NCBI GenBank assembly: GCA_030041545.1
Contig: JASHNQ010000028.1
Location: forward strand, 6,150 to 70,149
DNA from: a candidate division FCPU426 bacterium
GTDB lineage: Bacteria > Oederibacteriota > Muellerivitia > Muellerivitales > Muellerivitaceae
Length of the DNA: 64,000 bases
Direction: 5' to 3'
In this document: one piece after another, positions 1 through 64,000 of the stretch
Layout: every line of letters begins with the position of its first letter
How positions within the stretch are numbered: the first letter of the stretch is position 1
Notes under the pieces: generated by a model
The model's input: only the letters and a program-made list of their open reading frames with translations
The model's database searches: none
Told to the model about the DNA's origin: nothing
Made by a program: the position numbers and the translations under genes

Positions 1-267
1 GCCCTGCGGGTTTACGAGCAAGCCGGGCGCATGTTGGGCGTGGGCCTGGCTTCCGCCATCCACCTTTTGAACCCCGGCATGGTGATCTTAAGCGGCGGCG
101 TGGCCGGGGCGGGGGATTTGCTGGTGAAACCCATGATGAAGGAACTTCGGAAACGCTGTTTCAAGAGCCATTTGAAGGGCTTGAAATTCCGCATGGCCAA
201 ACTGGGAGACAACATGGGCGCGGTGGGAGCGGCACGGCTGGCCTGGCAATCCTTGAAAGTCAAATAA
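1..267 (+). CDS. ROK family sugar kinase/regulator, C-terminal part (begins before window)
   Basis: LASAIHLLNPGMVILSGGVA...LGDNMGAVGAA is the typical ROK C-terminus; frame open from base 1. Confidence 0.85.
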   Translation, partial: ALRVYEQAGRMLGVGLASAIHLLNPGMVILSGGVAGAGDLLVKPMMKELRKRCFKSHLKGLKFRMAKLGDNMGAVGAARLAWQSLKVK

Positions 268-438
268 AGTTTTGTTGGAAAAAGGCCCTTTCCGGGCCTT
301 TTTTCCGAATAAAAAAGTTGCGTTTGGCGGGGGCTGTGCCTAAAATACCGGCTTTCAACGGCCTGGCGCTTGGGCGTAGGGCCGTTGCGTTGTTGAAATA
401 GTGGTCGACCACTATTTTTACTTTTAAGGAGGCTTTTA

Positions 439-666
439 ATGAAGCGTTTCTTTGCTGCGTTGATGGCTGTGATGTTCCTAGGCGTGACCAGCGTGGTTTT
501 GGCGGATGATACCGCCGCTGCCCCGGCCAGCGCTTCGGCCCCGGCCCCTGCCGCTACTCCGGCCAAGGCCAAGAAAAAGAAGAAGAAGAAAGCCAAGAAG
601 ACCGCCACTCCGACCGCGGATTCTTCTTCGGCTGCTCCGGCTGCTGCTCCGGCTTCCGCCCAGTAA
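439..666 (+). CDS. Small secreted Ala/Pro/Lys-rich low-complexity protein
   Basis: SD AAGGAGG upstream; signal peptide ending VLA-D; poly-Lys tract; followed by terminator. Confidence 0.75.
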   Translation: MKRFFAALMAVMFLGVTSVVLADDTAAAPASASAPAPAATPAKAKKKKKKKAKKTATPTADSSSAAPAAAPASAQ

Positions 667-720
667 TCACGGCGCCAAGTCCGTTGTGGTTTCAGGTTGC
701 ATGACCTGAAACTCCAAATC

Positions 721-754
721 ATCGGGCGGACCGCAAGGTCCGCCCGATTTTTTT
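721..754 (+). terminator. Intrinsic terminator
   Basis: 12-bp stem ATCGGGCGGACC / GGTCCGCCCGAT, GCAA tetraloop, T tract. Confidence 0.9.
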
Positions 755-975
755 GCGTTCTTCCATCCCAGCCTTCCTCCCTGACTGGCCTAAGAGTCCC
801 TAACAAAAAACGCTCACCACGAAGTGGTAGAGGTTCTAAGTCTACCCCGCGTGATTTGACAAATTTCATCGTTTGGGAGAAAATCAATGGATTAAGGTTC
901 TATAAGTCATTCAACGCCTTGCCGCGACCATTGCCCTAAAGATGCGGATTCTTGGGGTTTTTTTAGGAGGTTTTT

Positions 976-1275
976 TTGTATCGTTTACCTTTCTTTGCCT
1001 TCCCGCTATTTCTTTCCTACGGTTTGTCCTCCTGCTATGACTGGGCTTATTACCAGCAAAACCAACAAATGAACCAGACCCAACCCTCCCCTGATTCAAC
1101 CGTCATCCAGGACACGGTTTACTTGAACGATGGTTCCATCATCCACGGAAAAATTATCGAGGAAATCCCGGATACCAGCCTCAAAATCCAAACAGCCTCC
1201 GGAAATGTGTTCACGTACCAAATGAGCGACGTGCAGAAGATCACCCATACCCGGGTGCCGGCGGACGGAAGTTAA
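976..1275 (+). CDS. Small lipoprotein carrying a DxVYLxDGSIIHG beta domain
   Basis: SD AGGAGG, TTG start, lipobox-like LSSC; domain paralogous to the N-terminal domain of the next gene. Confidence 0.7.
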   Translation: MYRLPFFAFPLFLSYGLSSCYDWAYYQQNQQMNQTQPSPDSTVIQDTVYLNDGSIIHGKIIEEIPDTSLKIQTASGNVFTYQMSDVQKITHTRVPADGS

Positions 1276-1391
1276 GAAGGCCGGAACTTCGGGTGGGAAA
1301 CTTGGGACGCCTGAGGGTGGATTGGGCCCAGGGCGGAAGGGCCGCCAGCGGCGGCTTCAAGGCTGGGAATCAAACTAGTGGGAGGGGTTTT

Positions 1392-2285
1392 ATGGGGAAG
1401 TGGGGAAAGTTTTTGGCGTTTTTCGGTTTTATAACGATTTTGGGAGCCTATGGAATCGCCAAGGCGGAGGACGTGGTTTACCTGAAGGACGGCTCGATCA
1501 TCCATGGGATGATCATCGAGGAGGTGCCGGGCGTTTCCATCAAGATCCAAACCAACGACGGGAACGTATTCGTTTATAAGGTCAAGGACGTGGAGAAAAT
1601 CACCCACAGCGCCGAGAATACCGGCACGGGGAACAGCCCAGCGGTCCTACCCAAAGCCCTGGTACGGGACCCCAACGCCAGGTTCAACAAATTCGGCCTT
1701 TTCTTCAGCGGGGGTTTTTGGGCCCCCGGCGGCACACAGCAGTTCAACAATGACCTTGAAAGCGCGAGCGGCAGCGACGATTACGATTATCTTCCGGGTT
1801 GGTTCAAGTTTGGTTTGGGGTTTGGCTGGTACACCAATAATTTCGCCTTGAAATGGGATTTCCAGGGAACCATCCAGCCCAATGATTACTTCCTCGACGA
1901 TGAGACGATAGACACTTACATTCTTTATGGCGGGATGGAATTGGAAGGCGATGTGGGTATTGATATGATCACAAATAAGGACAATGTTTTCACAGTATAC
2001 CTCCCCTTCATCGTCGGCGTTTGGGGCGAGGAATACTCAGCCTCCGGCACTGTTGCCAGCGACACCTACGACGGTGTCTGCACGGACTTTGGAACGGGCG
2101 TCGGAATCCGGGGATTCGATACCAGCAACTTCCTTTGGGACTTCCAAATGGTTTACCGCTTTTCCGACGGCGGTTACCTCAAGGACGCCAACGGTTCTGA
2201 AATCCCATACGTGGACGGAAAATACATCTATGCCGACGTCGCCGGGCTCGACTTGAATTTCCAGCTCGGGCTTTTGTTCCAGTAA
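1392..2285 (+). CDS. Secreted protein: N-terminal small beta domain plus probable outer-membrane beta-barrel
   Basis: SD GGAGG, signal peptide ending AKA, amphipathic aromatic-rich strands, C-terminal FQLGLLFQ. Confidence 0.7.
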   Translation: MGKWGKFLAFFGFITILGAYGIAKAEDVVYLKDGSIIHGMIIEEVPGVSIKIQTNDGNVFVYKVKDVEKITHSAENTGTGNSPAVLPKALVRDPNARFNKFGLFFSGGFWAPGGTQQFNNDLESASGSDDYDYLPGWFKFGLGFGWYTNNFALKWDFQGTIQPNDYFLDDETIDTYILYGGMELEGDVGIDMITNKDNVFTVYLPFIVGVWGEEYSASGTVASDTYDGVCTDFGTGVGIRGFDTSNFLWDFQMVYRFSDGGYLKDANGSEIPYVDGKYIYADVAGLDLNFQLGLLFQ

Positions 2286-2299
2286 GTCCTTTTGCCGTG

Positions 2300-2336
2300 A
2301 AAAAAGCCGTGGGGCGCCCGCCCGACGGCTTTTTTG
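2300..2336. terminator. Bidirectional intrinsic terminator between convergent genes
   Basis: AAAAAAGCCGT...ACGGCTTTTTT stem with A/T tracts on both sides. Confidence 0.8.
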
Positions 2337-2372
2337 TTTCGCGGGAACCCGCCGGGCCGGTGGTCGGCGCCC

Positions 2373-2398
2373 GAAATCGTCGGTCACCGCGCCCTGGC
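2373..2398 (-). repeat. Orphan copy of the ilvD 3' end (25/26 identical to 2475-2500)
   Basis: Direct comparison; encodes QGAVTDDF; single mismatch is synonymous (GGC vs GGT). Confidence 0.85.
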
Positions 2399-2471
2399 CC
2401 TTCGATGCGCTTCGCTTACTCAGGGCATTCCCCAAGCCCTTCTTTCAATGGCCGATCCGGCTGGCACCTAA

Positions 2472-4154
2472 TTAGAAATCGTCGGTCACCGCACCCTGGC
2501 TCGCCGAGGAAACCAAGCGGACGTATTTGCCCAGCACTCCCTTGGGGTAAGGCGAAGGGATGGGCTTCCACTTGGCCTTGCGCTTCTTCAACTCCGATGC
2601 GGCCACGTGGAGCTCCAATTTCTTCTTTTCAGCGTCAATGGTGACCTTGTCGCCGTCCTTAATGAGGCCGATGGGCCCGCCCACCTGGGCCTCGGGGGCG
2701 ATATGACCGACCACCAGGCCATGGGTGCCTCCGCTGAAGCGCCCGTCGGTGATAAGCCCCACCTTTTCCCCCAACCCTTGGCCCACCAGGGCCGCCGTAA
2801 TGGCCAGCATTTCCCGCATGCCGGGGCCGCCCTTGGGGCCCTCGTAACGGATGACCACCACGTCGCCCGCCTTGATCCTTTTCTTTTGGATGGCCTCGAA
2901 GGCCGCTTCCTCGCCGTTGAAAACCTTGGCTGGCCCCGTGTGGGTGACGGCCTTCAACCCGGAAATCTTGGCCACCGCGCCTTCCGGGGCCAAATTGCCC
3001 CTCAAGATCACCATGGGGGCGGTGGGGTAGAGGGGTTTGTCCAGGGGGCTGATGATGGGCTGGTTTTTCGAAAGGGGTGCGGCCAGCTCCAGGTTCTCCG
3101 CCACCGTCTTGCCGGTGACGGTCAGGGAGTCTCCGTGCAGGAGCTTCGCCTCCAGGAGCAGTTTCATGACCGCGGGGATGCCGCCGATGCGGTCCAGGTC
3201 CGCGGCTACGTGTTTTCCGCTGGGCTTCAGGTCCGCCAAGTGGGGGACCTTCTTGCCGATGCGGTCGAAATCCTCCAGCGTGAGCTTGACACCCACGGCC
3301 TTGGCGATGGCGATCAGGTGCAGCACGATGTTGGTGGAGCCGCCCAGGGCAAAGCCCACGGTGATGGCGTTCTCAAAGGCTTTTTTGGTCATGATGTCCC
3401 TGGGGCGGATGCCCTTCTTCAGGAGCTCCACCACGGCCTGGCCGGCCCGGTCGCAGATCAGGCGCTTGGGCTCGCCCACAGCGGGCTGGCAGGAATCGTG
3501 GGGCAGGGCCATGCCCATAGCCTCGATGGCCGAGGCCATGGTGTTGGCCGTGTACATGCCGCCGCAGGAGCCGGGCCCGGGGATGGCGCATTTCTCGATC
3601 CGCTCCAGCTTGTCGTGGCTGATCTTATGGGAACTGTATTGGCCCACCGCCTCGAAGACGGAGACAATGTCGATGTCCTTGCCGTCGCACTTGCCGGGAA
3701 GGATAGTGCCACCGTAGATGAAGATGGCGGGAATATTGAGGCGCCCCATGGCCATGAGACAGCCTGGCATGTTCTTGTCGCAGCCGCCGATGGCCACCAG
3801 GCCGTCAAAGCGCTCGGCGTTGGAAACCACCTCAATGGAATCGGCGATGACCTCGCGGGACACCAGGGAGAACTTCATGCCCTCGTGGCCCATGGCGATG
3901 CCGTCGGAAACCGTGATGGTGCCGAAAACCTGGCCGAAACCTTCGGCGGAAATCACCCCCCGCTTCACCCGGTCGGCCAGCTCGTTCAAGTGCATGTTGC
4001 AGGGGGTCACCTCGCTCCAGGCCGAAGCCACGCCGATGATGGGCTTCTGGAAGTCCTCGTCCTTGAACCCCACGGCCCGCAGCATGGCGCGGTTGGGGGC
4101 CCGTTTGTCCCCCTCGGTCATCATCGATGAACGCTGATTGAGCTTGGTCTTCAT
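2472..4154 (-). CDS. ilvD: Dihydroxy-acid dehydratase
   Basis: [47 protein letters not shown] motifs. Confidence 0.97.
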
Positions 4155-4187
4155 GATTTCCTTTCTAAATTTGAAATAAAGGCTTTT

Positions 4188-4286
4188 TAACCACCAAGCA
4201 CACCAAGGTCACCAAGAACGGCTAAGAAAAAATAGAATTTTTGGTTGAAAGCTTTTCTTGGTGGTCTTGGTGACCTTGGTGGTTCA
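4188..4286. repeat. Palindromic intergenic element, 9-nt-period family (AACCACCAAG... / ...CTTGGTGGTT)
   Basis: Inverted arms of three CACCAAG-type units around an AT-rich spacer. Confidence 0.85.
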
Positions 4287-4291
4287 AATTC

Positions 4292-4732
4292 CTATAAGTA
4301 TTGAAGCACTTCCTGGCTGTGGCCTTCGGGGTTGACCTGGGGAAATAATTTCTTGATCTTGCCATCCTTGCCGATGACGGCCGTCACCCGGGCGCTGTTG
4401 CCCTTTTCCATCCGGAAAGCGTCGTAGGCCTTGGAAACGGCACCGCCCATGTCCGACAGCAGGGGGAAGTTCAGGTGGAATTTCTCCGTGAAGGCCTTGT
4501 GGCTGGCGTTGTCGTCCACCGACACGCCCAGCACCACCGCGTCCTTGGCCGTGATTTGGGAGATGTCGTCCCTAAAGCTGCAGGCCTCCTTGGTGCATCC
4601 CGGCGTGTCGTCCTTGGGGTAAAAGTAAAGCACCACGTTTTTCTTGCCCTTGAACTGGGACAGTTGGACGGTGCTCCCGTCGGTGGCTTTGAGACTGAAA
4701 TCGGGAGCGGGGCTTCCTTCTTGGAGCGGCAT
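4292..4732 (-). CDS. bcp: Peroxiredoxin, BCP/PrxQ type
   Basis: YFYPKDDTPGCTKEACSFRD active-site motif; SD AGGAGG. Confidence 0.93.
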   Translation of the reverse strand: MPLQEGSPAPDFSLKATDGSTVQLSQFKGKKNVVLYFYPKDDTPGCTKEACSFRDDISQITAKDAVVLGVSVDDNASHKAFTEKFHLNFPLLSDMGGAVSKAYDAFRMEKGNSARVTAVIGKDGKIKKLFPQVNPEGHSQEVLQYL

Positions 4733-4810
4733 GCGAACCTCCTGGGATCGAAATGAGAGGGCATTTTAGTGCCGGTGTCGAACGGACTCAAGAAGGACAA
4801 AAAGTTTATG

Positions 4811-4898
4811 AACCACAAAGACACAAAGGGCACTAAGGAAGAATAAAAATCTTTAAATTCTTAGGTCTTTCGCTGTTCTTGGCGCCTTGGCGGTGAAA
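4811..4898. repeat. Palindromic element, 9-nt-period family
   Basis: AACCACAAAGACACAAAGGGCACTAAG ... CTTGGCGCCTTGGCGGTGAA. Confidence 0.75.
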
Positions 4899-4903
4899 GT
4901 GTC

Positions 4904-5806
4904 TTAGCCTTTTCGGGGGGCGATTTTCTCGAGGGACTGCAGCAGTTCGCCGGTAACCGTACCCAGGCAGATTTCCTCCACGGGCCCGCGCATGGTCAGC
5001 TCGAAATCCCTGCCGACCTTGAGGAAAAGGTCGCCGCCGGGCATGTGCAGGGTCAAATCCCCGTCGGTTTTCCCGGTCTTCACGCAGACGGCGGCCACGG
5101 CGCAGGAGGAGGAACCGGAGGCCAGGGTGTAGCCCGCCCCCCGCTCCCAAATGCGGATGGAAACTTCTCTGCGGTTGTCGACCACCGCGAATTGCACGTT
5201 GGTGCGGTTGGGAAAGAGCGGGTGTTTTTCCAGGATGGGCCCGATCTCATGGGCCCACTTCTCAGCCTCAGCGATGTCCTTGGCGAAGACCACGCAATGG
5301 GGATTGCCCATGGAAACGCAGTTGATGGCCAAGCCGTCACCGCCCGGGGAAAGAGGGATTCGCTTATCCAGGACCTCGGCTTCGGCATTGGGAACGTTGA
5401 CCGGGATCTTAGCGGCCTTGAACTCCGCCTTCCCCATGTCCACGGTGACGGCCGCGGCCTTGCCGACCACCAAGTGCAGCTGGGCCTGGACCTTGCCCCC
5501 GGCGGTCTCGATCTCGAAAAAGGTTTTTTCCGTATAACCGTGCTCAAAGAGGAATTTGCAGAAGATTCTCAGGCCATTGCCGCTTTTTTCCGCCTCGCTG
5601 CCGTCGGGGTTGTAAATCCTCAATTTGGCGAGCGAGGAGTTGGATTTTTCCAGGGCCAAGATTCCGTCCGAGCCCACGCCCGTATTGCGGTTACAGACGC
5701 GGATGATGTTTTGGGGAGTCAGTTCGAAAGAAAGCGCGGCGGGGTCCATGACGAGATAATCGTTGCCCAGGCCGTGGGACCGGACAAATTGGTTTTTTGA
5801 GAGCAT
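4904..5806 (-). CDS. dapF: Diaminopimelate epimerase family protein with Ser at both catalytic Cys positions
   Basis: HGLGNDY, YNPDGSEAEKSGNGLR, SMGNPHCV, FPNRTNVQF, WERGAGYTLASGSS motifs. Confidence 0.88.
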   Translation of the reverse strand: MLSKNQFVRSHGLGNDYLVMDPAALSFELTPQNIIRVCNRNTGVGSDGILALEKSNSSLAKLRIYNPDGSEAEKSGNGLRIFCKFLFEHGYTEKTFFEIETAGGKVQAQLHLVVGKAAAVTVDMGKAEFKAAKIPVNVPNAEAEVLDKRIPLSPGGDGLAINCVSMGNPHCVVFAKDIAEAEKWAHEIGPILEKHPLFPNRTNVQFAVVDNRREVSIRIWERGAGYTLASGSSSCAVAAVCVKTGKTDGDLTLHMPGGDLFLKVGRDFELTMRGPVEEICLGTVTGELLQSLEKIAPRKG

Positions 5807-5833
5807 TTCAAATCCTTTGACATAAGTTATCAA

Positions 5834-6739
5834 TTAATCCTTTGAATAAGGATAGGCTCGCCGCCGAAAATCCGTTTTCCCCTTAACACAAAATAAATTC
5901 GTGTAATCCCCGCTGCCGCCCCACTTGCGTTTCAACAACTGGGCGGCGGCGACCGGCTTGACCGTTTTTTCCTTCTCGGAGATTTCCAAGAGACGGAATC
6001 CCAAGGCCTGAAGGTCCCGCAGGTACTTGCGGGGGTCGCTTCCGAAGGCCTTCAGGGCGCCCGGCGAGAATTCCGTCACCAGCTTCAGGCCCTTGTTTTT
6101 CCGGATCAGCCCTTTCATGCCGTCCAGGGCCGCGGCCTCGGCGCCTTGAATGTCCATTTTAATGAAATGCACTTCCGGGCCCCATTTTTTAAGGTATTCA
6201 TCCAGGGCCAGGGTCTCGATGGCCACCGATTCGCGCCCGTCGCGTGGGTTGTAAATGCGGTGGTCGCCCCGATTGACGGGGTTCAGGTAGAGCCTGGCCG
6301 ATCCGCCCTTGTTGGAGAGGGCCTTGCTCACCATCACCACGTTGCGGTGGTAGCCGTTGGCCGCCGTGTTTTTTTCCAGGAGCTTGAAGTTGGCCGGGTC
6401 GGGCTCGAAGGCGTAAACCCGGCCCTTGGGTCCCACCGCCCTGGCCGCCAGGAGCGTGTAATAGCCGATATTGGCACCCACGTCCACGAAAGTCTGGCCG
6501 GGCTTGAGGTATTCCCTTAAAAGGGCCGTTTCCATGGGTTCATAAACCCCGTGAACCGCCAGCTCCAGGGTGTCCTTGTCGTCCAACCACATGCGGTGGC
6601 CCTGCACCATCACCGATTTGGGCTTCAAAAGCTTAAACAACGTGTCATAGGCCCAGCGCAGGACCTTGATGCGGCCCAGGCCGTGGCCGCCCATTTGATA
6701 GTAAATGCCCTGAAGCAACGAGAAAAAAGGGTTTCGCAA
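5834..6739 (-). CDS. FkbM family methyltransferase
   Basis: FVDVGANIGYY, VYAFEP, FIKMDIQGAE motifs. Confidence 0.9.
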   Translation of the reverse strand: MRNPFFSLLQGIYYQMGGHGLGRIKVLRWAYDTLFKLLKPKSVMVQGHRMWLDDKDTLELAVHGVYEPMETALLREYLKPGQTFVDVGANIGYYTLLAARAVGPKGRVYAFEPDPANFKLLEKNTAANGYHRNVVMVSKALSNKGGSARLYLNPVNRGDHRIYNPRDGRESVAIETLALDEYLKKWGPEVHFIKMDIQGAEAAALDGMKGLIRKNKGLKLVTEFSPGALKAFGSDPRKYLRDLQALGFRLLEISEKEKTVKPVAAAQLLKRKWGGSGDYTNLFCVKGKTDFRRRAYPYSKD

Positions 6740-6754
6740 GTGTCCGAGCGCCTC

Positions 6755-6854
6755 AAATTATGAATTTTGAATGTTGAATTTTAAATTATGGGCGTTTTCA
6801 ATCAAAGATTGAAAACTTTCATCAATTTAAAATTTGAAACTTAGAATTCAAAAT
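6755..6854. repeat. Inverted heptamer-tandem element (GAATTTT-type / AAAATTC-type arms)
   Basis: AAATTAT GAATTTT GAATGTT GAATTTT ... AAAATTT GAAACTT AGAATTC. Confidence 0.75.
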
Positions 6855-6857
6855 GGG

Positions 6858-8972
6858 TCATCTCCGTACCCATTGGGAATAGAGAAAAGCGATACAGGTT
6901 ATCAACGCCCAAAGCGCCAGCCCCACCCTTATGGGCGTCCACCAGGCCGGCTCAAACTTGAACTCCACCTCATGGTGTCCGGCGGTCAAATCAAGGGAGC
7001 GGAGGATTTTGTCGGCGGTGGTAAGGACGGCCGGTTGTCCGTCCACCCAAGCCTTCCAGCCGGGATACATGGTTTCGGTGAACGCCACCTGGCCGGCTTG
7101 GGGCAGGTCCACCGAGAAGAGCTGGCCCTCGGTTTCATCCTTTTCCAGCCCGCATTGAATGGAAACGGGCCCCAAAGCCAGGGCGGGGGATTCCCTATTC
7201 CGGTAAAGAAGGTAAGGCGGGAAGGATTCCTTTTTAAAACCCGGAACGGGCCCGAAGTCGGTCTGGGTCAGGAATCCGCCCACCGCGCCCAACCGAACCA
7301 CCACCGGGAAGGGCAGGGCGCCGACGTCCATCTTGGCCTGCAATTTGAGGGGGTCGTATCCGCCGAGATCCTTGATGCCCAAGGCGCAGGCGGCGTTTTG
7401 GGGATAGTTCACGAGGTACTTTTTGCCTTCCACTTCAATGGGATAGTACATCTCCTCATTGATGAATATAAGGCGGCCAGGTTTCACCGAATCCGCGGCC
7501 CGCAGGATGGCCTGGGATTTTCCCGCGAAATCGAAATTGGAGGCGGGGCCGGGCACGAAATCAGCCCAGCCGCTCAACAGGAGGGGCAGGGAAAGGGAGG
7601 CCAGGACCAGCCCTCTTCCAAACCGCTTCAAGCGGGATAGGACGTGAATTTCCAAGCCGATCAATCCCATCCCCAGGGCCAGGATCTCCCGCCCGTTTTG
7701 GGCGGGCCTCCCGAGGGCCAAGAGGCACAGGACGAAAGCATAGGACAAGGGGGACTTCCAACCGATGGCCGCCTTCGAACCGCCCGAAAAGAAAAAGTCC
7801 CAGCCCAAGGCCGCCAGGGCGGAGGCGGCCAAGACATAGAGGTAAAGAAAGCGGTAGGGAACCCGGACCAAGGAAAAACCCGGCAGGACGGCGGAAACAA
7901 AGAGGTGAAGCGGCGTGAACCGGCCTAAGCCATAAAGCAAAGACAGGCCGGCGAAGGCCGAGAGAAAGGCGGGCAGGATTTTTTCCCTGGCCCTCCAGGC
8001 GCCCCAAACGAAGAAGGGAATCCAGGCGCCGAGGTAACCCCAGTTAGCGGCCATGGGGAAATCAGGCTTGTCCTGGCCGGGCTGAAGCGCGACGGCCATA
8101 TCCTCATCCTTCTGCAAGGTCATGCGGGGGAAAAGGAATTGGCCGAGGGTGGCGGGATTCAGGGACAATTTGGAATTTAATTTCTCCGATTGGGAGTCAG
8201 GTGTGTATCGGTCGCTCAACCGGGCGAATTCCAAGGTGGGGATGAATTGGCCCAAGAGCGGCAAGGCGCCCCATAAGGCGAACAAGGCCAAAAGCGGAAA
8301 GGCGTGAAAGGTGAAAAGGGAATGGATTTTACCGTGCTGAAAACAGCGGAAGAGGAAATAAGCCAGGCCGCCGTAAAGAGCCCCGACGGTCACTTGGAAA
8401 CTTCCACAAAGAAAAAGCATCGCAAAGCAAAAACCCGCGAGAAAGGCGTTTAAGGGTTTTAGATTTTTGACTAAATGCTCCAAGCGGGAAAAGAGCCAGG
8501 GCAGCCAGGCAAAGGCCGCCAGCACGGGCGGGTGGATGATTTCCAGCCAAAAGAAGCCGGAAAGGGAAAACAACAAAGCTCCCACGCGGCAGGCGTTTTC
8601 GGAAAGGCCCAGCGACCTCAGCCACAGGTGCATCCCCAGGGCCGCCAGGGCCATGTGGAGGAAAAAGAAGACGCTTAAACCCATTGGCACGGAAAAGGGA
8701 AGGGTCGGCCAATTCAAGGGGTACAGCATCATGTTCTGCAGGTCGGCGAAAAAGGGCTGGCCGCCCAGCAAATAGGGGTCCCAAAGGGGGAAACGGCCTG
8801 CGGCCAGCTGGATCCTCAGGAAGGCGCGCCAAGGGCCGAATTGGGCCAAAAGGTCGTTGTCGAAATAGGCTTGGCCCCGGAAGAGGCATGGGAAAAAGGC
8901 GGCCAAGGCGACCACCAGGTAAAGGCCGATGGTGAGGATGGCCGGGGGCGGGTTAAGCTTGGGCGGCTTCAA
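6858..8972 (-). CDS. YfhO-like polytopic membrane protein (putative GT-C glycosyltransferase)
   Basis: FPLWDPYLLGGQPFFADLQN N-terminal motif, many TM segments, C-terminal YPGWKAWVDG...GHHEVEFKF; TTG start inferred. Confidence 0.85.
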   Translation of the reverse strand: MKPPKLNPPPAILTIGLYLVVALAAFFPCLFRGQAYFDNDLLAQFGPWRAFLRIQLAAGRFPLWDPYLLGGQPFFADLQNMMLYPLNWPTLPFSVPMGLSVFFFLHMALAALGMHLWLRSLGLSENACRVGALLFSLSGFFWLEIIHPPVLAAFAWLPWLFSRLEHLVKNLKPLNAFLAGFCFAMLFLCGSFQVTVGALYGGLAYFLFRCFQHGKIHSLFTFHAFPLLALFALWGALPLLGQFIPTLEFARLSDRYTPDSQSEKLNSKLSLNPATLGQFLFPRMTLQKDEDMAVALQPGQDKPDFPMAANWGYLGAWIPFFVWGAWRAREKILPAFLSAFAGLSLLYGLGRFTPLHLFVSAVLPGFSLVRVPYRFLYLYVLAASALAALGWDFFFSGGSKAAIGWKSPLSYAFVLCLLALGRPAQNGREILALGMGLIGLEIHVLSRLKRFGRGLVLASLSLPLLLSGWADFVPGPASNFDFAGKSQAILRAADSVKPGRLIFINEEMYYPIEVEGKKYLVNYPQNAACALGIKDLGGYDPLKLQAKMDVGALPFPVVVRLGAVGGFLTQTDFGPVPGFKKESFPPYLLYRNRESPALALGPVSIQCGLEKDETEGQLFSVDLPQAGQVAFTETMYPGWKAWVDGQPAVLTTADKILRSLDLTAGHHEVEFKFEPAWWTPIRVGLALWALITCIAFLYSQWVRR

Positions 8973-11244
8973 CCGCGCCCTTTCCGGCCCGCATCCGCCA
9001 AACCCCCAAGCCGGCCACGGAAAGGATCCAGAGAAGGCCCGCCACCAGGCACGGCTTGGCCCAGACGGGCTGGTAGTCGAACTCCACCGTATGGCCACCG
9101 GCGGGCACAACGACGGCGCGGAACACGTGGTCGGCGGTGAAAAGCGGGACGCTTTGCCCGTCCAAGTAGGCCCGCCAGCCGGGGAACATGACCTCCGAGA
9201 AAACCACCAAGCTGTTTTTGTCCAACCGCACCTGGAAGGCCTCCCGGTTGGGCTCATCCAGCGTGTGATCGTAGGTGAGTTGGGCCTTTTGGCCGTCCAA
9301 CTGGGACGCGATGTTGGAGGGCAGGGCTTCGGACAGCACGGCCTGGTCCGCGGGGTTGAAACCCGGGGCTCCCAGGGCCGCCAGCCGCTGGGAGTCGTCC
9401 GGGACGACGGTGATTTGGGAGGGCGCGTTCACGTAGGGGTGGGGCTCGTTGATCTCATAAAGGTAGCTGCCCTGGAAGGACATCCGGGTAAATTCCTTGG
9501 CTTCCCCCCGGTCCTGGCCGAAAAGCAGGCCCCGGATGGCCATCAAGCGCAGGAAAGCGCCCATGGGAAGCTTTTCGACCTGGGAGGTGCTTTTCAAGGA
9601 CATAGGGTTGTAGCCGTTGCTCATCCGGACTCCCTCGGCCATGGGGGAATCCACGGGGAACCCTTCCAGGTATTCCCGCCCTTGTCTTTCCTGGGGATAG
9701 CTCAGTTGCGGGTCAAAATAGTACCGGCAGTCCTTGGCGTGTTCCTTCAGGTAGGAAAAGGCAGGGAAACGGCTTTCCCAGTCGTAATTGGAAGCGGAAC
9801 CCCAGCCGTAAGCCGCGCTCCAGCCGTTCAAGAAAAGCGGCACGATGAGGGCGGCTTGGAACGTCCAGCGGCCCAGGGACCGCCAGGACTGAGTGAATCC
9901 CCATAAAGCCAGGCCCGCCGAACCCAGGGCCAGGGCGATTATTTCCGGCCAGGATTCGTCCGGGCGGAGGAAGGCCAGGAGGAACAGGAAGAAGGCGTAA
10001 ATCAGCCCCGCCAGCACCGGTCCCCCGGAGGAAGGCCGTTCCTTTTCCGACAGGGTTCGTTCCAGCGCTTGGTACCCGAAGGCGGCCAGGAGGGTGGTGA
10101 AGGCGTCGTACACCGCGATGTAACGGGCCGGCACGCGGCTTAAGCTGAGGGTGGGAAGGACCTGGCAAAGAATCCGGTGGAGCGGGAAATATTTCCCCAG
10201 GGCCGTCAGCAGCGAAAGAACGGCGAAGGCGAGGAAGAAATAAAGGAGCTTTCTATCCTTGCGGCGGAAGGCCTGGAAGGCCAGCAGGGGCACCCAAACG
10301 CCCAGGAAACCATAAACCCCCATGTAGGCGATGTCCACGGTGACGGGCGCCAGGCATTGCTCGATGGTGCGGCCCGGCGGAACGCCCAGGGTGGGGAAAA
10401 AGAGCTGGTACAGGGATTGGGGTTGGAGGGAGAACTGGGAATTAAAGTTGTCATAACCCAGGCTGGACTCGGTGCGGTCGGAGAGGTTGGCGAATTGATA
10501 GGTGGGCGCCAGCTGGAGGAACAGGGGGAAGGCCCCCCACAACCCAAAGAGCAGGATGCCGGCCGCTTTTTTCCAGGTCCAGCGCCGGGGTTCCCCCTCC
10601 GACGGGCCGCCGCCGATGAAAAGCCGCCCCAAGAAATAAAGGGGGCCGGTGTAATAAAAACAGCTGGTCAGCTGGAAGTTGCCGCACAGGAAGATGGCGG
10701 CGGCGGCCAGCCCCACGGGGAAGGCCCGGGAGGGGGAAGGCCTCTGGGCCAGCCGCTCCAGGGCCCACATGAGCGCGGGAAACCAGGCGAAGGCCCCCAG
10801 GATCGTCAAGTGGATCAGCTCCCACCAGAAAAAGCCCGAGAGGGCGTACACCAGCGCGAAAAGCCGGCAGGCCGCCTCGGGCAGGCGCAGGGACTTGAGC
10901 CAGCCGTGCATGCCCAAGGCGGCCACCACCATGTGCAGGAAAAAGTAAACACTCAGTCCGTAGGGTAAGGAAAAGGGCAGGGTGAGCCAGTTCAGGGGGT
11001 ATAACAGTTCGTTCTGCAGGTCGGCGAAAAAGGGCAGGCCCCCGAAGTAATAGGGGTTCCAAAGGGGGAAATGGCCTGCGGCCAGCTGGTTCTTGAGGAA
11101 GGCCCGCCAGGGGCCGAACTGGGCCAACAAATCGCCCATGGAATAGGCCTGGCCCAGCGCCAGGCAATGGAAAAAGGCGATGAAGGCCGCGGCCGTGAAG
11201 AGCCACCAATGGGCCTTGGATTTCAGGAAGCCGGTCCAGTTCAA
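8953..11244 (-). CDS. YfhO-like polytopic membrane protein, paralog of the adjacent gene
   Basis: FPLWNPYYFGGLPFFADLQN, FPGWRAYLDG...GGHTVEFDY. Confidence 0.87.
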   Translation of the reverse strand: MNWTGFLKSKAHWWLFTAAAFIAFFHCLALGQAYSMGDLLAQFGPWRAFLKNQLAAGHFPLWNPYYFGGLPFFADLQNELLYPLNWLTLPFSLPYGLSVYFFLHMVVAALGMHGWLKSLRLPEAACRLFALVYALSGFFWWELIHLTILGAFAWFPALMWALERLAQRPSPSRAFPVGLAAAAIFLCGNFQLTSCFYYTGPLYFLGRLFIGGGPSEGEPRRWTWKKAAGILLFGLWGAFPLFLQLAPTYQFANLSDRTESSLGYDNFNSQFSLQPQSLYQLFFPTLGVPPGRTIEQCLAPVTVDIAYMGVYGFLGVWVPLLAFQAFRRKDRKLLYFFLAFAVLSLLTALGKYFPLHRILCQVLPTLSLSRVPARYIAVYDAFTTLLAAFGYQALERTLSEKERPSSGGPVLAGLIYAFFLFLLAFLRPDESWPEIIALALGSAGLALWGFTQSWRSLGRWTFQAALIVPLFLNGWSAAYGWGSASNYDWESRFPAFSYLKEHAKDCRYYFDPQLSYPQERQGREYLEGFPVDSPMAEGVRMSNGYNPMSLKSTSQVEKLPMGAFLRLMAIRGLLFGQDRGEAKEFTRMSFQGSYLYEINEPHPYVNAPSQITVVPDDSQRLAALGAPGFNPADQAVLSEALPSNIASQLDGQKAQLTYDHTLDEPNREAFQVRLDKNSLVVFSEVMFPGWRAYLDGQSVPLFTADHVFRAVVVPAGGHTVEFDYQPVWAKPCLVAGLLWILSVAGLGVWRMRAGKGAVEAAQA

Positions 11245-12266
11245 GGACGCCCCTTTCCCTTGATTTCAGTCAAACGGGCCTTGCCGCCCTTGAAAAGGGC
11301 CTTGAAGACCCGGATGGGGCCGTCCTGGCGCTTCGGGATGGGGGTCAAGAGGCCAGCCAAGAGGCCGATACCGTAAAAGCAATGCCGCAGGAAGATAAGG
11401 AAGGGCACCTTCAAAATGTCCAGCGGGTCGCGGTCCCAGGAAAGCACGGATACGGCCGTGCCGAAGGATAAAAGAAGGAAAAGATAAAGGGGGAAGTACC
11501 AATAGGCGGCCAGGGCCGCAAGCCCGGGGGGATCCTTGGGCAGGGCCAGGGGGGCCGGAAGGGACAGCACGTAAAACAGGAAAAAAGCGGGAATCAGGTG
11601 GACCATGTCCGACAAGCAGGGGTAAACCTTCATTTGCTGGGCGCGGCCCCGGCCGTAGCGGAAGGCCTGGTGGCAGAAAGCCCCCAGGTTTTTGCGGCGG
11701 TGCCGGAACACCACCGCGCCGGGGTCGTAGACCAGGCGCTTTTGGGAGTGCATCAGGCGGTTCAGGAACTCATTTTCTTCGTTGGGGTAGAGATCCTCGC
11801 GGAACCCGCCCTCGGAGAGGAAAGCCTCGCGGCGCACCATCATGTTGCAGAGGATCAGGTCCTTCTCCGTGGCCTCCTTGACCCCCCCGATGGCCGCGTA
11901 ACGGTTGCGCACGCTGAAACTGCCCATCCAGGAGGCCAGCACCGCGTTCACGGATTTCTCGAAGGGCGAGGCGTCCGGGGGCACCAGGTTGGGGCCGCCG
12001 GCCACGGCCGTGCGCGGGTCCCCGAAATGGGGGGCCAGGTGGCTGACGGTGCCGGGGCACACCACGCTGTCGTCGTCCAAAAAATAAACCAGCTCGGTTT
12101 GGCATTGCTTGACGCCCCGGTTGCGCTGGCGCGAGGGGTTGCGCCCGACGCAGACGAAGACTTCCCTGGGGCGATCGGGGGCCGGCAGCCGGGAAAGCCC
12201 CTCGAGGGAAGCCAGGGGCTTGTCGGGGCGGTCCACCGCGATGACGGCGCTGTAATCAAGACGCAT
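11241..12266 (-). CDS. Glycosyltransferase family 2 with C-terminal TM helices
   Basis: RNRG...VYFLDDDS DxD motif, GGFREDL..NEE, HRR..L. Confidence 0.87.
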   Translation of the reverse strand: MRLDYSAVIAVDRPDKPLASLEGLSRLPAPDRPREVFVCVGRNPSRQRNRGVKQCQTELVYFLDDDSVVCPGTVSHLAPHFGDPRTAVAGGPNLVPPDASPFEKSVNAVLASWMGSFSVRNRYAAIGGVKEATEKDLILCNMMVRREAFLSEGGFREDLYPNEENEFLNRLMHSQKRLVYDPGAVVFRHRRKNLGAFCHQAFRYGRGRAQQMKVYPCLSDMVHLIPAFFLFYVLSLPAPLALPKDPPGLAALAAYWYFPLYLFLLLSFGTAVSVLSWDRDPLDILKVPFLIFLRHCFYGIGLLAGLLTPIPKRQDGPIRVFKALFKGGKARLTEIKGKGRP

Positions 12267-13227
12267 GGGGATGGGATTCCTTGGGGAACATGTGGAGGGC
12301 CGCAGGGATGCCCACGACCGCGGTCAAGATCGGCCCCGAAACCACGTTGAGGAGATCGAACGCAAAGAGATCCTCCTGACGCACGACGCTGGTGGTGAAG
12401 AGCACGAACATGGCCATTTCCCGGGGGCCGAAGCCGAGGATGGAAATCGGAAGCAATTCTACCACGATAGCGATGGGCCATAAGAAGGCGAATTTGCCGT
12501 AAGCCAGGGGTATCCCCAAAGCCACCACCAACAGGTAGGACCTCAGGATGGCGGCTTGCCAGGCCAGGACCGAAAGGACAAAAGGCCCGAAAATCTTAAA
12601 GGAGGGGATGAGCAGGGAATGCAGGGAGGAATTGAACTCGCCGGCATGGTGGGAAATCTTGGACGCCAGGTTCTTGGGCAACAATCCGGCGACGATGGGT
12701 TTCAGGACGAATTTTATCCAGCGGGGGTTGATGAGGGCCAGGATGAGGAGCATTCCACAGAGCATTCCGATGAAGGTGCCCAGGGCCGAGCTTTCCCCCG
12801 AGAAGGTCGAAATATAGTAGACCAAACCCATGATGCCCAGGAAGACGATGGCCGCCAGGTCGTAAATCCTGTCCGCCACGTGCACCGCCAGGGCCACCGG
12901 CATGGAGACCTTGCCGAGGCGGTTCAATAACACGATGCGGCTCACGTCCCCCAATTTGCCGGGGGTGACCGAGGCCAGGGGCTGGCCCGACAGGAAAGTC
13001 AGGATGGATTGCTTGACGGAAAGATGGGACTTGGCCCGGGCGACAAAGGAGCGCAGGCGAAGCGACTTGAAAAGATACTCCGGCACGCCGCCCACGACCG
13101 CCAGCAAGAGCAGCCAAGGATTGAGCTGCTTGAGCCGGTCCCAGGAGGATGGAAGGTTGAGCTTAGAAACGACATAAACGATGAGGGCAATAAAGATGAG
13201 GAAAGCAAAAGGTCTCAAGCGTTTCAT
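12256..13227 (-). CDS. Lysylphosphatidylglycerol-synthase TM / flippase-like protein (UPF0104)
   Basis: TPGKLGDVSR, ADRIYD, LPISILGFGPRE motifs; hydrophobic. Confidence 0.85.
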   Translation of the reverse strand: MKRLRPFAFLIFIALIVYVVSKLNLPSSWDRLKQLNPWLLLLAVVGGVPEYLFKSLRLRSFVARAKSHLSVKQSILTFLSGQPLASVTPGKLGDVSRIVLLNRLGKVSMPVALAVHVADRIYDLAAIVFLGIMGLVYYISTFSGESSALGTFIGMLCGMLLILALINPRWIKFVLKPIVAGLLPKNLASKISHHAGEFNSSLHSLLIPSFKIFGPFVLSVLAWQAAILRSYLLVVALGIPLAYGKFAFLWPIAIVVELLPISILGFGPREMAMFVLFTTSVVRQEDLFAFDLLNVVSGPILTAVVGIPAALHMFPKESHPHAS

Positions 13228-13403
13228 GGGCGGAAGGATCGCCTTTCCGTTCGGTCGATAAAGGGGGCCTAATCTTTTACCAAATATGGACGCGCCTGGG
13301 GAGGGTTTTTTATAGAATACGGTGGTCGCATAGGCTAGGTTTTAATCCGGTAAACGCTGGAAAAGCGATGGTTCCGCATTGTAATTGTTTGTGCGAATGG
13401 AAT

Positions 13404-13634
13404 CACCCTCACCCTACCCTCCCCCCAACGACGCTCATAGGGAAGGACCCCTATGTACCCACAAAACCAAGGCGTCAAGGGAGGGGGAAAGAATTTCCAA
13501 AAACGCGTATATCTCCTGATGCCCTCGCCCCAAATGGTGAGCCTGTCGAACCATTGCGGGAGCCCTTCGAGAGCCTCAGGGCAGGAGGGTAGGCTTGCGG
13601 TGAGCGACCGAAGGGAGTCGAACCAGGTGAGGGG
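13404..13634. repeat. Palindromic element, CCCTCACCC/GGGTGAGGG family, with nested hairpins
   Basis: CACCCTCACCCTACCCTCCCCC...GGGAGGGG left arm; right arm with inserted GGTGAGCCTGTCGAACC and CCCTTCGAGAGCCTCAGGG; right part nearly identical (inverted) to 24361-24453. Confidence 0.85.
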
Positions 13635-13690
13635 TATCGTTCGGAAATGAGTTTTTTAATATCCTGAAAGGGATTTTTAAGGAGTTTAGG

Positions 13691-14668
13691 ATGGTCCGCA
13701 AGAAAGCCTTTGTCACGGGGGGCAGCGGGTTCGTGGGCGCCAACCTGGTGCGCGAACTGGCGGCCCAAAAATGGGACGTCACGGTCTTCCACCGGCCCGG
13801 ATCGGACCTGTGGCGCTTGAAGGGTTTGCCCCTGAAGCTCAAGCAAGGGTCCTTCGAGGACCCAGCCTCAGTGGAAGCGGCCATGCCGAAGGGTGTGGAC
13901 GCGGTTTTCCACATGGCCGCCAAGGTCAGCTTTTGGCGTGGTGACGACCGGCTGATGGAGCGTGACAATGTGGAGGCCACGAAGGCGATGGTGGACGCGG
14001 CCCTGAAGCGCAAGGCCAGGCGGTTTATCCACACTTCCACGGTCTCGGTTTACGGGTTTTCCGACAAGCGGATCAACGAAATCTTTCCCCATGACGGTTT
14101 GAATTCCCATATCGGGTATTTGAGGACCAAGGCCCAGGCTGAAGAAGTGGTGCGTGAGGGCGTGAAACGCGGACTGGACGCGGTGATCCTGAACCCCTCC
14201 AACGTGGTGGGGCCTTTCAAACGGGACAGCCTGGCCCGGTCGATGCTCAGCCTAAAGCCGGGAATGACGCTTAAGGCTCCGCCGGGGGCCACGTCTTTCG
14301 CCCACTCTGTAGAGGTGGCTAAGGCCCATGTCGCGGCGGTGAAGCGGGGGAAGAAAGGCGAGAATTACATCCTGGCCGGCGCGGATGCGGACTGGGTCGA
14401 GGTTTATTCCGCCATTCCCAAGGTCGTCGGCGTGGAAGCCAAGGTCAAGGTCTTTCCGAAGATCCTGCTTCAGGTCGGCGCACAAGCCTTTCAGGCGCTT
14501 TCCCTCGTTACCCGGAAGGCGCCCTTCGTGACGCCGGAGTTGGTGGAGTGGCTTTCGGCCAAGATGACCTACGACTCCCGGAAGGCCGTGAAGGAACTGG
14601 GATACAAGGTGAGGCCGCTGAAGGACATGCTGAAAGACCTATGGGAAAGCCTACCTCAAAAAGAATAG
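13691..14668 (+). CDS. NAD-dependent epimerase/dehydratase (HpnA/dihydroflavonol-reductase-like)
   Basis: TGGSGFVG, HTSTVSVYG, YLRTK catalytic YxxxK; SD AAGGAG. Confidence 0.88.
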   Translation: MVRKKAFVTGGSGFVGANLVRELAAQKWDVTVFHRPGSDLWRLKGLPLKLKQGSFEDPASVEAAMPKGVDAVFHMAAKVSFWRGDDRLMERDNVEATKAMVDAALKRKARRFIHTSTVSVYGFSDKRINEIFPHDGLNSHIGYLRTKAQAEEVVREGVKRGLDAVILNPSNVVGPFKRDSLARSMLSLKPGMTLKAPPGATSFAHSVEVAKAHVAAVKRGKKGENYILAGADADWVEVYSAIPKVVGVEAKVKVFPKILLQVGAQAFQALSLVTRKAPFVTPELVEWLSAKMTYDSRKAVKELGYKVRPLKDMLKDLWESLPQKE

Positions 14669-14860
14669 TTTTGAGTTGTTGAATCCGTCGTTGCGAGGAA
14701 TGCCCACCGAATAGGCGGGTGGTTATGACGAAGCAATCCCAGTTGCAAAATAAAGTGGTTTTGCCCAAGGCAAAACCAACAGCTTTAAACCACCCATGGA
14801 CTGAGATTGCTTCGTCGCAAAATTCGCTCCTCGCAACGACGGATTCAACAACTCAAAACT
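14667..14860. repeat. Palindromic element, GTCRTTGCGAG...GAAGCAATC family, with perfect 33-bp outer inverted repeat
   Basis: 14667-14699 is the exact reverse complement of 14828-14860; inner GACGAAGCAATC / GATTGCTTCGTC. Confidence 0.9.
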
Positions 14861-14864
14861 TCTT

Positions 14865-15704
14865 TCAGCCGTTCCCCCGCATTTTCCGCCAGAAGGGGTT
14901 TCGGTCCCTCAGCCAATCCCACAAAAAGTCCCCGCCGCCCGGGAAAAGCCGCGCCACGGCGTCAATGACGTAAGCGTCCAGGCTGATCAAAATCCGCGGT
15001 TTTCCTTTCTGAATGCCCGCCACGATCACTTGCGCCGCGTGGGAAGGGTCGGATTTCAGCTTGGCGCTCATTTCATCCGTGGTGCGCTTCACTTCCTCCT
15101 TGGAAAGGGGGTATTCCTTGATGGCCGAATGCTGGATGCGGGTCTTCATGCCGCCGGGGAAAACCGCGATGACGTTCAAGGGGCCGCCTTTGACCTCCAT
15201 CCGGAGGGCTTCGGTGAAGCCCCGCACCGCGAACTTACTGGCGGAATAAATGGCCTGGCCCGCGAAACCCTTCAAGCCCCAGGTGCTGCAGATGTTCACC
15301 AGGGCGGATTCGGGGCGTTTCAAGAGTTGCGGCAGGAAGGCCTGGGTCATGTGGATCACGCCCCAGACGTTGACATCCACGATTAATTTCATGTTCTCGT
15401 ACCGGGCGTCCTGCACCCGGCCATAGGAATCGATCCCCGCGTTGTTGAGAAGCAGGCCGGCGGGCCCTAGTTTTTTCTCCACATCCCGGGCCAGGCGGTC
15501 CACGGCCTCCCGGCGGGTAATATCCGCGGTCCAGGTTCCGGTTTTGGCGGCCTTTAAAAGGGACAGGGTTTCCTTGAGGCCGGCCGGGTTCTTGTCCACC
15601 AGGGCCAGCCGGCAGCCCTCGGCCGCCAGGGCTTGGGCCAAGGCCCGGCCCAGGCCGGACCCGGCGCCGGTAATCACGGCCACTTTATCCTTGAGGTTTT
15701 TCAT
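14865..15704 (-). CDS. Short-chain dehydrogenase/reductase
   Basis: ITGAGSGLG, NNAG, YSASK motifs. Confidence 0.92.
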   Translation of the reverse strand: MKNLKDKVAVITGAGSGLGRALAQALAAEGCRLALVDKNPAGLKETLSLLKAAKTGTWTADITRREAVDRLARDVEKKLGPAGLLLNNAGIDSYGRVQDARYENMKLIVDVNVWGVIHMTQAFLPQLLKRPESALVNICSTWGLKGFAGQAIYSASKFAVRGFTEALRMEVKGGPLNVIAVFPGGMKTRIQHSAIKEYPLSKEEVKRTTDEMSAKLKSDPSHAAQVIVAGIQKGKPRILISLDAYVIDAVARLFPGGGDFLWDWLRDRNPFWRKMRGNG

Positions 15705-15881
15705 GGGTGGTTCCTTTCTTGCCCGCTGAGGATAGCAAAAAGGGGGGGGTGTTGTCCCGCCCTGGCTCACGGGAGGATTAAATCATGGGCAGCCCTTTGA
15801 ATTTCAGGGGACTTTTTGGGCAAAATATCCCCGCTCTGTGTGCCCTGTGGTTCAAATGGTCTTTAATGGAAAGGGCCGGCG

Positions 15882-16493
15882 ATGATCAAGATTGAAGTCC
15901 TGGTGGGCAGCGTGCGGCAGAACAGGTTCTGCGACAAGCCCGCGAATTACCTTTGCGGGGAATTGAAAAAAGAAGAGAACGTGGAAGCGGAACTCGTGGA
16001 CTTGAAGGAATGGGACCTCCCCTTCTTCAATGAGCCCATCACCCCCGTCGCCTCAAAAGGGGAATATAAGAACCCCTTGGTGAAAAAATTCGCGGAAAAG
16101 ATATCCGAGGCGGACGGGTTTGTGATCGTCACCCCGGAATATAACCACGGCTACCCCGGGGTGCTCAAGAACGCGCTGGATTGGATCTATTATCCCTGGA
16201 ACCAGAAACCGGTCGGCTTCGTGAGCTATGGCGGAGCGGGAGGGGCGAGGTCGGTCGAGCAATTGCGGCAGGTCGTCATCGCTCTCCATATGCATCCCAT
16301 ACAACCTTCGATCACCATTCCCCTCGAGATTCTCAGGGCCTTCCAACAGGGCAAAGCCGCGGACTTGCCCCTTTCCGAGCTGTTCCGGCCCCTCCGGGAG
16401 GGACGGGACCTGATCCACCCATTTTTCTCGGAGCTGGTCAAATTAACAACGATTTTGAAGAATGCCCAGGGGGAGCCGTCTTCGAAGGGATGA
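15882..16493 (+). CDS. NADPH-dependent FMN reductase
   Basis: GSVRQNR, TPEYNHGYPGVLKNALD, SYGGAGGAR. Confidence 0.92.
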   Translation: MIKIEVLVGSVRQNRFCDKPANYLCGELKKEENVEAELVDLKEWDLPFFNEPITPVASKGEYKNPLVKKFAEKISEADGFVIVTPEYNHGYPGVLKNALDWIYYPWNQKPVGFVSYGGAGGARSVEQLRQVVIALHMHPIQPSITIPLEILRAFQQGKAADLPLSELFRPLREGRDLIHPFFSELVKLTTILKNAQGEPSSKG

Positions 16494-16618
16494 GCCGCCG
16501 TGGTGAAATTCGTGGAGGCTCCACGGATTGCGCCACTCTCCACCCAAAATTCTTGGCTGAGCCAAGAATTATTAAAACCTAAAAATGAAATCGTCATTAA
16601 GATTTGAGGGAGGGAGCC

Positions 16619-17647
16619 ATGAATAACCAAGAAACAACCGGAGCCGTGAAACGGATCAAAAACCTGGGATTTCCCTGGGAAACAGCCGACCCCTTCCTTT
16701 TTTGCGTGTATCACCTCGACGCTTATCCGGCGGGCAACGACCAATTGGGCCCCCAGGCCTCCCTCAAGGGCCGCAACCTGGGAGACGATTTTGAGGGTAT
16801 CGACGGCTGGCGCATGTACCACGGGCATACCGTGCCGGGCTTCCCCCAGCACCCCCACCGGGGCTTCGAGACCGTCACCGTGGTCCGCCGGGGCTTCATC
16901 GACCATTCGGATTCCTTGGGCGCCAGGGCCCGTTTCGGCCCGGGGGATACCCAATGGCTCACGGCGGGCAAGGGCATCAACCACGCGGAAATGTTCCCCC
17001 TGCTGAACACCCAGGACCCTAACCCGGTCGAATTCTTCCAAATTTGGCTCAACCTGCCCAAGGCGGGCAAGATGGTCGCGCCTTACTTTTCCATGCAATG
17101 GGGGGAGAAGATCCCCAAGGTCACCGCCACCGACGAGGCGGGCCGGAAGACCGAAATCACCCTCAGCGCCGGGCAATGGGGGGACGTGAAGGCCCTGCCC
17201 CCGCCGCCCGATTCCTGGGCCGCCCAACCCGAAAGCGACCTGGCCATTTGGACCATTCGGATGGTCCCCAAGGCCCGGTGGGGCCTGCCGAGGGCCAAGA
17301 AGGGAACGAACCGCACCCTTTATTTCTTTAAAGGGGATTTGATCGTGATCGGGGGCGTGACGGTCAAGTCCAAACAGGGTGTGGAGTTGGAGCCGGATGT
17401 GGACGTGTTATTGGAGAACGGCGAGACCGAAGGGGAATTACTGCTGCTGCAAGGCCGCCCTATCGGCGAACCCGTTGTCCAGTATGGGCCTTTTGTGATG
17501 AATACGAGGGCGGAGATCCAGCAGGCTTATGAGGACTACCAACGCACCCAGTTCGGCGGCTGGCCCTGGAAGTCGGATGATCCGGTTCATCCCCGAGGGG
17601 AAGGGCGCTTTGCCAAGCACGCTGACGGCCGTATCGAACGACCCTAA
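16619..17647 (+). CDS. Pirin family protein
   Basis: GFPQHPHRGFETVT, HSDSLG, WLTAGKGINHAE, QYGPFVMNT. Confidence 0.93.
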   Translation: MNNQETTGAVKRIKNLGFPWETADPFLFCVYHLDAYPAGNDQLGPQASLKGRNLGDDFEGIDGWRMYHGHTVPGFPQHPHRGFETVTVVRRGFIDHSDSLGARARFGPGDTQWLTAGKGINHAEMFPLLNTQDPNPVEFFQIWLNLPKAGKMVAPYFSMQWGEKIPKVTATDEAGRKTEITLSAGQWGDVKALPPPPDSWAAQPESDLAIWTIRMVPKARWGLPRAKKGTNRTLYFFKGDLIVIGGVTVKSKQGVELEPDVDVLLENGETEGELLLLQGRPIGEPVVQYGPFVMNTRAEIQQAYEDYQRTQFGGWPWKSDDPVHPRGEGRFAKHADGRIERP

Positions 17648-17686
17648 GGTCAATGTTCGCCTAAAATAGGCTCAAACAAAAATCTC

Positions 17687-17858
17687 TCACCACGAAGTAC
17701 ACATGCCGACCTTCCATAAAGTTGTTAAAGAGGTCGGTATAGTACCGATTTCATTAACTCCTTTAAGGTGAATCGGCACAAAGGACACCAAGTTAAAACA
17801 TGTTGTTTTATCGAGTGTTTTTATGGCTCGCTTCGTGTACTTCGCGCCCTTTGTGGCA
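17687..17858. repeat. 9-nt-period palindromic element with two hairpins nested in its left arm
   Basis: CACCACGAAGTACAC [CCGACCT...AGGTCGG][CCGATT...AATCGG] CACAAAGGACACCAAG ... CTTCGTGTACTTCGCGCCCTTTGTGGC. Confidence 0.7.
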
Positions 17859-17917
17859 AGAGTTTGGGTTTTTGTTAGAGGTTCTAAGTGGTTTTCCCCG
17901 CCGTCTTACCGCCTATC

Positions 17918-18259
17918 CTACCGGTAACGTTCCGGCGGGTATTTCGCCCGATGGTCCGCGTAATGGGCCCAGGGCTTGCCCCGATCCGCCTTCAGGGACA
18001 CGTGACGGCCCAGGTGGTGAAACCGCGGCGGCAAATGGGCGGTCCGGACCCAGTTAGGACCGTTCTGGTAGAAATAAACATGGGCCCTGTAATCGTAATA
18101 GACCCCAAAAGCGGGATAGTACCAGTAGCTATAGGCTGGGGCTGGCGCCGGGGCGCCGCCGCCAATATTGACGGAGATCGACGCTTGGCCGAATCCGCCG
18201 GTAGGCGCCAGCAAGGCGAGGGGAATGAACAAACCGACTAAAAGCAAAAAACGTTTCAT
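17918..18259 (-). CDS. Small secreted Tyr/His/Pro-rich hypothetical protein
   Basis: SD AAGGAGG; signal peptide; YWYYPAFGVYYD...FYQNGPNW...LPP pattern. Confidence 0.7.
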   Translation of the reverse strand: MKRFLLLVGLFIPLALLAPTGGFGQASISVNIGGGAPAPAPAYSYWYYPAFGVYYDYRAHVYFYQNGPNWVRTAHLPPRFHHLGRHVSLKADRGKPWAHYADHRAKYPPERYR

Positions 18260-18713
18260 CGATTCCTCCTTAAAAATGGGGTCGAAGGTGGAAAGGTCGG
18301 AAGGCGATAAAGACCCTCTCTCCGGTCCGAAGTGAACGACAATGGCGGGTTCAGCGGCCTTTGCCGCTTTCCCTGTCTTTATCTTCGGCCCATGTTCCTT
18401 CAAAAAACAACCCTGGCCTGACATTTTGTTTTTCTATAGTTAAAGACGTTTTTATCAGGGTTAATGTGTTGGAAGCATGATGGATTGGAAGATTGGCGAT
18501 TTGAAACCCAGCCTGCCTATTGGGCCTCACTGGTATTTAGTGGTGATTATCGAAATGGCAACCTGTGGCCCGGTATGGGCTCAACCCAAAATTTCATTTT
18601 TTATGTTCTTCGGAATTGATAAGACCTCTAAAATATCTTTTTTAACTTCTGCCTTTATGGTTTGCATAATTCCTCCCTCGGAATCTTTACTATTTGAAAC
18701 CTATTTTATTAAT

Positions 18714-18798
18714 CGGAACTATGCACTTGGCATAACTTGGATGTTAAGCCTTTGCTTTTCCCCCTCTCCCTTGAGGGGAGAGGGCCGGGGTGAGGGTG
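18714..18798. repeat. MITE-type terminal repeat (CGGAACTATGCACTTGGCATAACTT) followed by a CCCTCTCCC...GGGTGAGGG arm
   Basis: 24/25 match to the reverse complement of 24461-24485. Confidence 0.8.
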
Positions 18799-18809
18799 AT
18801 TATCTTTTT

Positions 18810-18968
18810 TCAGGCCTGACCCCGTTCACTGGCGATGCCACCGGCGACCGTGATCCCCGCGTTTGTCCCCGGGAGTTGGTTGGTTAAAAACAACGGCGAG
18901 CAGGCGGTGATTCCGCCCCTGGATGCATCCTTCAGCATTTTCCAAATCACATCTTTTTCCAGCGTCAT
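18810..18968 (-). CDS. 52-aa hypothetical protein (MTLEKDVIWKMLKDASRGG...)
   Basis: Strong SD AAGGAGG 6 nt before ATG; below the ORF-track cutoff; no recognisable motif. Confidence 0.4.
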   Translation of the reverse strand: MTLEKDVIWKMLKDASRGGITACSPLFLTNQLPGTNAGITVAGGIASERGQA

Positions 18969-19312
18969 ACCCTACCTCCTTAAAAGTTTTACCCCTGTTA
19001 CGTTTATTCCCGGTCAAGCTCCGGAACCAAGGGCTTGGCCTGCAAACGACACAATGAAAAAGAGGGCTCGGACCAGCACGCTAAACCGCTGATAGCCCGG
19101 TGGAACGGGGCGTGGGCAAAGAGCGGACCGGCGTTCCGCGGCTTTTCGCACCGGCGGCGGGCGGCCTGAGCCCGAGGAAGGATAGGACTTTTTCCGTCAC
19201 ATCCGGGCTTTCCCAGTAATCCCGTGGCCCAACTGGTTGAAAGGCGCGTCCTGCGCCTGCGTCCGGCCCCCGGTAAACGGTCCAGCGGCCACCCTGGAAC
19301 CTTAGGCCCCAT

Positions 19313-22053
19313 TTATTTGAAAGCCAGCATGTCCGGCGCCAATTTGGGCTTCCCGATATCGGGCCCCTTGTCCACCGTCCACATTTTCCCGTCCCCCTTG
19401 ACCGACCATATTTTTTCGGCGATATGCTCGCCCAGCTTCCGGTAGCCTTCCCATTCCTCCTCGGAATAAAACTGGTTCACGGTGGATTCCTGCGGGAAAT
19501 CGCCGTGCTGTTGCCGGTAACTAGCCAGGTCCAGGGGTTCATCCCCGGTCAGGCCGGGCTTGAGGATGAGGATCAGGCTGTGTTCCTTATCCGGCCTCCC
19601 GGGATAACCCACCCAGGCCAGGAGACCGTGCTTTTTGCACTCGGGCTGGTCCGACCCCGGCGCTTTCACGGTGAAGTTATCCAGGGAACCCAGGAAGTTC
19701 TCCACTAGTGTCGGGTCCACGTTGTCTATAAGGTCCTGTTGGCTGTAGAAGGTGATTTCCGCCTGGAAGTCGTTGCGCGCCTTCAGGACCATCCGGGCGA
19801 AGTCCTCGAACTGGTACTGGGGGTCCTCCCCGGTATCGCAAAGGATGATGAAAGGGATCCGCCTGCGGATTAGCTCGTAGCAAGCGGTGTTCTCGAAATG
19901 GCCCCCGTCCGAGAGGTTCCAGAACCGCCGGGCCGGGCCATGGAAACGGGCTGACAGCTCGTCTAGGAGGTTGTGCTGGACCGGAAAATACTTCTCCAAA
20001 TAAGTGGAAATTTTGGACCAGAGGCCTTTCGGGTTCCGGTTCTTCTGGGCCGCGGCGGATAGCCGGCTGTTCCACCAGTAGCCTAGGCGGATATTGGCCA
20101 GGCCCAAAAGCAGGCTGTAAATGGGGTTGGTTTGGTAGCCTAACCCGGTGCCCATGGCCGCGCCCGAGATGGAAACCCAGGACCCCAAGGTGGGGGATTC
20201 GACGGGCTGGTAAAGGTCCGCCGGGGTTCCTTTCCTGTGTCCGAAGGTTGCGATCCGAAGAAGGAAATCCTTGGTTTTGGTCCAGGCCGTGGCGTACCAC
20301 GGGTTGTCGGTTTCGAACACATGAAACTGGTAATTTCTGTCACCGGGTTTGCTGTCGGATTTTTCGATCATGATGGGGCTCAGTCTTTCATAGGAGGGAT
20401 GCAGCGGGCCCCCTTCCCAGAGGGAATGGTGGCGGATGTCGACGGTCAGGCCGCAGGGACCCACCGCCAGGGACAGGCCTTTGCGGTCCTGCTCCTCAAC
20501 CCTCGATTTTTCGTTGATGGTTTCATTGAGGGTGGTGTTGATGATGTGGAGCGGGCCCCCGTTATCCGCCGGGGAGTATCGGCTCATCTCCGTGTCGTCC
20601 CGGTACAGGTCGACCGGGGAATCCTGCTTGGAATCGTCCTTGCAGTCCGCGGCCCCTAGGTAGGCGTTGACCAGCCTGGAACGGTAGAGCGGATGCTGGG
20701 AGGAGTAGTTCAGGAACGTGACCGTGTTTCCGATGCAGTAACAGACGACCCCCAAAAACGGCCAGACCAGCCAGGAATACCAAAGACTGTCATGGAAGTA
20801 GGATTGCTCCAGGTAATGCACCGACAAGGTGACAAAGGCCACGATCAAAAGGAACCACGCGGCGGCGATGATCCCCAGGATCACCAGCTTCAAGACGCCC
20901 GGCATTTTCGCGTTTTTGTCCTTCATTTGCGCCGTGATTTGGTTGCCGATGAAAGAAAGGGCGGCCGCGAGGAGGGGCGGGACCGTCAGGCTGGTGACAT
21001 TGTGTTCGGAAAAAAATTCCACCATTTATCTTCGACAAATTTTTGACCAAACCAGTCCGCCAGGGCCCAGGCCAAGGTCGCCAAGAGAAGGAGGCACCCC
21101 AACCAGAAGGTCCCGGTGAAGGAAGACCTTAAGCCCCCCCAGAAATCGCTATTAGGGTCCTTAAGCTTGCGCCGGATACCCTGGATCACATACAGGATCA
21201 TGTAAACGAAGCTCATCCAGCAGACGGCCGCCACGACCCAGGAAGCGTACCGGAGGCCGTCGACCGGGCAATTGACCCCGAAGCAACTGCAAACGATAGC
21301 CATGACGGCTATGCCTGCGGAAGGCCCGAGCAGGATGGGCTTTCCAGGATCCCCCAGGCAGAGCCAATAGCCCAAGCCGGCGGGCAGGACCCAGAACAAA
21401 AGGAAAATCACCGGCAGGATCAGCAAGGAACTGCAAGGCAGATCCCCCGTATTCCAGAGGAGCCAGAGTTTGTTGACCGGCTCGTTAATGTAGGCCGCGA
21501 GCATCATGCCGCTCTGCGCGATGAAAAGGCCGAACAGGAGGTACACGACGTTCACGGTCGCTCAATTGCGGAGGCAAATCGCCAGGTCGACGAACAGGCT
21601 GATGGAACCGCTCGGGGCGAGGTACCGGCCGTGGTCGCGCAGCCATTTCAAGGGCGGGGAGGTATTGTCCGACAGGATTTCTTTGACCTGGCCGGGCGTG
21701 TCCTGGTGAACCTCGAAGAGTTTCCTCAGGAATCCTCCGAAATAGCCGCCTCCCGAGACCGTGGAAAGCCAGTCGATTTTTTTCAGGTAATCCAGGCGCG
21801 CGAAAGTTTGGAAGATCCCCAGGCTGAGGGTGGCGCTGCGGATTCCCCCGCCCGAAAGGGCCACACCGATGGCGGGACCCCTCCGCTTCTTTTCTTCTTT
21901 TTCCCATTTTTCCCGGCGCTTCTCAATCAGGCTTTCCTCCCATGTCTTTAAGTCTTTGGGATAATAAGAGTTCGGGTATATATCCTCGTAAGGAGGCGCG
22001 ACCGCCTTTGTCGAAGGATTTTCTTTTTCGGATGATTCCATGTTCCCTCCCAT
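19313..22053 (-). pseudogene. cPLA2/patatin-like membrane phospholipase gene split by an in-frame TGA (21562-21564) and a frameshift at a T7 run (21010-21016)
   Basis: GVALSGGGIRSA and STVSGGGY in the first piece, TM block in the middle, LSDGGHFEN catalytic Asp motif in the last piece; pieces are collinear. Confidence 0.8.
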
Positions 22054-22129
22054 CGGTTTTTTAGGTTTCCTGGAATTATTTTGTGGCGGCTATTTATTTT
22101 GCCCTTACTGGCTTTTAAAAAAGGGGCTT

Positions 22130-22541
22130 GCCACCATCCAACACTTTAAGTTGTCCAAGGTGTTATGTGTTGGCCTGGCCCCCTTTTGTGTACAGGGATC
22201 GTCAAAGCCGTCCATTTTCGCTCAAAAAATTTTATTGATAAAATGTCCCTATTTTAGGAATCGAATGATGATTTTAAAAGTTAATTCCAAATAAAATTCA
22301 AAACAGGACACCTATAGTGCGATTAAGCGTTTTATCCAAAAGCGTTTCCATGGGTGATAGTGTCATACATCACTTAGAAGTCATTTCTTCGAGATAGGTT
22401 CTAGTTTCCCCTCGCCCTACCCTTTCTCGCAAGCAGCGAGGGTTTTGGTACTTATGAAATGACTTCTCATCAACAAAAAGAAAAGAACAAAGGGGCCACT
22501 ATTCAACACTTTGGGGCGCTCCAAAGTGTTATGGGTTGGCC
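22130..22541. repeat. Two direct copies (22130-22175, 22495-22541) of a palindromic motif GCCAC-AT-CAACACTTT-n-CCAARGTGTTATG-GTTGGCC
   Basis: Direct comparison of the two segments. Confidence 0.7.
22376..22467. mobile_element. 92-bp MITE-like element enclosing a CCCTCGCCCTACCC arm
   Basis: Perfect 12-bp TIR AGAAGTCATTTC / GAAATGACTTCT; no clear target duplication. Confidence 0.6.
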
Positions 22542-22755
22542 TACCCTATCAACTTTTTTTGTTAACCATTGGCCTTGAGGGCTAGAATGGCCCCAGGAGG
22601 TCAGCCAATGCGCCTGAACGGCCGCGGGGACCAAAAAGGGGAACTGGATTTCGACAGCAAAGATCCTAGGATATTTTTTTCAAATAAGCCACAATTGAAA
22701 TAGCTGGTTGCAAAAGCGAAAGTAAATATCAAACGGGGGAAAAGGTTAAAAAGTT

Positions 22756-24105
22756 ATGGCCGATAGCAAACCGGGACGTCGTTATGTAGAAACAGGTTTT
22801 GATAAATTTCTCAAGTTCTTTTCGATATTTTTTACTTTTTATTCGATCTTCATTGCCGGTTGGGCTTGTAATCTTGGAATTCACAAATTGGAAAATCAGC
22901 AAGGGTATTTCGCAAAAGCTTCATGGTTTTTATATCCTTTATGGTATTGGAGCGCTTTTCTTTTCGCGATATGGATTTCTCACCGGTTTAAAGACGCGTG
23001 GGTGAGTTTTTTTGATAAGAAACACGGAATAATTTACCAGGGGAAAAAACGAGGCGCCGATCCCCAGGCGAATGCCGATTTAGAAAAGGTTGTTGAAACT
23101 TGGCGTTGGATATTAATGTTGGTGGGTCTTGTTTTGGGATCCGGGATAGTTTGGTTTTTTGGCTATGTTCCGCTCAGCAATATCCCTGATAAATTCGACC
23201 GAATTGGTATAGATACTTCTTCAATCGACCTCAAAATTAATAAGCAGGACTTGGATGGCGGGGCAATTCTGTTGCCGGTTAATTCCCTGGACAAGCAGGA
23301 TGGCAAATCGGATTCAAAGATTATTAAAGGTACCCTCCAAATAGTTGGTCACGCCGAAAAAGCCGTAACAATGGTTTGGATGGACTCCAATGACTTTATG
23401 AGTTTGAAAAGCGAAAAGAAACAATATGTCCGTTGGTTCATGATTCAAAAAGATAAAAATGACATTATCAAAGACACTCAACCCAGGTACCCGCTTGATT
23501 TCGAGACCTATGGCCTTATCACTAATGACTCTTCTCGGAAACCCGAATTCAGGAGTTTTAATTTATTCGCGCAAGTACAAGAAATAGCCATCTTCGTGGT
23601 TGGAATTTCAGCGTTATGGAGTCTCTGTATCAACATTATCCTGTTTTTTTGCTTTGACCGGACCAAGATTCATAAAAAATACAACCTGGCCATGTCGCTC
23701 GATTATCAATCCCCTTTCAAGGAATTTGGCCTGGAACACTGGAACAACGTATTTAACGATATGTATCTCATAGCCGCGATAGGTTTGTTTGTCCCAATCA
23801 TTTCGCGCGCTGATTTTATAAAAGGCACAGCGGGAGTTGGAATACAGGATGCCATGGATGTATGTATCGTGGTTTTTGTTTTTGCCCCACTCTTGGCGGA
23901 GATATTCCTGCGGCGGATTAAGGTGCGGGAAGCCTTTTCCGCGATGAAAAAGAAGGAAACAAAAGAGAATTCCCAGAAATTCATGGACCAAACTCTTTGG
24001 CCATTTGACCGGGACTATGCCGGGAAAATTGGGTTTCTGGCTGTTTTATTCGAAGTCTCTTATCTTTTAACTGGTATGTGGGGGAATATTTTTGGGATAT
24101 TTTAG
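22756..24105 (+). CDS. AT-rich multi-pass membrane hypothetical protein
   Basis: 449-aa ORF, several TM segments around a soluble insert; codon usage unlike neighbours. Confidence 0.75.
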   Translation: MADSKPGRRYVETGFDKFLKFFSIFFTFYSIFIAGWACNLGIHKLENQQGYFAKASWFLYPLWYWSAFLFAIWISHRFKDAWVSFFDKKHGIIYQGKKRGADPQANADLEKVVETWRWILMLVGLVLGSGIVWFFGYVPLSNIPDKFDRIGIDTSSIDLKINKQDLDGGAILLPVNSLDKQDGKSDSKIIKGTLQIVGHAEKAVTMVWMDSNDFMSLKSEKKQYVRWFMIQKDKNDIIKDTQPRYPLDFETYGLITNDSSRKPEFRSFNLFAQVQEIAIFVVGISALWSLCINIILFFCFDRTKIHKKYNLAMSLDYQSPFKEFGLEHWNNVFNDMYLIAAIGLFVPIISRADFIKGTAGVGIQDAMDVCIVVFVFAPLLAEIFLRRIKVREAFSAMKKKETKENSQKFMDQTLWPFDRDYAGKIGFLAVLFEVSYLLTGMWGNIFGIF

Positions 24106-24163
24106 GGAGAAATAAATAAGCCATGGTCGTGGATGTAATTCGATTTTGGGTATTTCATTTTTT

Positions 24164-24345
24164 CGGAACTATGCGCTTGGCAAAGCAGGCTACGGCACTA
24201 TCGCGAAGAAACAACTTCCCCCTCTGAAAGAGGGGGATGAGAGGGGAAGTTAGCCTTTGCCGATGGTTCCGACAAAGACTAATACCCCCCTGCCCCCTTT
24301 TTCAAAGGGGGGAACTGGGCTTGCTTTGCCAAGTGCATAGTTCCC
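24164..24345. mobile_element. MITE (about 180 bp) with GGAACTATGCRCTTGGCAAAGC TIRs; inverted copy at 60601-60782
   Basis: 22-bp TIR with one mismatch; internal CCCCCTCTGAAAGAGGGGG and CCCCCTTTTTCAAAGGGGG hairpins shared with the 60.6-kb copy. Confidence 0.85.
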
Positions 24346-24360
24346 TTCGGGAATTTAAGC

Positions 24361-24490
24361 CCCCCTCACCGGGTTCGACTCCCTTCGGCCGCTCACCGCA
24401 AGCCTACCCTCCTGCCCTGAGGTTCTCGAAGGGCTCCCGCAATGGGCGAGGGTTTTTGGTAAGTTATGCCAAGCGCATAGTTCCGAAAAA
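24361..24490. repeat. CCCTCACC-family arm with nested hairpins ending in a MITE terminal repeat
   Basis: Inverted near-copy of about 13550-13634; ends AAGTTATGCCAAGCGCATAGTTCCG. Confidence 0.8.
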
Positions 24491-24567
24491 CAATTATTAG
24501 AGGTACCCTTAATGGATTGGAATCAGAAGAATTTAATCCGAACAAAAAAGCGGAGTGCCGGTTTGAA

Positions 24568-24615
24568 TCAGCTTCCTGTGTCCAGGCGGTACTTGGCGAA
24601 GGACTACTGGGCAGG
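24568..24615 (-). repeat. Decayed copy of the 3' end of the gene at 26738-27406
   Basis: Reads PAQ*SFAKYRLDTGS* versus PAQQAFAKYRLDTGS*. Confidence 0.9.
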
Positions 24616-24639
24616 CTACGCCCGGCGGATTCCCAACCC

Positions 24640-25623
24640 CTAACTCTGCCCCATTTTCTTCCTAATCTCCCCAAGTGACAACCTTTCGCTTTGAAGCTCC
24701 CGGATGCGCTTGGCGTGGTCCACGGCCTCCGGTGGGTAGAGGGTATAACCTGAATCTGTATGGCCGGCTGTTGGGAGGAGGCCTTCCTTGGTCCAGTGGC
24801 GCAGGGTGGCCACGGTTTCACCGGTCTTTTTAGATAGTCCGCCAATACGAAGCAATTTGGAAGCGACGGTGCTTGCCTTGGGGCTCTTTCCCCTAGCGGC
24901 CTCCAGGTAAATGTCCAGGGACCGGTCAATGGCTTTGACCATCAGCTTTTCATAGTCCACCAGGCTTCTCCCTAACTGAGCTTTTTCCAGGCTGTTCAAG
25001 TAGGTCACGCGTTCCCGGGGTTGGATAAAGGCGGGGGGATAACCACCGCGCATCAAAAGCAGGTTCATCAAAAGCCGGGCGGTGCGGCCATTGGCATCGA
25101 TGAAAGGATGGATGCTCACCAGCCGGTAATGGGCCTGGGCGGAAAATTCGGCGGGGTGCATGGACGGATGGGATTTGAGCCAGTCCGAAAATTCGGCCAT
25201 GAGCTCGGGGACCTTCCGGGGATTGGGCAGGACCACGGTAGAACCCGCTATCCGGACCGGCATGGAGCGGTACCGGCCGGCGTTGGCGTCGTCGATGTCC
25301 CGGAGGATGATTTCGTGAAGCGCGAGGATTTCTTTTTCGCCGACGGGGTGTTTGGGGGAGGCGGCCAGTTCCTTGACCCAATCCAGGGCCTTCGCGTGGT
25401 TGGAGGCCTCCAGGTGCTCCTTGAGGGTTTTGCCGCCGACCGTCAGGCCTTTTTCCAAAACGACCGCTGTTTCCTGGCGGGTCAGGGTGTTGCCCTCGAT
25501 GGCGTTGCTGGTATAAGTGAGTTCCACCCGGAACCATTCCTCCAGGTTTTTCACCAGTTCCGGCTTCAGGGGCCTCAGGGCGTCGAGGCGTTTTTTCTTG
25601 GGGTTGAGGCTATGCCAGTTCAT
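24640..25623 (-). CDS. Fic domain protein (class II-type inhibitory motif) fused to a C-terminal MerR-type HTH
   Basis: SNAIEGN, HPFIDANGRTAR; LRIGGLSKKTGETVATLRHWTKEGLL...SGYTLY. Confidence 0.92.
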   Translation of the reverse strand: MNWHSLNPKKKRLDALRPLKPELVKNLEEWFRVELTYTSNAIEGNTLTRQETAVVLEKGLTVGGKTLKEHLEASNHAKALDWVKELAASPKHPVGEKEILALHEIILRDIDDANAGRYRSMPVRIAGSTVVLPNPRKVPELMAEFSDWLKSHPSMHPAEFSAQAHYRLVSIHPFIDANGRTARLLMNLLLMRGGYPPAFIQPRERVTYLNSLEKAQLGRSLVDYEKLMVKAIDRSLDIYLEAARGKSPKASTVASKLLRIGGLSKKTGETVATLRHWTKEGLLPTAGHTDSGYTLYPPEAVDHAKRIRELQSERLSLGEIRKKMGQS

Positions 25624-25630
25624 AGCCTAA

Positions 25631-25659
25631 AGTATAAAGTGTAACGTTATGGTTTACAA
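25631..25659 (-). promoter_or_regulatory. Sigma70-type promoter for a leaderless fic-merR transcript, overlapped by a TGTAA-N9-TTACA palindrome
   Basis: Minus strand TTGTAA-17nt-TATACT-7nt-ATG; no SD. Confidence 0.65.
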
Positions 25660-25799
25660 GGTTCGGCGGCGGGGTCGTTTGGCTAAGGAGGGGAAGTGGT
25701 TGGGTTAAGGAAGAATCCGTTAACTCGTCACTCCCAACCCTTCGATTTTACTCAGGGCCCTGAGGCTCTCGAAGGGCTCCTAATTCCTAACTTTGTGTA

Positions 25800-25853
25800 T
25801 CAGCTTCCCGTGTCGAGACGGTACTTGGCGAAGGCCTGCTGGGCGGGATCATT
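25800..25853 (-). repeat. Synonymously diverged copy of the 3' end of the gene at 26738-27406
   Basis: Encodes NDPAQQAFAKYRLDTGS* exactly, with four third-position changes. Confidence 0.92.
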
Positions 25854-25867
25854 CAAGAAATCCCGGA

Positions 25868-26128
25868 CTAAAGGGGAAACGCTCTTTCAATATGACGTAA
25901 AATCCTATCGGACTCCTCCGTCGTAAAATCCGACCCGTAAAACCTCAAAAAAAGCCTGCGGCGCATCTCCTTGGGATCGTCCCGGCCTAACTCCTTCCGG
26001 ATGCCCGCCATGGCCAGTTCCTTCGCGGCGGAAAACATCTCGCGGCCCATCCGGAAACGCTTCGCTGGGGCAATCTTTTTCCAAACCTCCATATACCGTT
26101 TTTCCATTTCGGGGGAAGTATCGTTCAT
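25868..26128 (-). CDS. Small basic partner protein of the nucleotidyltransferase (putative TA component)
   Basis: ATGA overlap with upstream gene; MNDTSPE...RRRLFLRFYG. Confidence 0.75.
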   Translation of the reverse strand: MNDTSPEMEKRYMEVWKKIAPAKRFRMGREMFSAAKELAMAGIRKELGRDDPKEMRRRLFLRFYGSDFTTEESDRILRHIERAFPL

Positions 26129-26673
26129 GGCTTTAATTCCTCAAGCTGCCGGGAGATGCCCAGGGCCAAGGCCCATTTGTTGAGATAAGCATAATCCAGG
26201 TTGTGGGTCAGAGCCAATAAACTCCGGACGTCCCGTTTTTGAAAGTCCGAACCCGTATTTTTTGCCCATTCCAGTTTGGAGAGAATAAGGTCCTCGGGAG
26301 CGGCAACGAACAATTTGGAACCATCTTCTAATTCCATTTGCCGTCGGCGAAGGAATTCCGTTTTACGGTACTCAAGGTCTTTTCGGATGATAAAGTCGAC
26401 CTTGCTTGCCCATTTTTCGTGGATGGCGTTAAACATGGTATGGCCCTCAACGGCCCTCTTGACCTCGGATTCATCCAAGTAAAATTCGGGGGAAAAAAGC
26501 CGGTGAAATTGTGGAATATGGTAAGAATCCAGCTCAACTACAAGGTCAATATCGCGGGTCATACGAGGTTGGGCATAGAAATCCAACGCCGCCGACCCGG
26601 TGAGCATGTAGGGAATTCCAGCCCTTTCTAAAAGAGAAACGACGAGCTTGATGAGCTCTAGCTGTTCATTCAT
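26125..26673 (-). CDS. Pol-beta-fold nucleotidyltransferase (DUF6036/AbiEii-like), putative toxin
   Basis: YMLTGSAA...PRMTRDIDLVV, KVDF, APEDLILSKL..A...Q.RD motifs. Confidence 0.82.
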   Translation of the reverse strand: MNEQLELIKLVVSLLERAGIPYMLTGSAALDFYAQPRMTRDIDLVVELDSYHIPQFHRLFSPEFYLDESEVKRAVEGHTMFNAIHEKWASKVDFIIRKDLEYRKTEFLRRRQMELEDGSKLFVAAPEDLILSKLEWAKNTGSDFQKRDVRSLLALTHNLDYAYLNKWALALGISRQLEELKP

Positions 26674-26737
26674 GGAAGAATATTAGCACGCCTGGGAAAG
26701 AGGGGCACTAATGATGGCCGGCGAAAGCTTTTAAAGC

Positions 26738-27406
26738 TCAGCTTCCCGTGTCCAGGCGGTACTTGGCGAAGGCCTGCTGGGCGGGGTCGTTGGAGTCGTC
26801 CCTCAAGTCCTGCCAGCGCTGCAGGTGGTTGGAGTAATCCAGGTCCCTCAGGACCATCTCGGTGGGGCCGTCGTTGAAATGCCATTCCTTCAATAGCACG
26901 TCGTTGCCCAGGGGCTCGGGATTGCCGGTGGATTCCTTGTTCCACCGACGGTACTGCTTGGCCCACTGCTCGATGGGTTCCGCCTTGGCGTTATCCCCCT
27001 CCCACATGGCCGAGATGAAGTAAAGCTTGCCGCTGGGAATGTGGAAAAGGAGGTCCAAGGTGGTGGCCCCGGTCACCCCTTCGGAGGCGTCCAGCGAGGC
27101 GATTTGGAACTGCGGATCGTTGTTGAAGGACCTCAGCTTTTTTTTGATATCGGGGAACTTTTGGGCCACCTCGTCCAAGGTCATGCCCAGGGTGAGGCCG
27201 TCCGTTTCGCGGGGAAGGGGGATTTTGGGGCCGGCGAAAAATTCCTTGAAAACCCCCGTGCCCCAGATGGCGCCGAGGATGAGCAGGGCGAACAAAAACC
27301 CAATGGCCTTGCCCTTCCATTGCCCGGGCGTGGGAAGGGGCGCGGAACCAGGTTTTTCGGCGGCGGGCGTCTCGGCGGCCGGAGGATGTTTGCGTCGTTG
27401 GGGCAT
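26738..27406 (-). CDS. Membrane-anchored hypothetical protein
   Basis: Host-like codon usage; single TM helix then GLTLGMTLDEV-type soluble domain; start could be 27427. Confidence 0.8.
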   Translation of the reverse strand: MPQRRKHPPAAETPAAEKPGSAPLPTPGQWKGKAIGFLFALLILGAIWGTGVFKEFFAGPKIPLPRETDGLTLGMTLDEVAQKFPDIKKKLRSFNNDPQFQIASLDASEGVTGATTLDLLFHIPSGKLYFISAMWEGDNAKAEPIEQWAKQYRRWNKESTGNPEPLGNDVLLKEWHFNDGPTEMVLRDLDYSNHLQRWQDLRDDSNDPAQQAFAKYRLDTGS

Positions 27407-27483
27407 CTGTGTTACGGTCCTGTTCAAAATATAAAGAAATTCAACCTACAAAAAAATGCAACTCATATCCCGTCCCAGCGGGG

Positions 27484-28485
27484 TCATATTCTACCGCGAT
27501 AATACTCAATCGTGTATTTTAAACCTTCCCTGAGCGGAATTTTCGGCTCCCACTTCAACGCCTTTTTGGCCCTGGAAATATCCGGCTTGCGCTTGATCGG
27601 GTCGTCCTGGGGCAGGGGTTTTTTGACAATTTTAGCGCCGGGCCTGCCGCAAAGGTCCCTCACCACCTTGGCGAATTGGAGGATGGTGGTCTCCTGGGGA
27701 TTGCCCAGGTTGAAGACCTGTCCTTCCGTTTGGGGCGTGGACATGGCCAACCAAAGCCCCCGCACCAGGTCCGCCACGTAGCAGAAACTGCGGGTTTGGG
27801 AACCGTCACCATAAACCGTCAAGGCATCCCCCTTCAAGGCCTGCGTGATGAGGTTGGAAACCACCCTCCCGTCGTTTTCGTTCAGCCGGGGACCGTAAGT
27901 GTTGAAGATGCGGACCAGCCGGGCGTTCACCCGATATTTGTTGAAATACTCATACACCAGCGCCTCACCCAGCCGCTTGCTTTCGTCGTAACAGGACCGG
28001 GGGCCGAAGGAGTTCACGTTGCCCCAATAGGTCTCCACTTGGGGATGGACCTGGGGGTTGCCGTAAACCTCCGACGTGGAGGCGAAAAGGAACTTGGCGC
28101 CCTTTTTTCGGCAATATTCCAAAAGCCGGTAGGTCCCGATGGAATTGGTGAGGATGGTCTCGATGGAGTTCTTCATATAACCGATAGGCGAGGCGGGGGA
28201 CGCGAGGTGAAAGACGTAGTCGGCCTTGGGCAGGAAGCGGGGGAAGCCCCGGGTGATGTCCCTCAGGAAACGCGGAAGGGCCAGGAAACGGGGCAGTCCC
28301 TTGATCACGTCCTGGCGGATGAACCGGAAATGGGGATGGCGCCTCAAATGGGCGATGTTTTCCAGCTTTCCCGTGATAAGGTTGTCCAGGCAGACCACCC
28401 AGTGGCCTTGGGAAATCAAGAAGTCGCAGAGGTGGGACCCGACAAACCCGGCGCCGCCGGTGACCAACGAATGCAGGCGTTTCAT
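27484..28485 (-). CDS. UDP-glucuronate decarboxylase family (NAD-dependent epimerase/dehydratase)
   Basis: TGGAGFVGSHL, HLASPASP, ASTSEVYG, GPRSCYDESKR, DGSQTRSFCYV. Confidence 0.93.
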   Translation of the reverse strand: MKRLHSLVTGGAGFVGSHLCDFLISQGHWVVCLDNLITGKLENIAHLRRHPHFRFIRQDVIKGLPRFLALPRFLRDITRGFPRFLPKADYVFHLASPASPIGYMKNSIETILTNSIGTYRLLEYCRKKGAKFLFASTSEVYGNPQVHPQVETYWGNVNSFGPRSCYDESKRLGEALVYEYFNKYRVNARLVRIFNTYGPRLNENDGRVVSNLITQALKGDALTVYGDGSQTRSFCYVADLVRGLWLAMSTPQTEGQVFNLGNPQETTILQFAKVVRDLCGRPGAKIVKKPLPQDDPIKRKPDISRAKKALKWEPKIPLREGLKYTIEYYRGRI

Positions 28486-28663
28486 GAAACCTCTCAAGCT
28501 TTAATTTTTAAGGATGCCCTCGTTCCCACTCTTTAAATATCGGGCTGCGCCCGATGAAGGAAATGAGGGCGACCCCGTTTTCCGTGTGGGGCTGAAGCCC
28601 ATTTCAAATGGACAAACTGTGGGAATTATGGTGAATTTTGGATGAGTTAGCCACCGAAAATTT

Positions 28664-28730
28664 AAGGCGGCCCTTTTTCCCAGTTGGGAAAAAGGACTTC
28701 TTCGCCTGTTGAAATCTGGGGCTCAGGTGC
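28664..28730. repeat. Single unit of the hairpin/ACTTCTTC/CTCAGG repeat, next to the NHL gene stop
   Basis: CCTTTTTCCC-AGTT-GGGAAAAAGG ACTTCTTCG...CTCAGGTGC; matches 30079-30146. Confidence 0.8.
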
Positions 28731-28731
28731 T

Positions 28732-29913
28732 TTAACGGATGGGAAACCCGGCGCCCCCATAGGGTTCGACGTCCACGGGGGTGGGTGTGGCGGTCGGCGG
28801 GGGGGTGGGCGTGGGGGTGTACTGGCTCTCCGACGGCTTGACCACCGGCTTCAAACGGAGGATGACGTTGTTTTGGATGTCGGTGACGTAAAGGCTGTTT
28901 TGCGCGTCGGAGGCGATGCCCCGGAAGCGGGGCACATAGTTGGAATTAAGGATTTCGTCCTTAGCCCGCCATTCGCCCAGGAAGTCGAAATCCCCGTTCC
29001 GGCTATTGTAGAAAACCACCCGGCCGCTGGTGCCGTCCGCGATGGCCGCTATACCGGAAGGCGTGATGGCCACGCCCGAGGGTTCCTTGAAGACATAGGC
29101 GCCGTCGTCGCCGTACCAGCCCTGGATGGTCATGGGTATCCCCCCGTCGTTGTACACTTCCATGCGGAAGTTGCCGGTGTCGGCCACGATGGCCTGGTCG
29201 ATGTTATTGAGCGCGAACCCCAAAGGCAAGTTAAACACCGCGGTCATGGTGTTGTCCGTGGCGTCGGTGCCAAAGGAGCCCCAGGTGGAATTAAAGAGTC
29301 CTAGCTTGCTGAAGATCTGCACGCGCGAGTTGCCGGTGTCCAGCACCCAGATGTCGCCGTAATGGTCTTCGCCAAGGGTGCGGGGCAGGTTGAACTGGCC
29401 GGCGCTCACCCCCTGGCTTCCCCAACTGCTGACCACCAGCCCCTTTTCATCCATGACGACAATGCGGCTGTTCAAGCTGTCGGAGACGTAAACCTTCCGG
29501 TCGGGATAGACAAAGACGCCCGCCGGGTGGTTGAACTGGGGCGGGTTGCGCCAGTCCGCGCGGCTTCCGAAGGCGCCGTAAGAGGTTACGGGTTCGCCGT
29601 AGGAGTTCCAGACCAGGATGCGGTTGTTGCCCGTGTCGGCGATAAAGATGTCGCCGTCGGGCCCGATCGCAATGCCCTCGGGGTCGTTCAATTGGTTCAA
29701 CCCCGAACCCTTCGACCCCCACATGGCGTCGAAAGTATAAATTTTGGGTCCGGAGGAAGGGATGGGGGTGGAGGTGGGAGTGTTGGTGGGGGTGTCGGTA
29801 GGGGTCTGGGTTGGCGTCGGCTTGCGGTGCTGCCTGGCCCCAAGCGCGGTGGGAAGGGCCAATGCCGCCATGAGAAGGAAAAGAAACGGTGGGTTACGGC
29901 CAAAGGAAGTCAT
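28732..29913 (-). CDS. Secreted NHL-repeat (6-bladed beta-propeller) protein with PT-rich linkers
   Basis: Repeated P.GIA...IFIADTGNNRI...G.FN.P units; signal peptide; start inferred. Confidence 0.88.
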   Translation of the reverse strand: MTSFGRNPPFLFLLMAALALPTALGARQHRKPTPTQTPTDTPTNTPTSTPIPSSGPKIYTFDAMWGSKGSGLNQLNDPEGIAIGPDGDIFIADTGNNRILVWNSYGEPVTSYGAFGSRADWRNPPQFNHPAGVFVYPDRKVYVSDSLNSRIVVMDEKGLVVSSWGSQGVSAGQFNLPRTLGEDHYGDIWVLDTGNSRVQIFSKLGLFNSTWGSFGTDATDNTMTAVFNLPLGFALNNIDQAIVADTGNFRMEVYNDGGIPMTIQGWYGDDGAYVFKEPSGVAITPSGIAAIADGTSGRVVFYNSRNGDFDFLGEWRAKDEILNSNYVPRFRGIASDAQNSLYVTDIQNNVILRLKPVVKPSESQYTPTPTPPPTATPTPVDVEPYGGAGFPIR

Positions 29914-29948
29914 AGGAATCAATGCTACTATAAACTCAAAACCGCTTT

Positions 29949-30146
29949 TCAGGCGCACCCGTTTTCTTTATACATTCTTGAAAATGGGAGACTTCTTCGG
30001 CTGTTGAGAATGCGCCTCAGGCGCACCCATTTTCTTTATTGAAAATGGGTACTTCTTCGTCGTTTGAGATTTTTCGACTCAGGCGCCCTTTTTCCCCTTT
30101 GGGAAAAAGGACTTCTTCACCTTTTGAAAATTGCGGCTCAGGCGCC
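29949..30146. repeat. Tandem array of three degenerate 59-68 bp units, each TCAGGCGC + hairpin + ACTTCTTC
   Basis: TCAGGCGC starts at 29949, 30017, 30079 and 30138; the last is the dksA-like stop codon. Confidence 0.85.
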
Positions 30147-30608
30147 TTCCAGGCGGCTTTGACAGTTGATGCACCGGGTGGCCCAGGGGATGGCCTTGAG
30201 GCGGGTCATGGGGATGGCCTTTTCGCAGACCTCGCATTGGCCGTAGATGCCGGATTCGATGCGGGAAATGGCCTTCTCGATGCGGTCCAGTTCGATGCGG
30301 TCGTTCTCCATGAGCGTGACCGATAAGTGCTGGCTCAATTCGCCCGAACCGTGGTCGGCCATGTCACCAGGGATGTTCTGGTTGTCGGCGATTTCCTCCC
30401 TCAAGTCCTGCTCCAAGTGGTTCACCTGGCCGGTGATCTCGTTGCGGCGGTGCTGCAGTCTTTCCAGCAGGGGCTGGAAAGTGGGGTCCACGCGAAGCTT
30501 TTTCTTGGCGGGCTTGGCGATCAGGATGGGTTTAGCCGACTTTAAGGCGGCGGCCTTCTTGGGGTGGGAAGCGGATTTTTTCGCGGTTTTTTTCTTTTTG
30601 GGAGCCAT
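30138..30608 (-). CDS. TraR/DksA C4 zinc-finger protein with Lys-rich N-terminal tail
   Basis: GDMADHGS tip motif; YGQCEVCEKAIPMTRLKAIPWATRCINCQ. Confidence 0.92.
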   Translation of the reverse strand: MAPKKKKTAKKSASHPKKAAALKSAKPILIAKPAKKKLRVDPTFQPLLERLQHRRNEITGQVNHLEQDLREEIADNQNIPGDMADHGSGELSQHLSVTLMENDRIELDRIEKAISRIESGIYGQCEVCEKAIPMTRLKAIPWATRCINCQSRLEGA

Positions 30609-30883
30609 GGTTTCCTCCGGGAGTATGGGGTCGTTCGGAACGGGTGCCCGTCCAGGGCGTTGAAAAGGATAGAAGATTATCGGAGGGGTTTAAAACTGTC
30701 AAGGATTAAAGGGCGCAGAACCCCAGGCCACAAGGACCGGCTTTTATTGATGTCTGCCAAAATAATCGAATAGAGGAAAGCCAACTTTTACCATTTTAAA
30801 GGCAAATGCCCCCTGTCTCGGCCCATGAAATGGCCCTATACTTACCCTGCTTTTGCCGTTCCTTTATCGAAAGGGGTTCGTCT

Positions 30884-31450
30884 ATGGCCGCCATTGGAAT
30901 CGTTGTGCTGCTGTTCATCCTTGGAATCGCCCTCCTGATCCTCCTCTACCTGGTTTCCGTCTACAACCAGCTGGTCCGCTACCGCGTGGAAGTGGACAAT
31001 TCCTTCAGCCAGATCGACGTCCAGCTCAAACGCCGCCACGACCTGATCCCCAACCTGGTGGAGACGGTCAAGGGCGTCATGGATTTCGAGAAAAGCACCC
31101 TTACCCAGGTCATGCAGGCCCGCGTCGCGGCCATGGGCGCCGCCAACCCCAACGACCGCCTCAAGGCCGAGAACGACATCACCAGCGGCCTGGGGCGCCT
31201 TTTAGCCGTGTGGGAAAACTATCCCTCCCTCAAGTCCAACCAGAACGCCTCCCAACTCCAGGAGGAACTGAGTTCCACGGAAAACAAGATCGCCTACGTG
31301 CGGGGGCACTACAACGACATCGTGGCCAATTACAACGCCATCACCCAACAGTTCCCCTCCAACCTGGTGGCCGGGCCCTTCGGGTTCACCCAGCGCGAAT
31401 TCCTGAAGGCCGCCGACGCCGATAAGGAAGTCCCACAAGTCAAGTTTTAA
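30884..31450 (+). CDS. lemA: LemA family protein
   Basis: N-terminal TM; QIDVQLKRRHDLIPNLVETVKG, ENYPSLKSN, TENKIAY, FPSNLVA. Confidence 0.93.
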   Translation: MAAIGIVVLLFILGIALLILLYLVSVYNQLVRYRVEVDNSFSQIDVQLKRRHDLIPNLVETVKGVMDFEKSTLTQVMQARVAAMGAANPNDRLKAENDITSGLGRLLAVWENYPSLKSNQNASQLQEELSSTENKIAYVRGHYNDIVANYNAITQQFPSNLVAGPFGFTQREFLKAADADKEVPQVKF

Positions 31451-31457
31451 ACATTTT

Positions 31458-31565
31458 TACCGCGAAGGCACGAAGACCGCGAAGAAAAGCTTTAGAATTT
31501 GAGGGAGAATCTTTTGAATTAAAATCGATCTCTTCTTCTCGCGTTTTTCGCGCCTTCGCGGTTGA
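31458..31565. repeat. Palindromic element, 9-nt-period family
   Basis: ACCGCGAAGGCACGAAGACCGCGAAG ... CGCGTTTTTCGCGCCTTCGCGGT. Confidence 0.85.
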
Positions 31566-31579
31566 TCTTGAGGTTTTTT

Positions 31580-33277
31580 ATGTTTTACGCGCTGCCGGCG
31601 GAGACGGTTTTCGAAGAAAGACAACGCACGCGCCGGGCCACCTTCTACTTGTTCGCCCTGCTGGCGGGAATCTACGTTGTTTTCGCCAACCTACTCACCC
31701 TGTCCGCCTATTTCTTCCTTTTTACAACCCATCCTGCCCGCCTCGACCCAACACCCGCGCAGGCTTACGACATGTTCTTGGTCGCGGCCAATACGACCTT
31801 TGGGGCGGCCCTCCTGGCGGCGTTTCATTTCCTTTTCGTGCGGGCCAAGTCCCTGGAGGACATGCTCTCTTCCCTCGGGGCCAAACCCGCGGATGAGAAG
31901 GACGACTACCATCGCGTCCTCATCAACCTGGTAGGGGAGGCCGAGGCGGCCACGGGCCTCAGGGGCATCCGCGCGGTGGTGATCGCCAATCCGGGGTGCA
32001 ACGCCTTTTCCCTCCTGGACGGCCGGGGCCGGGCGGCCATCGGCGCCACGGAGGGGCTTCTAGCCAAGCTCACCCGCGCCGAACTTTCCGCGGTCGTGGC
32101 CCATGAGGCCGCCCACCTGGTGCACGAGGATTCCCGGCTTGTGGCCACCGCCTGCTTCCTTTTTTCCTTCTTCGGACAGTTGAATTCGGCCCTGGGCGCG
32201 GCCCTGGAGGGTATTTCCTATGGTTCCTACGGACAGCGCTCCACCCGGCGCGACGGGGGGCTGCTGGCGGGAATCCCTTTGTTATGGGTGATTTCGGGAG
32301 CGGGATACCTGATGACCCGGCTGATATCCATGGCCATCTCGCGCGAAAGGGAATACCTGGCCGACGCGGATGGGGTTTCCATATGCAAGGACCCCTTTGC
32401 CATGGCTGAGGGCCTGGACAAGATTTCCCGGCGCTACCGGGGGAACATCCCGGACACCTATGCGGCGCTTTTCATCCTCAACCCCACCGATTCGGCCCTG
32501 GACGAGCAGGAAGGCTTCTTTCCAACCCTTTTCAGCAACCACCCCCCGGTTTCCAAGAGAGTTTCCAAGCTTTTGGACTGGGCCAAGTCGGACCTCATCG
32601 CCCTGCGGGAGGCGGAAGATGGGGAGGAGAAAGCCGCTCAAAAGGCCGCAATATCCGTCATCCCCAATGGCGAGGCTGCCGCTTCCTTCATGCTCTACCA
32701 GGACAGCCAATGGGCGGGGCCCTATACCCCCTCCCAACTGCTGGCCTTGGGGTTCATGACGCCGGCCACCTGGGTCTGCCCCGCCGGAAGCCAGGCGGTT
32801 TCCCGCGCCTGCGACCTTCCCGAGCTTCTCCCCCTGTTCCAGAAGCAGGTCCGGGGTTCGGTTTCCCCCCAAGCCTGCCCCAGGTGCAAGGTGCCGCTGG
32901 TGGAGGCGCGATATGAGGGAGCGCAGGTGGAGCAATGCAGCTTTTGCAAAGGTTACCTGCTGAAGGCCGGGGTTTTGGAGCGCATGATCGCCCGGGAAGA
33001 GATGGTTTTTTCCCCCGAGGAGGTCCAAAAAGCCAGGATCTGGCGGGACTCCCAGCGCGGCCCCTTGAAGGACCTTAACTCTTTCCCGTTGATTCAATGT
33101 CCCTTCTGCGGCAGTCTCATGGGCAAGGGCATCCATTCCATACTGACCCAGGTGGTCATTGACCATTGCTCGAATATCGACTGTGGGGCCGTCTGGTGCG
33201 ACGGCGGGGAACTGGAAACCATCCAAATGCTCATCCAGGACGCCCAAGCCCGCCCCATAACGTTTAGCTCCGCTTAG
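31580..33277 (+). CDS. HtpX/M48 zinc metalloprotease with C-terminal GYF-like domain and two zinc ribbons
   Basis: NAF, ATEGLL..L...EL.AVVAHEAAH, SREREYLADA, NHPP...R; CPRC/CSFC and CPFC/CSNIDC. Confidence 0.88.
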   Translation: MFYALPAETVFEERQRTRRATFYLFALLAGIYVVFANLLTLSAYFFLFTTHPARLDPTPAQAYDMFLVAANTTFGAALLAAFHFLFVRAKSLEDMLSSLGAKPADEKDDYHRVLINLVGEAEAATGLRGIRAVVIANPGCNAFSLLDGRGRAAIGATEGLLAKLTRAELSAVVAHEAAHLVHEDSRLVATACFLFSFFGQLNSALGAALEGISYGSYGQRSTRRDGGLLAGIPLLWVISGAGYLMTRLISMAISREREYLADADGVSICKDPFAMAEGLDKISRRYRGNIPDTYAALFILNPTDSALDEQEGFFPTLFSNHPPVSKRVSKLLDWAKSDLIALREAEDGEEKAAQKAAISVIPNGEAAASFMLYQDSQWAGPYTPSQLLALGFMTPATWVCPAGSQAVSRACDLPELLPLFQKQVRGSVSPQACPRCKVPLVEARYEGAQVEQCSFCKGYLLKAGVLERMIAREEMVFSPEEVQKARIWRDSQRGPLKDLNSFPLIQCPFCGSLMGKGIHSILTQVVIDHCSNIDCGAVWCDGGELETIQMLIQDAQARPITFSSA

Positions 33278-33424
33278 CCCCGGGAAATGGCTATTTTATA
33301 ACGGCTTTTGCGTTTTCCGGAAAACAAAAGGTATAATTGCCTTGCTTTATTTTAGCGTTTTGACGGAGAAAGGCGATTGAAGTGTCGGGTTCCCGTCCGT
33401 GAAGGGATAGGGCTTTGACAATCG

Positions 33425-36091
33425 ATGTTTTTTATGAAGCCATCCTCTTGGAAACCCATTTTTATTGTCTTTTGCGCCTTTACCTGCCTGGGAGGGGCAA
33501 GGAACGCTCAAGCCCAAATCGCCCTGACCAAAACCGTCAACGTCACCAGCGCCACGCCGGGCAGCCCCATCACTTACATCCTTAACTATTCCAACGCCAG
33601 CGCGCCCACCACCTGCTCGGACAGCTTCGAGGGGGATACGGTGGGGGCGGCGCCCCCCGGGTGGACCGAGTCCGCCGCGGACTGGACCGTAATCAGCGAC
33701 ACCAGCGATACCCCCGAAACCCAAGCCGTCAAGGGGGTGGCCCCCAACGGGGATTACCCCAACCTCCTGGACGCCTGCGCGGGCCAGGTGGGAGACGGAT
33801 ATATGCAGGCAGACATGAAGCTGGCGGCCACGGGGAACACGGGAGTCCTCCTCTGGCGGTTCACCGGGACCGACTCCCCCTCGGTCGTGAACGGCTCCAA
33901 CTACCAGGCGGATATCACCACCGGCACCACCGGCAACGTCTCCGTGAATTATTACGACCTGGGGGACAATACTTTCACGCCCGTGGCCACGGGAAATTTC
34001 ACCATCAGTGCCGGCACCTGGTATACGGTCCTGTTCCAGGTCACCGGCACGGGCGCGGCGGTCACCCTCTCCCTTTCCATCAACGGGACCCAGGTGATCG
34101 CGCCCACTACGACCACTTTCTCCATCGGCTCGGGCCAAGCGGGGCTCCAGGCCAACAGCGGCTCCACGGTGGAATTCGACAAGGTTTCCATCGCCAAGTT
34201 CACCCAAACCTACGATGTGACGGTCAGCGACACCCTGCCCGCGGGATTCACCTATGCCTCCTCCAGCGGCTCCCCCTCGGTGAACGGCCAGGAAGTGGTC
34301 TGGAACCTGGGCACCCTGGCCAACGGAGCTTCCGGCTCCCTGACCGTCTCGGGCACGGCCAATAACTGCGGCATAACCCTCGTCAACGCCGGGGAAGCGG
34401 ACAGCGGCCTTCCCCAGTCCAGCGTGGTTTCCGCGCCGGTCTCAACGTCCCTGGCCGCCTGCACGGCCACGCCCACGGATACCGGTACCCACACGTCGAC
34501 CGCCACCCTCACGGTGACCTCCACAGCCACTTCCACGCCCACGGCAACGGCTACGGCGACTCCCACTGGCACTGCTTCCCCAACGCCGACGAGCACGGCC
34601 ACCCTGACGTCGACCAATTCGGCCACTTCCACGGCCACCCCTACAGTCACCTTGACTCCGACCGATACCGCCACGCCGACCAACACGGCCACCCTCACGG
34701 CAACGGATTCGACTACGGTTACGCCTACGCTCACCGTCACGGCGTCCCTCACCGCTTCGGCTACGCCTACGCCGACGGCTACTTCGACAGCCACTTCGAC
34801 GGCCACGAACACGGCCACCCTCACGGCGACGGACTCGATGACGCCTACGGATTCGACTACGGCTACGCCTACGCTCACCGTCCCGGTGTCACCGACCGCT
34901 TCGGCTACGCCTACGCCGACAGCTACTTCGACGGCTACTTCCACGGCGACTAACACGGCCATCTTGACGCCGATCAATACCGCTACCCCGACTTCAACGG
35001 ATACCGCCACCCCGACGAACACAGCTACTCTCACGGCAACGGATTCGATGACGCCTACGGATTCGACTACGGCTACGCCTACGCTCACCGTCCCGGTGTC
35101 ACCGACCGCTTCGGCTACGCCTACGGCTACTTCGACAGCCACTTCCATGGCCACATCCACGGCCACTGACACGGCGACGCTGACGCCGATCCATACCGCC
35201 ACCCCGACGAACACGGCCACCCTCACGGCAACCCTATCCGCCACTTCGACGGCCACCCCTGCGGACACTTCCACGCCGACTCTTACGCCGACCCACACCT
35301 TGACGGCTACGCTTTCCTCTACTCCCACGCCAACGGGAACCCGCCTCCCCACTGGCACCCCGACAGCCATGGCTTCCTTGACCCCCACGGGCAGCCCCAC
35401 CGCCACGGGAACCCCGACCTTGGTGAACACGGCGAGCCCCACCTTAAGCCCGACCAGCACCCTCACGCCGTCCCTCAGCCCCTCTTGCGCGTCCGAGGCC
35501 GTGAGCATCTTCGATGAGCGGGGCGAATGGGTGGCCACCCTTTGCGGGGACCTGCCGCCTATGGCGTCCCAGGACCTGAAATTCACGGCTTCCACCTTTG
35601 TTCCCAGTACTTCGGGGCCGGGAGGCGCCGTGACGCTTTACTTGAACGGCCAGGTCCTGGCGGTATGGAACGCGACGGGTAGCAACGGCCAAGTCGTGGC
35701 CAACGGCTTCTACCACCTCACCCTCACCCAGGCCTTCACCGACGGCGCCCAAGTGGTTTTAAACCAGGCGGTGTTCGTGGACCCCTACGCCCTCACCGCC
35801 CGGGTAGCCATGACGGTGGCGCCCAACCTGGTTTATTCGGGCGGCTCGGTCCAAATGGCCGCACAGGTGGAGGGGAGCCCGGTCCAGGGCGCCGGGGCTT
35901 TCAAGATTTACACGGTCAACGGGGAAAGGCTGAGGGCGTTGGACGCGGTGAACGGGCAAGCCACTTGGGACTTGGCCAACCAGCAAGGGGAACAGGTCGC
36001 CTCCGGCCTTTACCTGGTCGTATTAGACGTGATGGACCCCGTGACGGGCCAGCCAGCCCATAAGATCGCCAAGGTGGTGGTTTTGAGGTAA
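33425..36091 (+). CDS. Large secreted surface protein: DUF11 Ig domain with inserted lectin-like domain, Thr/Pro-rich stalk, C-terminal FlgD-Ig/T9SS-like domains
   Basis: Signal peptide; LTKTVN...ITYILNYSN and [10 protein letters not shown]...VVWNLGTL; [18 protein letters not shown]. Confidence 0.85.
34835..35125 (+). repeat. 81-bp exact intragenic direct repeat (34835-34915 = 35045-35125) in the Thr/Pro stalk
   Basis: Direct comparison, offset 210 bp. Confidence 0.85.
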
Positions 36092-36199
36092 GCGGGACCG
36101 ACCTTTCCATGACGGGTTTGAAAGGCCATTAGGAACCCTTCGAGGAACTCAAGGCCCTTCGCCTTTCCCTATGGAGCGATCCCTTCTACTTTCCGTCCT

Positions 36200-36775
36200 T
36201 TGCTTTTTCCGAAACAGAACGGGATCGACATGATCTTCCTGCGCAAGGCACAAAACGCCAACAAACCCACCCTTGGCATGGAATTCTGGTACGAGCCCTT
36301 CAAGGTCCTGGACAGCCTGCCCGAGCCGGAGCAGGTCTATTATCTTTTCGGGGCCTCGGCGGCCAACCGGAACCGGGTGCGGTACATAGGCGAGATCTTC
36401 GCGGATTGGAAGACCGGCAACACGGCGGACCTTGAATTTCTCTCCTACAGCGGCCTCCCACCGGACGATAAGGTAGTGTCTCAGTTTGAATGGCCTAATC
36501 CAACTTCACCCTCACCCCTCCCTCTCCCCTCAAGGGAGAGGGGGAAATACCCGCAAAAACCCTCGCCCCTTGGGGGAGAGGGTAGGGTGAGGGGTGTCTG
36601 GGATTTTTGTTGAAACGAAACTGATGCACTACCGACGATAAGGCCATCATGGCCAAGATCCTCAAGGAACGGAATGAAGTCTGGGCCCTCCAGATGTGTT
36701 TCTTCTCTACAGCCAGGATCTGGGCGGGGCACCGGGTGGCCCGCCGAAAGACCTTCCTTCTCCAAGCGACTTTTG
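36200..36775 (+). pseudogene. Gene fragment interrupted by a MITE
   Basis: Removing 36472-36641 restores the frame ...SGLPPDDKAIMAKILKERNEVWALQM; true ends uncertain. Confidence 0.65.
36472..36633. mobile_element. 162-bp MITE with 16-bp TIRs and 8-bp target duplication, carrying a CCCTCACCC/GGGTGAGGG palindrome pair
   Basis: GGTAGTGTCTCAGTTT / AAACTGATGCACTACC (14/16); GACGATAA at 36464-36471 and 36634-36641. Confidence 0.9.
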
Positions 36776-36820
36776 GTTTTCTTCGCGTTCTTCGCGCTTT
36801 CGCGGTTAAAATATCCCGCT

Positions 36821-37864
36821 ATGGAAATCCTCCTCTTGCGCCTGGACCGCATCGGCGACTTCATCCTGGGCATCCCCTCTTACCGCGCCTTAAGGCAGGC
36901 CCACCCGGAAGCCCGTATTTCCGTGGTGGTTCCCTCGCCGGTGGCCGAACTGGCCAAGGTTTGCCCCTATTTCAACGAAGTTTACCTCTTCGACGCCCTC
37001 TGGCTCCTGCCCGGGCACCCGCCCCTTGCCCGGTGGAAGTCCGCCTGGCAGTTGGTGAAATTCCTCCGCTCCAAGCCCATCGACCTGCTTTTGGACTTCC
37101 GCTACCAAAGCCGGCTGGATCCGCTGGTGGCGGGCCTTTCGGGCGCGAAGGAAAGGGTGGGTTTTGACCTGGGGTGGGTGAGTTGGTTCCTGACGAAAAA
37201 GGCCCGCAGGCCCGCCAAGGAACTGCACCAAGTGGACCGGAATTTGCAGCTTCTCCAGGCCGTCGGCGTCGCCGCGGCCGACCGGAAACTGGAGATGTGG
37301 TTCGAGGAACGCGACCATAAGACGGGGGAAAACTACCTGCCGGCCCAGGGGCTTTTGCCCGGCGTGCCCCGCATTGCGGTGCATATCGGGGCCGCCACGC
37401 CCTCCAAGCGGTGGCCGGAGGAGAGCTTCGAGGTCCTCATCCACGAGCTGCACGCCAACACCCAGGCCGATATCGTGGTCATGGGGGGGGAAAGCGACCT
37501 GGGTTTCGCCCAGGAAGTGGTGGACGGGCTGGAATGTCCCATTATTAATTTGGTGGGAAAGTTGACGCTCCGGCAGACGGCAGCCCTGATGAGGGATTGC
37601 CGGGTTTTCATCGGCTGCGATTCGGGCGCCACCCACCTGGCCGCGGCCTGTGGGGTGCCCGTGGTCTGCCTTTTCTCGGCGGCCAACGAGGCGGAGGTCT
37701 GGAAGCCGTGGGGGACCAAGGTCAAGGTGTTGACCCAGCACCCTCCCTGCTCACCCTGCAAAGCCCACGAATGCCTTCGGACAGACGGTTATTTCTGCAT
37801 GGCGGAGATCAAACCCGAGGACGTCCTGGCGGAAGTGAAAATGATATTAGAAGAACACCCCTAA
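36821..37864 (+). CDS. Glycosyltransferase family 9 (LPS heptosyltransferase-like)
   Basis: LRLDRIGDFIL, GAATPSKRWP, FIGCDSGATHLAAA. Confidence 0.92.
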   Translation: MEILLLRLDRIGDFILGIPSYRALRQAHPEARISVVVPSPVAELAKVCPYFNEVYLFDALWLLPGHPPLARWKSAWQLVKFLRSKPIDLLLDFRYQSRLDPLVAGLSGAKERVGFDLGWVSWFLTKKARRPAKELHQVDRNLQLLQAVGVAAADRKLEMWFEERDHKTGENYLPAQGLLPGVPRIAVHIGAATPSKRWPEESFEVLIHELHANTQADIVVMGGESDLGFAQEVVDGLECPIINLVGKLTLRQTAALMRDCRVFIGCDSGATHLAAACGVPVVCLFSAANEAEVWKPWGTKVKVLTQHPPCSPCKAHECLRTDGYFCMAEIKPEDVLAEVKMILEEHP

Positions 37865-38427
37865 GACAGGTGAACAGCCAGGTTTTCTTCTTCATGTTTC
37901 GATAAAAACCGCCACTTGCCCGATTCCACATCCAGCCTTAAACCGCCGATTTGGAAGCGTTTCAACTCCAGCACCTTGAGGGGCGTGCCGAACTTGGGGT
38001 CCTTGAGCGCCCCGAACATGCGGCGGATGTGGCGGTTCTTGCCTTCGTCGAGTTCCACCACCAGCCGGGTCTTAGGGCCCGCGCCGCCTTTGATTTCAAT
38101 CCTTATTGCTTTGAGCAGTTCCTTTTCAACCCTTATCCCTTCCAACATTTCCCCTATTTGTTCTTTCGAAACCATTCCCCTCACCCAAACCTCGTAAACC
38201 TTGCGGCAGGAGCCGGGCCGGGTGAGCCGGTCGGCCAGCTTGCTGTCCCTGGTAAAAAGAAGAAGGCCCTTGGAATCCAGGTCCAGACGGCCCACCGGCA
38301 TCCAGCCCTCGGCGTAGGCCCATTCGGGAAGAAGGCCATAGACGGTCCCGCGGCCCTTTTCGTCCGAACGTGTGACCACGTAACCTTTGGGTTTGTTCAA
38401 CATGAGGAGCCGGGAAGATTGATCCAT
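37861..38427 (-). CDS. rRNA pseudouridine synthase, RsuA/RluE family, no S4 domain
   Basis: NKPKG, VGRLDLDSKGLL, EGKNRHIRRMF. Confidence 0.92.
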   Translation of the reverse strand: MDQSSRLLMLNKPKGYVVTRSDEKGRGTVYGLLPEWAYAEGWMPVGRLDLDSKGLLLFTRDSKLADRLTRPGSCRKVYEVWVRGMVSKEQIGEMLEGIRVEKELLKAIRIEIKGGAGPKTRLVVELDEGKNRHIRRMFGALKDPKFGTPLKVLELKRFQIGGLRLDVESGKWRFLSKHEEENLAVHLS

Positions 38428-38433
38428 GGGAGG

Positions 38434-38808
38434 CTATTTTTTGCGACGGAACTTTATTTCGGGCAGGCCCTCAAAATCAGAATCCTGGGTCCAAACTTTT
38501 GCCCCATGGGAAATGGCCGTAGCGAGGATGATGCTGTCAGCCGCGGGGAGCTGGTGCTTAAGACTTAACGCGGCGGCTTGAAAGGCGATGGGAACCGTGA
38601 GATGAACCACTAATCCCTGACGCATCATAGCGGTTTTCTCTAAAGCTTCTGCTTTTCCAACCTGGCGTTGAATGGATTTAAAAACCTCATAAAGACAAAG
38701 GGTCGGAACCACTAACTCTTTCTGGTTTTCAATAACGGGAGCGAAGAAATCAGCATTGTTGCCGCCGGCAAAATACTCCATCCACCCGGAAGAATCCACC
38801 ACGTTCAA
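38434..38808 (-). CDS. VapC-type PIN domain toxin
   Basis: VVDSSGW, LYEV, ADSIILATA, TQDSDF. Confidence 0.9.
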   Translation of the reverse strand: MNVVDSSGWMEYFAGGNNADFFAPVIENQKELVVPTLCLYEVFKSIQRQVGKAEALEKTAMMRQGLVVHLTVPIAFQAAALSLKHQLPAADSIILATAISHGAKVWTQDSDFEGLPEIKFRRKK

Positions 38809-39014
38809 ACGAGGTCTTCCTTTTCACGAATGATGGCCGTGTCGATCCCCCGCAGAGAACCCCGTAAGGAACGGACATCTTTGATAGGCACTAATTCCAG
38901 GCAACCCTCAAAAATAATGACCTCGAACTTTTGTCCGGGTTTAATGTGCATTTCTTTTCGGATCTCCTCAGGAATGACGACCTGGTATTTTGAGGAAACA
39001 GTGACGGCGCTCAT
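38805..39014 (-). CDS. AbrB/MazE-type antitoxin
   Basis: VSSKYQVVIPEEIR...IKPGQ; SD AAGGAGG; overlaps the PIN gene. Confidence 0.9.
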   Translation of the reverse strand: MSAVTVSSKYQVVIPEEIRKEMHIKPGQKFEVIIFEGCLELVPIKDVRSLRGSLRGIDTAIIREKEDLV

Positions 39015-39068
39015 GGGGCCTCCTTCGATAACCTATACGTTCAACGATAGCATGATCGATCCGGCAAT

Positions 39069-40472
39069 TCAAGACGTTTGCCCTATCCGTTCAGCGGCCG
39101 ACTGTCCGGCCGTGATGGTGTCAGGAATGCCCACACCCCTCAAACCGTTGCCCGCCAGGTAAAGCCCCTTGGTTTCCGAGGCCTTCCGCTCCAAGCGAGC
39201 AACCTGATCCAGGTGGCCGGGCCGGAAGTAGGACATGGACCCTTCGTATTTCGCCCAATGGTCCACAATGGGGGAACCCTTGAGATGGAGAACGGGCTTT
39301 AATTCCCCCAGCACCTTCTCCAAAACGGCGGATTCGCCCCGGCTCTTAATATCCTTTACCGCCTCGGCCCCCAGGAAAACCCTCAACAACACGCACTCCT
39401 CCGGCGCGCGGCCCTCGAACTTTTGGCTGGCGAAGGTACAGCCCACGATGAGTTTCTTTTCCCGGGCCGGCACCACGAAGCCGAAACCGTCCAGGGGATG
39501 GCCCACGTCCTTGCGGCGGAAGCCCAGGTTCAAGGTGGCCGAGTCATGGGCCGGGATGGTGGATAAAAGCTTGTCCCATTCGGGGCCTAAAGGACCCAAA
39601 AGGGGCCGCATCTTTGCGGGCTGGATGGCCAGGACCACCGCGTCGGCCTCCAAGGTGCGGCCCTGGGCGGCCACTTCCCAAGTGCCGTGGCCGGTGGGCT
39701 TAAGGGACTGGACGAGTGAATCCAGCCAAAGCGACTCGGGGAGGATTTGGGAAGCGAGAGCCTGCGCGAAGGTTTGCATGCCTTTTTTAAAACTCACGAA
39801 AAGGGAATAACGGGCGCCGGAAACCCGGGCTTGGGTGTTCAGCCGCCGGGCGGCCAGGGCTTTCAAGAGGGAGCCGTATTTCAGCTCCATTTCCCTGAAG
39901 CGGGGCACGCAGGCCGCCACGCTCAATTCGTCCGGATCGGCGTTATAGACGCCACCCACCAGGGGCTGGGCCAGGGCGTCCAGCACTTCCCGCCCCAGGC
40001 GGCGCCGGACGAAATCCCCCACACTTTCATCCGGGGGGTCTTTTCGAACCTTCACCAAGGGCTCCAAGGCGGCCCGTAGCTTGCCCATGGGTGAAAGAAG
40101 GGGGGTGGTCATCAAAGGCATCAGGCGGGAAGGCGCCAGCATATAGAAACCATCGGGGATGGGATAGAGTTTGGTTCCTTTTAATAATATGAAGGATTGT
40201 TCGAGACCCGGGTTGGTTTTGATCAACTGGCCTTCCAGACCCAGTTTCTTGCACAATTCCAGGGCGGCGGGCTTTTCCGTGATGAAACAGTCGGGCCCTT
40301 CCTCCATTAAGAAGCCGTCCTGCTCCACGGAGGCCAGGGTGCCCCCGGGCTTGTCCCCCGCGTCCAGGATGTTCAATTCCAAGGGAATGTTTTTTTCCTT
40401 GGAGAGTTCCTGGAGGCGTATGGCGCAAGCCAAACCGCTTACGCCAGCGCCGATGATGATTACCCTTAACAT
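39069..40472 (-). CDS. hemY: Protoporphyrinogen/coproporphyrinogen oxidase (HemY-type FAD enzyme)
   Basis: IIGAGVSGL, EEGPDCF, GFGFVVP, GVGIPD; operon context. Confidence 0.9.
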   Translation of the reverse strand: MLRVIIIGAGVSGLACAIRLQELSKEKNIPLELNILDAGDKPGGTLASVEQDGFLMEEGPDCFITEKPAALELCKKLGLEGQLIKTNPGLEQSFILLKGTKLYPIPDGFYMLAPSRLMPLMTTPLLSPMGKLRAALEPLVKVRKDPPDESVGDFVRRRLGREVLDALAQPLVGGVYNADPDELSVAACVPRFREMELKYGSLLKALAARRLNTQARVSGARYSLFVSFKKGMQTFAQALASQILPESLWLDSLVQSLKPTGHGTWEVAAQGRTLEADAVVLAIQPAKMRPLLGPLGPEWDKLLSTIPAHDSATLNLGFRRKDVGHPLDGFGFVVPAREKKLIVGCTFASQKFEGRAPEECVLLRVFLGAEAVKDIKSRGESAVLEKVLGELKPVLHLKGSPIVDHWAKYEGSMSYFRPGHLDQVARLERKASETKGLYLAGNGLRGVGIPDTITAGQSAAERIGQTS

Positions 40473-40493
40473 TTTAAAATCACTTTCATCACA

Positions 40494-41447
40494 TCAATGA
40501 CAGCTATTTTGTGAAGCTGACGCTTCTTCCACTAATGAAGAAAGCATCGCAATAAAAGCGGGGTGGGTCCCCACCGTCTTGGCGCGCACCATGTGCAATC
40601 CCTTCCATTTGGCCTTTTCGGCCGCCTTTACGTCGATGTCATACAGCACTTCCACGTGATCGACGAGAAAACCAACGGGCGCCACCACGCAGGCGGACAA
40701 ATCCTCGTAAGTGCGCCGGTCGATAAACTCGGTCAAATCCGGCTCCAGCCAGGGTTCCTCGGGCCGGCCCGAACGGCTGATGAAGGCCGCCTGGTAATAG
40801 GGCATGCCCACCTTGTGGGTGACCAGCTGGCAGGTTTCGTCGAGCTGGCGGGCATAAGGGGATTCCTGGGCCATTTTCTTGGAGATGCTGTGGGCGGTTA
40901 AAATCAACTCTGCGCGATGGCGAGCCTTTTCCGCGGCGGACAATTGCGCATAACCTTCCTTGACCCTGTCGGCGATGGCGTTGATGAAACCCGGCCGGTT
41001 GTGCCACTCGAGCGCGTAGGTGACTTGGGGCAGGGGCAGGCCCTGGGATTGGATGGACGCCAGGGCTTCCTCCGCCTTTTTCACGTACTTGTCGAAGGAA
41101 GCGGGGCTGCGGTGAGGCGCCATGATAATGGCGAAGACATTGGTTTTACCGGTGCGGGCGAGGCTTTCCAGCGTATCGGCAATGCGGGGGGAGGAATGGG
41201 CAAAACCCACATGAACGGGAACCTCCAGGCCCCGGGAGCTTAAAAGTTTTTGCAGGGCTTCGGCTTGCTCGCGGGTGAGTCGGTTGTAGGGTGAAACACC
41301 GCCGATTTGCTCGTATTGCTTGGCCACCAGCTTGAGCCGTTCGGGCGGTACGCCCCGGCCCGCGGTGACATCTTCCAGGAAAGGAACCACGTCCTCCGGC
41401 TTTTCCGGCCCCCCAAAACCGATGAGCACCACAGCGTCGAAATTCAA
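40494..41447 (-). CDS. hemH: Ferrochelatase
   Basis: FGGPE, GGVSP, TAHS, PWLEPD, GFLVDHVEVLYDID. Confidence 0.93.
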   Translation of the reverse strand: MNFDAVVLIGFGGPEKPEDVVPFLEDVTAGRGVPPERLKLVAKQYEQIGGVSPYNRLTREQAEALQKLLSSRGLEVPVHVGFAHSSPRIADTLESLARTGKTNVFAIIMAPHRSPASFDKYVKKAEEALASIQSQGLPLPQVTYALEWHNRPGFINAIADRVKEGYAQLSAAEKARHRAELILTAHSISKKMAQESPYARQLDETCQLVTHKVGMPYYQAAFISRSGRPEEPWLEPDLTEFIDRRTYEDLSACVVAPVGFLVDHVEVLYDIDVKAAEKAKWKGLHMVRAKTVGTHPAFIAMLSSLVEEASASQNSCH

Positions 41448-41470
41448 AAGATATCCCTAAAAAAATGATT

Positions 41471-41550
41471 TAACCGCGAAGGGCGTTAAGAAGGCCCAAG
41501 TATAACGAAATTTTTTCTTTTCTCCGCGAACTTCGGGCTCCGCGGTGAAG
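41471..41550. repeat. Palindromic element, 9-nt-period family, inside the hem operon
   Basis: TAACCGCGAAGGGCG ... CTCCGCGAACTTCGGGCTCCGCGGTGAA. Confidence 0.7.
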
Positions 41551-41553
41551 GAT

Positions 41554-43482
41554 TCAAGGTTTCCAGTTTTTGACCGTGTCGATCATGGCCCGGACGTTCT
41601 CCAGGGGCGTCTGGGGCAGGATGCCGTGGCCCAGGTTGAAGATGTGGCCGGGCCGCCCGCCCGCCTGGCGCAGCACATGTTCCGTTTCCATCTTCACCCG
41701 GATGGGTTCGGTCAGCAGGATTTCGGGGTTCAAATTGCCCTGAATAGCCACGTCGCCCAACTGTTTCCAGGCCTTGCCCAGGTCCACGCGCCAATCCACG
41801 CCGATGACCGTGGCGCCGGTTTGCCTGAGGTAGGGGTAAAAAGGCGCGGTCTGGGTCCCGAAATAAACGACGGGGATGCCCGGCTTGAGGCCTTGGATGA
41901 GGGCCTTCAGGTAGGGGAGGGCCAGGCGCTGGAACTCCTCGGGGGTAAGGATGCCCACCCAGGAATCGAACAACTGCACGGCCTGGGCCCCGGCGTTGAT
42001 TTGGGCGTTCAGGTAGGAAACCGTGGCCTCCACCAGCCGCCTCATGAGCCCGTCCCAAACCTTGATGTCCGCCATGACGGAGCGGGTATGGTAATAGTCC
42101 TTGGAGCCGCCGCCTTCGATCAAGTAAGAAGCCAGCGTGAAAGGGGCGCCCGCGAAACCGATAAGGGGGATGTCGGGCTTCAGGCCGGAGCGGATCAGGC
42201 GCACGGCCTGCATCACGTAACCCAGGTCGAATTCGCCATCCACCGGCTCCAGCCGAAGGAGATCTTCCGGCGACCGGAAGGGATTGTGGATCTGGGGCCC
42301 GCTGTTCTCCTCAAAGGTGAGCTGGAAACCCAGCGGCTCGGCGATCAGGAGAATATCGGCGAAGAGGATGGCGGCGTCCACGTCCAGGGCCTGTTGGGCC
42401 GTGACGGTCACTTCGGCGGCCAGTTCGGAGGTCTTGCACAGTTCCATGAACGAAACCTTGGCCCTCACCGACCGGTATTCGGGAAGGTACCGGCCCGCCT
42501 GGCGCATGATCCAAAGCGGCGTGCGGGACGTGGGCTCCTTGCGGCAGGCCTTCAGGAAGAGGCTGTTCTGGATGGTCGTGGGGACGGTCCGCGTTTCGCC
42601 GGGCTGGACGCGGACGGAGGCGGCGATTTTATTTTGGCGGAGCTCCTGGCATTTTTCCGCGACTTCCTTGACCAGGAAGCCCATTTTGGGGTGCTCGGGC
42701 TCCAAATCCACCGTCAAGCCCGCTTCCCGCAAGGCTTCGCTGCAAACCGATCCCACGGAAGCCACCACCATCCGGTTCAAAGCGTCCCTGACCTTTTCCT
42801 CCAAGCCGATTCCCTTGGCCACCTGGAGGACGTTTTGGATCTGGTTGGCGCTCGTAAACAGCGCCACCGCCGCTTCGCCCGCCACGATGGATTCCACCAG
42901 GTGGATGAGCGGCCGGGTGTCCTGGGGCAGGGCCCATTTATAAACCGGCACGCTCACGATGTCCCTCGCGCCCCGCGCGCGAAGGGCGTCGATGAATTCA
43001 GGGTTGGAAACGCCGTATTCCTGGACGGCCACGTTAAGCCCCTTGACCGGGTGCTGGTGGTCCATGGCGTCCAAAATCTCCCGCCAAGTGTTGGGTTCGG
43101 ACACCACCACCGAGGGCCGCATCTTCCTTTCCGAAAGCGCCTTGACCGACTTGGGCCCCCGTGGCACCAGGGTGGCGTGTTTGAAGGCTTTTTGGATGCG
43201 GGAAGGCGCGTAGTTGGATTCCAGGGCGTCAAAGAGGATGCGGGTACCCACGCCGGTCATGAAGACGATGACATCCACGTTGCCCTGCTGGAGGCTTTCG
43301 AAAAACCGGAAGGCGGGCTTGTTCTCCGAAAGGGGGACTTCCCTCATCGAGGGCGCCACCCGCGGCACGCCGCCCTGGCGGGTGATCAGCTCTTCCATCT
43401 CCTTGGCCATGCGACTTTCGAAAGCCGCGACGACCAGGCCCTCAAAGCCATGGGTTTCGGTTTCATTTGTGGTTGGGTTCAT
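41554..43482 (-). CDS. hemE: Uroporphyrinogen-III synthase (HemD) - uroporphyrinogen decarboxylase (HemE) fusion
   Basis: N-half FESR, FMTGVG, RGPK, VYKW, FTSA; C-half PLWIMRQAGRYLPEY, GFAGAPFTLASY, QLFDSW, IFNLGHG. Confidence 0.92.
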   Translation of the reverse strand: MNPTTNETETHGFEGLVVAAFESRMAKEMEELITRQGGVPRVAPSMREVPLSENKPAFRFFESLQQGNVDVIVFMTGVGTRILFDALESNYAPSRIQKAFKHATLVPRGPKSVKALSERKMRPSVVVSEPNTWREILDAMDHQHPVKGLNVAVQEYGVSNPEFIDALRARGARDIVSVPVYKWALPQDTRPLIHLVESIVAGEAAVALFTSANQIQNVLQVAKGIGLEEKVRDALNRMVVASVGSVCSEALREAGLTVDLEPEHPKMGFLVKEVAEKCQELRQNKIAASVRVQPGETRTVPTTIQNSLFLKACRKEPTSRTPLWIMRQAGRYLPEYRSVRAKVSFMELCKTSELAAEVTVTAQQALDVDAAILFADILLIAEPLGFQLTFEENSGPQIHNPFRSPEDLLRLEPVDGEFDLGYVMQAVRLIRSGLKPDIPLIGFAGAPFTLASYLIEGGGSKDYYHTRSVMADIKVWDGLMRRLVEATVSYLNAQINAGAQAVQLFDSWVGILTPEEFQRLALPYLKALIQGLKPGIPVVYFGTQTAPFYPYLRQTGATVIGVDWRVDLGKAWKQLGDVAIQGNLNPEILLTEPIRVKMETEHVLRQAGGRPGHIFNLGHGILPQTPLENVRAMIDTVKNWKP

Positions 43483-43615
43483 GCCGCCGCTCTTACGGAA
43501 ATATCCAAAGGAGTGACCTGTCTTTCCGGAACGGTCCTTCGAGGGGGCCGGGGAAAGGGGCAGGGGCAGTATAGCAGACAGTGAAGAACGGCTAAATCCA
43601 TTGTCCAACACCCGG

Positions 43616-45754
43616 TTAAGGGGAGGGGGCGGGGTTTCCCGATAAACGCCGGCGCAGGACCTGAAGATTGCCGGCGGGCGTTGAAAAAGAGGGGTTGGCT
43701 TGGACAGCCTCCTCAAAGGCTTTTTCAGCCTCGGGATAAAGGCGCATGAGCGTCAAGCAGCTCCCATATTCGTTCAGCAGGTGGGCCGCGGGATAACCCC
43801 GCCCTAGGGCCTGGCGCAAGGCTTGGAAAGCCGATTCGAAATCCACCCATTTTTGCCTGTCGCCAAAGGCGCCGTTTTGAAAATAGAGGTAGTAGGTTTT
43901 TTCCCAATAACAGGATTCCAGGAAAGGGTCGCCCCGCATCAAATTGTAAGATTGGGTCAAGGCTTGAAGGGGCTTGGAATAATCCGTTCCCGTGGGCCGG
44001 TTGAGGAAGGCGTAAGCGACTTCCCCGAAGGCGTTGTTCGCCTTGAACCAGGCTTCCAGGTCCGGGCCGGGGATGGAAGCCAGGGGGAAAATCCCCAAGC
44101 CCAACCCGCCGTCCGGCCGGTCCAAGTCCCCGGAGAGCTGGAACCACCGCCCGCCGGGGAAACGCCCCAGAAGGAATGGCCGGTAGTTGTCGTTGGCCAA
44201 AACCGCGAACCACCGGGGATGGGAGAAATGGATTTGGGGATTTATAAGCAAATTGAAGGGATAAGACGCCACAGTCAAGGAGGGGTCGGACATGTCGCAA
44301 GGGAAATTTTGGAAAAGGTATCCCGGGCCCCAGGCGCCGGCCGCCTGTTGCAGGATGCGGTAAGCCCTCTCGTTTTCGGGTGATTTGTAGAAACTCCAGG
44401 AAGGGCCGGGGTTTTCCCAATGGCGCTGGCAGGGGCCCAAGAGATGGTAACCGTTGAGGGCGGCCACGGCCGTGAGGGTCATACCGAAAAACCAAGAACG
44501 ATACCGGGATTTCAAGCTCAAGGCCAGGCTTTGGCAGCCCGCCGCGGCCAGAAACAGGACAAAGGGAAAGACCAGGAACACGCGGAAAAATTCCAGGTTG
44601 CCGGAGAGCATTCCCGGAAGCAGGGACAAGGCCATGACGGCGCCCGTCCATTTCCAGGTTGGATTTTTCCGGTCGCGCCAAGCATGGCGGATTCCCATGA
44701 AGAACAGGGCCGAGGTAAGGGGATCGAAAAGGCCGCCCCAATAGGGCCCATAATAATCCCCCTCCGTTTTTCCCCAGAAAAGGCCGGTTAGATAGGAAGC
44801 GGAAACAAGGAACTGATGGGAACTTAAAGAAGAAAGATTCCCCTCTTTGATGGTTCCTATATAACTCCCGTAATGTTCCTGAAGCGCGCTGAAGAGGAAG
44901 GGGAGGGCGGTTACAGAAAAAGAAACGGCAAGAACGGACAAGGAACGGATGTCTTTGTGGAACTTGGCCCCAGCTGTCGCCAAAATCCATAGGGCCAAGG
45001 GCAGCCAAGCGGGGGGATAGATATAAAAACCCAAAGCCAGGACAACACCGAAGAGGGCCGCGGTTTTTCTTGAGAACTTGGCCGAACCTCCGGCCAGGAC
45101 TTTCCCAAGTAAAAAAAGCGCCCCCAGTTCAATGGGCGGGACAAAGATGGTACTGATGCCGATTCTGCCGCTATATAGGCCCCAAAAAGCCAAGGACGCA
45201 AAACATGTCAAAAGGAGGGAAAAATCCCTGGGAAAAAAAGATCGCGCCGCAAGGTACCACAGCGGAAGGGTGAGGGCCGAAAGGAGGGCGGGGAGGCTCC
45301 ACAAGGTCCCGAGGGAGAGCCCAAAGCATTTGATCCACAGGGCCAAAACCCAGGGATAGGGGAAAGTAATTTGGGATGATGTGTAAAAGAAATGCCAGTC
45401 CCAATGGCGGCTGATATAGAGGCCAACGGCTGCGGTGCGGGATTCGTCCGGGGTGGGCCAGGTGGAAAAGGCCGTTAATTTATAAAAGCGCAGGAAAAGG
45501 CCCACACCCATAAAAAGAAGTCCCAGCCAAACCGGGAAATTGAAAGCGGACTCCGGCGGGTTTCCGGACGTTCCGGCGCTGCCCCTTTGGGACTTGGAGA
45601 AAAATGAAAGGAAAATCAAGGCCAACAAACCCGCCGCCCCGATCCACAGCTTGGTCACCAGGGAAAAGGGGCCCAGAGCCAAAAGGACATTGAGAATGAG
45701 GAAAAAAGAAAAACAAAGCCAGTCGGCCCATGGCGCGGGAAAACGGGGTCTCAT
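43616..45754 (-). CDS. ArnT/PMT-like (GT39/GT83) membrane glycosyltransferase with C-terminal TPR
   Basis: FLRFYKL...DE motif after TM helices; many TMs; C-terminal EAEKAFEEAVQANP. Confidence 0.75.
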   Translation of the reverse strand: MRPRFPAPWADWLCFSFFLILNVLLALGPFSLVTKLWIGAAGLLALIFLSFFSKSQRGSAGTSGNPPESAFNFPVWLGLLFMGVGLFLRFYKLTAFSTWPTPDESRTAAVGLYISRHWDWHFFYTSSQITFPYPWVLALWIKCFGLSLGTLWSLPALLSALTLPLWYLAARSFFPRDFSLLLTCFASLAFWGLYSGRIGISTIFVPPIELGALFLLGKVLAGGSAKFSRKTAALFGVVLALGFYIYPPAWLPLALWILATAGAKFHKDIRSLSVLAVSFSVTALPFLFSALQEHYGSYIGTIKEGNLSSLSSHQFLVSASYLTGLFWGKTEGDYYGPYWGGLFDPLTSALFFMGIRHAWRDRKNPTWKWTGAVMALSLLPGMLSGNLEFFRVFLVFPFVLFLAAAGCQSLALSLKSRYRSWFFGMTLTAVAALNGYHLLGPCQRHWENPGPSWSFYKSPENERAYRILQQAAGAWGPGYLFQNFPCDMSDPSLTVASYPFNLLINPQIHFSHPRWFAVLANDNYRPFLLGRFPGGRWFQLSGDLDRPDGGLGLGIFPLASIPGPDLEAWFKANNAFGEVAYAFLNRPTGTDYSKPLQALTQSYNLMRGDPFLESCYWEKTYYLYFQNGAFGDRQKWVDFESAFQALRQALGRGYPAAHLLNEYGSCLTLMRLYPEAEKAFEEAVQANPSFSTPAGNLQVLRRRLSGNPAPSP

Positions 45755-45795
45755 CGGGAAAAGTATAAATTTGAAAGGGGATTTAGAGGAGGAAT

Positions 45796-46665
45796 TTAAC
45801 GCGCGGAATTGACCTTGGGGGCTTCGTCCAGGCATTCCATCTCGATGCGGTAATCCAGCTTGGAAAGCACGTCCGTGCCCCGGAAGGTGCCCGAAACGGG
45901 GGCCGCGTCGGCGGGCAGGGGCCCGGAGGCCAGCGGAATATGCAGGTCGGAGACGGCCAGCCCTAAGCTGGGGTCATAACCCCGCCAGCCCGCGCCGGGG
46001 AGGTACACTTCCGCCCAGGCGTGGAGCTCCCGGGCATCCTTGGCGCCGGGCTCGAACTTGTACCCGCTCACGAAGCGCGCGGCCAAGCCCATGGAGCGGC
46101 AGATATCCACCAGCAGGACCGCCAGGTCACGGCAGGCGCCCTCGCGGCGCCTCAGGGTCTTGTGGGCGGGCAGGGCCTCCCCCGAGGACCGGAGGGTGTG
46201 TTGGAATTCCCGGAAGAGGTGATCGGTGGCTTGGAAAAGGAAGTTCAGCGCGTTGTCGTCGCTTTCCCTCAGGAGCTCCTGGGCCAGGTTGGCCACCGAG
46301 GGGTCGGGCGCGGGCTTGAGGTAGGAGGCGAGGATAGGCTGCTCGGACCCGTACTTGGCGGGCAGGCGAAGGACCATGGGATCGGTGATGAGGTAGTTGA
46401 AGGGGTTGCTCAGGGTGGTCTCCACCTTGAAGTGGGTTTGGACCGCGAAAGCGGAATGCTTGCCCGAGAACCAGGCCAGGGCCTCGTGGTTATTGTACAA
46501 ATCCAGCGACTCGGAGAGCCCGATGGGCGCGGGATCCACCCGCAGGCCGAAGGACTCGACGGCCTGGCTGAAGTCGCCCCGGGGTTTCAAGCGGATGGAG
46601 GTCGGCTCCAGGAACACTTCCTTGCTGTAGGTGTAGCGCAGCTGGTGGCGCACCTCAAACCGCAT
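45796..46665 (-). CDS. Transglutaminase family protein with N-terminal bacterial transglutaminase domain
   Basis: GACRDLA, ARFVSGY, LHAWAEVYLPGAGWRGYDP. Confidence 0.93.
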   Translation of the reverse strand: MRFEVRHQLRYTYSKEVFLEPTSIRLKPRGDFSQAVESFGLRVDPAPIGLSESLDLYNNHEALAWFSGKHSAFAVQTHFKVETTLSNPFNYLITDPMVLRLPAKYGSEQPILASYLKPAPDPSVANLAQELLRESDDNALNFLFQATDHLFREFQHTLRSSGEALPAHKTLRRREGACRDLAVLLVDICRSMGLAARFVSGYKFEPGAKDARELHAWAEVYLPGAGWRGYDPSLGLAVSDLHIPLASGPLPADAAPVSGTFRGTDVLSKLDYRIEMECLDEAPKVNSAR

Positions 46666-47407
46666 GGCTTTCCCCCCATTTGCGCGGCAGCTTGCCCAGC
46701 GCGGTTTCGGCCCAGGCTGCGGGGCATAGCTCCACGGTTTCCCGGACGCGTTTCTTCCACCACTCGGTCACTTCCCTCAGGTCCTCACGGTCATACCTCG
46801 TCTCGGTCATGCGGTTGGTGCCCTTGCGGTACAGCACCATGTCGATGGGGAAATCCACGTCGGTGGCGCTGGTGCGGGTGGCCTCGAAGGCCAGGTAACC
46901 CACCTTCATGGCCACCTCCATCGTCGAATCGTAATGAAGCGCCCGGTCCAAAAGCGGCTTGCCGTAGGCGGACTCGCCGATGGCGTAATAGGGCGTGCTT
47001 TCGGTCACCTCCACCCAGTTGCCCTGGGGGTAGATGAGGTAAAGCTTGTGCTCGGCGTCGTGCGAGAGCTGGCCGCCCATGATGGAAAAAAGGTTGAAGC
47101 CGTAGCCCGCCTCCTCCAGGGCCGCCTTGTCCTCCCGGATGACCCGCCGCACCTGCTCGGCGAAGGCGTTCACCGCGTGGTAGAGGTGGTGGTAGGGTTC
47201 CTTCTCGCCCTCCAGCCGCTCGTTGAAATAGGTCAGGGCCTTGTCGCGCGCCGAGCGCAACCCCGAGGTCATCAGGAAAAAGGCGTGGTTCCCGTTCTGG
47301 TGCAGCGAGACCTTGCGGCCCGTGATCTGCTCGGTGCCGCTGGTGATGCGGGTATCGGCCAGGGCCACCAGGCCCTCCTTCACTTTCATGGCGAGGCAAA
47401 AGGTCAT
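46655..47407 (-). CDS. Proteasome-type protease (Anbu)
   Basis: N-terminal MTFC with Thr1, DTRITSG, LIYPQGNW, IGESAYGKPLLDR. Confidence 0.92.
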   Translation of the reverse strand: MTFCLAMKVKEGLVALADTRITSGTEQITGRKVSLHQNGNHAFFLMTSGLRSARDKALTYFNERLEGEKEPYHHLYHAVNAFAEQVRRVIREDKAALEEAGYGFNLFSIMGGQLSHDAEHKLYLIYPQGNWVEVTESTPYYAIGESAYGKPLLDRALHYDSTMEVAMKVGYLAFEATRTSATDVDFPIDMVLYRKGTNRMTETRYDREDLREVTEWWKKRVRETVELCPAAWAETALGKLPRKWGESHAV

Positions 47408-48399
47408 TGGTCCATCCTTTCCATCGCGAGATCGGGCCCTGGAGCCGCCGGGGCCTGGGGCAAAAAATAAACCGTGAAAAGCGCGTCCCCCAAGGCGTTC
47501 AGTTTGGCCTCGAAGGCGTCCAGATACTCGTGCAGACCGGCGGCGATGATGCCGCCGATATCGGCGTACTCCAGATCGGACTTCAGGCGCCCCAGCCGCT
47601 GCTCCGCCAGGTTGGCGTAGGTGCCCGGGGCCGACCCGGTGAGGGCCCGCAGCGACTGCTCGGCCTGGATGAGGCAGTGGCGCATGGAGCGGGGGAATTC
47701 CCGGTCCAGGACCAGGAACTCGGCCACCTTCACGGGCTGAAGCCGGCCGTGTTTCTTGCGGTACATCTCGCTGGCGCTGGCGGACTTCAAGAGCGCGGTC
47801 CAGAGGATGTCGTCGTAGGGCGTGCCCACGTCCTCCACCTTGGGCAGCAGGATAAAGTACTTCACGTCCAGGATGCGGGCGGTCTTGTCCGCCCGCTCCA
47901 CCAGGCGGCCGATGTTGAAGAAGTGCCAGGCCTCGCCGTGGGAAAGGGTGGCGTCGGTCACGCCCGAAAAAAGGTGGCTGAGCATCTTCACGTTGCGGCA
48001 GAAGGTCTCCAGGGTTTCCAGGCCCGCGCCGGGTTTGTGCGCCATGCCCTGCACCATCAGGTAAAAGCTGTTAAGCTGCTCCCACATCTCGGAGGAAATG
48101 ACCTCGCGCATGGTGCGGGCGTTCTCGCGGGCCTTCTGGAGGCTGGAGTAGATGGAGTTGGGGTTGTCCGCGTCGAACATAAGGAACTGGATCACGCTGT
48201 CGCGGGCGGGCTCGCCGTAACGCCGCTCGAAATCCTGCGCGTCGCCGGTGGTGACCACCAGCGGCTGCCACTGCTGGTGGCCGTTCAATGGCGTGTCCAA
48301 GATCAGGTTCAAGTTGACGCCGATGAAGCGGGCCACGTTCTCGGCCCGCTCCACGTAGCGGCCCGTCCAGTAAAGGGAATCGGCCAGGCGGCTCAACAT
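47404..48399 (-). CDS. Alpha-E domain protein (DUF403)
   Basis: MLSRLADSLYWTGRYVERAE, ARENAR, ERADKTARILD, FPRS. Confidence 0.94.
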   Translation of the reverse strand: MLSRLADSLYWTGRYVERAENVARFIGVNLNLILDTPLNGHQQWQPLVVTTGDAQDFERRYGEPARDSVIQFLMFDADNPNSIYSSLQKARENARTMREVISSEMWEQLNSFYLMVQGMAHKPGAGLETLETFCRNVKMLSHLFSGVTDATLSHGEAWHFFNIGRLVERADKTARILDVKYFILLPKVEDVGTPYDDILWTALLKSASASEMYRKKHGRLQPVKVAEFLVLDREFPRSMRHCLIQAEQSLRALTGSAPGTYANLAEQRLGRLKSDLEYADIGGIIAAGLHEYLDAFEAKLNALGDALFTVYFLPQAPAAPGPDLAMERMDQ

Positions 48400-48423
48400 A
48401 AAGACACCCTGACGCCCAGTGCG

Positions 48424-48518
48424 GAGTGAGGAGTTAGAAGTGAGGAGTTTTTGATAATTTTCAGCAAAAGCTGAAAATTTACATTCACCCCTAACTCAAA
48501 ACTCCTAACTCCTAACTT
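48424..48518. repeat. Inverted heptamer-tandem element (GAGTTAG / CTAACTC) inside the Anbu operon
   Basis: GAGTGAG GAGTTAG AAGTGAG GAGTTTT ... CTAACTC AAAACTC CTAACTC CTAACTT. Confidence 0.85.
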
Positions 48519-48547
48519 GCTTGAATGAAAATTTTCACCCAGCTCCA

Positions 48548-50011
48548 TTAGTTCGTCTCTTTCTTGCCCGGCATAGGGGGCTCGTCCAAAACCCACGTGT
48601 CCTTGCTGCCCCCGCCCTGGGAGGAATTGACCACCAGGGACCCTTTTTTCAAGGCCACCCGCGTGAGGCCACCGGGCATGACATAAACCTCCCGGCCATA
48701 GAGGATATAAGGCCGCAAGTCCACGTGGCGGCCCTCGAAGTGGTCCTCCACGATGACCGGCACGCGGGAGAGGGCCAAGGTGGGCTGGGCGATATAGTCC
48801 CGCGGGTTGGCCTCGATCATGGAGGCGAACCTTTCCTGCTCGGCCTTGGAGGAATGGGGCCCCACCAGCATGCCGTAGCCCCCCGCCTGGTTGACGGCCT
48901 TCACCACCAGCTTGTCCAGGTTGTCCAGCACGTGGCGCCTCTGGGCGTCCTCCCAGCACACGTAGGTGGGCACGTTGGGTAGGATGGGGTCCTGCTGCAG
49001 GTAGTACTTGATCATGTGGGGCACGTAGGCGTAGATGCCCTTGTCGTCGGCGATGCCCGTGCCCAGGGCGTTGGCCAGCGTCACCCGGCCCTTGCGGTAA
49101 ACCTCCATGAGGCCGGGCACGCCCAAGGTGGAATCGGGGCGGAAGGCGTTCGGGTCGATGAAGTCGTCGTCCACGCGGCGGTAGATGACGTCCACCCTCT
49201 CGAGGCCCTTGGTGGTGCGCATCTTCACGGTGCCGTCCACCACGGCCAGGTCACGGCCCTCCACCAACTGGGCCCCCAGCTGCCGGGCCAGGAAGGCGTG
49301 CTCGAAATAGGCGGAGTTGTAGGGGCCGGGTGTCAAGACCACCACCTTGGGCGGGTCGGCGCCAACCGGCGCCACGTAGCGCAGGGTGTCCAGCAGCCGA
49401 TGGGGGTAGTCGTCCACGGGTTTGACCCGCATGTCCTGGAAGGCTTGGGGCAGGGTGCGCTTCAGGACGTTTCGGTTCTCCAGCACGTAGGACACGCCCG
49501 AGGGACAGCGCAGGTTGTCCTCCAGCACGTAGTAGCGGCCGTCCTTGTCGCGCACCAGGTCGGTGCCGGTGATGTGGATCCAGATGCGCTTGCCCGGGTT
49601 CAGGCCGACGCACTGCTCGTGGAAGCCGAAAGAGGAGGCCACCACCTCCTTGGGCACGGCCCGGTCCGAAAGGATAAGCTGGTCGTGGTACACGTCGTCG
49701 ATGAAGAGGTTCAGGGCCTGGATGCGCTGGATGAGGCCCCTTTCGATGACCTTCCATTCGGGGTTTGGCACGATGCGGGGGATGATGTCGAAGGGGAAAA
49801 TCTTCTCCGTGCCGTCCTTATTGCCGTAAACGGTGAAGGTAATGCCCATCTGCAAAAACTCGGATTCGGCGGCCTTCTGTTGGCGGGTCAGGTCCCCGGC
49901 GGGCATGGACTTGATCCGGTCAATCAGCGGCGCGGCGCTGGTTCGGGGTCGCCCGCCGATTTCGAAAAGCTCGTCGTAATAGGAATCGGTTTGGTAATTC
50001 TCGAAGTTCAT
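48548..50011 (-). CDS. Circularly permuted type 2 ATP-grasp protein
   Basis: GITFTVYG, PFDIIPR, VLEDNLRCPSGVSY, NSSQGGGSKDTWV. Confidence 0.95.
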   Translation of the reverse strand: MNFENYQTDSYYDELFEIGGRPRTSAAPLIDRIKSMPAGDLTRQQKAAESEFLQMGITFTVYGNKDGTEKIFPFDIIPRIVPNPEWKVIERGLIQRIQALNLFIDDVYHDQLILSDRAVPKEVVASSFGFHEQCVGLNPGKRIWIHITGTDLVRDKDGRYYVLEDNLRCPSGVSYVLENRNVLKRTLPQAFQDMRVKPVDDYPHRLLDTLRYVAPVGADPPKVVVLTPGPYNSAYFEHAFLARQLGAQLVEGRDLAVVDGTVKMRTTKGLERVDVIYRRVDDDFIDPNAFRPDSTLGVPGLMEVYRKGRVTLANALGTGIADDKGIYAYVPHMIKYYLQQDPILPNVPTYVCWEDAQRRHVLDNLDKLVVKAVNQAGGYGMLVGPHSSKAEQERFASMIEANPRDYIAQPTLALSRVPVIVEDHFEGRHVDLRPYILYGREVYVMPGGLTRVALKKGSLVVNSSQGGGSKDTWVLDEPPMPGKKETN

Positions 50012-50235
50012 GACGGCTCCTTTCCCCCGGAGAAATCCCCCCTCTTTTATTCATTCAAAGCAAGGACGGGGCCAAGGAAAGGGCTGAAAATAGGCGCTAA
50101 AATCGCGGTTTTCGTAAACGATCATTACACAATTTTGGGAACGCTCCACAAAATTGTCGCTGGAACGAATCGGACGTTTTCACAGGGAATGCGCCGTGGC
50201 TTAAGATGAAGTGCGCCCGCGGCCGGATAAAAGGT

Positions 50236-50426
50236 GTCATTGCGAGGAGCGGCCCGCGAATGCGGGGCGGTTACGACGCGGCAATCTCAGTTTTAATAAG
50301 CCTCTTCCCAAGGAAGTTATTTTGGAACGGCGGTTGCTTCCCCCGTCGCTCTTTAAGCTTCGGGGGACAAGTCGTCATCCAATTCCCTTGCCTGGCGTAG
50401 CCTTGGCGAAGCCAGGTCGCAACGAC
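50236..50426. repeat. Palindromic element, GTCATTGCGAG...GCAATC family, with nested hairpins
   Basis: GTCATTGCGAGGAG...GACGCGGCAATCTC left arm; right arm to TCGCAACGAC interrupted by CCTGGCGTAGCCTTGGCGAAGCCAGG. Confidence 0.8.
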
Positions 50427-50450
50427 GGCATTGAATCCTAAAGAGTCGCC

Positions 50451-51017
50451 ATGAAAAAAATCGTCCTCCTATTTCTCAAGGGCATCGGCCTGGGGCTGGG
50501 CCTCGGACTTTGCCTGGCGGGGGCTGCGGGGCTCCTTTACCAGACCGCTCACAATAGACAGTCGGTAGGCCACGCGCTGGTTTATCTTTTTGTGGTCGGC
50601 GGCATCATGGGCATCATCGGCGGCTGGATTTTGTCCCTCGAAATGGTCCTGGGGAACCTGCTGGCGTCCTTGTTCATGAAAATAGCTGATCTTGTGCCCT
50701 TGCCCGCCCAGGCGGTCGGGGAGGAGTGGGCCCAAAAAATGGAAACCTTCTTCCGGGAGATCATCCAACCCTTTCCAGGCTTCTTTCGGAAGTTCATCGA
50801 GTGGATTTTTATTTTGAGATTCGAGGATTACGGCCGCATCAACCGGGCCTTGGACAAGGCGAAACGAAAAAAGCACGACCAGGGCACGACCACCCAATGG
50901 GCGCTCATGGTCATCCTGCATTATCTCTTGGAGCCGCTTTGGCTCCTCTTCTACGCGGGCTATGGTATCCTTTTTATCTTGAGTTGCAGTTTGTGGAGTT
51001 TGGCGTTTTTTAGATAA
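50451..51017 (+). CDS. Hypothetical membrane protein
   Basis: 188-aa ORF with three to four hydrophobic helices; first gene of a plus-strand run. Confidence 0.7.
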   Translation: MKKIVLLFLKGIGLGLGLGLCLAGAAGLLYQTAHNRQSVGHALVYLFVVGGIMGIIGGWILSLEMVLGNLLASLFMKIADLVPLPAQAVGEEWAQKMETFFREIIQPFPGFFRKFIEWIFILRFEDYGRINRALDKAKRKKHDQGTTTQWALMVILHYLLEPLWLLFYAGYGILFILSCSLWSLAFFR

Positions 51018-51038
51018 GTTTTTCCCAGGAAAAATTTT

Positions 51039-51821
51039 ATGACCGACTCTAACTACCATAAATGGAAATCCCTCCAGGCGCACTGGGACGACGACGAGTT
51101 CCTCAAGTCCCTGACGCCCTTGATGAAGCTGCGCTACCGGCGGCTGGACGAAAAAGTGGAGGCCATCCTGGATCGTGCTTTCCACGTTTCGGGGGCCTTC
51201 AAGGAAAGGCCGCTGATACTGGATATCGGCGCGGGGCGTGGGGAATTCGCCTTGTTTCTCCAAGGCCGGGGAAGGGCGCGGGTTTGGAATTACCTTGGGT
51301 TCGAGCCTTCCGCCGAGCAGTTAAAACAGCGGGACATCCAGGAGTTCGGCATGGGATTCGTGCAAGCCTTGGCCGAACAAATCCCCATCCAGGACATGAT
51401 GGCCCATGGTGTCGTTATTAAAGAAGCCATTGACCATTGTTACGACCCGGCCAAGGTCTTCGCGGAGGCCAAGCGGCTTTTGAAACCGGGAGGTGTTTTG
51501 GTTGTAACGGTTACCAACGACAAGTCCTATTTCAAACGGCTCCTGCCCTTCATCAACAACGCCCGAAAGGCACAACAAACCGACCATCTTTTCTTCTTCG
51601 GGCCCGAAGAGCTGAAGAAATTGGCTGAAGGGGCCCACTTTGACAGCGTTTCGGTGGAAACTTATAATTACCTGAAGTTACCAAGTCTTTTGGAGCGGTT
51701 CTTGGGGTTTCTAGGCGCCTCACTTAGCCGTGCAATCCTCCATTTTACGGATATAATCGGCAGGCTTCTTCTCCCCCGCATGGGCGGCGGTATTGTTCTG
51801 GTGGCTAAGATTTCAGCTTAG
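51039..51821 (+). CDS. Class I SAM-dependent methyltransferase
   Basis: ILDIGAGRG, AEQIP, LLKPGGVL. Confidence 0.87.
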   Translation: MTDSNYHKWKSLQAHWDDDEFLKSLTPLMKLRYRRLDEKVEAILDRAFHVSGAFKERPLILDIGAGRGEFALFLQGRGRARVWNYLGFEPSAEQLKQRDIQEFGMGFVQALAEQIPIQDMMAHGVVIKEAIDHCYDPAKVFAEAKRLLKPGGVLVVTVTNDKSYFKRLLPFINNARKAQQTDHLFFFGPEELKKLAEGAHFDSVSVETYNYLKLPSLLERFLGFLGASLSRAILHFTDIIGRLLLPRMGGGIVLVAKISA

Positions 51822-51867
51822 TATTCTTGGAAACAGCCTAGCCCTAGACTGCAGTTTGATGTCGAAC

Positions 51868-51969
51868 GAGTTCTAAGTTTTGAGTTACGAGTGTTGAATT
51901 TTGGACGAGTTTTTAATCGAAGATTAAAAACTAACCTTAACTTGAAACTTCAAACTCCCAACTCAAAAT
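51868..51969. repeat. Inverted heptamer-tandem element
   Basis: GAGTTCT AAGTTTT GAGTTAC GAGTGTT GAATTTT ... TTAACTT GAAACTT CAAACTC CCAACTC. Confidence 0.75.
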
Positions 51970-52019
51970 GTATCCAGCAGCGTGTTTTGCGTCTCCCGGC
52001 TACATGGAAAGAAGCAAAA

Positions 52020-52184
52020 ATGATTACCCCCGACCTCCTCAACATTTTGATCTGTCCCGCCTGCGGCGCGGCCGTGCGCGAAAAGGACAACGCCATCGAG
52101 TGCACCGCCTGCAAGAACCGCTATCCCATCGAAAACGGCATCCCCGTGATGCTCGTCGACCGTGCCGAAAAGCCTAAAAAATAG
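52020..52184 (+). CDS. Trm112/YcaR family zinc-ribbon protein
   Basis: LLNILICPAC...ECTAC..RYPIENGIPVML. Confidence 0.9.
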   Translation: MITPDLLNILICPACGAAVREKDNAIECTACKNRYPIENGIPVMLVDRAEKPKK

Positions 52185-52197
52185 AACCTCCCAATTG

Positions 52198-52333
52198 AAC
52201 CACCGAGTTCACAAAGGACGCAGAGGAAGGCATGAAATTTTCTTCTGAAACCATGGATTTAACTCTGTGACCTCTGTGCGTCGCCGACCTGCCCAGCGTA
52301 GCTTTAGCGAAGACGGGAGGCGACCTGTGGTAA
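52198..52333. repeat. 9-nt-period palindromic element with nested GTAGCTTTAGCGAAG hairpin
   Basis: AACCACCGAGTTCACAAAGGACGCAGAG ... CTCTGTGACCTCTGTG[insert]CCTGTGGTAA. Confidence 0.75.
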
Positions 52334-53460
52334 AAAAAGGGTCTTTAAAATCCCTCCATATCGGCATCGACGCCCGGCTAGCCTACCGGCGGGGCGTGGG
52401 CACCTATACGGCCAATCTCATCCTTTCCTTGTCAAAAATCGACCGCAAAAACCGATACACCCTCTTCAACGCCCCGGACAGCCTACAAAAACAAGTCAAA
52501 AATCCCCGCTTCCATTGGGCCCCGGTCCTATTCCCCAACGCCGCCTATTACGAGCAGGTGCTGCTGCCCGCCGTAGCCAGGTCCCACGGAGTGGATTTCC
52601 TACACTATACGGACAACTCGGCCACGGCCTTGGATCCCATTCCTTTCGTGGTCACCCTGCACGACACCATGCACACCCGGCCGCTTTCCCAAGTGCGGCC
52701 CAAACCCAGCTTCCGGCACCGGCTGGTTTACGCCTATAAAAAATGGGCCATCGTCCGGTCGGTTCCAAGGGCTAAGGCGGTCCTCACGGTTTCCGAATTC
52801 TCCAGGGGGGAGATTTTGAAAACGATGGGATTGGAGGAAACGAAGGTTTTCGTAACGCCGGAGGGCGTGGACCGGCGCTTTTTCCCCCCCATGCCGCGAA
52901 AAACCTCCAAACTTTTTAAGATCCTAGCCCACGGGGCCGCGGACGAAAGGAAGAATATTTCCAATGTTCTCAAGGCAGCCAAGCTCCTCATGGATCAGGG
53001 TAAAAAGTTCCAGTTGGTCATCGTAGGCATGGATGCCGAGGAGCTGAAATGCACGGGATACCTTGAAGAGGAAATGGACCTGGAAATCGGGAACCGCGTC
53101 GAATGGGCGGGCAACGTGCCTTTCGAAATGCTTCCCCAAGTTTATTCCGAATCGGACCTTTTCCTCTATCCTTCGCGCTTGGAGGGTTTCGGCCTGCCGG
53201 TATTGGAGGCCTTTGCCAGCGGCGTTCCTGTGGTCGCTTCCAACGTCAGTTCCTTGCCGGAAGTGGCGGGGGACGCGGCCTTGCTGGTGGACCCGGAAAA
53301 CCCCGAAGCCATCGCCAAGGCTGTTAAGCAGATGATGGACAAGCCCGCTTTGCGGAAGCGTTACGTCCAGCGGGGCCTGAAAAGGGCCAAGCTGTTCACT
53401 TGGGAAAAGACGGCGCGAAAGACCCTGGAGGTTTATGAGCGCATGAGGGGATGGGTATGA
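52327..53460 (+). CDS. Glycosyltransferase family 4
   Basis: IGIDAR, VVTLHD, TVSEFS, RKNI, EGFGLPVLEA, SSLPEVAGDAA; GTG start inferred. Confidence 0.92.
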   Translation: MVKKGSLKSLHIGIDARLAYRRGVGTYTANLILSLSKIDRKNRYTLFNAPDSLQKQVKNPRFHWAPVLFPNAAYYEQVLLPAVARSHGVDFLHYTDNSATALDPIPFVVTLHDTMHTRPLSQVRPKPSFRHRLVYAYKKWAIVRSVPRAKAVLTVSEFSRGEILKTMGLEETKVFVTPEGVDRRFFPPMPRKTSKLFKILAHGAADERKNISNVLKAAKLLMDQGKKFQLVIVGMDAEELKCTGYLEEEMDLEIGNRVEWAGNVPFEMLPQVYSESDLFLYPSRLEGFGLPVLEAFASGVPVVASNVSSLPEVAGDAALLVDPENPEAIAKAVKQMMDKPALRKRYVQRGLKRAKLFTWEKTARKTLEVYERMRGWV

Positions 53461-55130
53461 ACGGCCAAGATGCAGTCCCTTTCGCCTTCACGTGGCCGGA
53501 CCTTCTATTCCTTGTACTTTTGTTCGGTCTTGTGGTCATACTTGAGGCATGGCTGGCCGGGTGGATTAAAAAGGAAAAAAAAGTCGTACCCCTCTTCAAG
53601 CCGGTTTTTTGGACCCATTTACCCTGGGTTTTTGGTTATTTGGGGCCGGTCATCGAGAACATCCATCTTCCCGAATCCCAAAACACACCGCTCCGAAAAC
53701 TTGAAATCCTGCTGGGCCTCCTCCTGATGACCCATTTGTTCCTCTTTGTCCGGCTTCTTTTATCAGGTTCTTCGCGCAAGGATTGGAAGACCTCGAAGAC
53801 CTTCGGGTTGGCCGCGGTCATCCTGTTCGTGGGGGCCACCTGCTGGACGGCCACGGTTTGCGACTTGAGCGGGGACGAACCCCATTACCTCCTCATGGCT
53901 TACAGCCTGATCCACGACCACGACTTGGACCTATCCAACCATTACGCGAACAAGGACTATGAACAGTTTTACCACCGGGGGGATTTGGAACCGCAGGGCC
54001 TGGAGCACGTCATCAACGGCAAACGCTACAGCCACCACCCCTTAGGGCCGGTGCTTTTGGTCTTGCCGGGGTTCGCGCTCTTCGGCCGCCTGGGCGCGGC
54101 CTTGACCATGGCCCTCTTGGCGGCCCTGGCCCTTTACCTAACAATGAGGGTTTTGGAGGAAACCGGCGCCCAGGGTTGGCCCCTTCACGCGGTGGGCATG
54201 GTGGGGTTGGCCTCGAGTCCTTTCCTCTTGTATTCGGGATTGATCTTCCCCGAAATCCCAACAGCTTGTTTGGTTGCGTTAAGCCTCCTTCTTTACCTGA
54301 AAAGGCGGTGGGGATGGCTTGGGTTTTGCCTGGGTTTGATGCTTTGGATGCACAACCGGAACGTGTTGTTGGTGATGCCCCTGCTGGTGTCCAGTGCTTA
54401 TGGAGTTTGGAAGGAAAAACAAGAACGCTTAAAAGAGGCGAGCTGGTTTGTGTTGGGATTCGCCATCCCCGTTCTTTTGCTTTCCCTTTATTTCCACTCG
54501 ATCTACGGCGTTTGGACGCCACTGGGCGCCCATAACGAACCTTTCACGTCCCTTTTCCGCTTAAGCCATTTTTGGGACGGTTTTTTTGGGCTCCTCCTGG
54601 ACCAGGAATGCGGCTTGTGGTTCCACTTTCCCGTCTTCGCCATGGCGGTCACGGGCGGCGTGATCCTTTGGCTTTCCAAGAATCCCCTTCGATTCGTGGC
54701 CTTGGGCACCTTGGTTTTTTACTTCCTCTTCATGTCGTTTTACGAAAACCTGGGATTGACGCCGGCCACGCGCTACATGGTGGGCGTGACGCCCCTGTGG
54801 CTTTTGGCGCTTTATCCCGCGGTGGAAAGGCTGAAGAAGGGGGAACTCTGGACCTGGTTGACGTTTTTTTCGTTTATGGCGGGCGCTTTCGTCAATTGGA
54901 TTTTGGCGGCCGTCCCCTGGATGCGGTATAACAAACTGGACGGGGAGAACTGGATTCTCAAGATCGCGGGATCTTTCCTGCATTTGCCCCTGACCTCGAC
55001 CGAGCCCGCTTTCCAAGCCCCGGTGGTAGGAATGAAAAGCTACGTCCTCAGCGCCCTTTGGGTCGGCGCCACCATCGTGTTGACGGTTTTATATTTGAGG
55101 GACAAAACAAGGAAATTTCGCCGCCGGTAA
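53457..55130 (+). CDS. Polytopic membrane protein, putative GT-C glycosyltransferase
   Basis: GDEPHYLLMAYSLIHDHDLDL motif, PE motif, more than ten TM segments. Confidence 0.75.
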   Translation: MNGQDAVPFAFTWPDLLFLVLLFGLVVILEAWLAGWIKKEKKVVPLFKPVFWTHLPWVFGYLGPVIENIHLPESQNTPLRKLEILLGLLLMTHLFLFVRLLLSGSSRKDWKTSKTFGLAAVILFVGATCWTATVCDLSGDEPHYLLMAYSLIHDHDLDLSNHYANKDYEQFYHRGDLEPQGLEHVINGKRYSHHPLGPVLLVLPGFALFGRLGAALTMALLAALALYLTMRVLEETGAQGWPLHAVGMVGLASSPFLLYSGLIFPEIPTACLVALSLLLYLKRRWGWLGFCLGLMLWMHNRNVLLVMPLLVSSAYGVWKEKQERLKEASWFVLGFAIPVLLLSLYFHSIYGVWTPLGAHNEPFTSLFRLSHFWDGFFGLLLDQECGLWFHFPVFAMAVTGGVILWLSKNPLRFVALGTLVFYFLFMSFYENLGLTPATRYMVGVTPLWLLALYPAVERLKKGELWTWLTFFSFMAGAFVNWILAAVPWMRYNKLDGENWILKIAGSFLHLPLTSTEPAFQAPVVGMKSYVLSALWVGATIVLTVLYLRDKTRKFRRR

Positions 55131-55157
55131 AAAAGTAAGACGAAACAATAATATCTA

Positions 55158-55256
55158 GCCACAGATTCATGGGATGAATGGGATGTCTTTAAAATGAGAC
55201 AGCTAAGAATTTTTTGAATTTTGATTTTATCCCATGTATCCCCTGCGCCTGTGGCA
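55158..55256. repeat. 9-nt-period palindromic element variant
   Basis: GCCACAGATTCATGGGATGAATGGGAT ... ATCCCATGTATCCCCTGCGCCTGTGGC. Confidence 0.7.
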
Positions 55257-55278
55257 AAGAAATGGTTAGGTTTTATCC

Positions 55279-56508
55279 TTGAACATCCTCGTCTTGACGC
55301 CGCTCATACCCTATCCTCCCCACGACGGGGACAAGTTGCGGCTTTACCACTTCCTCCTTTACCTTAAGAAGCGCGGTCACACAATCGACCTGTTCTGCCT
55401 GACGAGGGTTCAGGACGACCTGCGCTACGCTGAAGACCTACGGCCCCTTTGCCGAACCCTTTACACCGAACATATCAACAACTGGGACCTGTTCTTCAAC
55501 CTGATCGGCGGGCTTTTGATTGGGCAGTCCCTGAACGTCTCCAGCCATTTCTCACCCAAGATGAGGGAGGTCTTGAAGGCTTATTGGCAGACCACCGAGG
55601 GCCAAAAAATCGACGTGGTGCTGGCCCACCGCCTGCGCATGGCTCCGGCCGCCTTCGAGGGCAACCCGGGCAAGCCGGTGGTGCTAGAGCTGACCGACAG
55701 CCTGACGGGTTACACCCAGCAGCTCAAGGATCATTCAATGGTTCGCGGCTCCCGCCGCCTAGTGGCATGGTGGGACTACTGGTTTTTAAAGAAGGAAGAA
55801 GTGGAATGGATGGAGAAGGCTTTCCAATCCATTGTCATTTCCGAGCCGGACTCCCAAGTACTAAGAGAACAGGGGGCTCCCGCTGACAAGGTGATCGTGA
55901 TTCCTAATGGCGTGGAACCTGTTCGGACCTTTAAATTCAAACGGCCTAATGAATATCCCGCAAAAAGACCGGTTGTTTGTTTTGTTGGTAATATGGGTTA
56001 CCCACCGAACGAAGATGGGGCCATCTGGTTTTTGAAAAAAGTTTGGCCTCGAATTAAAAGCGAAGTCCCGAATGCGGTTTTTGCCGCGGTTGGGGGACAG
56101 CCTCGAAAAATTTTGCGCAAGTATAATAACCGTGATGATGTGTTAGTGACCGGTTGGGTGCCCAAGGTCGAACCTTATGTTAAGTACGCGGCCGTATCAG
56201 TTGCTCCTTTGCGGGTTGCCAGCGGCATGCAAAATAAGGTGGCTTTAGCCATGGCCCTCGGAACTCTTGTTGTGGCTCCTATGTTGGCATTTGAGTGGAT
56301 TCCCCCCAAAGGGCGGGAAACCGTGATAACTGCTGAGGATGAAGAAAAGTTTGCGAACCTTGTGGTTGAAGCCATATTGAAACCTCGACGAATCAAGAAT
56401 TTAGTTTTGAGAGGTCAGCGGTTCATCCTTAGGAACTACAAGTGGAATGAGTCGGGTAAAAAGCTGGAGGCCATCCTCAAGAAGGCGGCCCAAAGTACTA
56501 AAGTGTGA
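55279..56508 (+). CDS. Glycosyltransferase family 4 (TIGR03087-like)
   Basis: PYPPHDGDKLR, IPNGV, FVGNMGYPPNEDG, VAPLRVASGMQNKV. Confidence 0.88.
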   Translation: MNILVLTPLIPYPPHDGDKLRLYHFLLYLKKRGHTIDLFCLTRVQDDLRYAEDLRPLCRTLYTEHINNWDLFFNLIGGLLIGQSLNVSSHFSPKMREVLKAYWQTTEGQKIDVVLAHRLRMAPAAFEGNPGKPVVLELTDSLTGYTQQLKDHSMVRGSRRLVAWWDYWFLKKEEVEWMEKAFQSIVISEPDSQVLREQGAPADKVIVIPNGVEPVRTFKFKRPNEYPAKRPVVCFVGNMGYPPNEDGAIWFLKKVWPRIKSEVPNAVFAAVGGQPRKILRKYNNRDDVLVTGWVPKVEPYVKYAAVSVAPLRVASGMQNKVALAMALGTLVVAPMLAFEWIPPKGRETVITAEDEEKFANLVVEAILKPRRIKNLVLRGQRFILRNYKWNESGKKLEAILKKAAQSTKV

Positions 56509-56528
56509 AGATGAGAAAGGAAGGAACC

Positions 56529-57248
56529 ATGAAAAGGAAATGGGTTAAAAGAAGCTTATTGGCACTGCTTCCCTTGATCTTTGCGCTTGGAATTTTCGGT
56601 ACAGTCCGGGCCGATGAAAACCCACCCAAACAAAGAACTATCCAGGTCACAGGCGAAGGTAAAGTGACGGCCGTGCCCGACCAGGCGGAGTTGGATTTTG
56701 AGGTCCAGGAGGAAGGTTCCAACCTGGAAGAGGTGACGGCCAAGGTCAACGAAAAGATGGGGGCTATTTTTGAGGCCGTCAAATCCTTTGGGATTTCGGA
56801 CAAGGACTTCAAGACCATCCAATACGACATCCAGCCTAAATACAAATACGATAACGGGGAAAGCCAAAGAGTCGGTTTTACCGTTTCCAACCGCATCCAA
56901 GTGGTGCTGAAGAAAATCGACCAGGCCGGGAAGCTGATGGATGCCGTCACCGAGGCCGGAGCCACCCAAGTGCAGGGGCCCAGTTTCGGGTTTTCCGATC
57001 CCGCCCAACTGCAAATCGAAGCCTTGAAAAAGGCCGTGGAGGACGCCCATGCCAAGGCCGAGGCGCTCGCCGAAGCGTCCGGTGCGGAATTAGGCAAGGT
57101 GTTTTCCATAACCCAGACCGGTTCCGCCCTGCCGGTGAGGCCCATGGCTTTCCGCGACAATGGGGCCATGGGCAGTGCCGAGGTCCCTATCGCCAAGGGC
57201 GAGAACGACGTCACCGCCGAAGTGGAAGTGGTCTATTTTTTGAGGTGA
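56529..57248 (+). CDS. SIMPL (DUF541) periplasmic protein
   Basis: Signal peptide; IQVTGEGKVTAVPDQA, AVEDAHAKAEALA. Confidence 0.9.
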   Translation: MKRKWVKRSLLALLPLIFALGIFGTVRADENPPKQRTIQVTGEGKVTAVPDQAELDFEVQEEGSNLEEVTAKVNEKMGAIFEAVKSFGISDKDFKTIQYDIQPKYKYDNGESQRVGFTVSNRIQVVLKKIDQAGKLMDAVTEAGATQVQGPSFGFSDPAQLQIEALKKAVEDAHAKAEALAEASGAELGKVFSITQTGSALPVRPMAFRDNGAMGSAEVPIAKGENDVTAEVEVVYFLR

Positions 57249-57298
57249 GATGAAAAGAAGTGAATAGTATTTTTTGCTTTTATATATAATGAGCTATC

Positions 57299-57913
57299 TT
57301 GAATCCGACAGATTCCCAAATTCCAACGTGGCATCATCCCGGCGGAAAGCTGGTGGAAAAGGGCGCCGAATCCCTGACCCAAGATGAGCTCCTCGCCATC
57401 CTTCTCGGCACCGGAGGGCCAGGACGATCCGCGGAATCCGTGGCGAAGGCCGTCCTGGATGAATATGGGGCGCTTTACCAAATCTTCCGGCTAGGAACCC
57501 TTGATAAATTGGCTGAAATCCCAGGTGTAGGCCCCCGAAAGGCCAAGCGCATATTAGCCGCGCTTCAACTGGGCCGAAGGCTTCATGAGGCCCAAAAACT
57601 ACGCAACCAACTCACACCTCAAAACCAGGCCCAAGAATCGCTTTTTCCTTATCAGGCGACAAGTAAGCCTTCCCCGCAAAAGGAATTACCTTTTGACGCC
57701 GATCTCTTGGCGGAAATCATCGGCAGCGGGACAGAAGGCCACGACGCCAAGAAAATCGCCCAGGATCTCCTGGTCCGGTTTGGGTCCCTTGAGGGGCTTT
57801 ATGGGCAGGACATGGGTTTGTTCAAGGAAATCCAGGGGCTGGGCAGTGTGAAGATCATCCGCATCACTGCGGCCCTGGAAATCGCCAAGCGGATCGCCCA
57901 CGCTCTTTCATGA
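57299..57913 (+). CDS. Protein made of two tandem RadC N-terminal (UPF0758_N/HhH) domains, no JAB domain
   Basis: GAESLTQDELLAILLGTG...IPGVGPRKA.RILAALQLGRR, then DADLLAEIIGSG...IQGLGSVK..RITAALEIAKR. Confidence 0.85.
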   Translation: MNPTDSQIPTWHHPGGKLVEKGAESLTQDELLAILLGTGGPGRSAESVAKAVLDEYGALYQIFRLGTLDKLAEIPGVGPRKAKRILAALQLGRRLHEAQKLRNQLTPQNQAQESLFPYQATSKPSPQKELPFDADLLAEIIGSGTEGHDAKKIAQDLLVRFGSLEGLYGQDMGLFKEIQGLGSVKIIRITAALEIAKRIAHALS

Positions 57914-60513
57914 CCCCTGAACGCGAAGTCACGGGCGCCTCCACCCCCGGACAAAGTGCCTCTTTTTCCCATCTTAACCGCCACATTCCTCCCCTGGCTC
58001 ACACAGCCATGTACGTTTGGCATAAATACTGGGGTCGAAAGACCTGGAATGTCGTTGGAGAATTCATAAAAACTTACTGTCCACCAGGCGGGGTTGTTTT
58101 AGATCCGTTTTCAGGGAGCGGCGTGGTGGCCATGGAAGCCCTTAAACAAGGCCGCCGTGTCATTGTCTGCGACCTTTCGCCTGTAGCCACGGAAATTACC
58201 CGCCTGACCATCAAGCCTGTGGACATCCAAGAACTGCGCCGGGCTTTTGAGAGAGTGGAAAAGAAAGTCAAAGATAAAATTCTTTCCTTATACGAAACAA
58301 AATGTCGGAAATGCGGAAAAATTATTCCTATGGATTGCGCTGTTTGGAAAGATGGTAGATACACAGAAATTCGATATGAAAATTGTTCAAAATGTGGAGA
58401 TCGGCAAGAAAATAAATGTTTTCTAAACGCTTTTGATAAGAAAAAGCTGAAAGAAATTGAAGAATTGAAGATACGGTCGTGGTATCCAAAAAATCGGCTT
58501 GAATATAGTGATGGAACTCCTTTCAAAGAGCGCCAGCAATACAAATCGATAGATGAACTTTTTACTAAACGAAACCTTACCGCGCTTGCTTGGTTAATGG
58601 AAAAAATAAATGATGAAAAAGATAAAGACTTACGTGATTTTTTAAAAATAGCATTTACATCAATGGTTCATCTTTGTAGCCGTATGCGTCCTGAGGACCA
58701 ACCGGGACGAAGACCATTTAGCGGCGCAGGATGGACGCAACATAGTTACTGGTTTGCAAAATGGTTTTTGGAAGTCAATGTCTGGAATACTTTTGAGAGG
58801 GCCGTGATAGGTAGACAAAGTCTTTTGGGGGCTAAACAAGAGTCCAACGAATTTTTTTCAAGAATTCGTATCGCCTCAAAAGTAGATGATGTTCTTGAAG
58901 AAAAAGCGCACGTATATATTCACAATGGTGATTCAATTGATTTCATGAAAACATTAGCTGAACGTCGCGGCGAGTGTGTCGATTATATATTTACTGATCC
59001 CCCCTATGACGCTTCGGTGCAGTATGGTGAGCTGACTTATCTTTGGGCTTCTTGGCTTGGGAAAGACGAAGCCTATACTGAAGAGCTGCGTTCTCATGAG
59101 GTTGTTCGCAATGAACGGCAAGGGAAGCCTTATGAAACGTATCATTCCCTTTTGAAAAATGCTTTTCTTCGAATGTATGAAGCTATCAAGTCTAATCGGT
59201 TTATGACGATCACCTTCCACAACCCGACGTTTCGCGTTCGAAACGATACCATTCACGCTGGAGTGGTTGCGGGCTTCGAACTTCAGAAAATTCACCACCA
59301 ACCGCTTGGTCAAAAATCTCCTAAAGCATTACTTCAGCCTTTTGGATCAGCGCAAGGTGACTTCTATCTCCGGTTCTACAAACACACGACCTCTCAAGCT
59401 GCCCAACAACCGGGTGTCATGGAGGATCAGAGGTTTGAGCGAATCGTAGTGGAAACAGCCAAACGCATCATCGCGGAACGTGGTGAGCCAACTCCCTACA
59501 CTATCCTGATTAACGCCATTGACCCGGAATTAGCCAAAAATGGCCACTTCCGCGAAACGACAGGTGGTTTGGATGTTCGGAAAGTTCTGGAGAAGCATTT
59601 AGACCAGGAATTCGTTTTAGTTTCTGTTCTTTTGGGGGATAAGAAAGGCGAGGCTTGGTGGTTCAAGAATCCTTCGACGATTTCGCACTTGGAAAGCGTT
59701 CCCTTGGACGAACGGGTGGAACAGACGGTTTTGCGGAAGCTGCAGGCGCAGGGCAAGGTTACCTTTACCGACATGTGGAAAGCCATTAGCGAGGAATTCC
59801 CCAACTCCTTAACGACGGATGTCACGAGTATTCGGGACGCCTTAGAAACTTACGCCCGAAAATCGGGGCGTGAAGAATGGCTTATCAAAGAAAATTTCAA
59901 GCAAGCACCCGTAAAGCGAACACATACCCGCATGATCGCTATTCTCGCCGATATCGGAAAAGCCAAGAGTTACGGTATTTGGATTGGGCGTCGGGAACAG
60001 CGGGATTCCATTTCTGAGGGATTCCCCAATAGGCAAGGAGAGCTTCGTCAATATCTTACCCGCGATTCATTGGACGGCATTGAAAACGCAAGAAATTTCA
60101 ATGACGTTGAATTTGTGGACATTCTTTGGCTGAAAGGAAAAAAGATTGTTGCCGCATTCGAGATCGAGACAACCACCGCCATGACTGAAGCCCTGAAACG
60201 GGGCTCGAATATTGATCCTAAGGTACTGAAATACATGATTATTCCGCAGGACCGAGAGGAACAACTTCAAAGAAAACTAAAATCACCCTTGTTTGCTGAC
60301 CGCTTCGTGCAAGATTCCTGGAAAGTTATATACGCCGAGAAGTTGGACAGTGTTTACGCCAAAGAAAAAGAAGATGTGGACGTTGAAGCCATCCAAGGTG
60401 TCAAGATGCCCAGGGCTCTTGCCAAAGTGGTAAAGGAAAATAGGAATCAATTGGGGCTTTTCGGGGGCGCTGAAGAACCGAATGAGGAATCCGAGGAGGA
60501 AGAATCCGAATAA
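57910..60513 (+). CDS. Amino-DNA methyltransferase (motif I before motif IV, zinc ribbon) fused to a putative PD-(D/E)XK-like nuclease domain
   Basis: VLDPFSGSG, CRKC...CSKC, FTDPPY; C-terminal VDILW...AAFEIETT; ATGA overlap; AT-rich. Confidence 0.85.
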   Translation: MTPEREVTGASTPGQSASFSHLNRHIPPLAHTAMYVWHKYWGRKTWNVVGEFIKTYCPPGGVVLDPFSGSGVVAMEALKQGRRVIVCDLSPVATEITRLTIKPVDIQELRRAFERVEKKVKDKILSLYETKCRKCGKIIPMDCAVWKDGRYTEIRYENCSKCGDRQENKCFLNAFDKKKLKEIEELKIRSWYPKNRLEYSDGTPFKERQQYKSIDELFTKRNLTALAWLMEKINDEKDKDLRDFLKIAFTSMVHLCSRMRPEDQPGRRPFSGAGWTQHSYWFAKWFLEVNVWNTFERAVIGRQSLLGAKQESNEFFSRIRIASKVDDVLEEKAHVYIHNGDSIDFMKTLAERRGECVDYIFTDPPYDASVQYGELTYLWASWLGKDEAYTEELRSHEVVRNERQGKPYETYHSLLKNAFLRMYEAIKSNRFMTITFHNPTFRVRNDTIHAGVVAGFELQKIHHQPLGQKSPKALLQPFGSAQGDFYLRFYKHTTSQAAQQPGVMEDQRFERIVVETAKRIIAERGEPTPYTILINAIDPELAKNGHFRETTGGLDVRKVLEKHLDQEFVLVSVLLGDKKGEAWWFKNPSTISHLESVPLDERVEQTVLRKLQAQGKVTFTDMWKAISEEFPNSLTTDVTSIRDALETYARKSGREEWLIKENFKQAPVKRTHTRMIAILADIGKAKSYGIWIGRREQRDSISEGFPNRQGELRQYLTRDSLDGIENARNFNDVEFVDILWLKGKKIVAAFEIETTTAMTEALKRGSNIDPKVLKYMIIPQDREEQLQRKLKSPLFADRFVQDSWKVIYAEKLDSVYAKEKEDVDVEAIQGVKMPRALAKVVKENRNQLGLFGGAEEPNEESEEEESE

Positions 60514-60600
60514 GAATGACTCTATTCCCCCTGTCCCGCATATCCTTGCCAAATTATTTAAAAGGAAAATGTGGGACTATACCATCCTCTTTAAAATTTT

Positions 60601-60782
60601 CGGAACTATGCACTTGGCAAAGCAAATCCAGTTACCCCCTTTGAAAAAGGGGGGAAGGGGGGTATTAGCTTTTGCCGAAACCATCGGAAAGGCTAACTTC
60701 CCCTCTCATCCCCCTCTTTCAGAGGGGGAAGTTGTTTTTATGCGACAGTACTCTAGCCTGCTTTGCCAAGTGCATAGTTCTG
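60601..60782. mobile_element. MITE, inverted copy of 24164-24345; possible 7-bp target duplication AAATTTT
   Basis: GAACTATGCACTTGGCAAAGCA / TGCTTTGCCAAGTGCATAGTTC; AAATTTT at 60594-60600 and 60783-60789. Confidence 0.85.
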
Positions 60783-60832
60783 AAATTTTTTATAGATGGG
60801 TGGCATGTGAACTTTGTGGTTAAAGGGATGTT

Positions 60833-62722
60833 ATGTGCGGCATAGCGGGTTTCTGCCAATTTAAGCCGGGCCAGCCCTTGAAGATGAAGCACCTCGAGGC
60901 CATGGTGGAGGCCATCAAGCACCGGGGGCCGGACGACAAGGGCTTCTACCAGAAGGGGTCGGTGGGGCTCGGCATGTCGCGCCTTGCCATCGTGGACGTG
61001 GCCGGTGGCTCCCAACCCATCGCGGGTGAAAGAAGCAAGGTCTGGGTCGTCGGCAACGGCGAGATCTACAACCACTTGGAGCTACGAAAGCCCCTGGAGG
61101 ATGCCGGCCACCATTTCACCTCCAACAGCGACATCGAAGTCATCGTTCACGCTTACGAGGAATACGGTGACAAGTTCGTTTCCAAGTTGCGGGGCATGTT
61201 CGCCTTCGCCCTTTGGGACGAGACCTTCCAAAAGCTCATCCTGGCCCGCGACCACGTGGGGGTGAAGCCGCTTTACTACACCACGGCCGACGGAAATCTC
61301 GTCTTCGGTTCCGAGATCAAACCGCTCCTCACCCTCGACACCGTGCCAAGGACAGTGGATTCCAAGCAAATCCTCACGCTCATGACCCTGCAGTACGTGC
61401 CCACGCCCGACACGCTCTTCAAGGGCATCCGCAAACTTCCCGCGGGGCATACCTTGATCTGTCAAAGCGGCAAAATTTCCGTCAAGCCCTTTTGGGAGCT
61501 GCCGCGCATTTCGGTGGAGGCCAAAGATGAAGTCAGCTCCGGGCAGGAAAAAAGCCTGGTCGAGGAACTTCGTTTCAAATTTTTCGCCAGCGTCAAAGAA
61601 CAGCTCATGGCCGACGTGCCCTTGGGCGCTTTTCTTTCGGGGGGGGTGGATTCCTCCTTTACCGTGGCGGCCATGACCCAGCAGACCCGCCAGTCGGTCA
61701 AGACCTACGCGGTGGGTTTCGAGAACGAGAACGATTTCAACGAACTCAAGTTCGCCCAGAAGGTCTCGCGATTCCTCAAGAGCCAGCACCGGGAGATCAT
61801 GGTCAACGCCCAGATGCTTAACGACCTCATCCCCAAGCTGGTCAAGTACCAGGACGACCCGGTCATTGACCCGGCGGTTTTGCCCACCTTCGTGGTCTCG
61901 CTTTTCGCCCGGCAGGAAGTGAAGGTGGTCTTGACGGGCGAGGGCGCGGATGAGCTTTTCGGCGGCTACCGGCGCTATTCCTTTGACCAGCTTTCGGGCC
62001 GGGTGAAGCTGGTGCCCGGCTGGCTCAAGGCGCTGGTGCCCTTTGTCACCAACCGCATGAAGGACCCCTACAAGCAGGCCTGGCAGGCCTTGAATAAAGA
62101 GGATTTGGTGAAGCGCCACATGGCCTGGTCGCGCCTTTGCCTGGAGGAAACCCTGCAAGGTCTGGCCGGGGACAAGCTTTTATATGAGATGGAACATTCC
62201 AAGGTCGAGGAATCGCTGGAAAAGATTTTTGAAGGCGCGGAAAGCTACGGCTTCGACAACTTGAACCTGATGCTTTACATGGACCTCAAGACCTGGTTGC
62301 CGGACGACCTTTTGAGCAAGGTAGACCGCATGAGCATGGCTGCCTCACTGGAAGCCCGGGTACCCTACCTGGACCACCGGCTAGTGGAATTCGCCTTTGC
62401 CCTGCCATCTTCCATGAAGCTGCGGGGAAACACTGCCAAGTACATCCTCAAGAAAGCCGCTTCCAAATATCTGCCCAAGGAAATCATTAATCGCAAGAAG
62501 ATGGGCTTCGGAGTGCCACTGGCCGCCTGGTTCCGCAAGGAATTGCGGCCTTTGCTGGTGGATACCCTCCATTCCGAGAAGTTCCAGAAGCGGGGCTATT
62601 TCAATATCGCCAAAACCGAGGAAATTCTGCAGGAACACCTGGCAGGCAAGAATGACCATCACCTGCTTTTGTATGGGTTACTGTTGGTGGAGTTGTGGCA
62701 TCGGAGATTTATTGATGAATAG
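60833..62722 (+). CDS. asnB: Asparagine synthase (glutamine-hydrolysing) family amidotransferase
   Basis: MCGIAG, HRGPD, NGEIYN, FLSGGVDSS, GEGADELFGGY, KVDRMSMAASLEARVPYLD. Confidence 0.94.
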   Translation: MCGIAGFCQFKPGQPLKMKHLEAMVEAIKHRGPDDKGFYQKGSVGLGMSRLAIVDVAGGSQPIAGERSKVWVVGNGEIYNHLELRKPLEDAGHHFTSNSDIEVIVHAYEEYGDKFVSKLRGMFAFALWDETFQKLILARDHVGVKPLYYTTADGNLVFGSEIKPLLTLDTVPRTVDSKQILTLMTLQYVPTPDTLFKGIRKLPAGHTLICQSGKISVKPFWELPRISVEAKDEVSSGQEKSLVEELRFKFFASVKEQLMADVPLGAFLSGGVDSSFTVAAMTQQTRQSVKTYAVGFENENDFNELKFAQKVSRFLKSQHREIMVNAQMLNDLIPKLVKYQDDPVIDPAVLPTFVVSLFARQEVKVVLTGEGADELFGGYRRYSFDQLSGRVKLVPGWLKALVPFVTNRMKDPYKQAWQALNKEDLVKRHMAWSRLCLEETLQGLAGDKLLYEMEHSKVEESLEKIFEGAESYGFDNLNLMLYMDLKTWLPDDLLSKVDRMSMAASLEARVPYLDHRLVEFAFALPSSMKLRGNTAKYILKKAASKYLPKEIINRKKMGFGVPLAAWFRKELRPLLVDTLHSEKFQKRGYFNIAKTEEILQEHLAGKNDHHLLLYGLLLVELWHRRFIDE

Positions 62723-62761
62723 TAATCCTGATATTTTGTACGTTCTTCTAGGGGGATGCTA

Positions 62762-62794
62762 GTTCGTGACCGAGTTTGCCTTTGGCAACATTTA
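62762..62794 (+). repeat. Orphan diverged fragment of the downstream CMD gene (27/33 identical to 63726-63758)
   Basis: Reads FVTEFAFGNI* versus FVTEFAFGDIY; five of six mismatches synonymous. Confidence 0.8.
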
Positions 62795-62919
62795 GACGCC
62801 TAGTCCGCAGTGGCTTCTTCAGCTTTAATGCTTCTCCCTGATAATTCGCGCCTTGAAAAAAGTAAAACTTTAATTAAAATAGTAAAGAAATATTAATGAA
62901 AGTAAGTATTGGAGGGTTC

Positions 62920-63189
62920 ATGCTTGGCACTAACATTTCGGCCAAGGGGCAGGTGACCATCCCCAAGGATATCCGCAAGGCTTTGGGCTTGAAAGCAGGG
63001 GATCGGGTGACGTTCGTGGCGGATGGGGACAAGGCCCTTTTGTTTCCGGTCCGGGGCGATGTTTTAAGCCTAAAAGGCATTTTGAAGCCTTATTTCAAGG
63101 ATAAAAAGGCCATCAGCGTAGCGGAAATGCACGAGACAGCCAAGGCCTATGTCGTTGAACAATGGCACAAGCACCGGCAGGGCCGTTGA
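62920..63189 (+). CDS. AbrB/MazE-type antitoxin
   Basis: ISAKGQVTIPKDIRKALGLKAGDRVTF; SD GGAGG. Confidence 0.92.
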   Translation: MLGTNISAKGQVTIPKDIRKALGLKAGDRVTFVADGDKALLFPVRGDVLSLKGILKPYFKDKKAISVAEMHETAKAYVVEQWHKHRQGR

Positions 63190-63192
63190 TTT

Positions 63193-63597
63193 ATGCAATT
63201 AATCGACACAAATGTCCTTTTGCGGCTGTTTCTTGAGGACGATAAGCGTCAAGCCCATGCCGTCCAAGAGCTTTTCCAAAAAACATTCCACGATAAGAAA
63301 AAGTTGTTCGTGCCCGACATGGCGATAGCCGAGATCGTTTGGTTTTTGGAAAAGAAAGAAGGGCTTTCGAGCCCAGTCATCGCGACCATCCTTCGTTTCG
63401 CATTGGAAGACGAGAGGATGGTTTTTGAAAACCAACAAAGGCTTTTGGTGGCCACCGCCTTTTATGAGCAACATTCAGTTGATTTCATCGACGCTTACCA
63501 AGCCGCATTGGTTCAAGAAAAGGGTTTGGAGGCGGTTGTTTCTTTTGATAAGGACTTCTCCCGGCTGCCGGTTCGCTGGATTAAGCCGGGGGCATAA
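63193..63597 (+). CDS. VapC-type PIN domain toxin
   Basis: IDTNVLLR, IAEIVW, DFIDAY, SFDKDF. Confidence 0.92.
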   Translation: MQLIDTNVLLRLFLEDDKRQAHAVQELFQKTFHDKKKLFVPDMAIAEIVWFLEKKEGLSSPVIATILRFALEDERMVFENQQRLLVATAFYEQHSVDFIDAYQAALVQEKGLEAVVSFDKDFSRLPVRWIKPGA

Positions 63598-63615
63598 GGA
63601 AAAGGGGCTAGCGGC

Positions 63616-64000
63616 ATGAAAGATGAACGTCACGAGAAAGGTTGGAAGAAATTCCAAGAAATCCACGGGCCGGTGGCGAAGGCCACCGTTGAAAGCCTGA
63701 AGGACATCAGCCCCGAGCTGGGGAGGTTCGTAACCGAGTTCGCTTTTGGGGACATCTACTCCCGCCCCGGGCTGGACTTGAAGACCCGCCAAATGCTGAC
63801 CATTGCCTCGCTCGTCACCCTGGGGAACGCACCGCTACAACTCAAGTCCCACATCAAGGGCGCCTTGAACGTGGGGGTAACCAAACAGCAAATCGTGGAA
63901 GTGATTCTTCAAATGGCGGTTTATGCCGGTTTTCCTGCGGCCATGAACGCCATGTACGCGGCGAAAGAAGTTTTTAAAGATAGAGAAAGACGCAAGGGAA
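63616..64000 (+). CDS. Carboxymuconolactone decarboxylase family protein (runs off window)
   Basis: FAFGDIYSRPGLDLKTRQMLT...HIKGALNVG...MAVYAGFPAA; no stop before window end. Confidence 0.9.
   Translation, partial: MKDERHEKGWKKFQEIHGPVAKATVESLKDISPELGRFVTEFAFGDIYSRPGLDLKTRQMLTIASLVTLGNAPLQLKSHIKGALNVGVTKQQIVEVILQMAVYAGFPAAMNAMYAAKEVFKDRERRKG

Follow-up and report, generated by a model that had tools for sequence, protein, structure and literature searches.

Among the systems described so far, the closest to the locus analysed here are insertions of restriction-modification units with long target duplication, for which Nobusato et al. 2000 is reportedly also cited. In Streptococcus thermophilus (ICESt1/ICESt3), ICE accretion at the 3' end of fda is said to leave cis-mobilizable elements. 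In the sections of the published account at hand (PMC2853133), the restriction-modification insertions are flanked by repeats longer than 30 bp, often lying over start or stop sites, and carry no mobility genes; the repeat is found in one copy at the empty site, and is unique in the genome. The criteria of Furuta et al. 2010 are, in the same sections, an insert shorter than 20 kb and the presence of both restriction and modification homologues (PMC2853133). The repeats quoted there are near-identical (44/46, 47/47 and 417/423), and double-strand breakage by the restriction enzyme is the hypothesis put forward for the duplication (PMC2853133). As the repeats often span the stop site, the target gene stays intact.

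The window, the whole stretch of 64,000 nt analysed here, lies on contig C63 (71 kb) of genome G000. A repeat search of the window identified three direct copies of the 3' end of one protein gene, starting at 24568, 25800 and 26738, and thus spaced by 1232 and 938 nt. Each interval between these copies, hereafter tails, holds one module: a nucleotidyltransferase with a small partner, then a Fic-MerR protein. The two cassettes measure 872 and 1178 nt. The features of the region are the following:

26738..27406, minus strand: target ("host") gene, encoding a lineage-specific protein of 222-229 aa
26738..26791, minus strand: tail copy 1, the working 3' end of the host gene, 54 nt including TGA
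26125..26673, minus strand: cassette 2, gene 1, nucleotidyltransferase-fold protein of 182 aa, DUF6036/DUF2204/AbiEii-like
25868..26128, minus strand: cassette 2, gene 2, 86-aa partner, its start overlapping the end of the nucleotidyltransferase gene
25800..25865, minus strand: tail copy 2, 54 nt encoding the same peptide and stop, with weaker similarity extending to about 66 nt
25735..25778, no strand assigned: short dispersed palindromic repeat between tail copy 2 and the Fic gene, separate from the tail repeat
24640..25623, minus strand: cassette 1, Fic domain with a C-terminal MerR helix-turn-helix (Pfam), 327 aa
24568..24615, minus strand: tail copy 3, the most decayed, 44 of 48 alignable nt matching copy 1
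24159..24490, no strand assigned: miniature inverted-repeat element copies just distal to tail copy 3, terminal motif GGAACTATGCRCTTGGCA
18430..24567, no strand assigned: rest of the variable region, absent from the closest relative, G003, by comparison
22756-24105, plus strand: membrane-protein gene in the variable region, 40% G+C
19313-22053, minus strand: patatin-like gene in the variable region, split into three reading frames
17918..18424, minus strand: first gene shared with G003 past the variable region, 168 aa

The host-gene protein has no family match in Pfam or NCBIfam, and none of its 68 homologues carries a name. The gene is present in 23 of the 24 other genomes of family f1, and the C-terminal peptide AQxAFAKYRLDxGS is conserved. 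A first-pass annotation of the window had claimed three gene-end copies in the same orientation, the second altered only at synonymous sites and the third carrying a stop and a missense change; repeat search and alignment bear this out. Tail copies 1 and 2 both encode, on the minus strand, the 17-residue peptide NDPAQQAFAKYRLDTGS followed by a stop, and their four differences (AAC/AAT, GAC/GAT, CGC/CGT, CTG/CTC) are all synonymous. Copy 2, which begins 2-14 nt past the stop codon of the 86-aa partner gene, matches host residues 208-229 at 86% by tblastn. In copy 3, CAG is changed into TAG (stop) and GCC into TCC (Ala to Ser), along with two synonymous changes; this copy is the oldest of the three. 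A 47-nt tail pattern allowing up to 3 mismatches matches twice in the window and never in 100 shuffles, and a 25-nt tail core occurs only at the three tail copies in the 3.8-Mb genome, the reversed control giving 0. No further tail copies were found at the locus by blastn-short. Copy 1 is identical (54/54) to the G003 orthologue. The host genes of G000 and G003 differ at 49 of 690 nt. Counted from the end, positions 59-69 carry five of these differences and the last 58 nt carry none; such identity over just the part that is repeated is in keeping with a foreign tract limited to the repeat.

The 182-aa protein scores 16-17 bits in Pfam, under the cut-offs of 21-23.6, and has no match in NCBIfam. 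In the ESM Atlas it adjoins DUF6036/DUF2204/AbiEii clusters at 0.97, these families being found on 10-42% of the cluster members. A homologue, 70% identical, resides behind a different gene in G004, and the pair formed with the partner gene is conserved in G004 and two Nitrospirales bins. The 86-aa partner belongs to no Pfam or NCBIfam family; its Atlas neighbours, at 0.88-0.89, carry PF18993 (Rv0078B) on 17-27% of members, which is a lead only. The 327-aa protein has Pfam matches to Fic (E 1.3e-22) and MerR_1 (E 1.1e-15). PF02661 reaches 80.9 bits versus a cut-off of 24, which places the protein in the Fic/Doc family, and NCBIfam yields partial Fic/Doc-type matches. The translation includes HPFIDANGR and SNAIEG, which we take to be the Fic active-site/catalytic motif and the inhibitory motif, respectively.

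Comparison with G003 shows that the variable region reaches beyond the two cassettes. An empty site in a relative had been anticipated, and G003 does have a single tail copy, but it lacks 8.3 kb (about 18430-26737) rather than the 2.2 kb of the cassettes. The 18430..24567 part of the variable region is not bounded by any tail copy. Other repeats occur nearby. The palindromic repeat is paired in the window (24414-24437 and 25757-25780) and has 41-44-nt matches on 5 other contigs; GGAACTATGCRCTTGGCA has 77 matches in the genome, mostly paired about 150 nt apart. The 168-aa gene at the far side of the variable region serves as cargo between two copies of the pirin-gene 3' end in G002 and G011. 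At the host gene, a single tail copy is found in G003 and 19 other relatives versus three (48-54 nt) in G000; the tail array occurs in none of 20 relatives' loci and none of 9 metagenome loci. In the terms used for restriction-modification insertions, the repeats exceed 30 bp and are single-copy in a relative that lacks more than the two cassettes, and the insert is shorter than 20 kb, with only nucleotidyltransferase-like, Fic and MerR domains in Pfam. Restriction and modification homologues are missing from the cargo at the window locus, a nucleotidyltransferase with its partner and Fic-MerR, and only locus C30 in the genome carries an N6_Mtase/Eco57I-type gene.

The layout is not confined to the host gene. 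Scanning the genome for gene 3' ends duplicated within a few kb, as the first-pass annotation had proposed, revealed many more. Self-BLAST of the genome gave 233 low-copy direct-repeat pairs; 103 ORF ends lie at most 60 nt from a repeat boundary. For 29 of them the offset from the proximal copy's end is between -6 and +5 nt, and about 15 of these 29 were curated as loci. At these approximately 15 other loci, a gene 3' end, at most 9 nt from the stop, is duplicated 0.7-10 kb downstream. Target genes include MutS, ribonucleotide reductase, GAF-cyclase, MetH, LeuA, a MrfA-like gene and others. Toxin-type cargo comprises HEPN+MNT (3 loci), MazEF, RHH+PIN, MazE-like+AbiEii and a DUF2204-like nucleotidyltransferase+ORF6N; an AAA ATPase is also found, as is, at C30, a type IIG restriction-modification gene (N6_Mtase/Eco57I-type) between 290-nt tail copies of 95.9% identity. 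Cargo of no addictive character has been identified as well (a lipoprotein, secreted proteins, the 168-aa gene, a MarR-like gene pair). Repeats range from 34 to 290 nt, and small units of 665-1200 nt recur at many loci. The last cargo stop falls 6-16 nt before the distal tail at C106, C69b, C70, C114a, C43a and C43b. Judged by eye, cargo is co-directional with the target gene at most curated loci.

Relatives provide further examples. On a 2.05-Mb contig of G004, which belongs to another genus, the 70% identical nucleotidyltransferase and its partner form a cassette behind a radical-SAM gene, the last 66 nt of which are duplicated past the cassette, all 7 differences being synonymous. G002 carries, on an 883-kb contig, three copies of the ribonucleotide reductase tail, with DUF4258+DUF2283 and then HepT-like and DUF2442 as cargo. 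A second copy of the pirin gene tail is present in G001, G002 and G011. Cassettes variable among relatives, predicted by the first-pass annotation, were thus seen at the reductase gene, where number and content change and the gene's own end is the boundary, but not at the host gene. Bracketing repeats are modestly enriched at HEPN genes, at 9/30 versus 36/400 random windows (p 0.0018), 6/25 once G000 is left out (p 0.027), and 5/23 in other families of the phylum (p 0.06). Exceptions exist: one cassette has a close paralogue, 86.4% identical over 693 nt, at another locus with no flanking repeat; the 145-nt repeats on either side of a Fic gene in G012 are intergenic, not gene ends; and cassette C114:60002-61750 runs opposite to its target, with a repeat that continues for 31 nt beyond the stop. 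Cassettes can thus do without the tail. In one compared cassette pair, homology begins just 20 nt before the start codon.

The nature of the copies is best appreciated by counting substitutions. Proximal and distal copies of 13 pairs differ by 76 synonymous and 29 non-synonymous changes. The synonymous fraction (72%) exceeds both that expected under random change (26.5%, p 1.5e-22) and that expected had the duplication occurred in place, with a neutrally evolving distal copy (41.9%, p 2.6e-10). Four additional pairs in relatives give 27:11. A stop is retained in 11 of 12 distal copies (G004 lies outside this count), 3 of them with a different stop codon. The preponderance of synonymous differences speaks for copies that diverged as working alleles rather than for duplicates decaying in place; to judge from their sequence, the tails would be former working gene ends from related lineages. 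That the copies had once been working gene ends, and that the array is ordered by age, had both been suggested from the window alone. The synonymous excess, at the locus and genome-wide, agrees with the former view; in support of the latter, all 3 three-copy arrays (C63, C43 and the reductase gene of G002) show more decay in the more distal copy. The further suggestion of an undescribed system is overstated, as the insertion of restriction-modification units with long target duplication was already published (PMC2853133).

A tyrosine or serine recombinase acting in cis is absent. In line with the first-pass reading of one module per interval and no recombinase in cis, confirmed by Pfam domains, PF00589 (tyrosine recombinase) has 9 matches in the genome, none of them on the contig hosting the window, and PF00239 (serine recombinase) has 0 in the whole genome; the search for mobility genes covered these two families. 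No integrase resides within the 8.3-kb variable region. Nor is a site motif shared: no word of 9 nt or more is common to 13 tails, and no common motif was seen by eye at cassette ends. Nine single-strand DNA folds of the tails are ordinary when compared with shuffles (z -1.58 to +1.00). These folds, which do not show the imperfect dyad expected of attC sites, and the fact that the repeat is family-conserved coding sequence speak against an integron cassette array. Two integrase-bearing islands do occur in the genome, flanked by 41-54-nt repeats of 98-100% identity which overlap tRNA-Arg and tRNA-Ser genes.

The wider layout points to a little-studied route of gene insertion that works without a dedicated recombinase. 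For the window locus, we give about even chances to insertion driven by homology and independent of any such enzyme, in which a copy of the gene end travels with the module and an age-ordered array of two modules results. Two addiction-type modules would have been inserted in turn immediately after the stop of one conserved gene, the older being Fic-MerR, the newer the AbiEii-like nucleotidyltransferase and its partner. The most likely mechanism would be ordinary homologous recombination. A module lying between two tail copies may pop out as a circle, or move as a linear piece; the tail copy that it carries would act as a portable homology arm, able to recombine with the end of that gene in any relative, and insertion would restore an intact gene while displacing a tail copy downstream. 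Both the dependence on homologous recombination and the circular or arm-bearing intermediate are inferred, whereas the anatomy of the loci and its recurrence are observed. Public data, which cannot reveal rare forms, yielded no circle, no empty-site variant and no excision joint. The bias of cargo could be explained because modules punishing their own loss, such as toxin-antitoxin and restriction-modification systems, survive recombination between the repeats. The acquisition of the tail of a new gene by a module is presumably a rare illegitimate event.

Two features of the loci fall outside the homology model, which gives no reason why, near-identical pairs included, one junction coincides with the stop codon, and leaves the acquisition of a new gene's tail without explanation.

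An alternative that we regard as unlikely is that the repeats arise in place, by illegitimate or replication-linked joining which duplicates 30-300 nt of the target through staggered breaks, template switching or sister-chromosome bridging. Only gene-preserving events would survive, and later overwriting of the working copy by recombination with diverged alleles would account for the synonymous differences. Such insertions are documented for all restriction-modification types in the sections at hand (PMC2853133), and the type IIG gene of C30, between its long and similar tails, speaks for this reading, as do the intergenic repeats around the Fic gene of G012. Repeat identity grades continuously from 100% down to 82%; the least-diverged pairs (C70, C30 and C69a) show 7 synonymous and 9 non-synonymous changes, a ratio close to the expected 42% and equally compatible with in-place duplication, and the C88 pair shows no differences, at 34/34 nt. 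Against this reading, distal copies have undergone, by a rough estimate, about 3% neutral-type change versus about 20% pair divergence at synonymous sites, so that most of the divergence is older than the loss of function. Moreover, differences extend to the last codons and the stop codon itself, which a cassette-free donor is unable to replace by homologous recombination, and this counts against overwriting. At the large majority of tail-type loci the repeat ends at the stop (0 to +9 nt), a regularity not expected from in-place duplication, and the double-strand-break rationale put forward for restriction-modification units is inapplicable to RNase, nucleotidyltransferase and Fic toxins.

Decay of site-specific integrative elements, which would have integrated in tandem by means of an integrase targeting this gene end and then lost everything but the att repeats and a deletion-resistant toxin module, is improbable. 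Gene-regenerating direct repeats at 3' ends are a hallmark of integrase-borne islands, 9 tyrosine recombinase genes and at least 2 intact islands with tRNA-overlapping repeats reside in the genome, and tandem arrays with older distal copies fit accretion. Yet neither the variable region nor the 71-kb contig contains an integrase, and with more than 13 gene ends sharing no word of 9 nt or more, each end would need its own integrase. One cassette family is moreover found at two unrelated gene ends; the repeats are heterogeneous in length (34-290 nt) and diverged, versus the near-identity seen in the two intact islands, and units of 665-1200 nt with cargo trimmed to 6-16 nt from the repeat recur at many loci. 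Very improbable is a trivial origin, either as a strain-chimeric metagenome assembly or as the remains of complete tandem paralogues. The genome, a metagenome bin of 115 contigs, comes from peat data of low coverage, and mis-joins at repeats are possible in short-read assembly. In contigs of a public run, however, two of the junctions are found as in the assembly (record 15, 26579-27243, and record 13, 25410-25855), though these records are possibly source data of the assembly, and hence not independent. The copies differ from one another, and are therefore not collapsed repeats, and the same architecture is found on the large G004 and G002 contigs. As for paralogues, only 3' ends are kept, each parted by unrelated cargo, and no 5' or internal host-gene fragments were found downstream of the host gene.

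Homology-driven insertion would bear on an open question, namely by what route small modules of toxin-antitoxin or defence type get into chromosomes at places without a recognisable mobile element. Dozens of natural examples, each made of a gene end, a module and a spare gene end, occur in the genome, in its family and in further families of the phylum. As frozen alleles, the spare ends would record both the order of arrival and the relatedness of donors. If the tail serves as a homology arm, one would understand why addiction modules cluster behind conserved genes, why modules and target genes share the same direction, and how modules cross between lineages of diverged gene order. A 25-year-old, mechanistically unsolved restriction-modification observation would also extend to systems which do not cut DNA, and the extension would remove the explanation proposed for restriction-modification insertions. 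On a broader and more tentative reading, which we consider doubtful, the toxin-antitoxin and defence modules of the phylum could be true mobile cassettes without a recombinase of their own, addressed by homology to host-gene 3' ends, homing by the recombination of the cell, regenerating the gene, stacking in order of age and popping out. Were this true, a third kind of cassette array, addressed by coding-sequence homology, would stand beside integrons and CRISPR, and the spread of "naked" toxin-antitoxin pairs between chromosomes would have an answer.

The insertions with long target duplication resemble the present ones in being small "selfish" units of the addiction type, flanked by direct repeats longer than 30 bp and devoid of mobility genes, and C30 is exactly such a restriction-modification case. 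In contrast, the cargo described here is mostly of toxin-antitoxin type and does not cut DNA, the repeat ends at the stop codon, two-cassette arrays occur, and identity between copies is 82-97%, the differences being mainly synonymous, as for alleles of different lineages. Arrays of ICE and cis-mobilizable elements share with the tail loci the repeats at protein-gene 3' ends, units lacking a recombinase, an older distal part and a regenerated gene. Their units, however, span kilobases to tens of kilobases, and need one att core and a cognate integrase, whereas here many unrelated gene ends are used, with repeats that vary in length and divergence, and neither a cognate integrase nor a common core was found. 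Integron arrays, and clusters of attC sites lacking an integrase, are similarly made of co-directional units of about 1 kb, often toxin-antitoxin pairs, the newest at the insertion point, with a recombination site after every unit; the repeats analysed here differ in being locus-specific coding sequence rather than structured attC sites. CRISPR spacer uptake is an analogy only, in that proximal insertion adds one short repeat and produces an age-ordered array. Unlike spacers, the inserts at the tail loci consist of genes and measure about 1 kb; the repeat there is the end of a gene, and its copies look allelic rather than freshly duplicated.

The target gene lies on the minus strand, its longest frame extends to 27427, and it terminates in ...NDPAQQAFAKYRLDTGS-TGA. 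A repeat search of the window, together with direct reading of the stretch 24300-27600, delineated a three-member direct-repeat family made of the last ~50 nt of this gene (the tail), with spacings of 1232 and 938 nt. The region is organized as follows.

26738-27406, minus strand: target gene, ending in tail copy 1, which starts at 26738
between tail copies 1 and 2: cassette 2, a nucleotidyltransferase-fold protein of 182 aa, its gene overlapped by that of an 86-aa partner
25800: start of tail copy 2
between tail copies 2 and 3: cassette 1, a Fic protein of 327 aa with a C-terminal MerR domain
24568: start of tail copy 3
24159-24490, 18715 and 60602-60781: miniature inverted-repeat elements with the terminal motif GGAACTATGCRCTTGGCA
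22756-24105, plus strand: multi-pass membrane protein of 449 aa, without family, in a stretch of 40% G+C
19313-22053, minus strand: patatin-like gene in three reading frames, with a GGGxRS-type N-terminus and a weak match to PF01734

Tail copy 2 has four differences (AAC/AAT, GAC/GAT, CGC/CGT, CTG/CTC), all of them synonymous, so that its 17 residues and stop are unchanged. In tail copy 3, 44 of 48 nt match; two of the changes are synonymous, and the others are CAG>TAG and GCC>TCC. The repeat is not a product of chance, as a 47-nt pattern had no matches in 100 shuffles, and no copy other than these three occurs in the 3.8-Mb genome. The three copies, their recoding and the presence of one module per interval, all reported in the first-pass annotation, are borne out by the sequence, the repeat search and the domain search. 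The "toxin-type" label given there to the cargo is well founded for the Fic protein, and plausible for the nucleotidyltransferase and its partner. Pfam scores of the nucleotidyltransferase are under thresholds, and no NCBIfam family was assigned; its closest ESM Atlas clusters are found at 0.97, and a minority of their members carry DUF6036, DUF2204 or AbiEii. For the partner, ESM Atlas gives a weak lead to Rv0078B-type clusters. Scanning the genome collection with the nucleotidyltransferase returned two loci, in Nitrospirales bins, and in both the cassette is devoid of a flanking gene-end repeat.

The architecture is not confined to the window. Comparison of the source genome (G000) with itself, for low-copy direct repeats 25-3000 nt long and 150-30,000 nt apart, yielded 233 pairs. 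ORF ends gather where the proximal copy (in the window, the working gene end) finishes: of the 103 lying no more than 60 nt away, 29 are at -6 to +5. The genome scan for duplicated gene 3' ends proposed in the first-pass annotation, completed by sorting 38 stop-anchored repeat rows by eye, led to about 15 loci organized as in the window. Paralogues, long repeats and unclear cases were dropped (C109, five rows of C4, two of C41, four of C49, C52, C53, two of C75, C90, C91, C79:17606, C79:68939, C79:77985, C30:57275, and two of C46, where an entire small gene makes up each repeat); C67 and C79:51447 were retained as loci, the former being omitted from the codon count owing to indels. At each locus the last 34-290 nt of a long conserved gene, ending 0-9 nt past the stop, are found again 0.7-10 kb downstream, and the cargo between the tails is unrelated, and in most cases co-directional with the gene. 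Targets identified by Pfam include MutS, ribonucleotide reductase, a GAF-adenylate cyclase, MetH, a TPR protein and a MrfA-like protein; LeuA was recognized from its translation. The cargo, again by Pfam, includes HEPN with MNT-type nucleotidyltransferases (three loci), MazE+MazF, FitA-like RHH+PIN, an AAA_16 ATPase, a DUF2204-like nucleotidyltransferase with ORF6N, MazE-like+AbiEii, and a N6_Mtase/Eco57I-type restriction-modification gene of 1053 aa. At six loci the distal tail, the spare end beyond the cargo, starts just 6-16 nt after the last cargo stop. At the mutS locus a precise empty site could not be shown, because the flanks downstream vary among G000 and four relatives (G001, G002, G004 and G020). 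A cassette made of a nucleotidyltransferase and a small gene is present in two copies, 86.4% identical, at C43:7706-8398, within the LeuA tail array, and at C42:2265-2956, between two other genes and without a flanking repeat; they are homologous over a stretch that begins 20 nt upstream of the start codon and ends near the last stop. Contig C46 hosts, at 15392-18617, three tandem units of ~1.5 kb. The first gene of each unit is small and complete, and encodes a hydrophobic product of about 54 aa (84% identity from unit to unit); the small gene pairs that come after it vary. This is another kind of cassette array, in which the repeat is a complete gene rather than a gene end.

Similar structures occur in relatives. 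In G004 (2.05-Mb contig) a nucleotidyltransferase+partner cassette, 70% identical to that of the window, resides behind a radical-SAM gene, the last 66 nt of which are found again immediately past the partner, with 7 of 7 differences synonymous. The reductase tail is present in three copies, with different cargo, in G002, and duplicated pirin tails occur in G001, G002 and G011. HEPN genes are bracketed by direct repeats at 9 of 30 loci in the family and, elsewhere in the phylum, at 5 of 23 loci from other families; against a background of 36 of 400 windows drawn at random from G000, Fisher p values are 0.0018 and 0.06, respectively.

Codon changes indicate what the tail copies are. In 13 tail pairs 76 differences are synonymous and 29 non-synonymous. 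Random change predicts 26.5% synonymous differences (p 1.5e-22 for the excess), and an in-place duplicate with a freely drifting distal copy predicts 41.9% (p 2.6e-10); in four more pairs, from relatives, the ratio is 27:11. Of the 12 distal copies read, 11 keep the stop in its position, and three of these 11 have switched stop codon. The counts lead to an estimate of ~3% neutral-type change in distal copies versus ~20% synonymous divergence between copies, and therefore most of the divergence probably arose in separate lineages, when both copies were working gene ends. The notion that the copies are former working gene ends, already put forward in the first-pass annotation, is thus supported by the synonymous excess and by the low neutral-type change. 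In each of the three arrays with three copies, decay is stronger in the copy lying farther from the gene, a gradient which fits insertion at the working end.

The target gene of the window encodes a lineage-specific protein that is assigned to no family and has a strongly conserved C-terminal peptide; 23 of the other 24 genomes in the bacterial family carry it. A second tail copy is missing from all 20 loci of relatives and all 9 metagenome loci, the metagenomes having been scanned with the host protein. In G003, the closest relative (target protein 95% identical), the site is "empty": the stop codon is followed by a 137-nt spacer (about 140 nt), and then by a 168-aa gene corresponding to window 17918-18424; the window has therefore 8.3 kb extra. 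The tail copies organise just the proximal 2.2 kb of this stretch, the rest consisting of miniature inverted-repeat elements, the membrane-protein gene and the disrupted patatin-like gene. The membrane-protein gene was probably acquired separately, because of its 40% G+C stretch versus about 57% in the genome. The patatin-like gene is interrupted, from the coordinates, by a single in-frame stop near 21562 and a single frameshift near 21000, and is either a pseudogene or the outcome of low-coverage assembly errors. The motif GGAACTATGCRCTTGGCA has 77 matches in the genome, mostly inverted pairs about 150 nt apart; one element is located directly after the stop codon of a TPR gene (C69:91489).

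The distance between the target and the pirin gene spans about 0.9 to 9 kb in six genomes, and the site behind the target gene is a variable spot. In G001 two genes which look like a defence pair, for a 358-aa ATPase-like protein and a 249-aa protein, lie directly behind the target orthologue (locus L025, oriented 3909-5736), and an identical arrangement is found in a metagenome locus (L117); no tail duplicate is present at the G001 site. The G003 spacer contains a 28-nt perfect palindrome, CCATAAAGCGTAACGTTACGCTTTATGG (locus L005, oriented 2232-2259). Its weak similarity to sequence immediately preceding the Fic gene (25630-25655; 15/16 nt, E 0.056) was judged not significant. Four peat-metagenome runs of one study, possibly the assembly's own source, contain the window stretch as short contigs at depth 1-5. 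Their joints (18798-18801 to 24216-24362, 24238 to 25738, 25778 to 24272) have sides of 20-37 nt and all fall within the dispersed repeats, none being at 24568, 25800 or 26738; such contigs cannot show rare excised forms, and the joints are therefore uninformative on excision.

The working tail of G000 is identical to that of G003 over the last 58 nt, while the whole genes differ at 49 of 690 nt, and five of the differences crowd positions 59-69 from the end. Between tail copy 2 and G003 there are 4 differences in 54 nt, roughly as predicted from the gene-wide divergence of 7%. This single observation, in a conserved stretch, is at most suggestive of the newer module having brought a G003-like tail, and pushed the resident tail out.

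How modules are inserted may be discussed in the light of known processes. A dedicated site-specific recombinase is unlikely, because none is encoded on the contig of the window, the 13 tails have no common word of 9 nt or more, tail folding is not unusual, cassette ends have no common motif, and two unrelated gene ends serve one cassette family in the window and in G004. Also, the integrase-bearing islands of G000 look different:

C114:44454-59921: classical integrase-bearing island, 15.4 kb
C69:6115-11433: classical integrase-bearing island, 5.3 kb

Their flanking repeats (54 and 41 nt, 98% and 100% identical, respectively) overlap tRNA-Arg and tRNA-Ser genes, and an integrase gene adjoins one end in both; no tRNA, tmRNA or other known RNA was found as a target in the window. 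Lack of unusual folding led to the rejection of integron attC sites, and a diversity-generating retroelement was discarded since copy differences are C/T and G/C at third codon positions, not adenine-specific.

Homologous recombination is the simplest process able to yield allelic tail copies. Recombination between the two flanking tails would free the cassette as a circle, which would re-enter at the tail of a relative via a single crossover; alternatively, in a linear transfer the gene body would act as left arm, and the distal tail as right arm. By either route the target gene would remain intact, one tail copy being left downstream. Cassette loss through recombination between repeats would always be possible, so that cargo killing cells upon loss should be over-represented, as previously argued for restriction-modification units (PMC2853133). 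The junction at the stop codon, observed even in tail pairs 96-100% identical, and the apparent trimming of cargo to reading frames in C43/C42 are not accounted for by recombination, which does not cover either how a module gains the tail of a new gene. The main rival is a long duplication of the target in place, followed by overwriting of the working copy by other alleles: the youngest tail pairs and an intergenic case in G012 fit it, but copy differences extending into the stop codon are troublesome for it.

Integrase-less elements can accrete at a gene end. Such accretion and integron arrays are both functional analogies; the defining features of either were looked for and not found at the present loci. 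What comes nearest in print is the "insertion with long target duplication" described for restriction-modification units. In PMC2853133 the structural criteria ask for repeats >30 bp around an insert <20 kb that is free of mobility genes, all features of the present loci; repeats frequently span start or stop sites, sparing the target gene, and double-strand breakage by the restriction enzyme is suggested to be involved. Compared with what is described there, most of the present cargo does not cut DNA, cassettes form arrays, copies are allelic, and repeats have the stop codon as their anchor. Full-text searches of openly accessible papers returned no description of toxin-antitoxin cassettes lying between duplicated gene ends, and the supplements of PMC2853133 may hold closer cases. 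The first-pass reading of successive, age-ordered insertions is largely right in evolutionary terms, but its view of a wholly undescribed system was overstated, long target duplication being in print. The pattern is more general than first recognized, and these loci lend themselves well to the study, in nature, of an insertion mode that has long gone unsolved.
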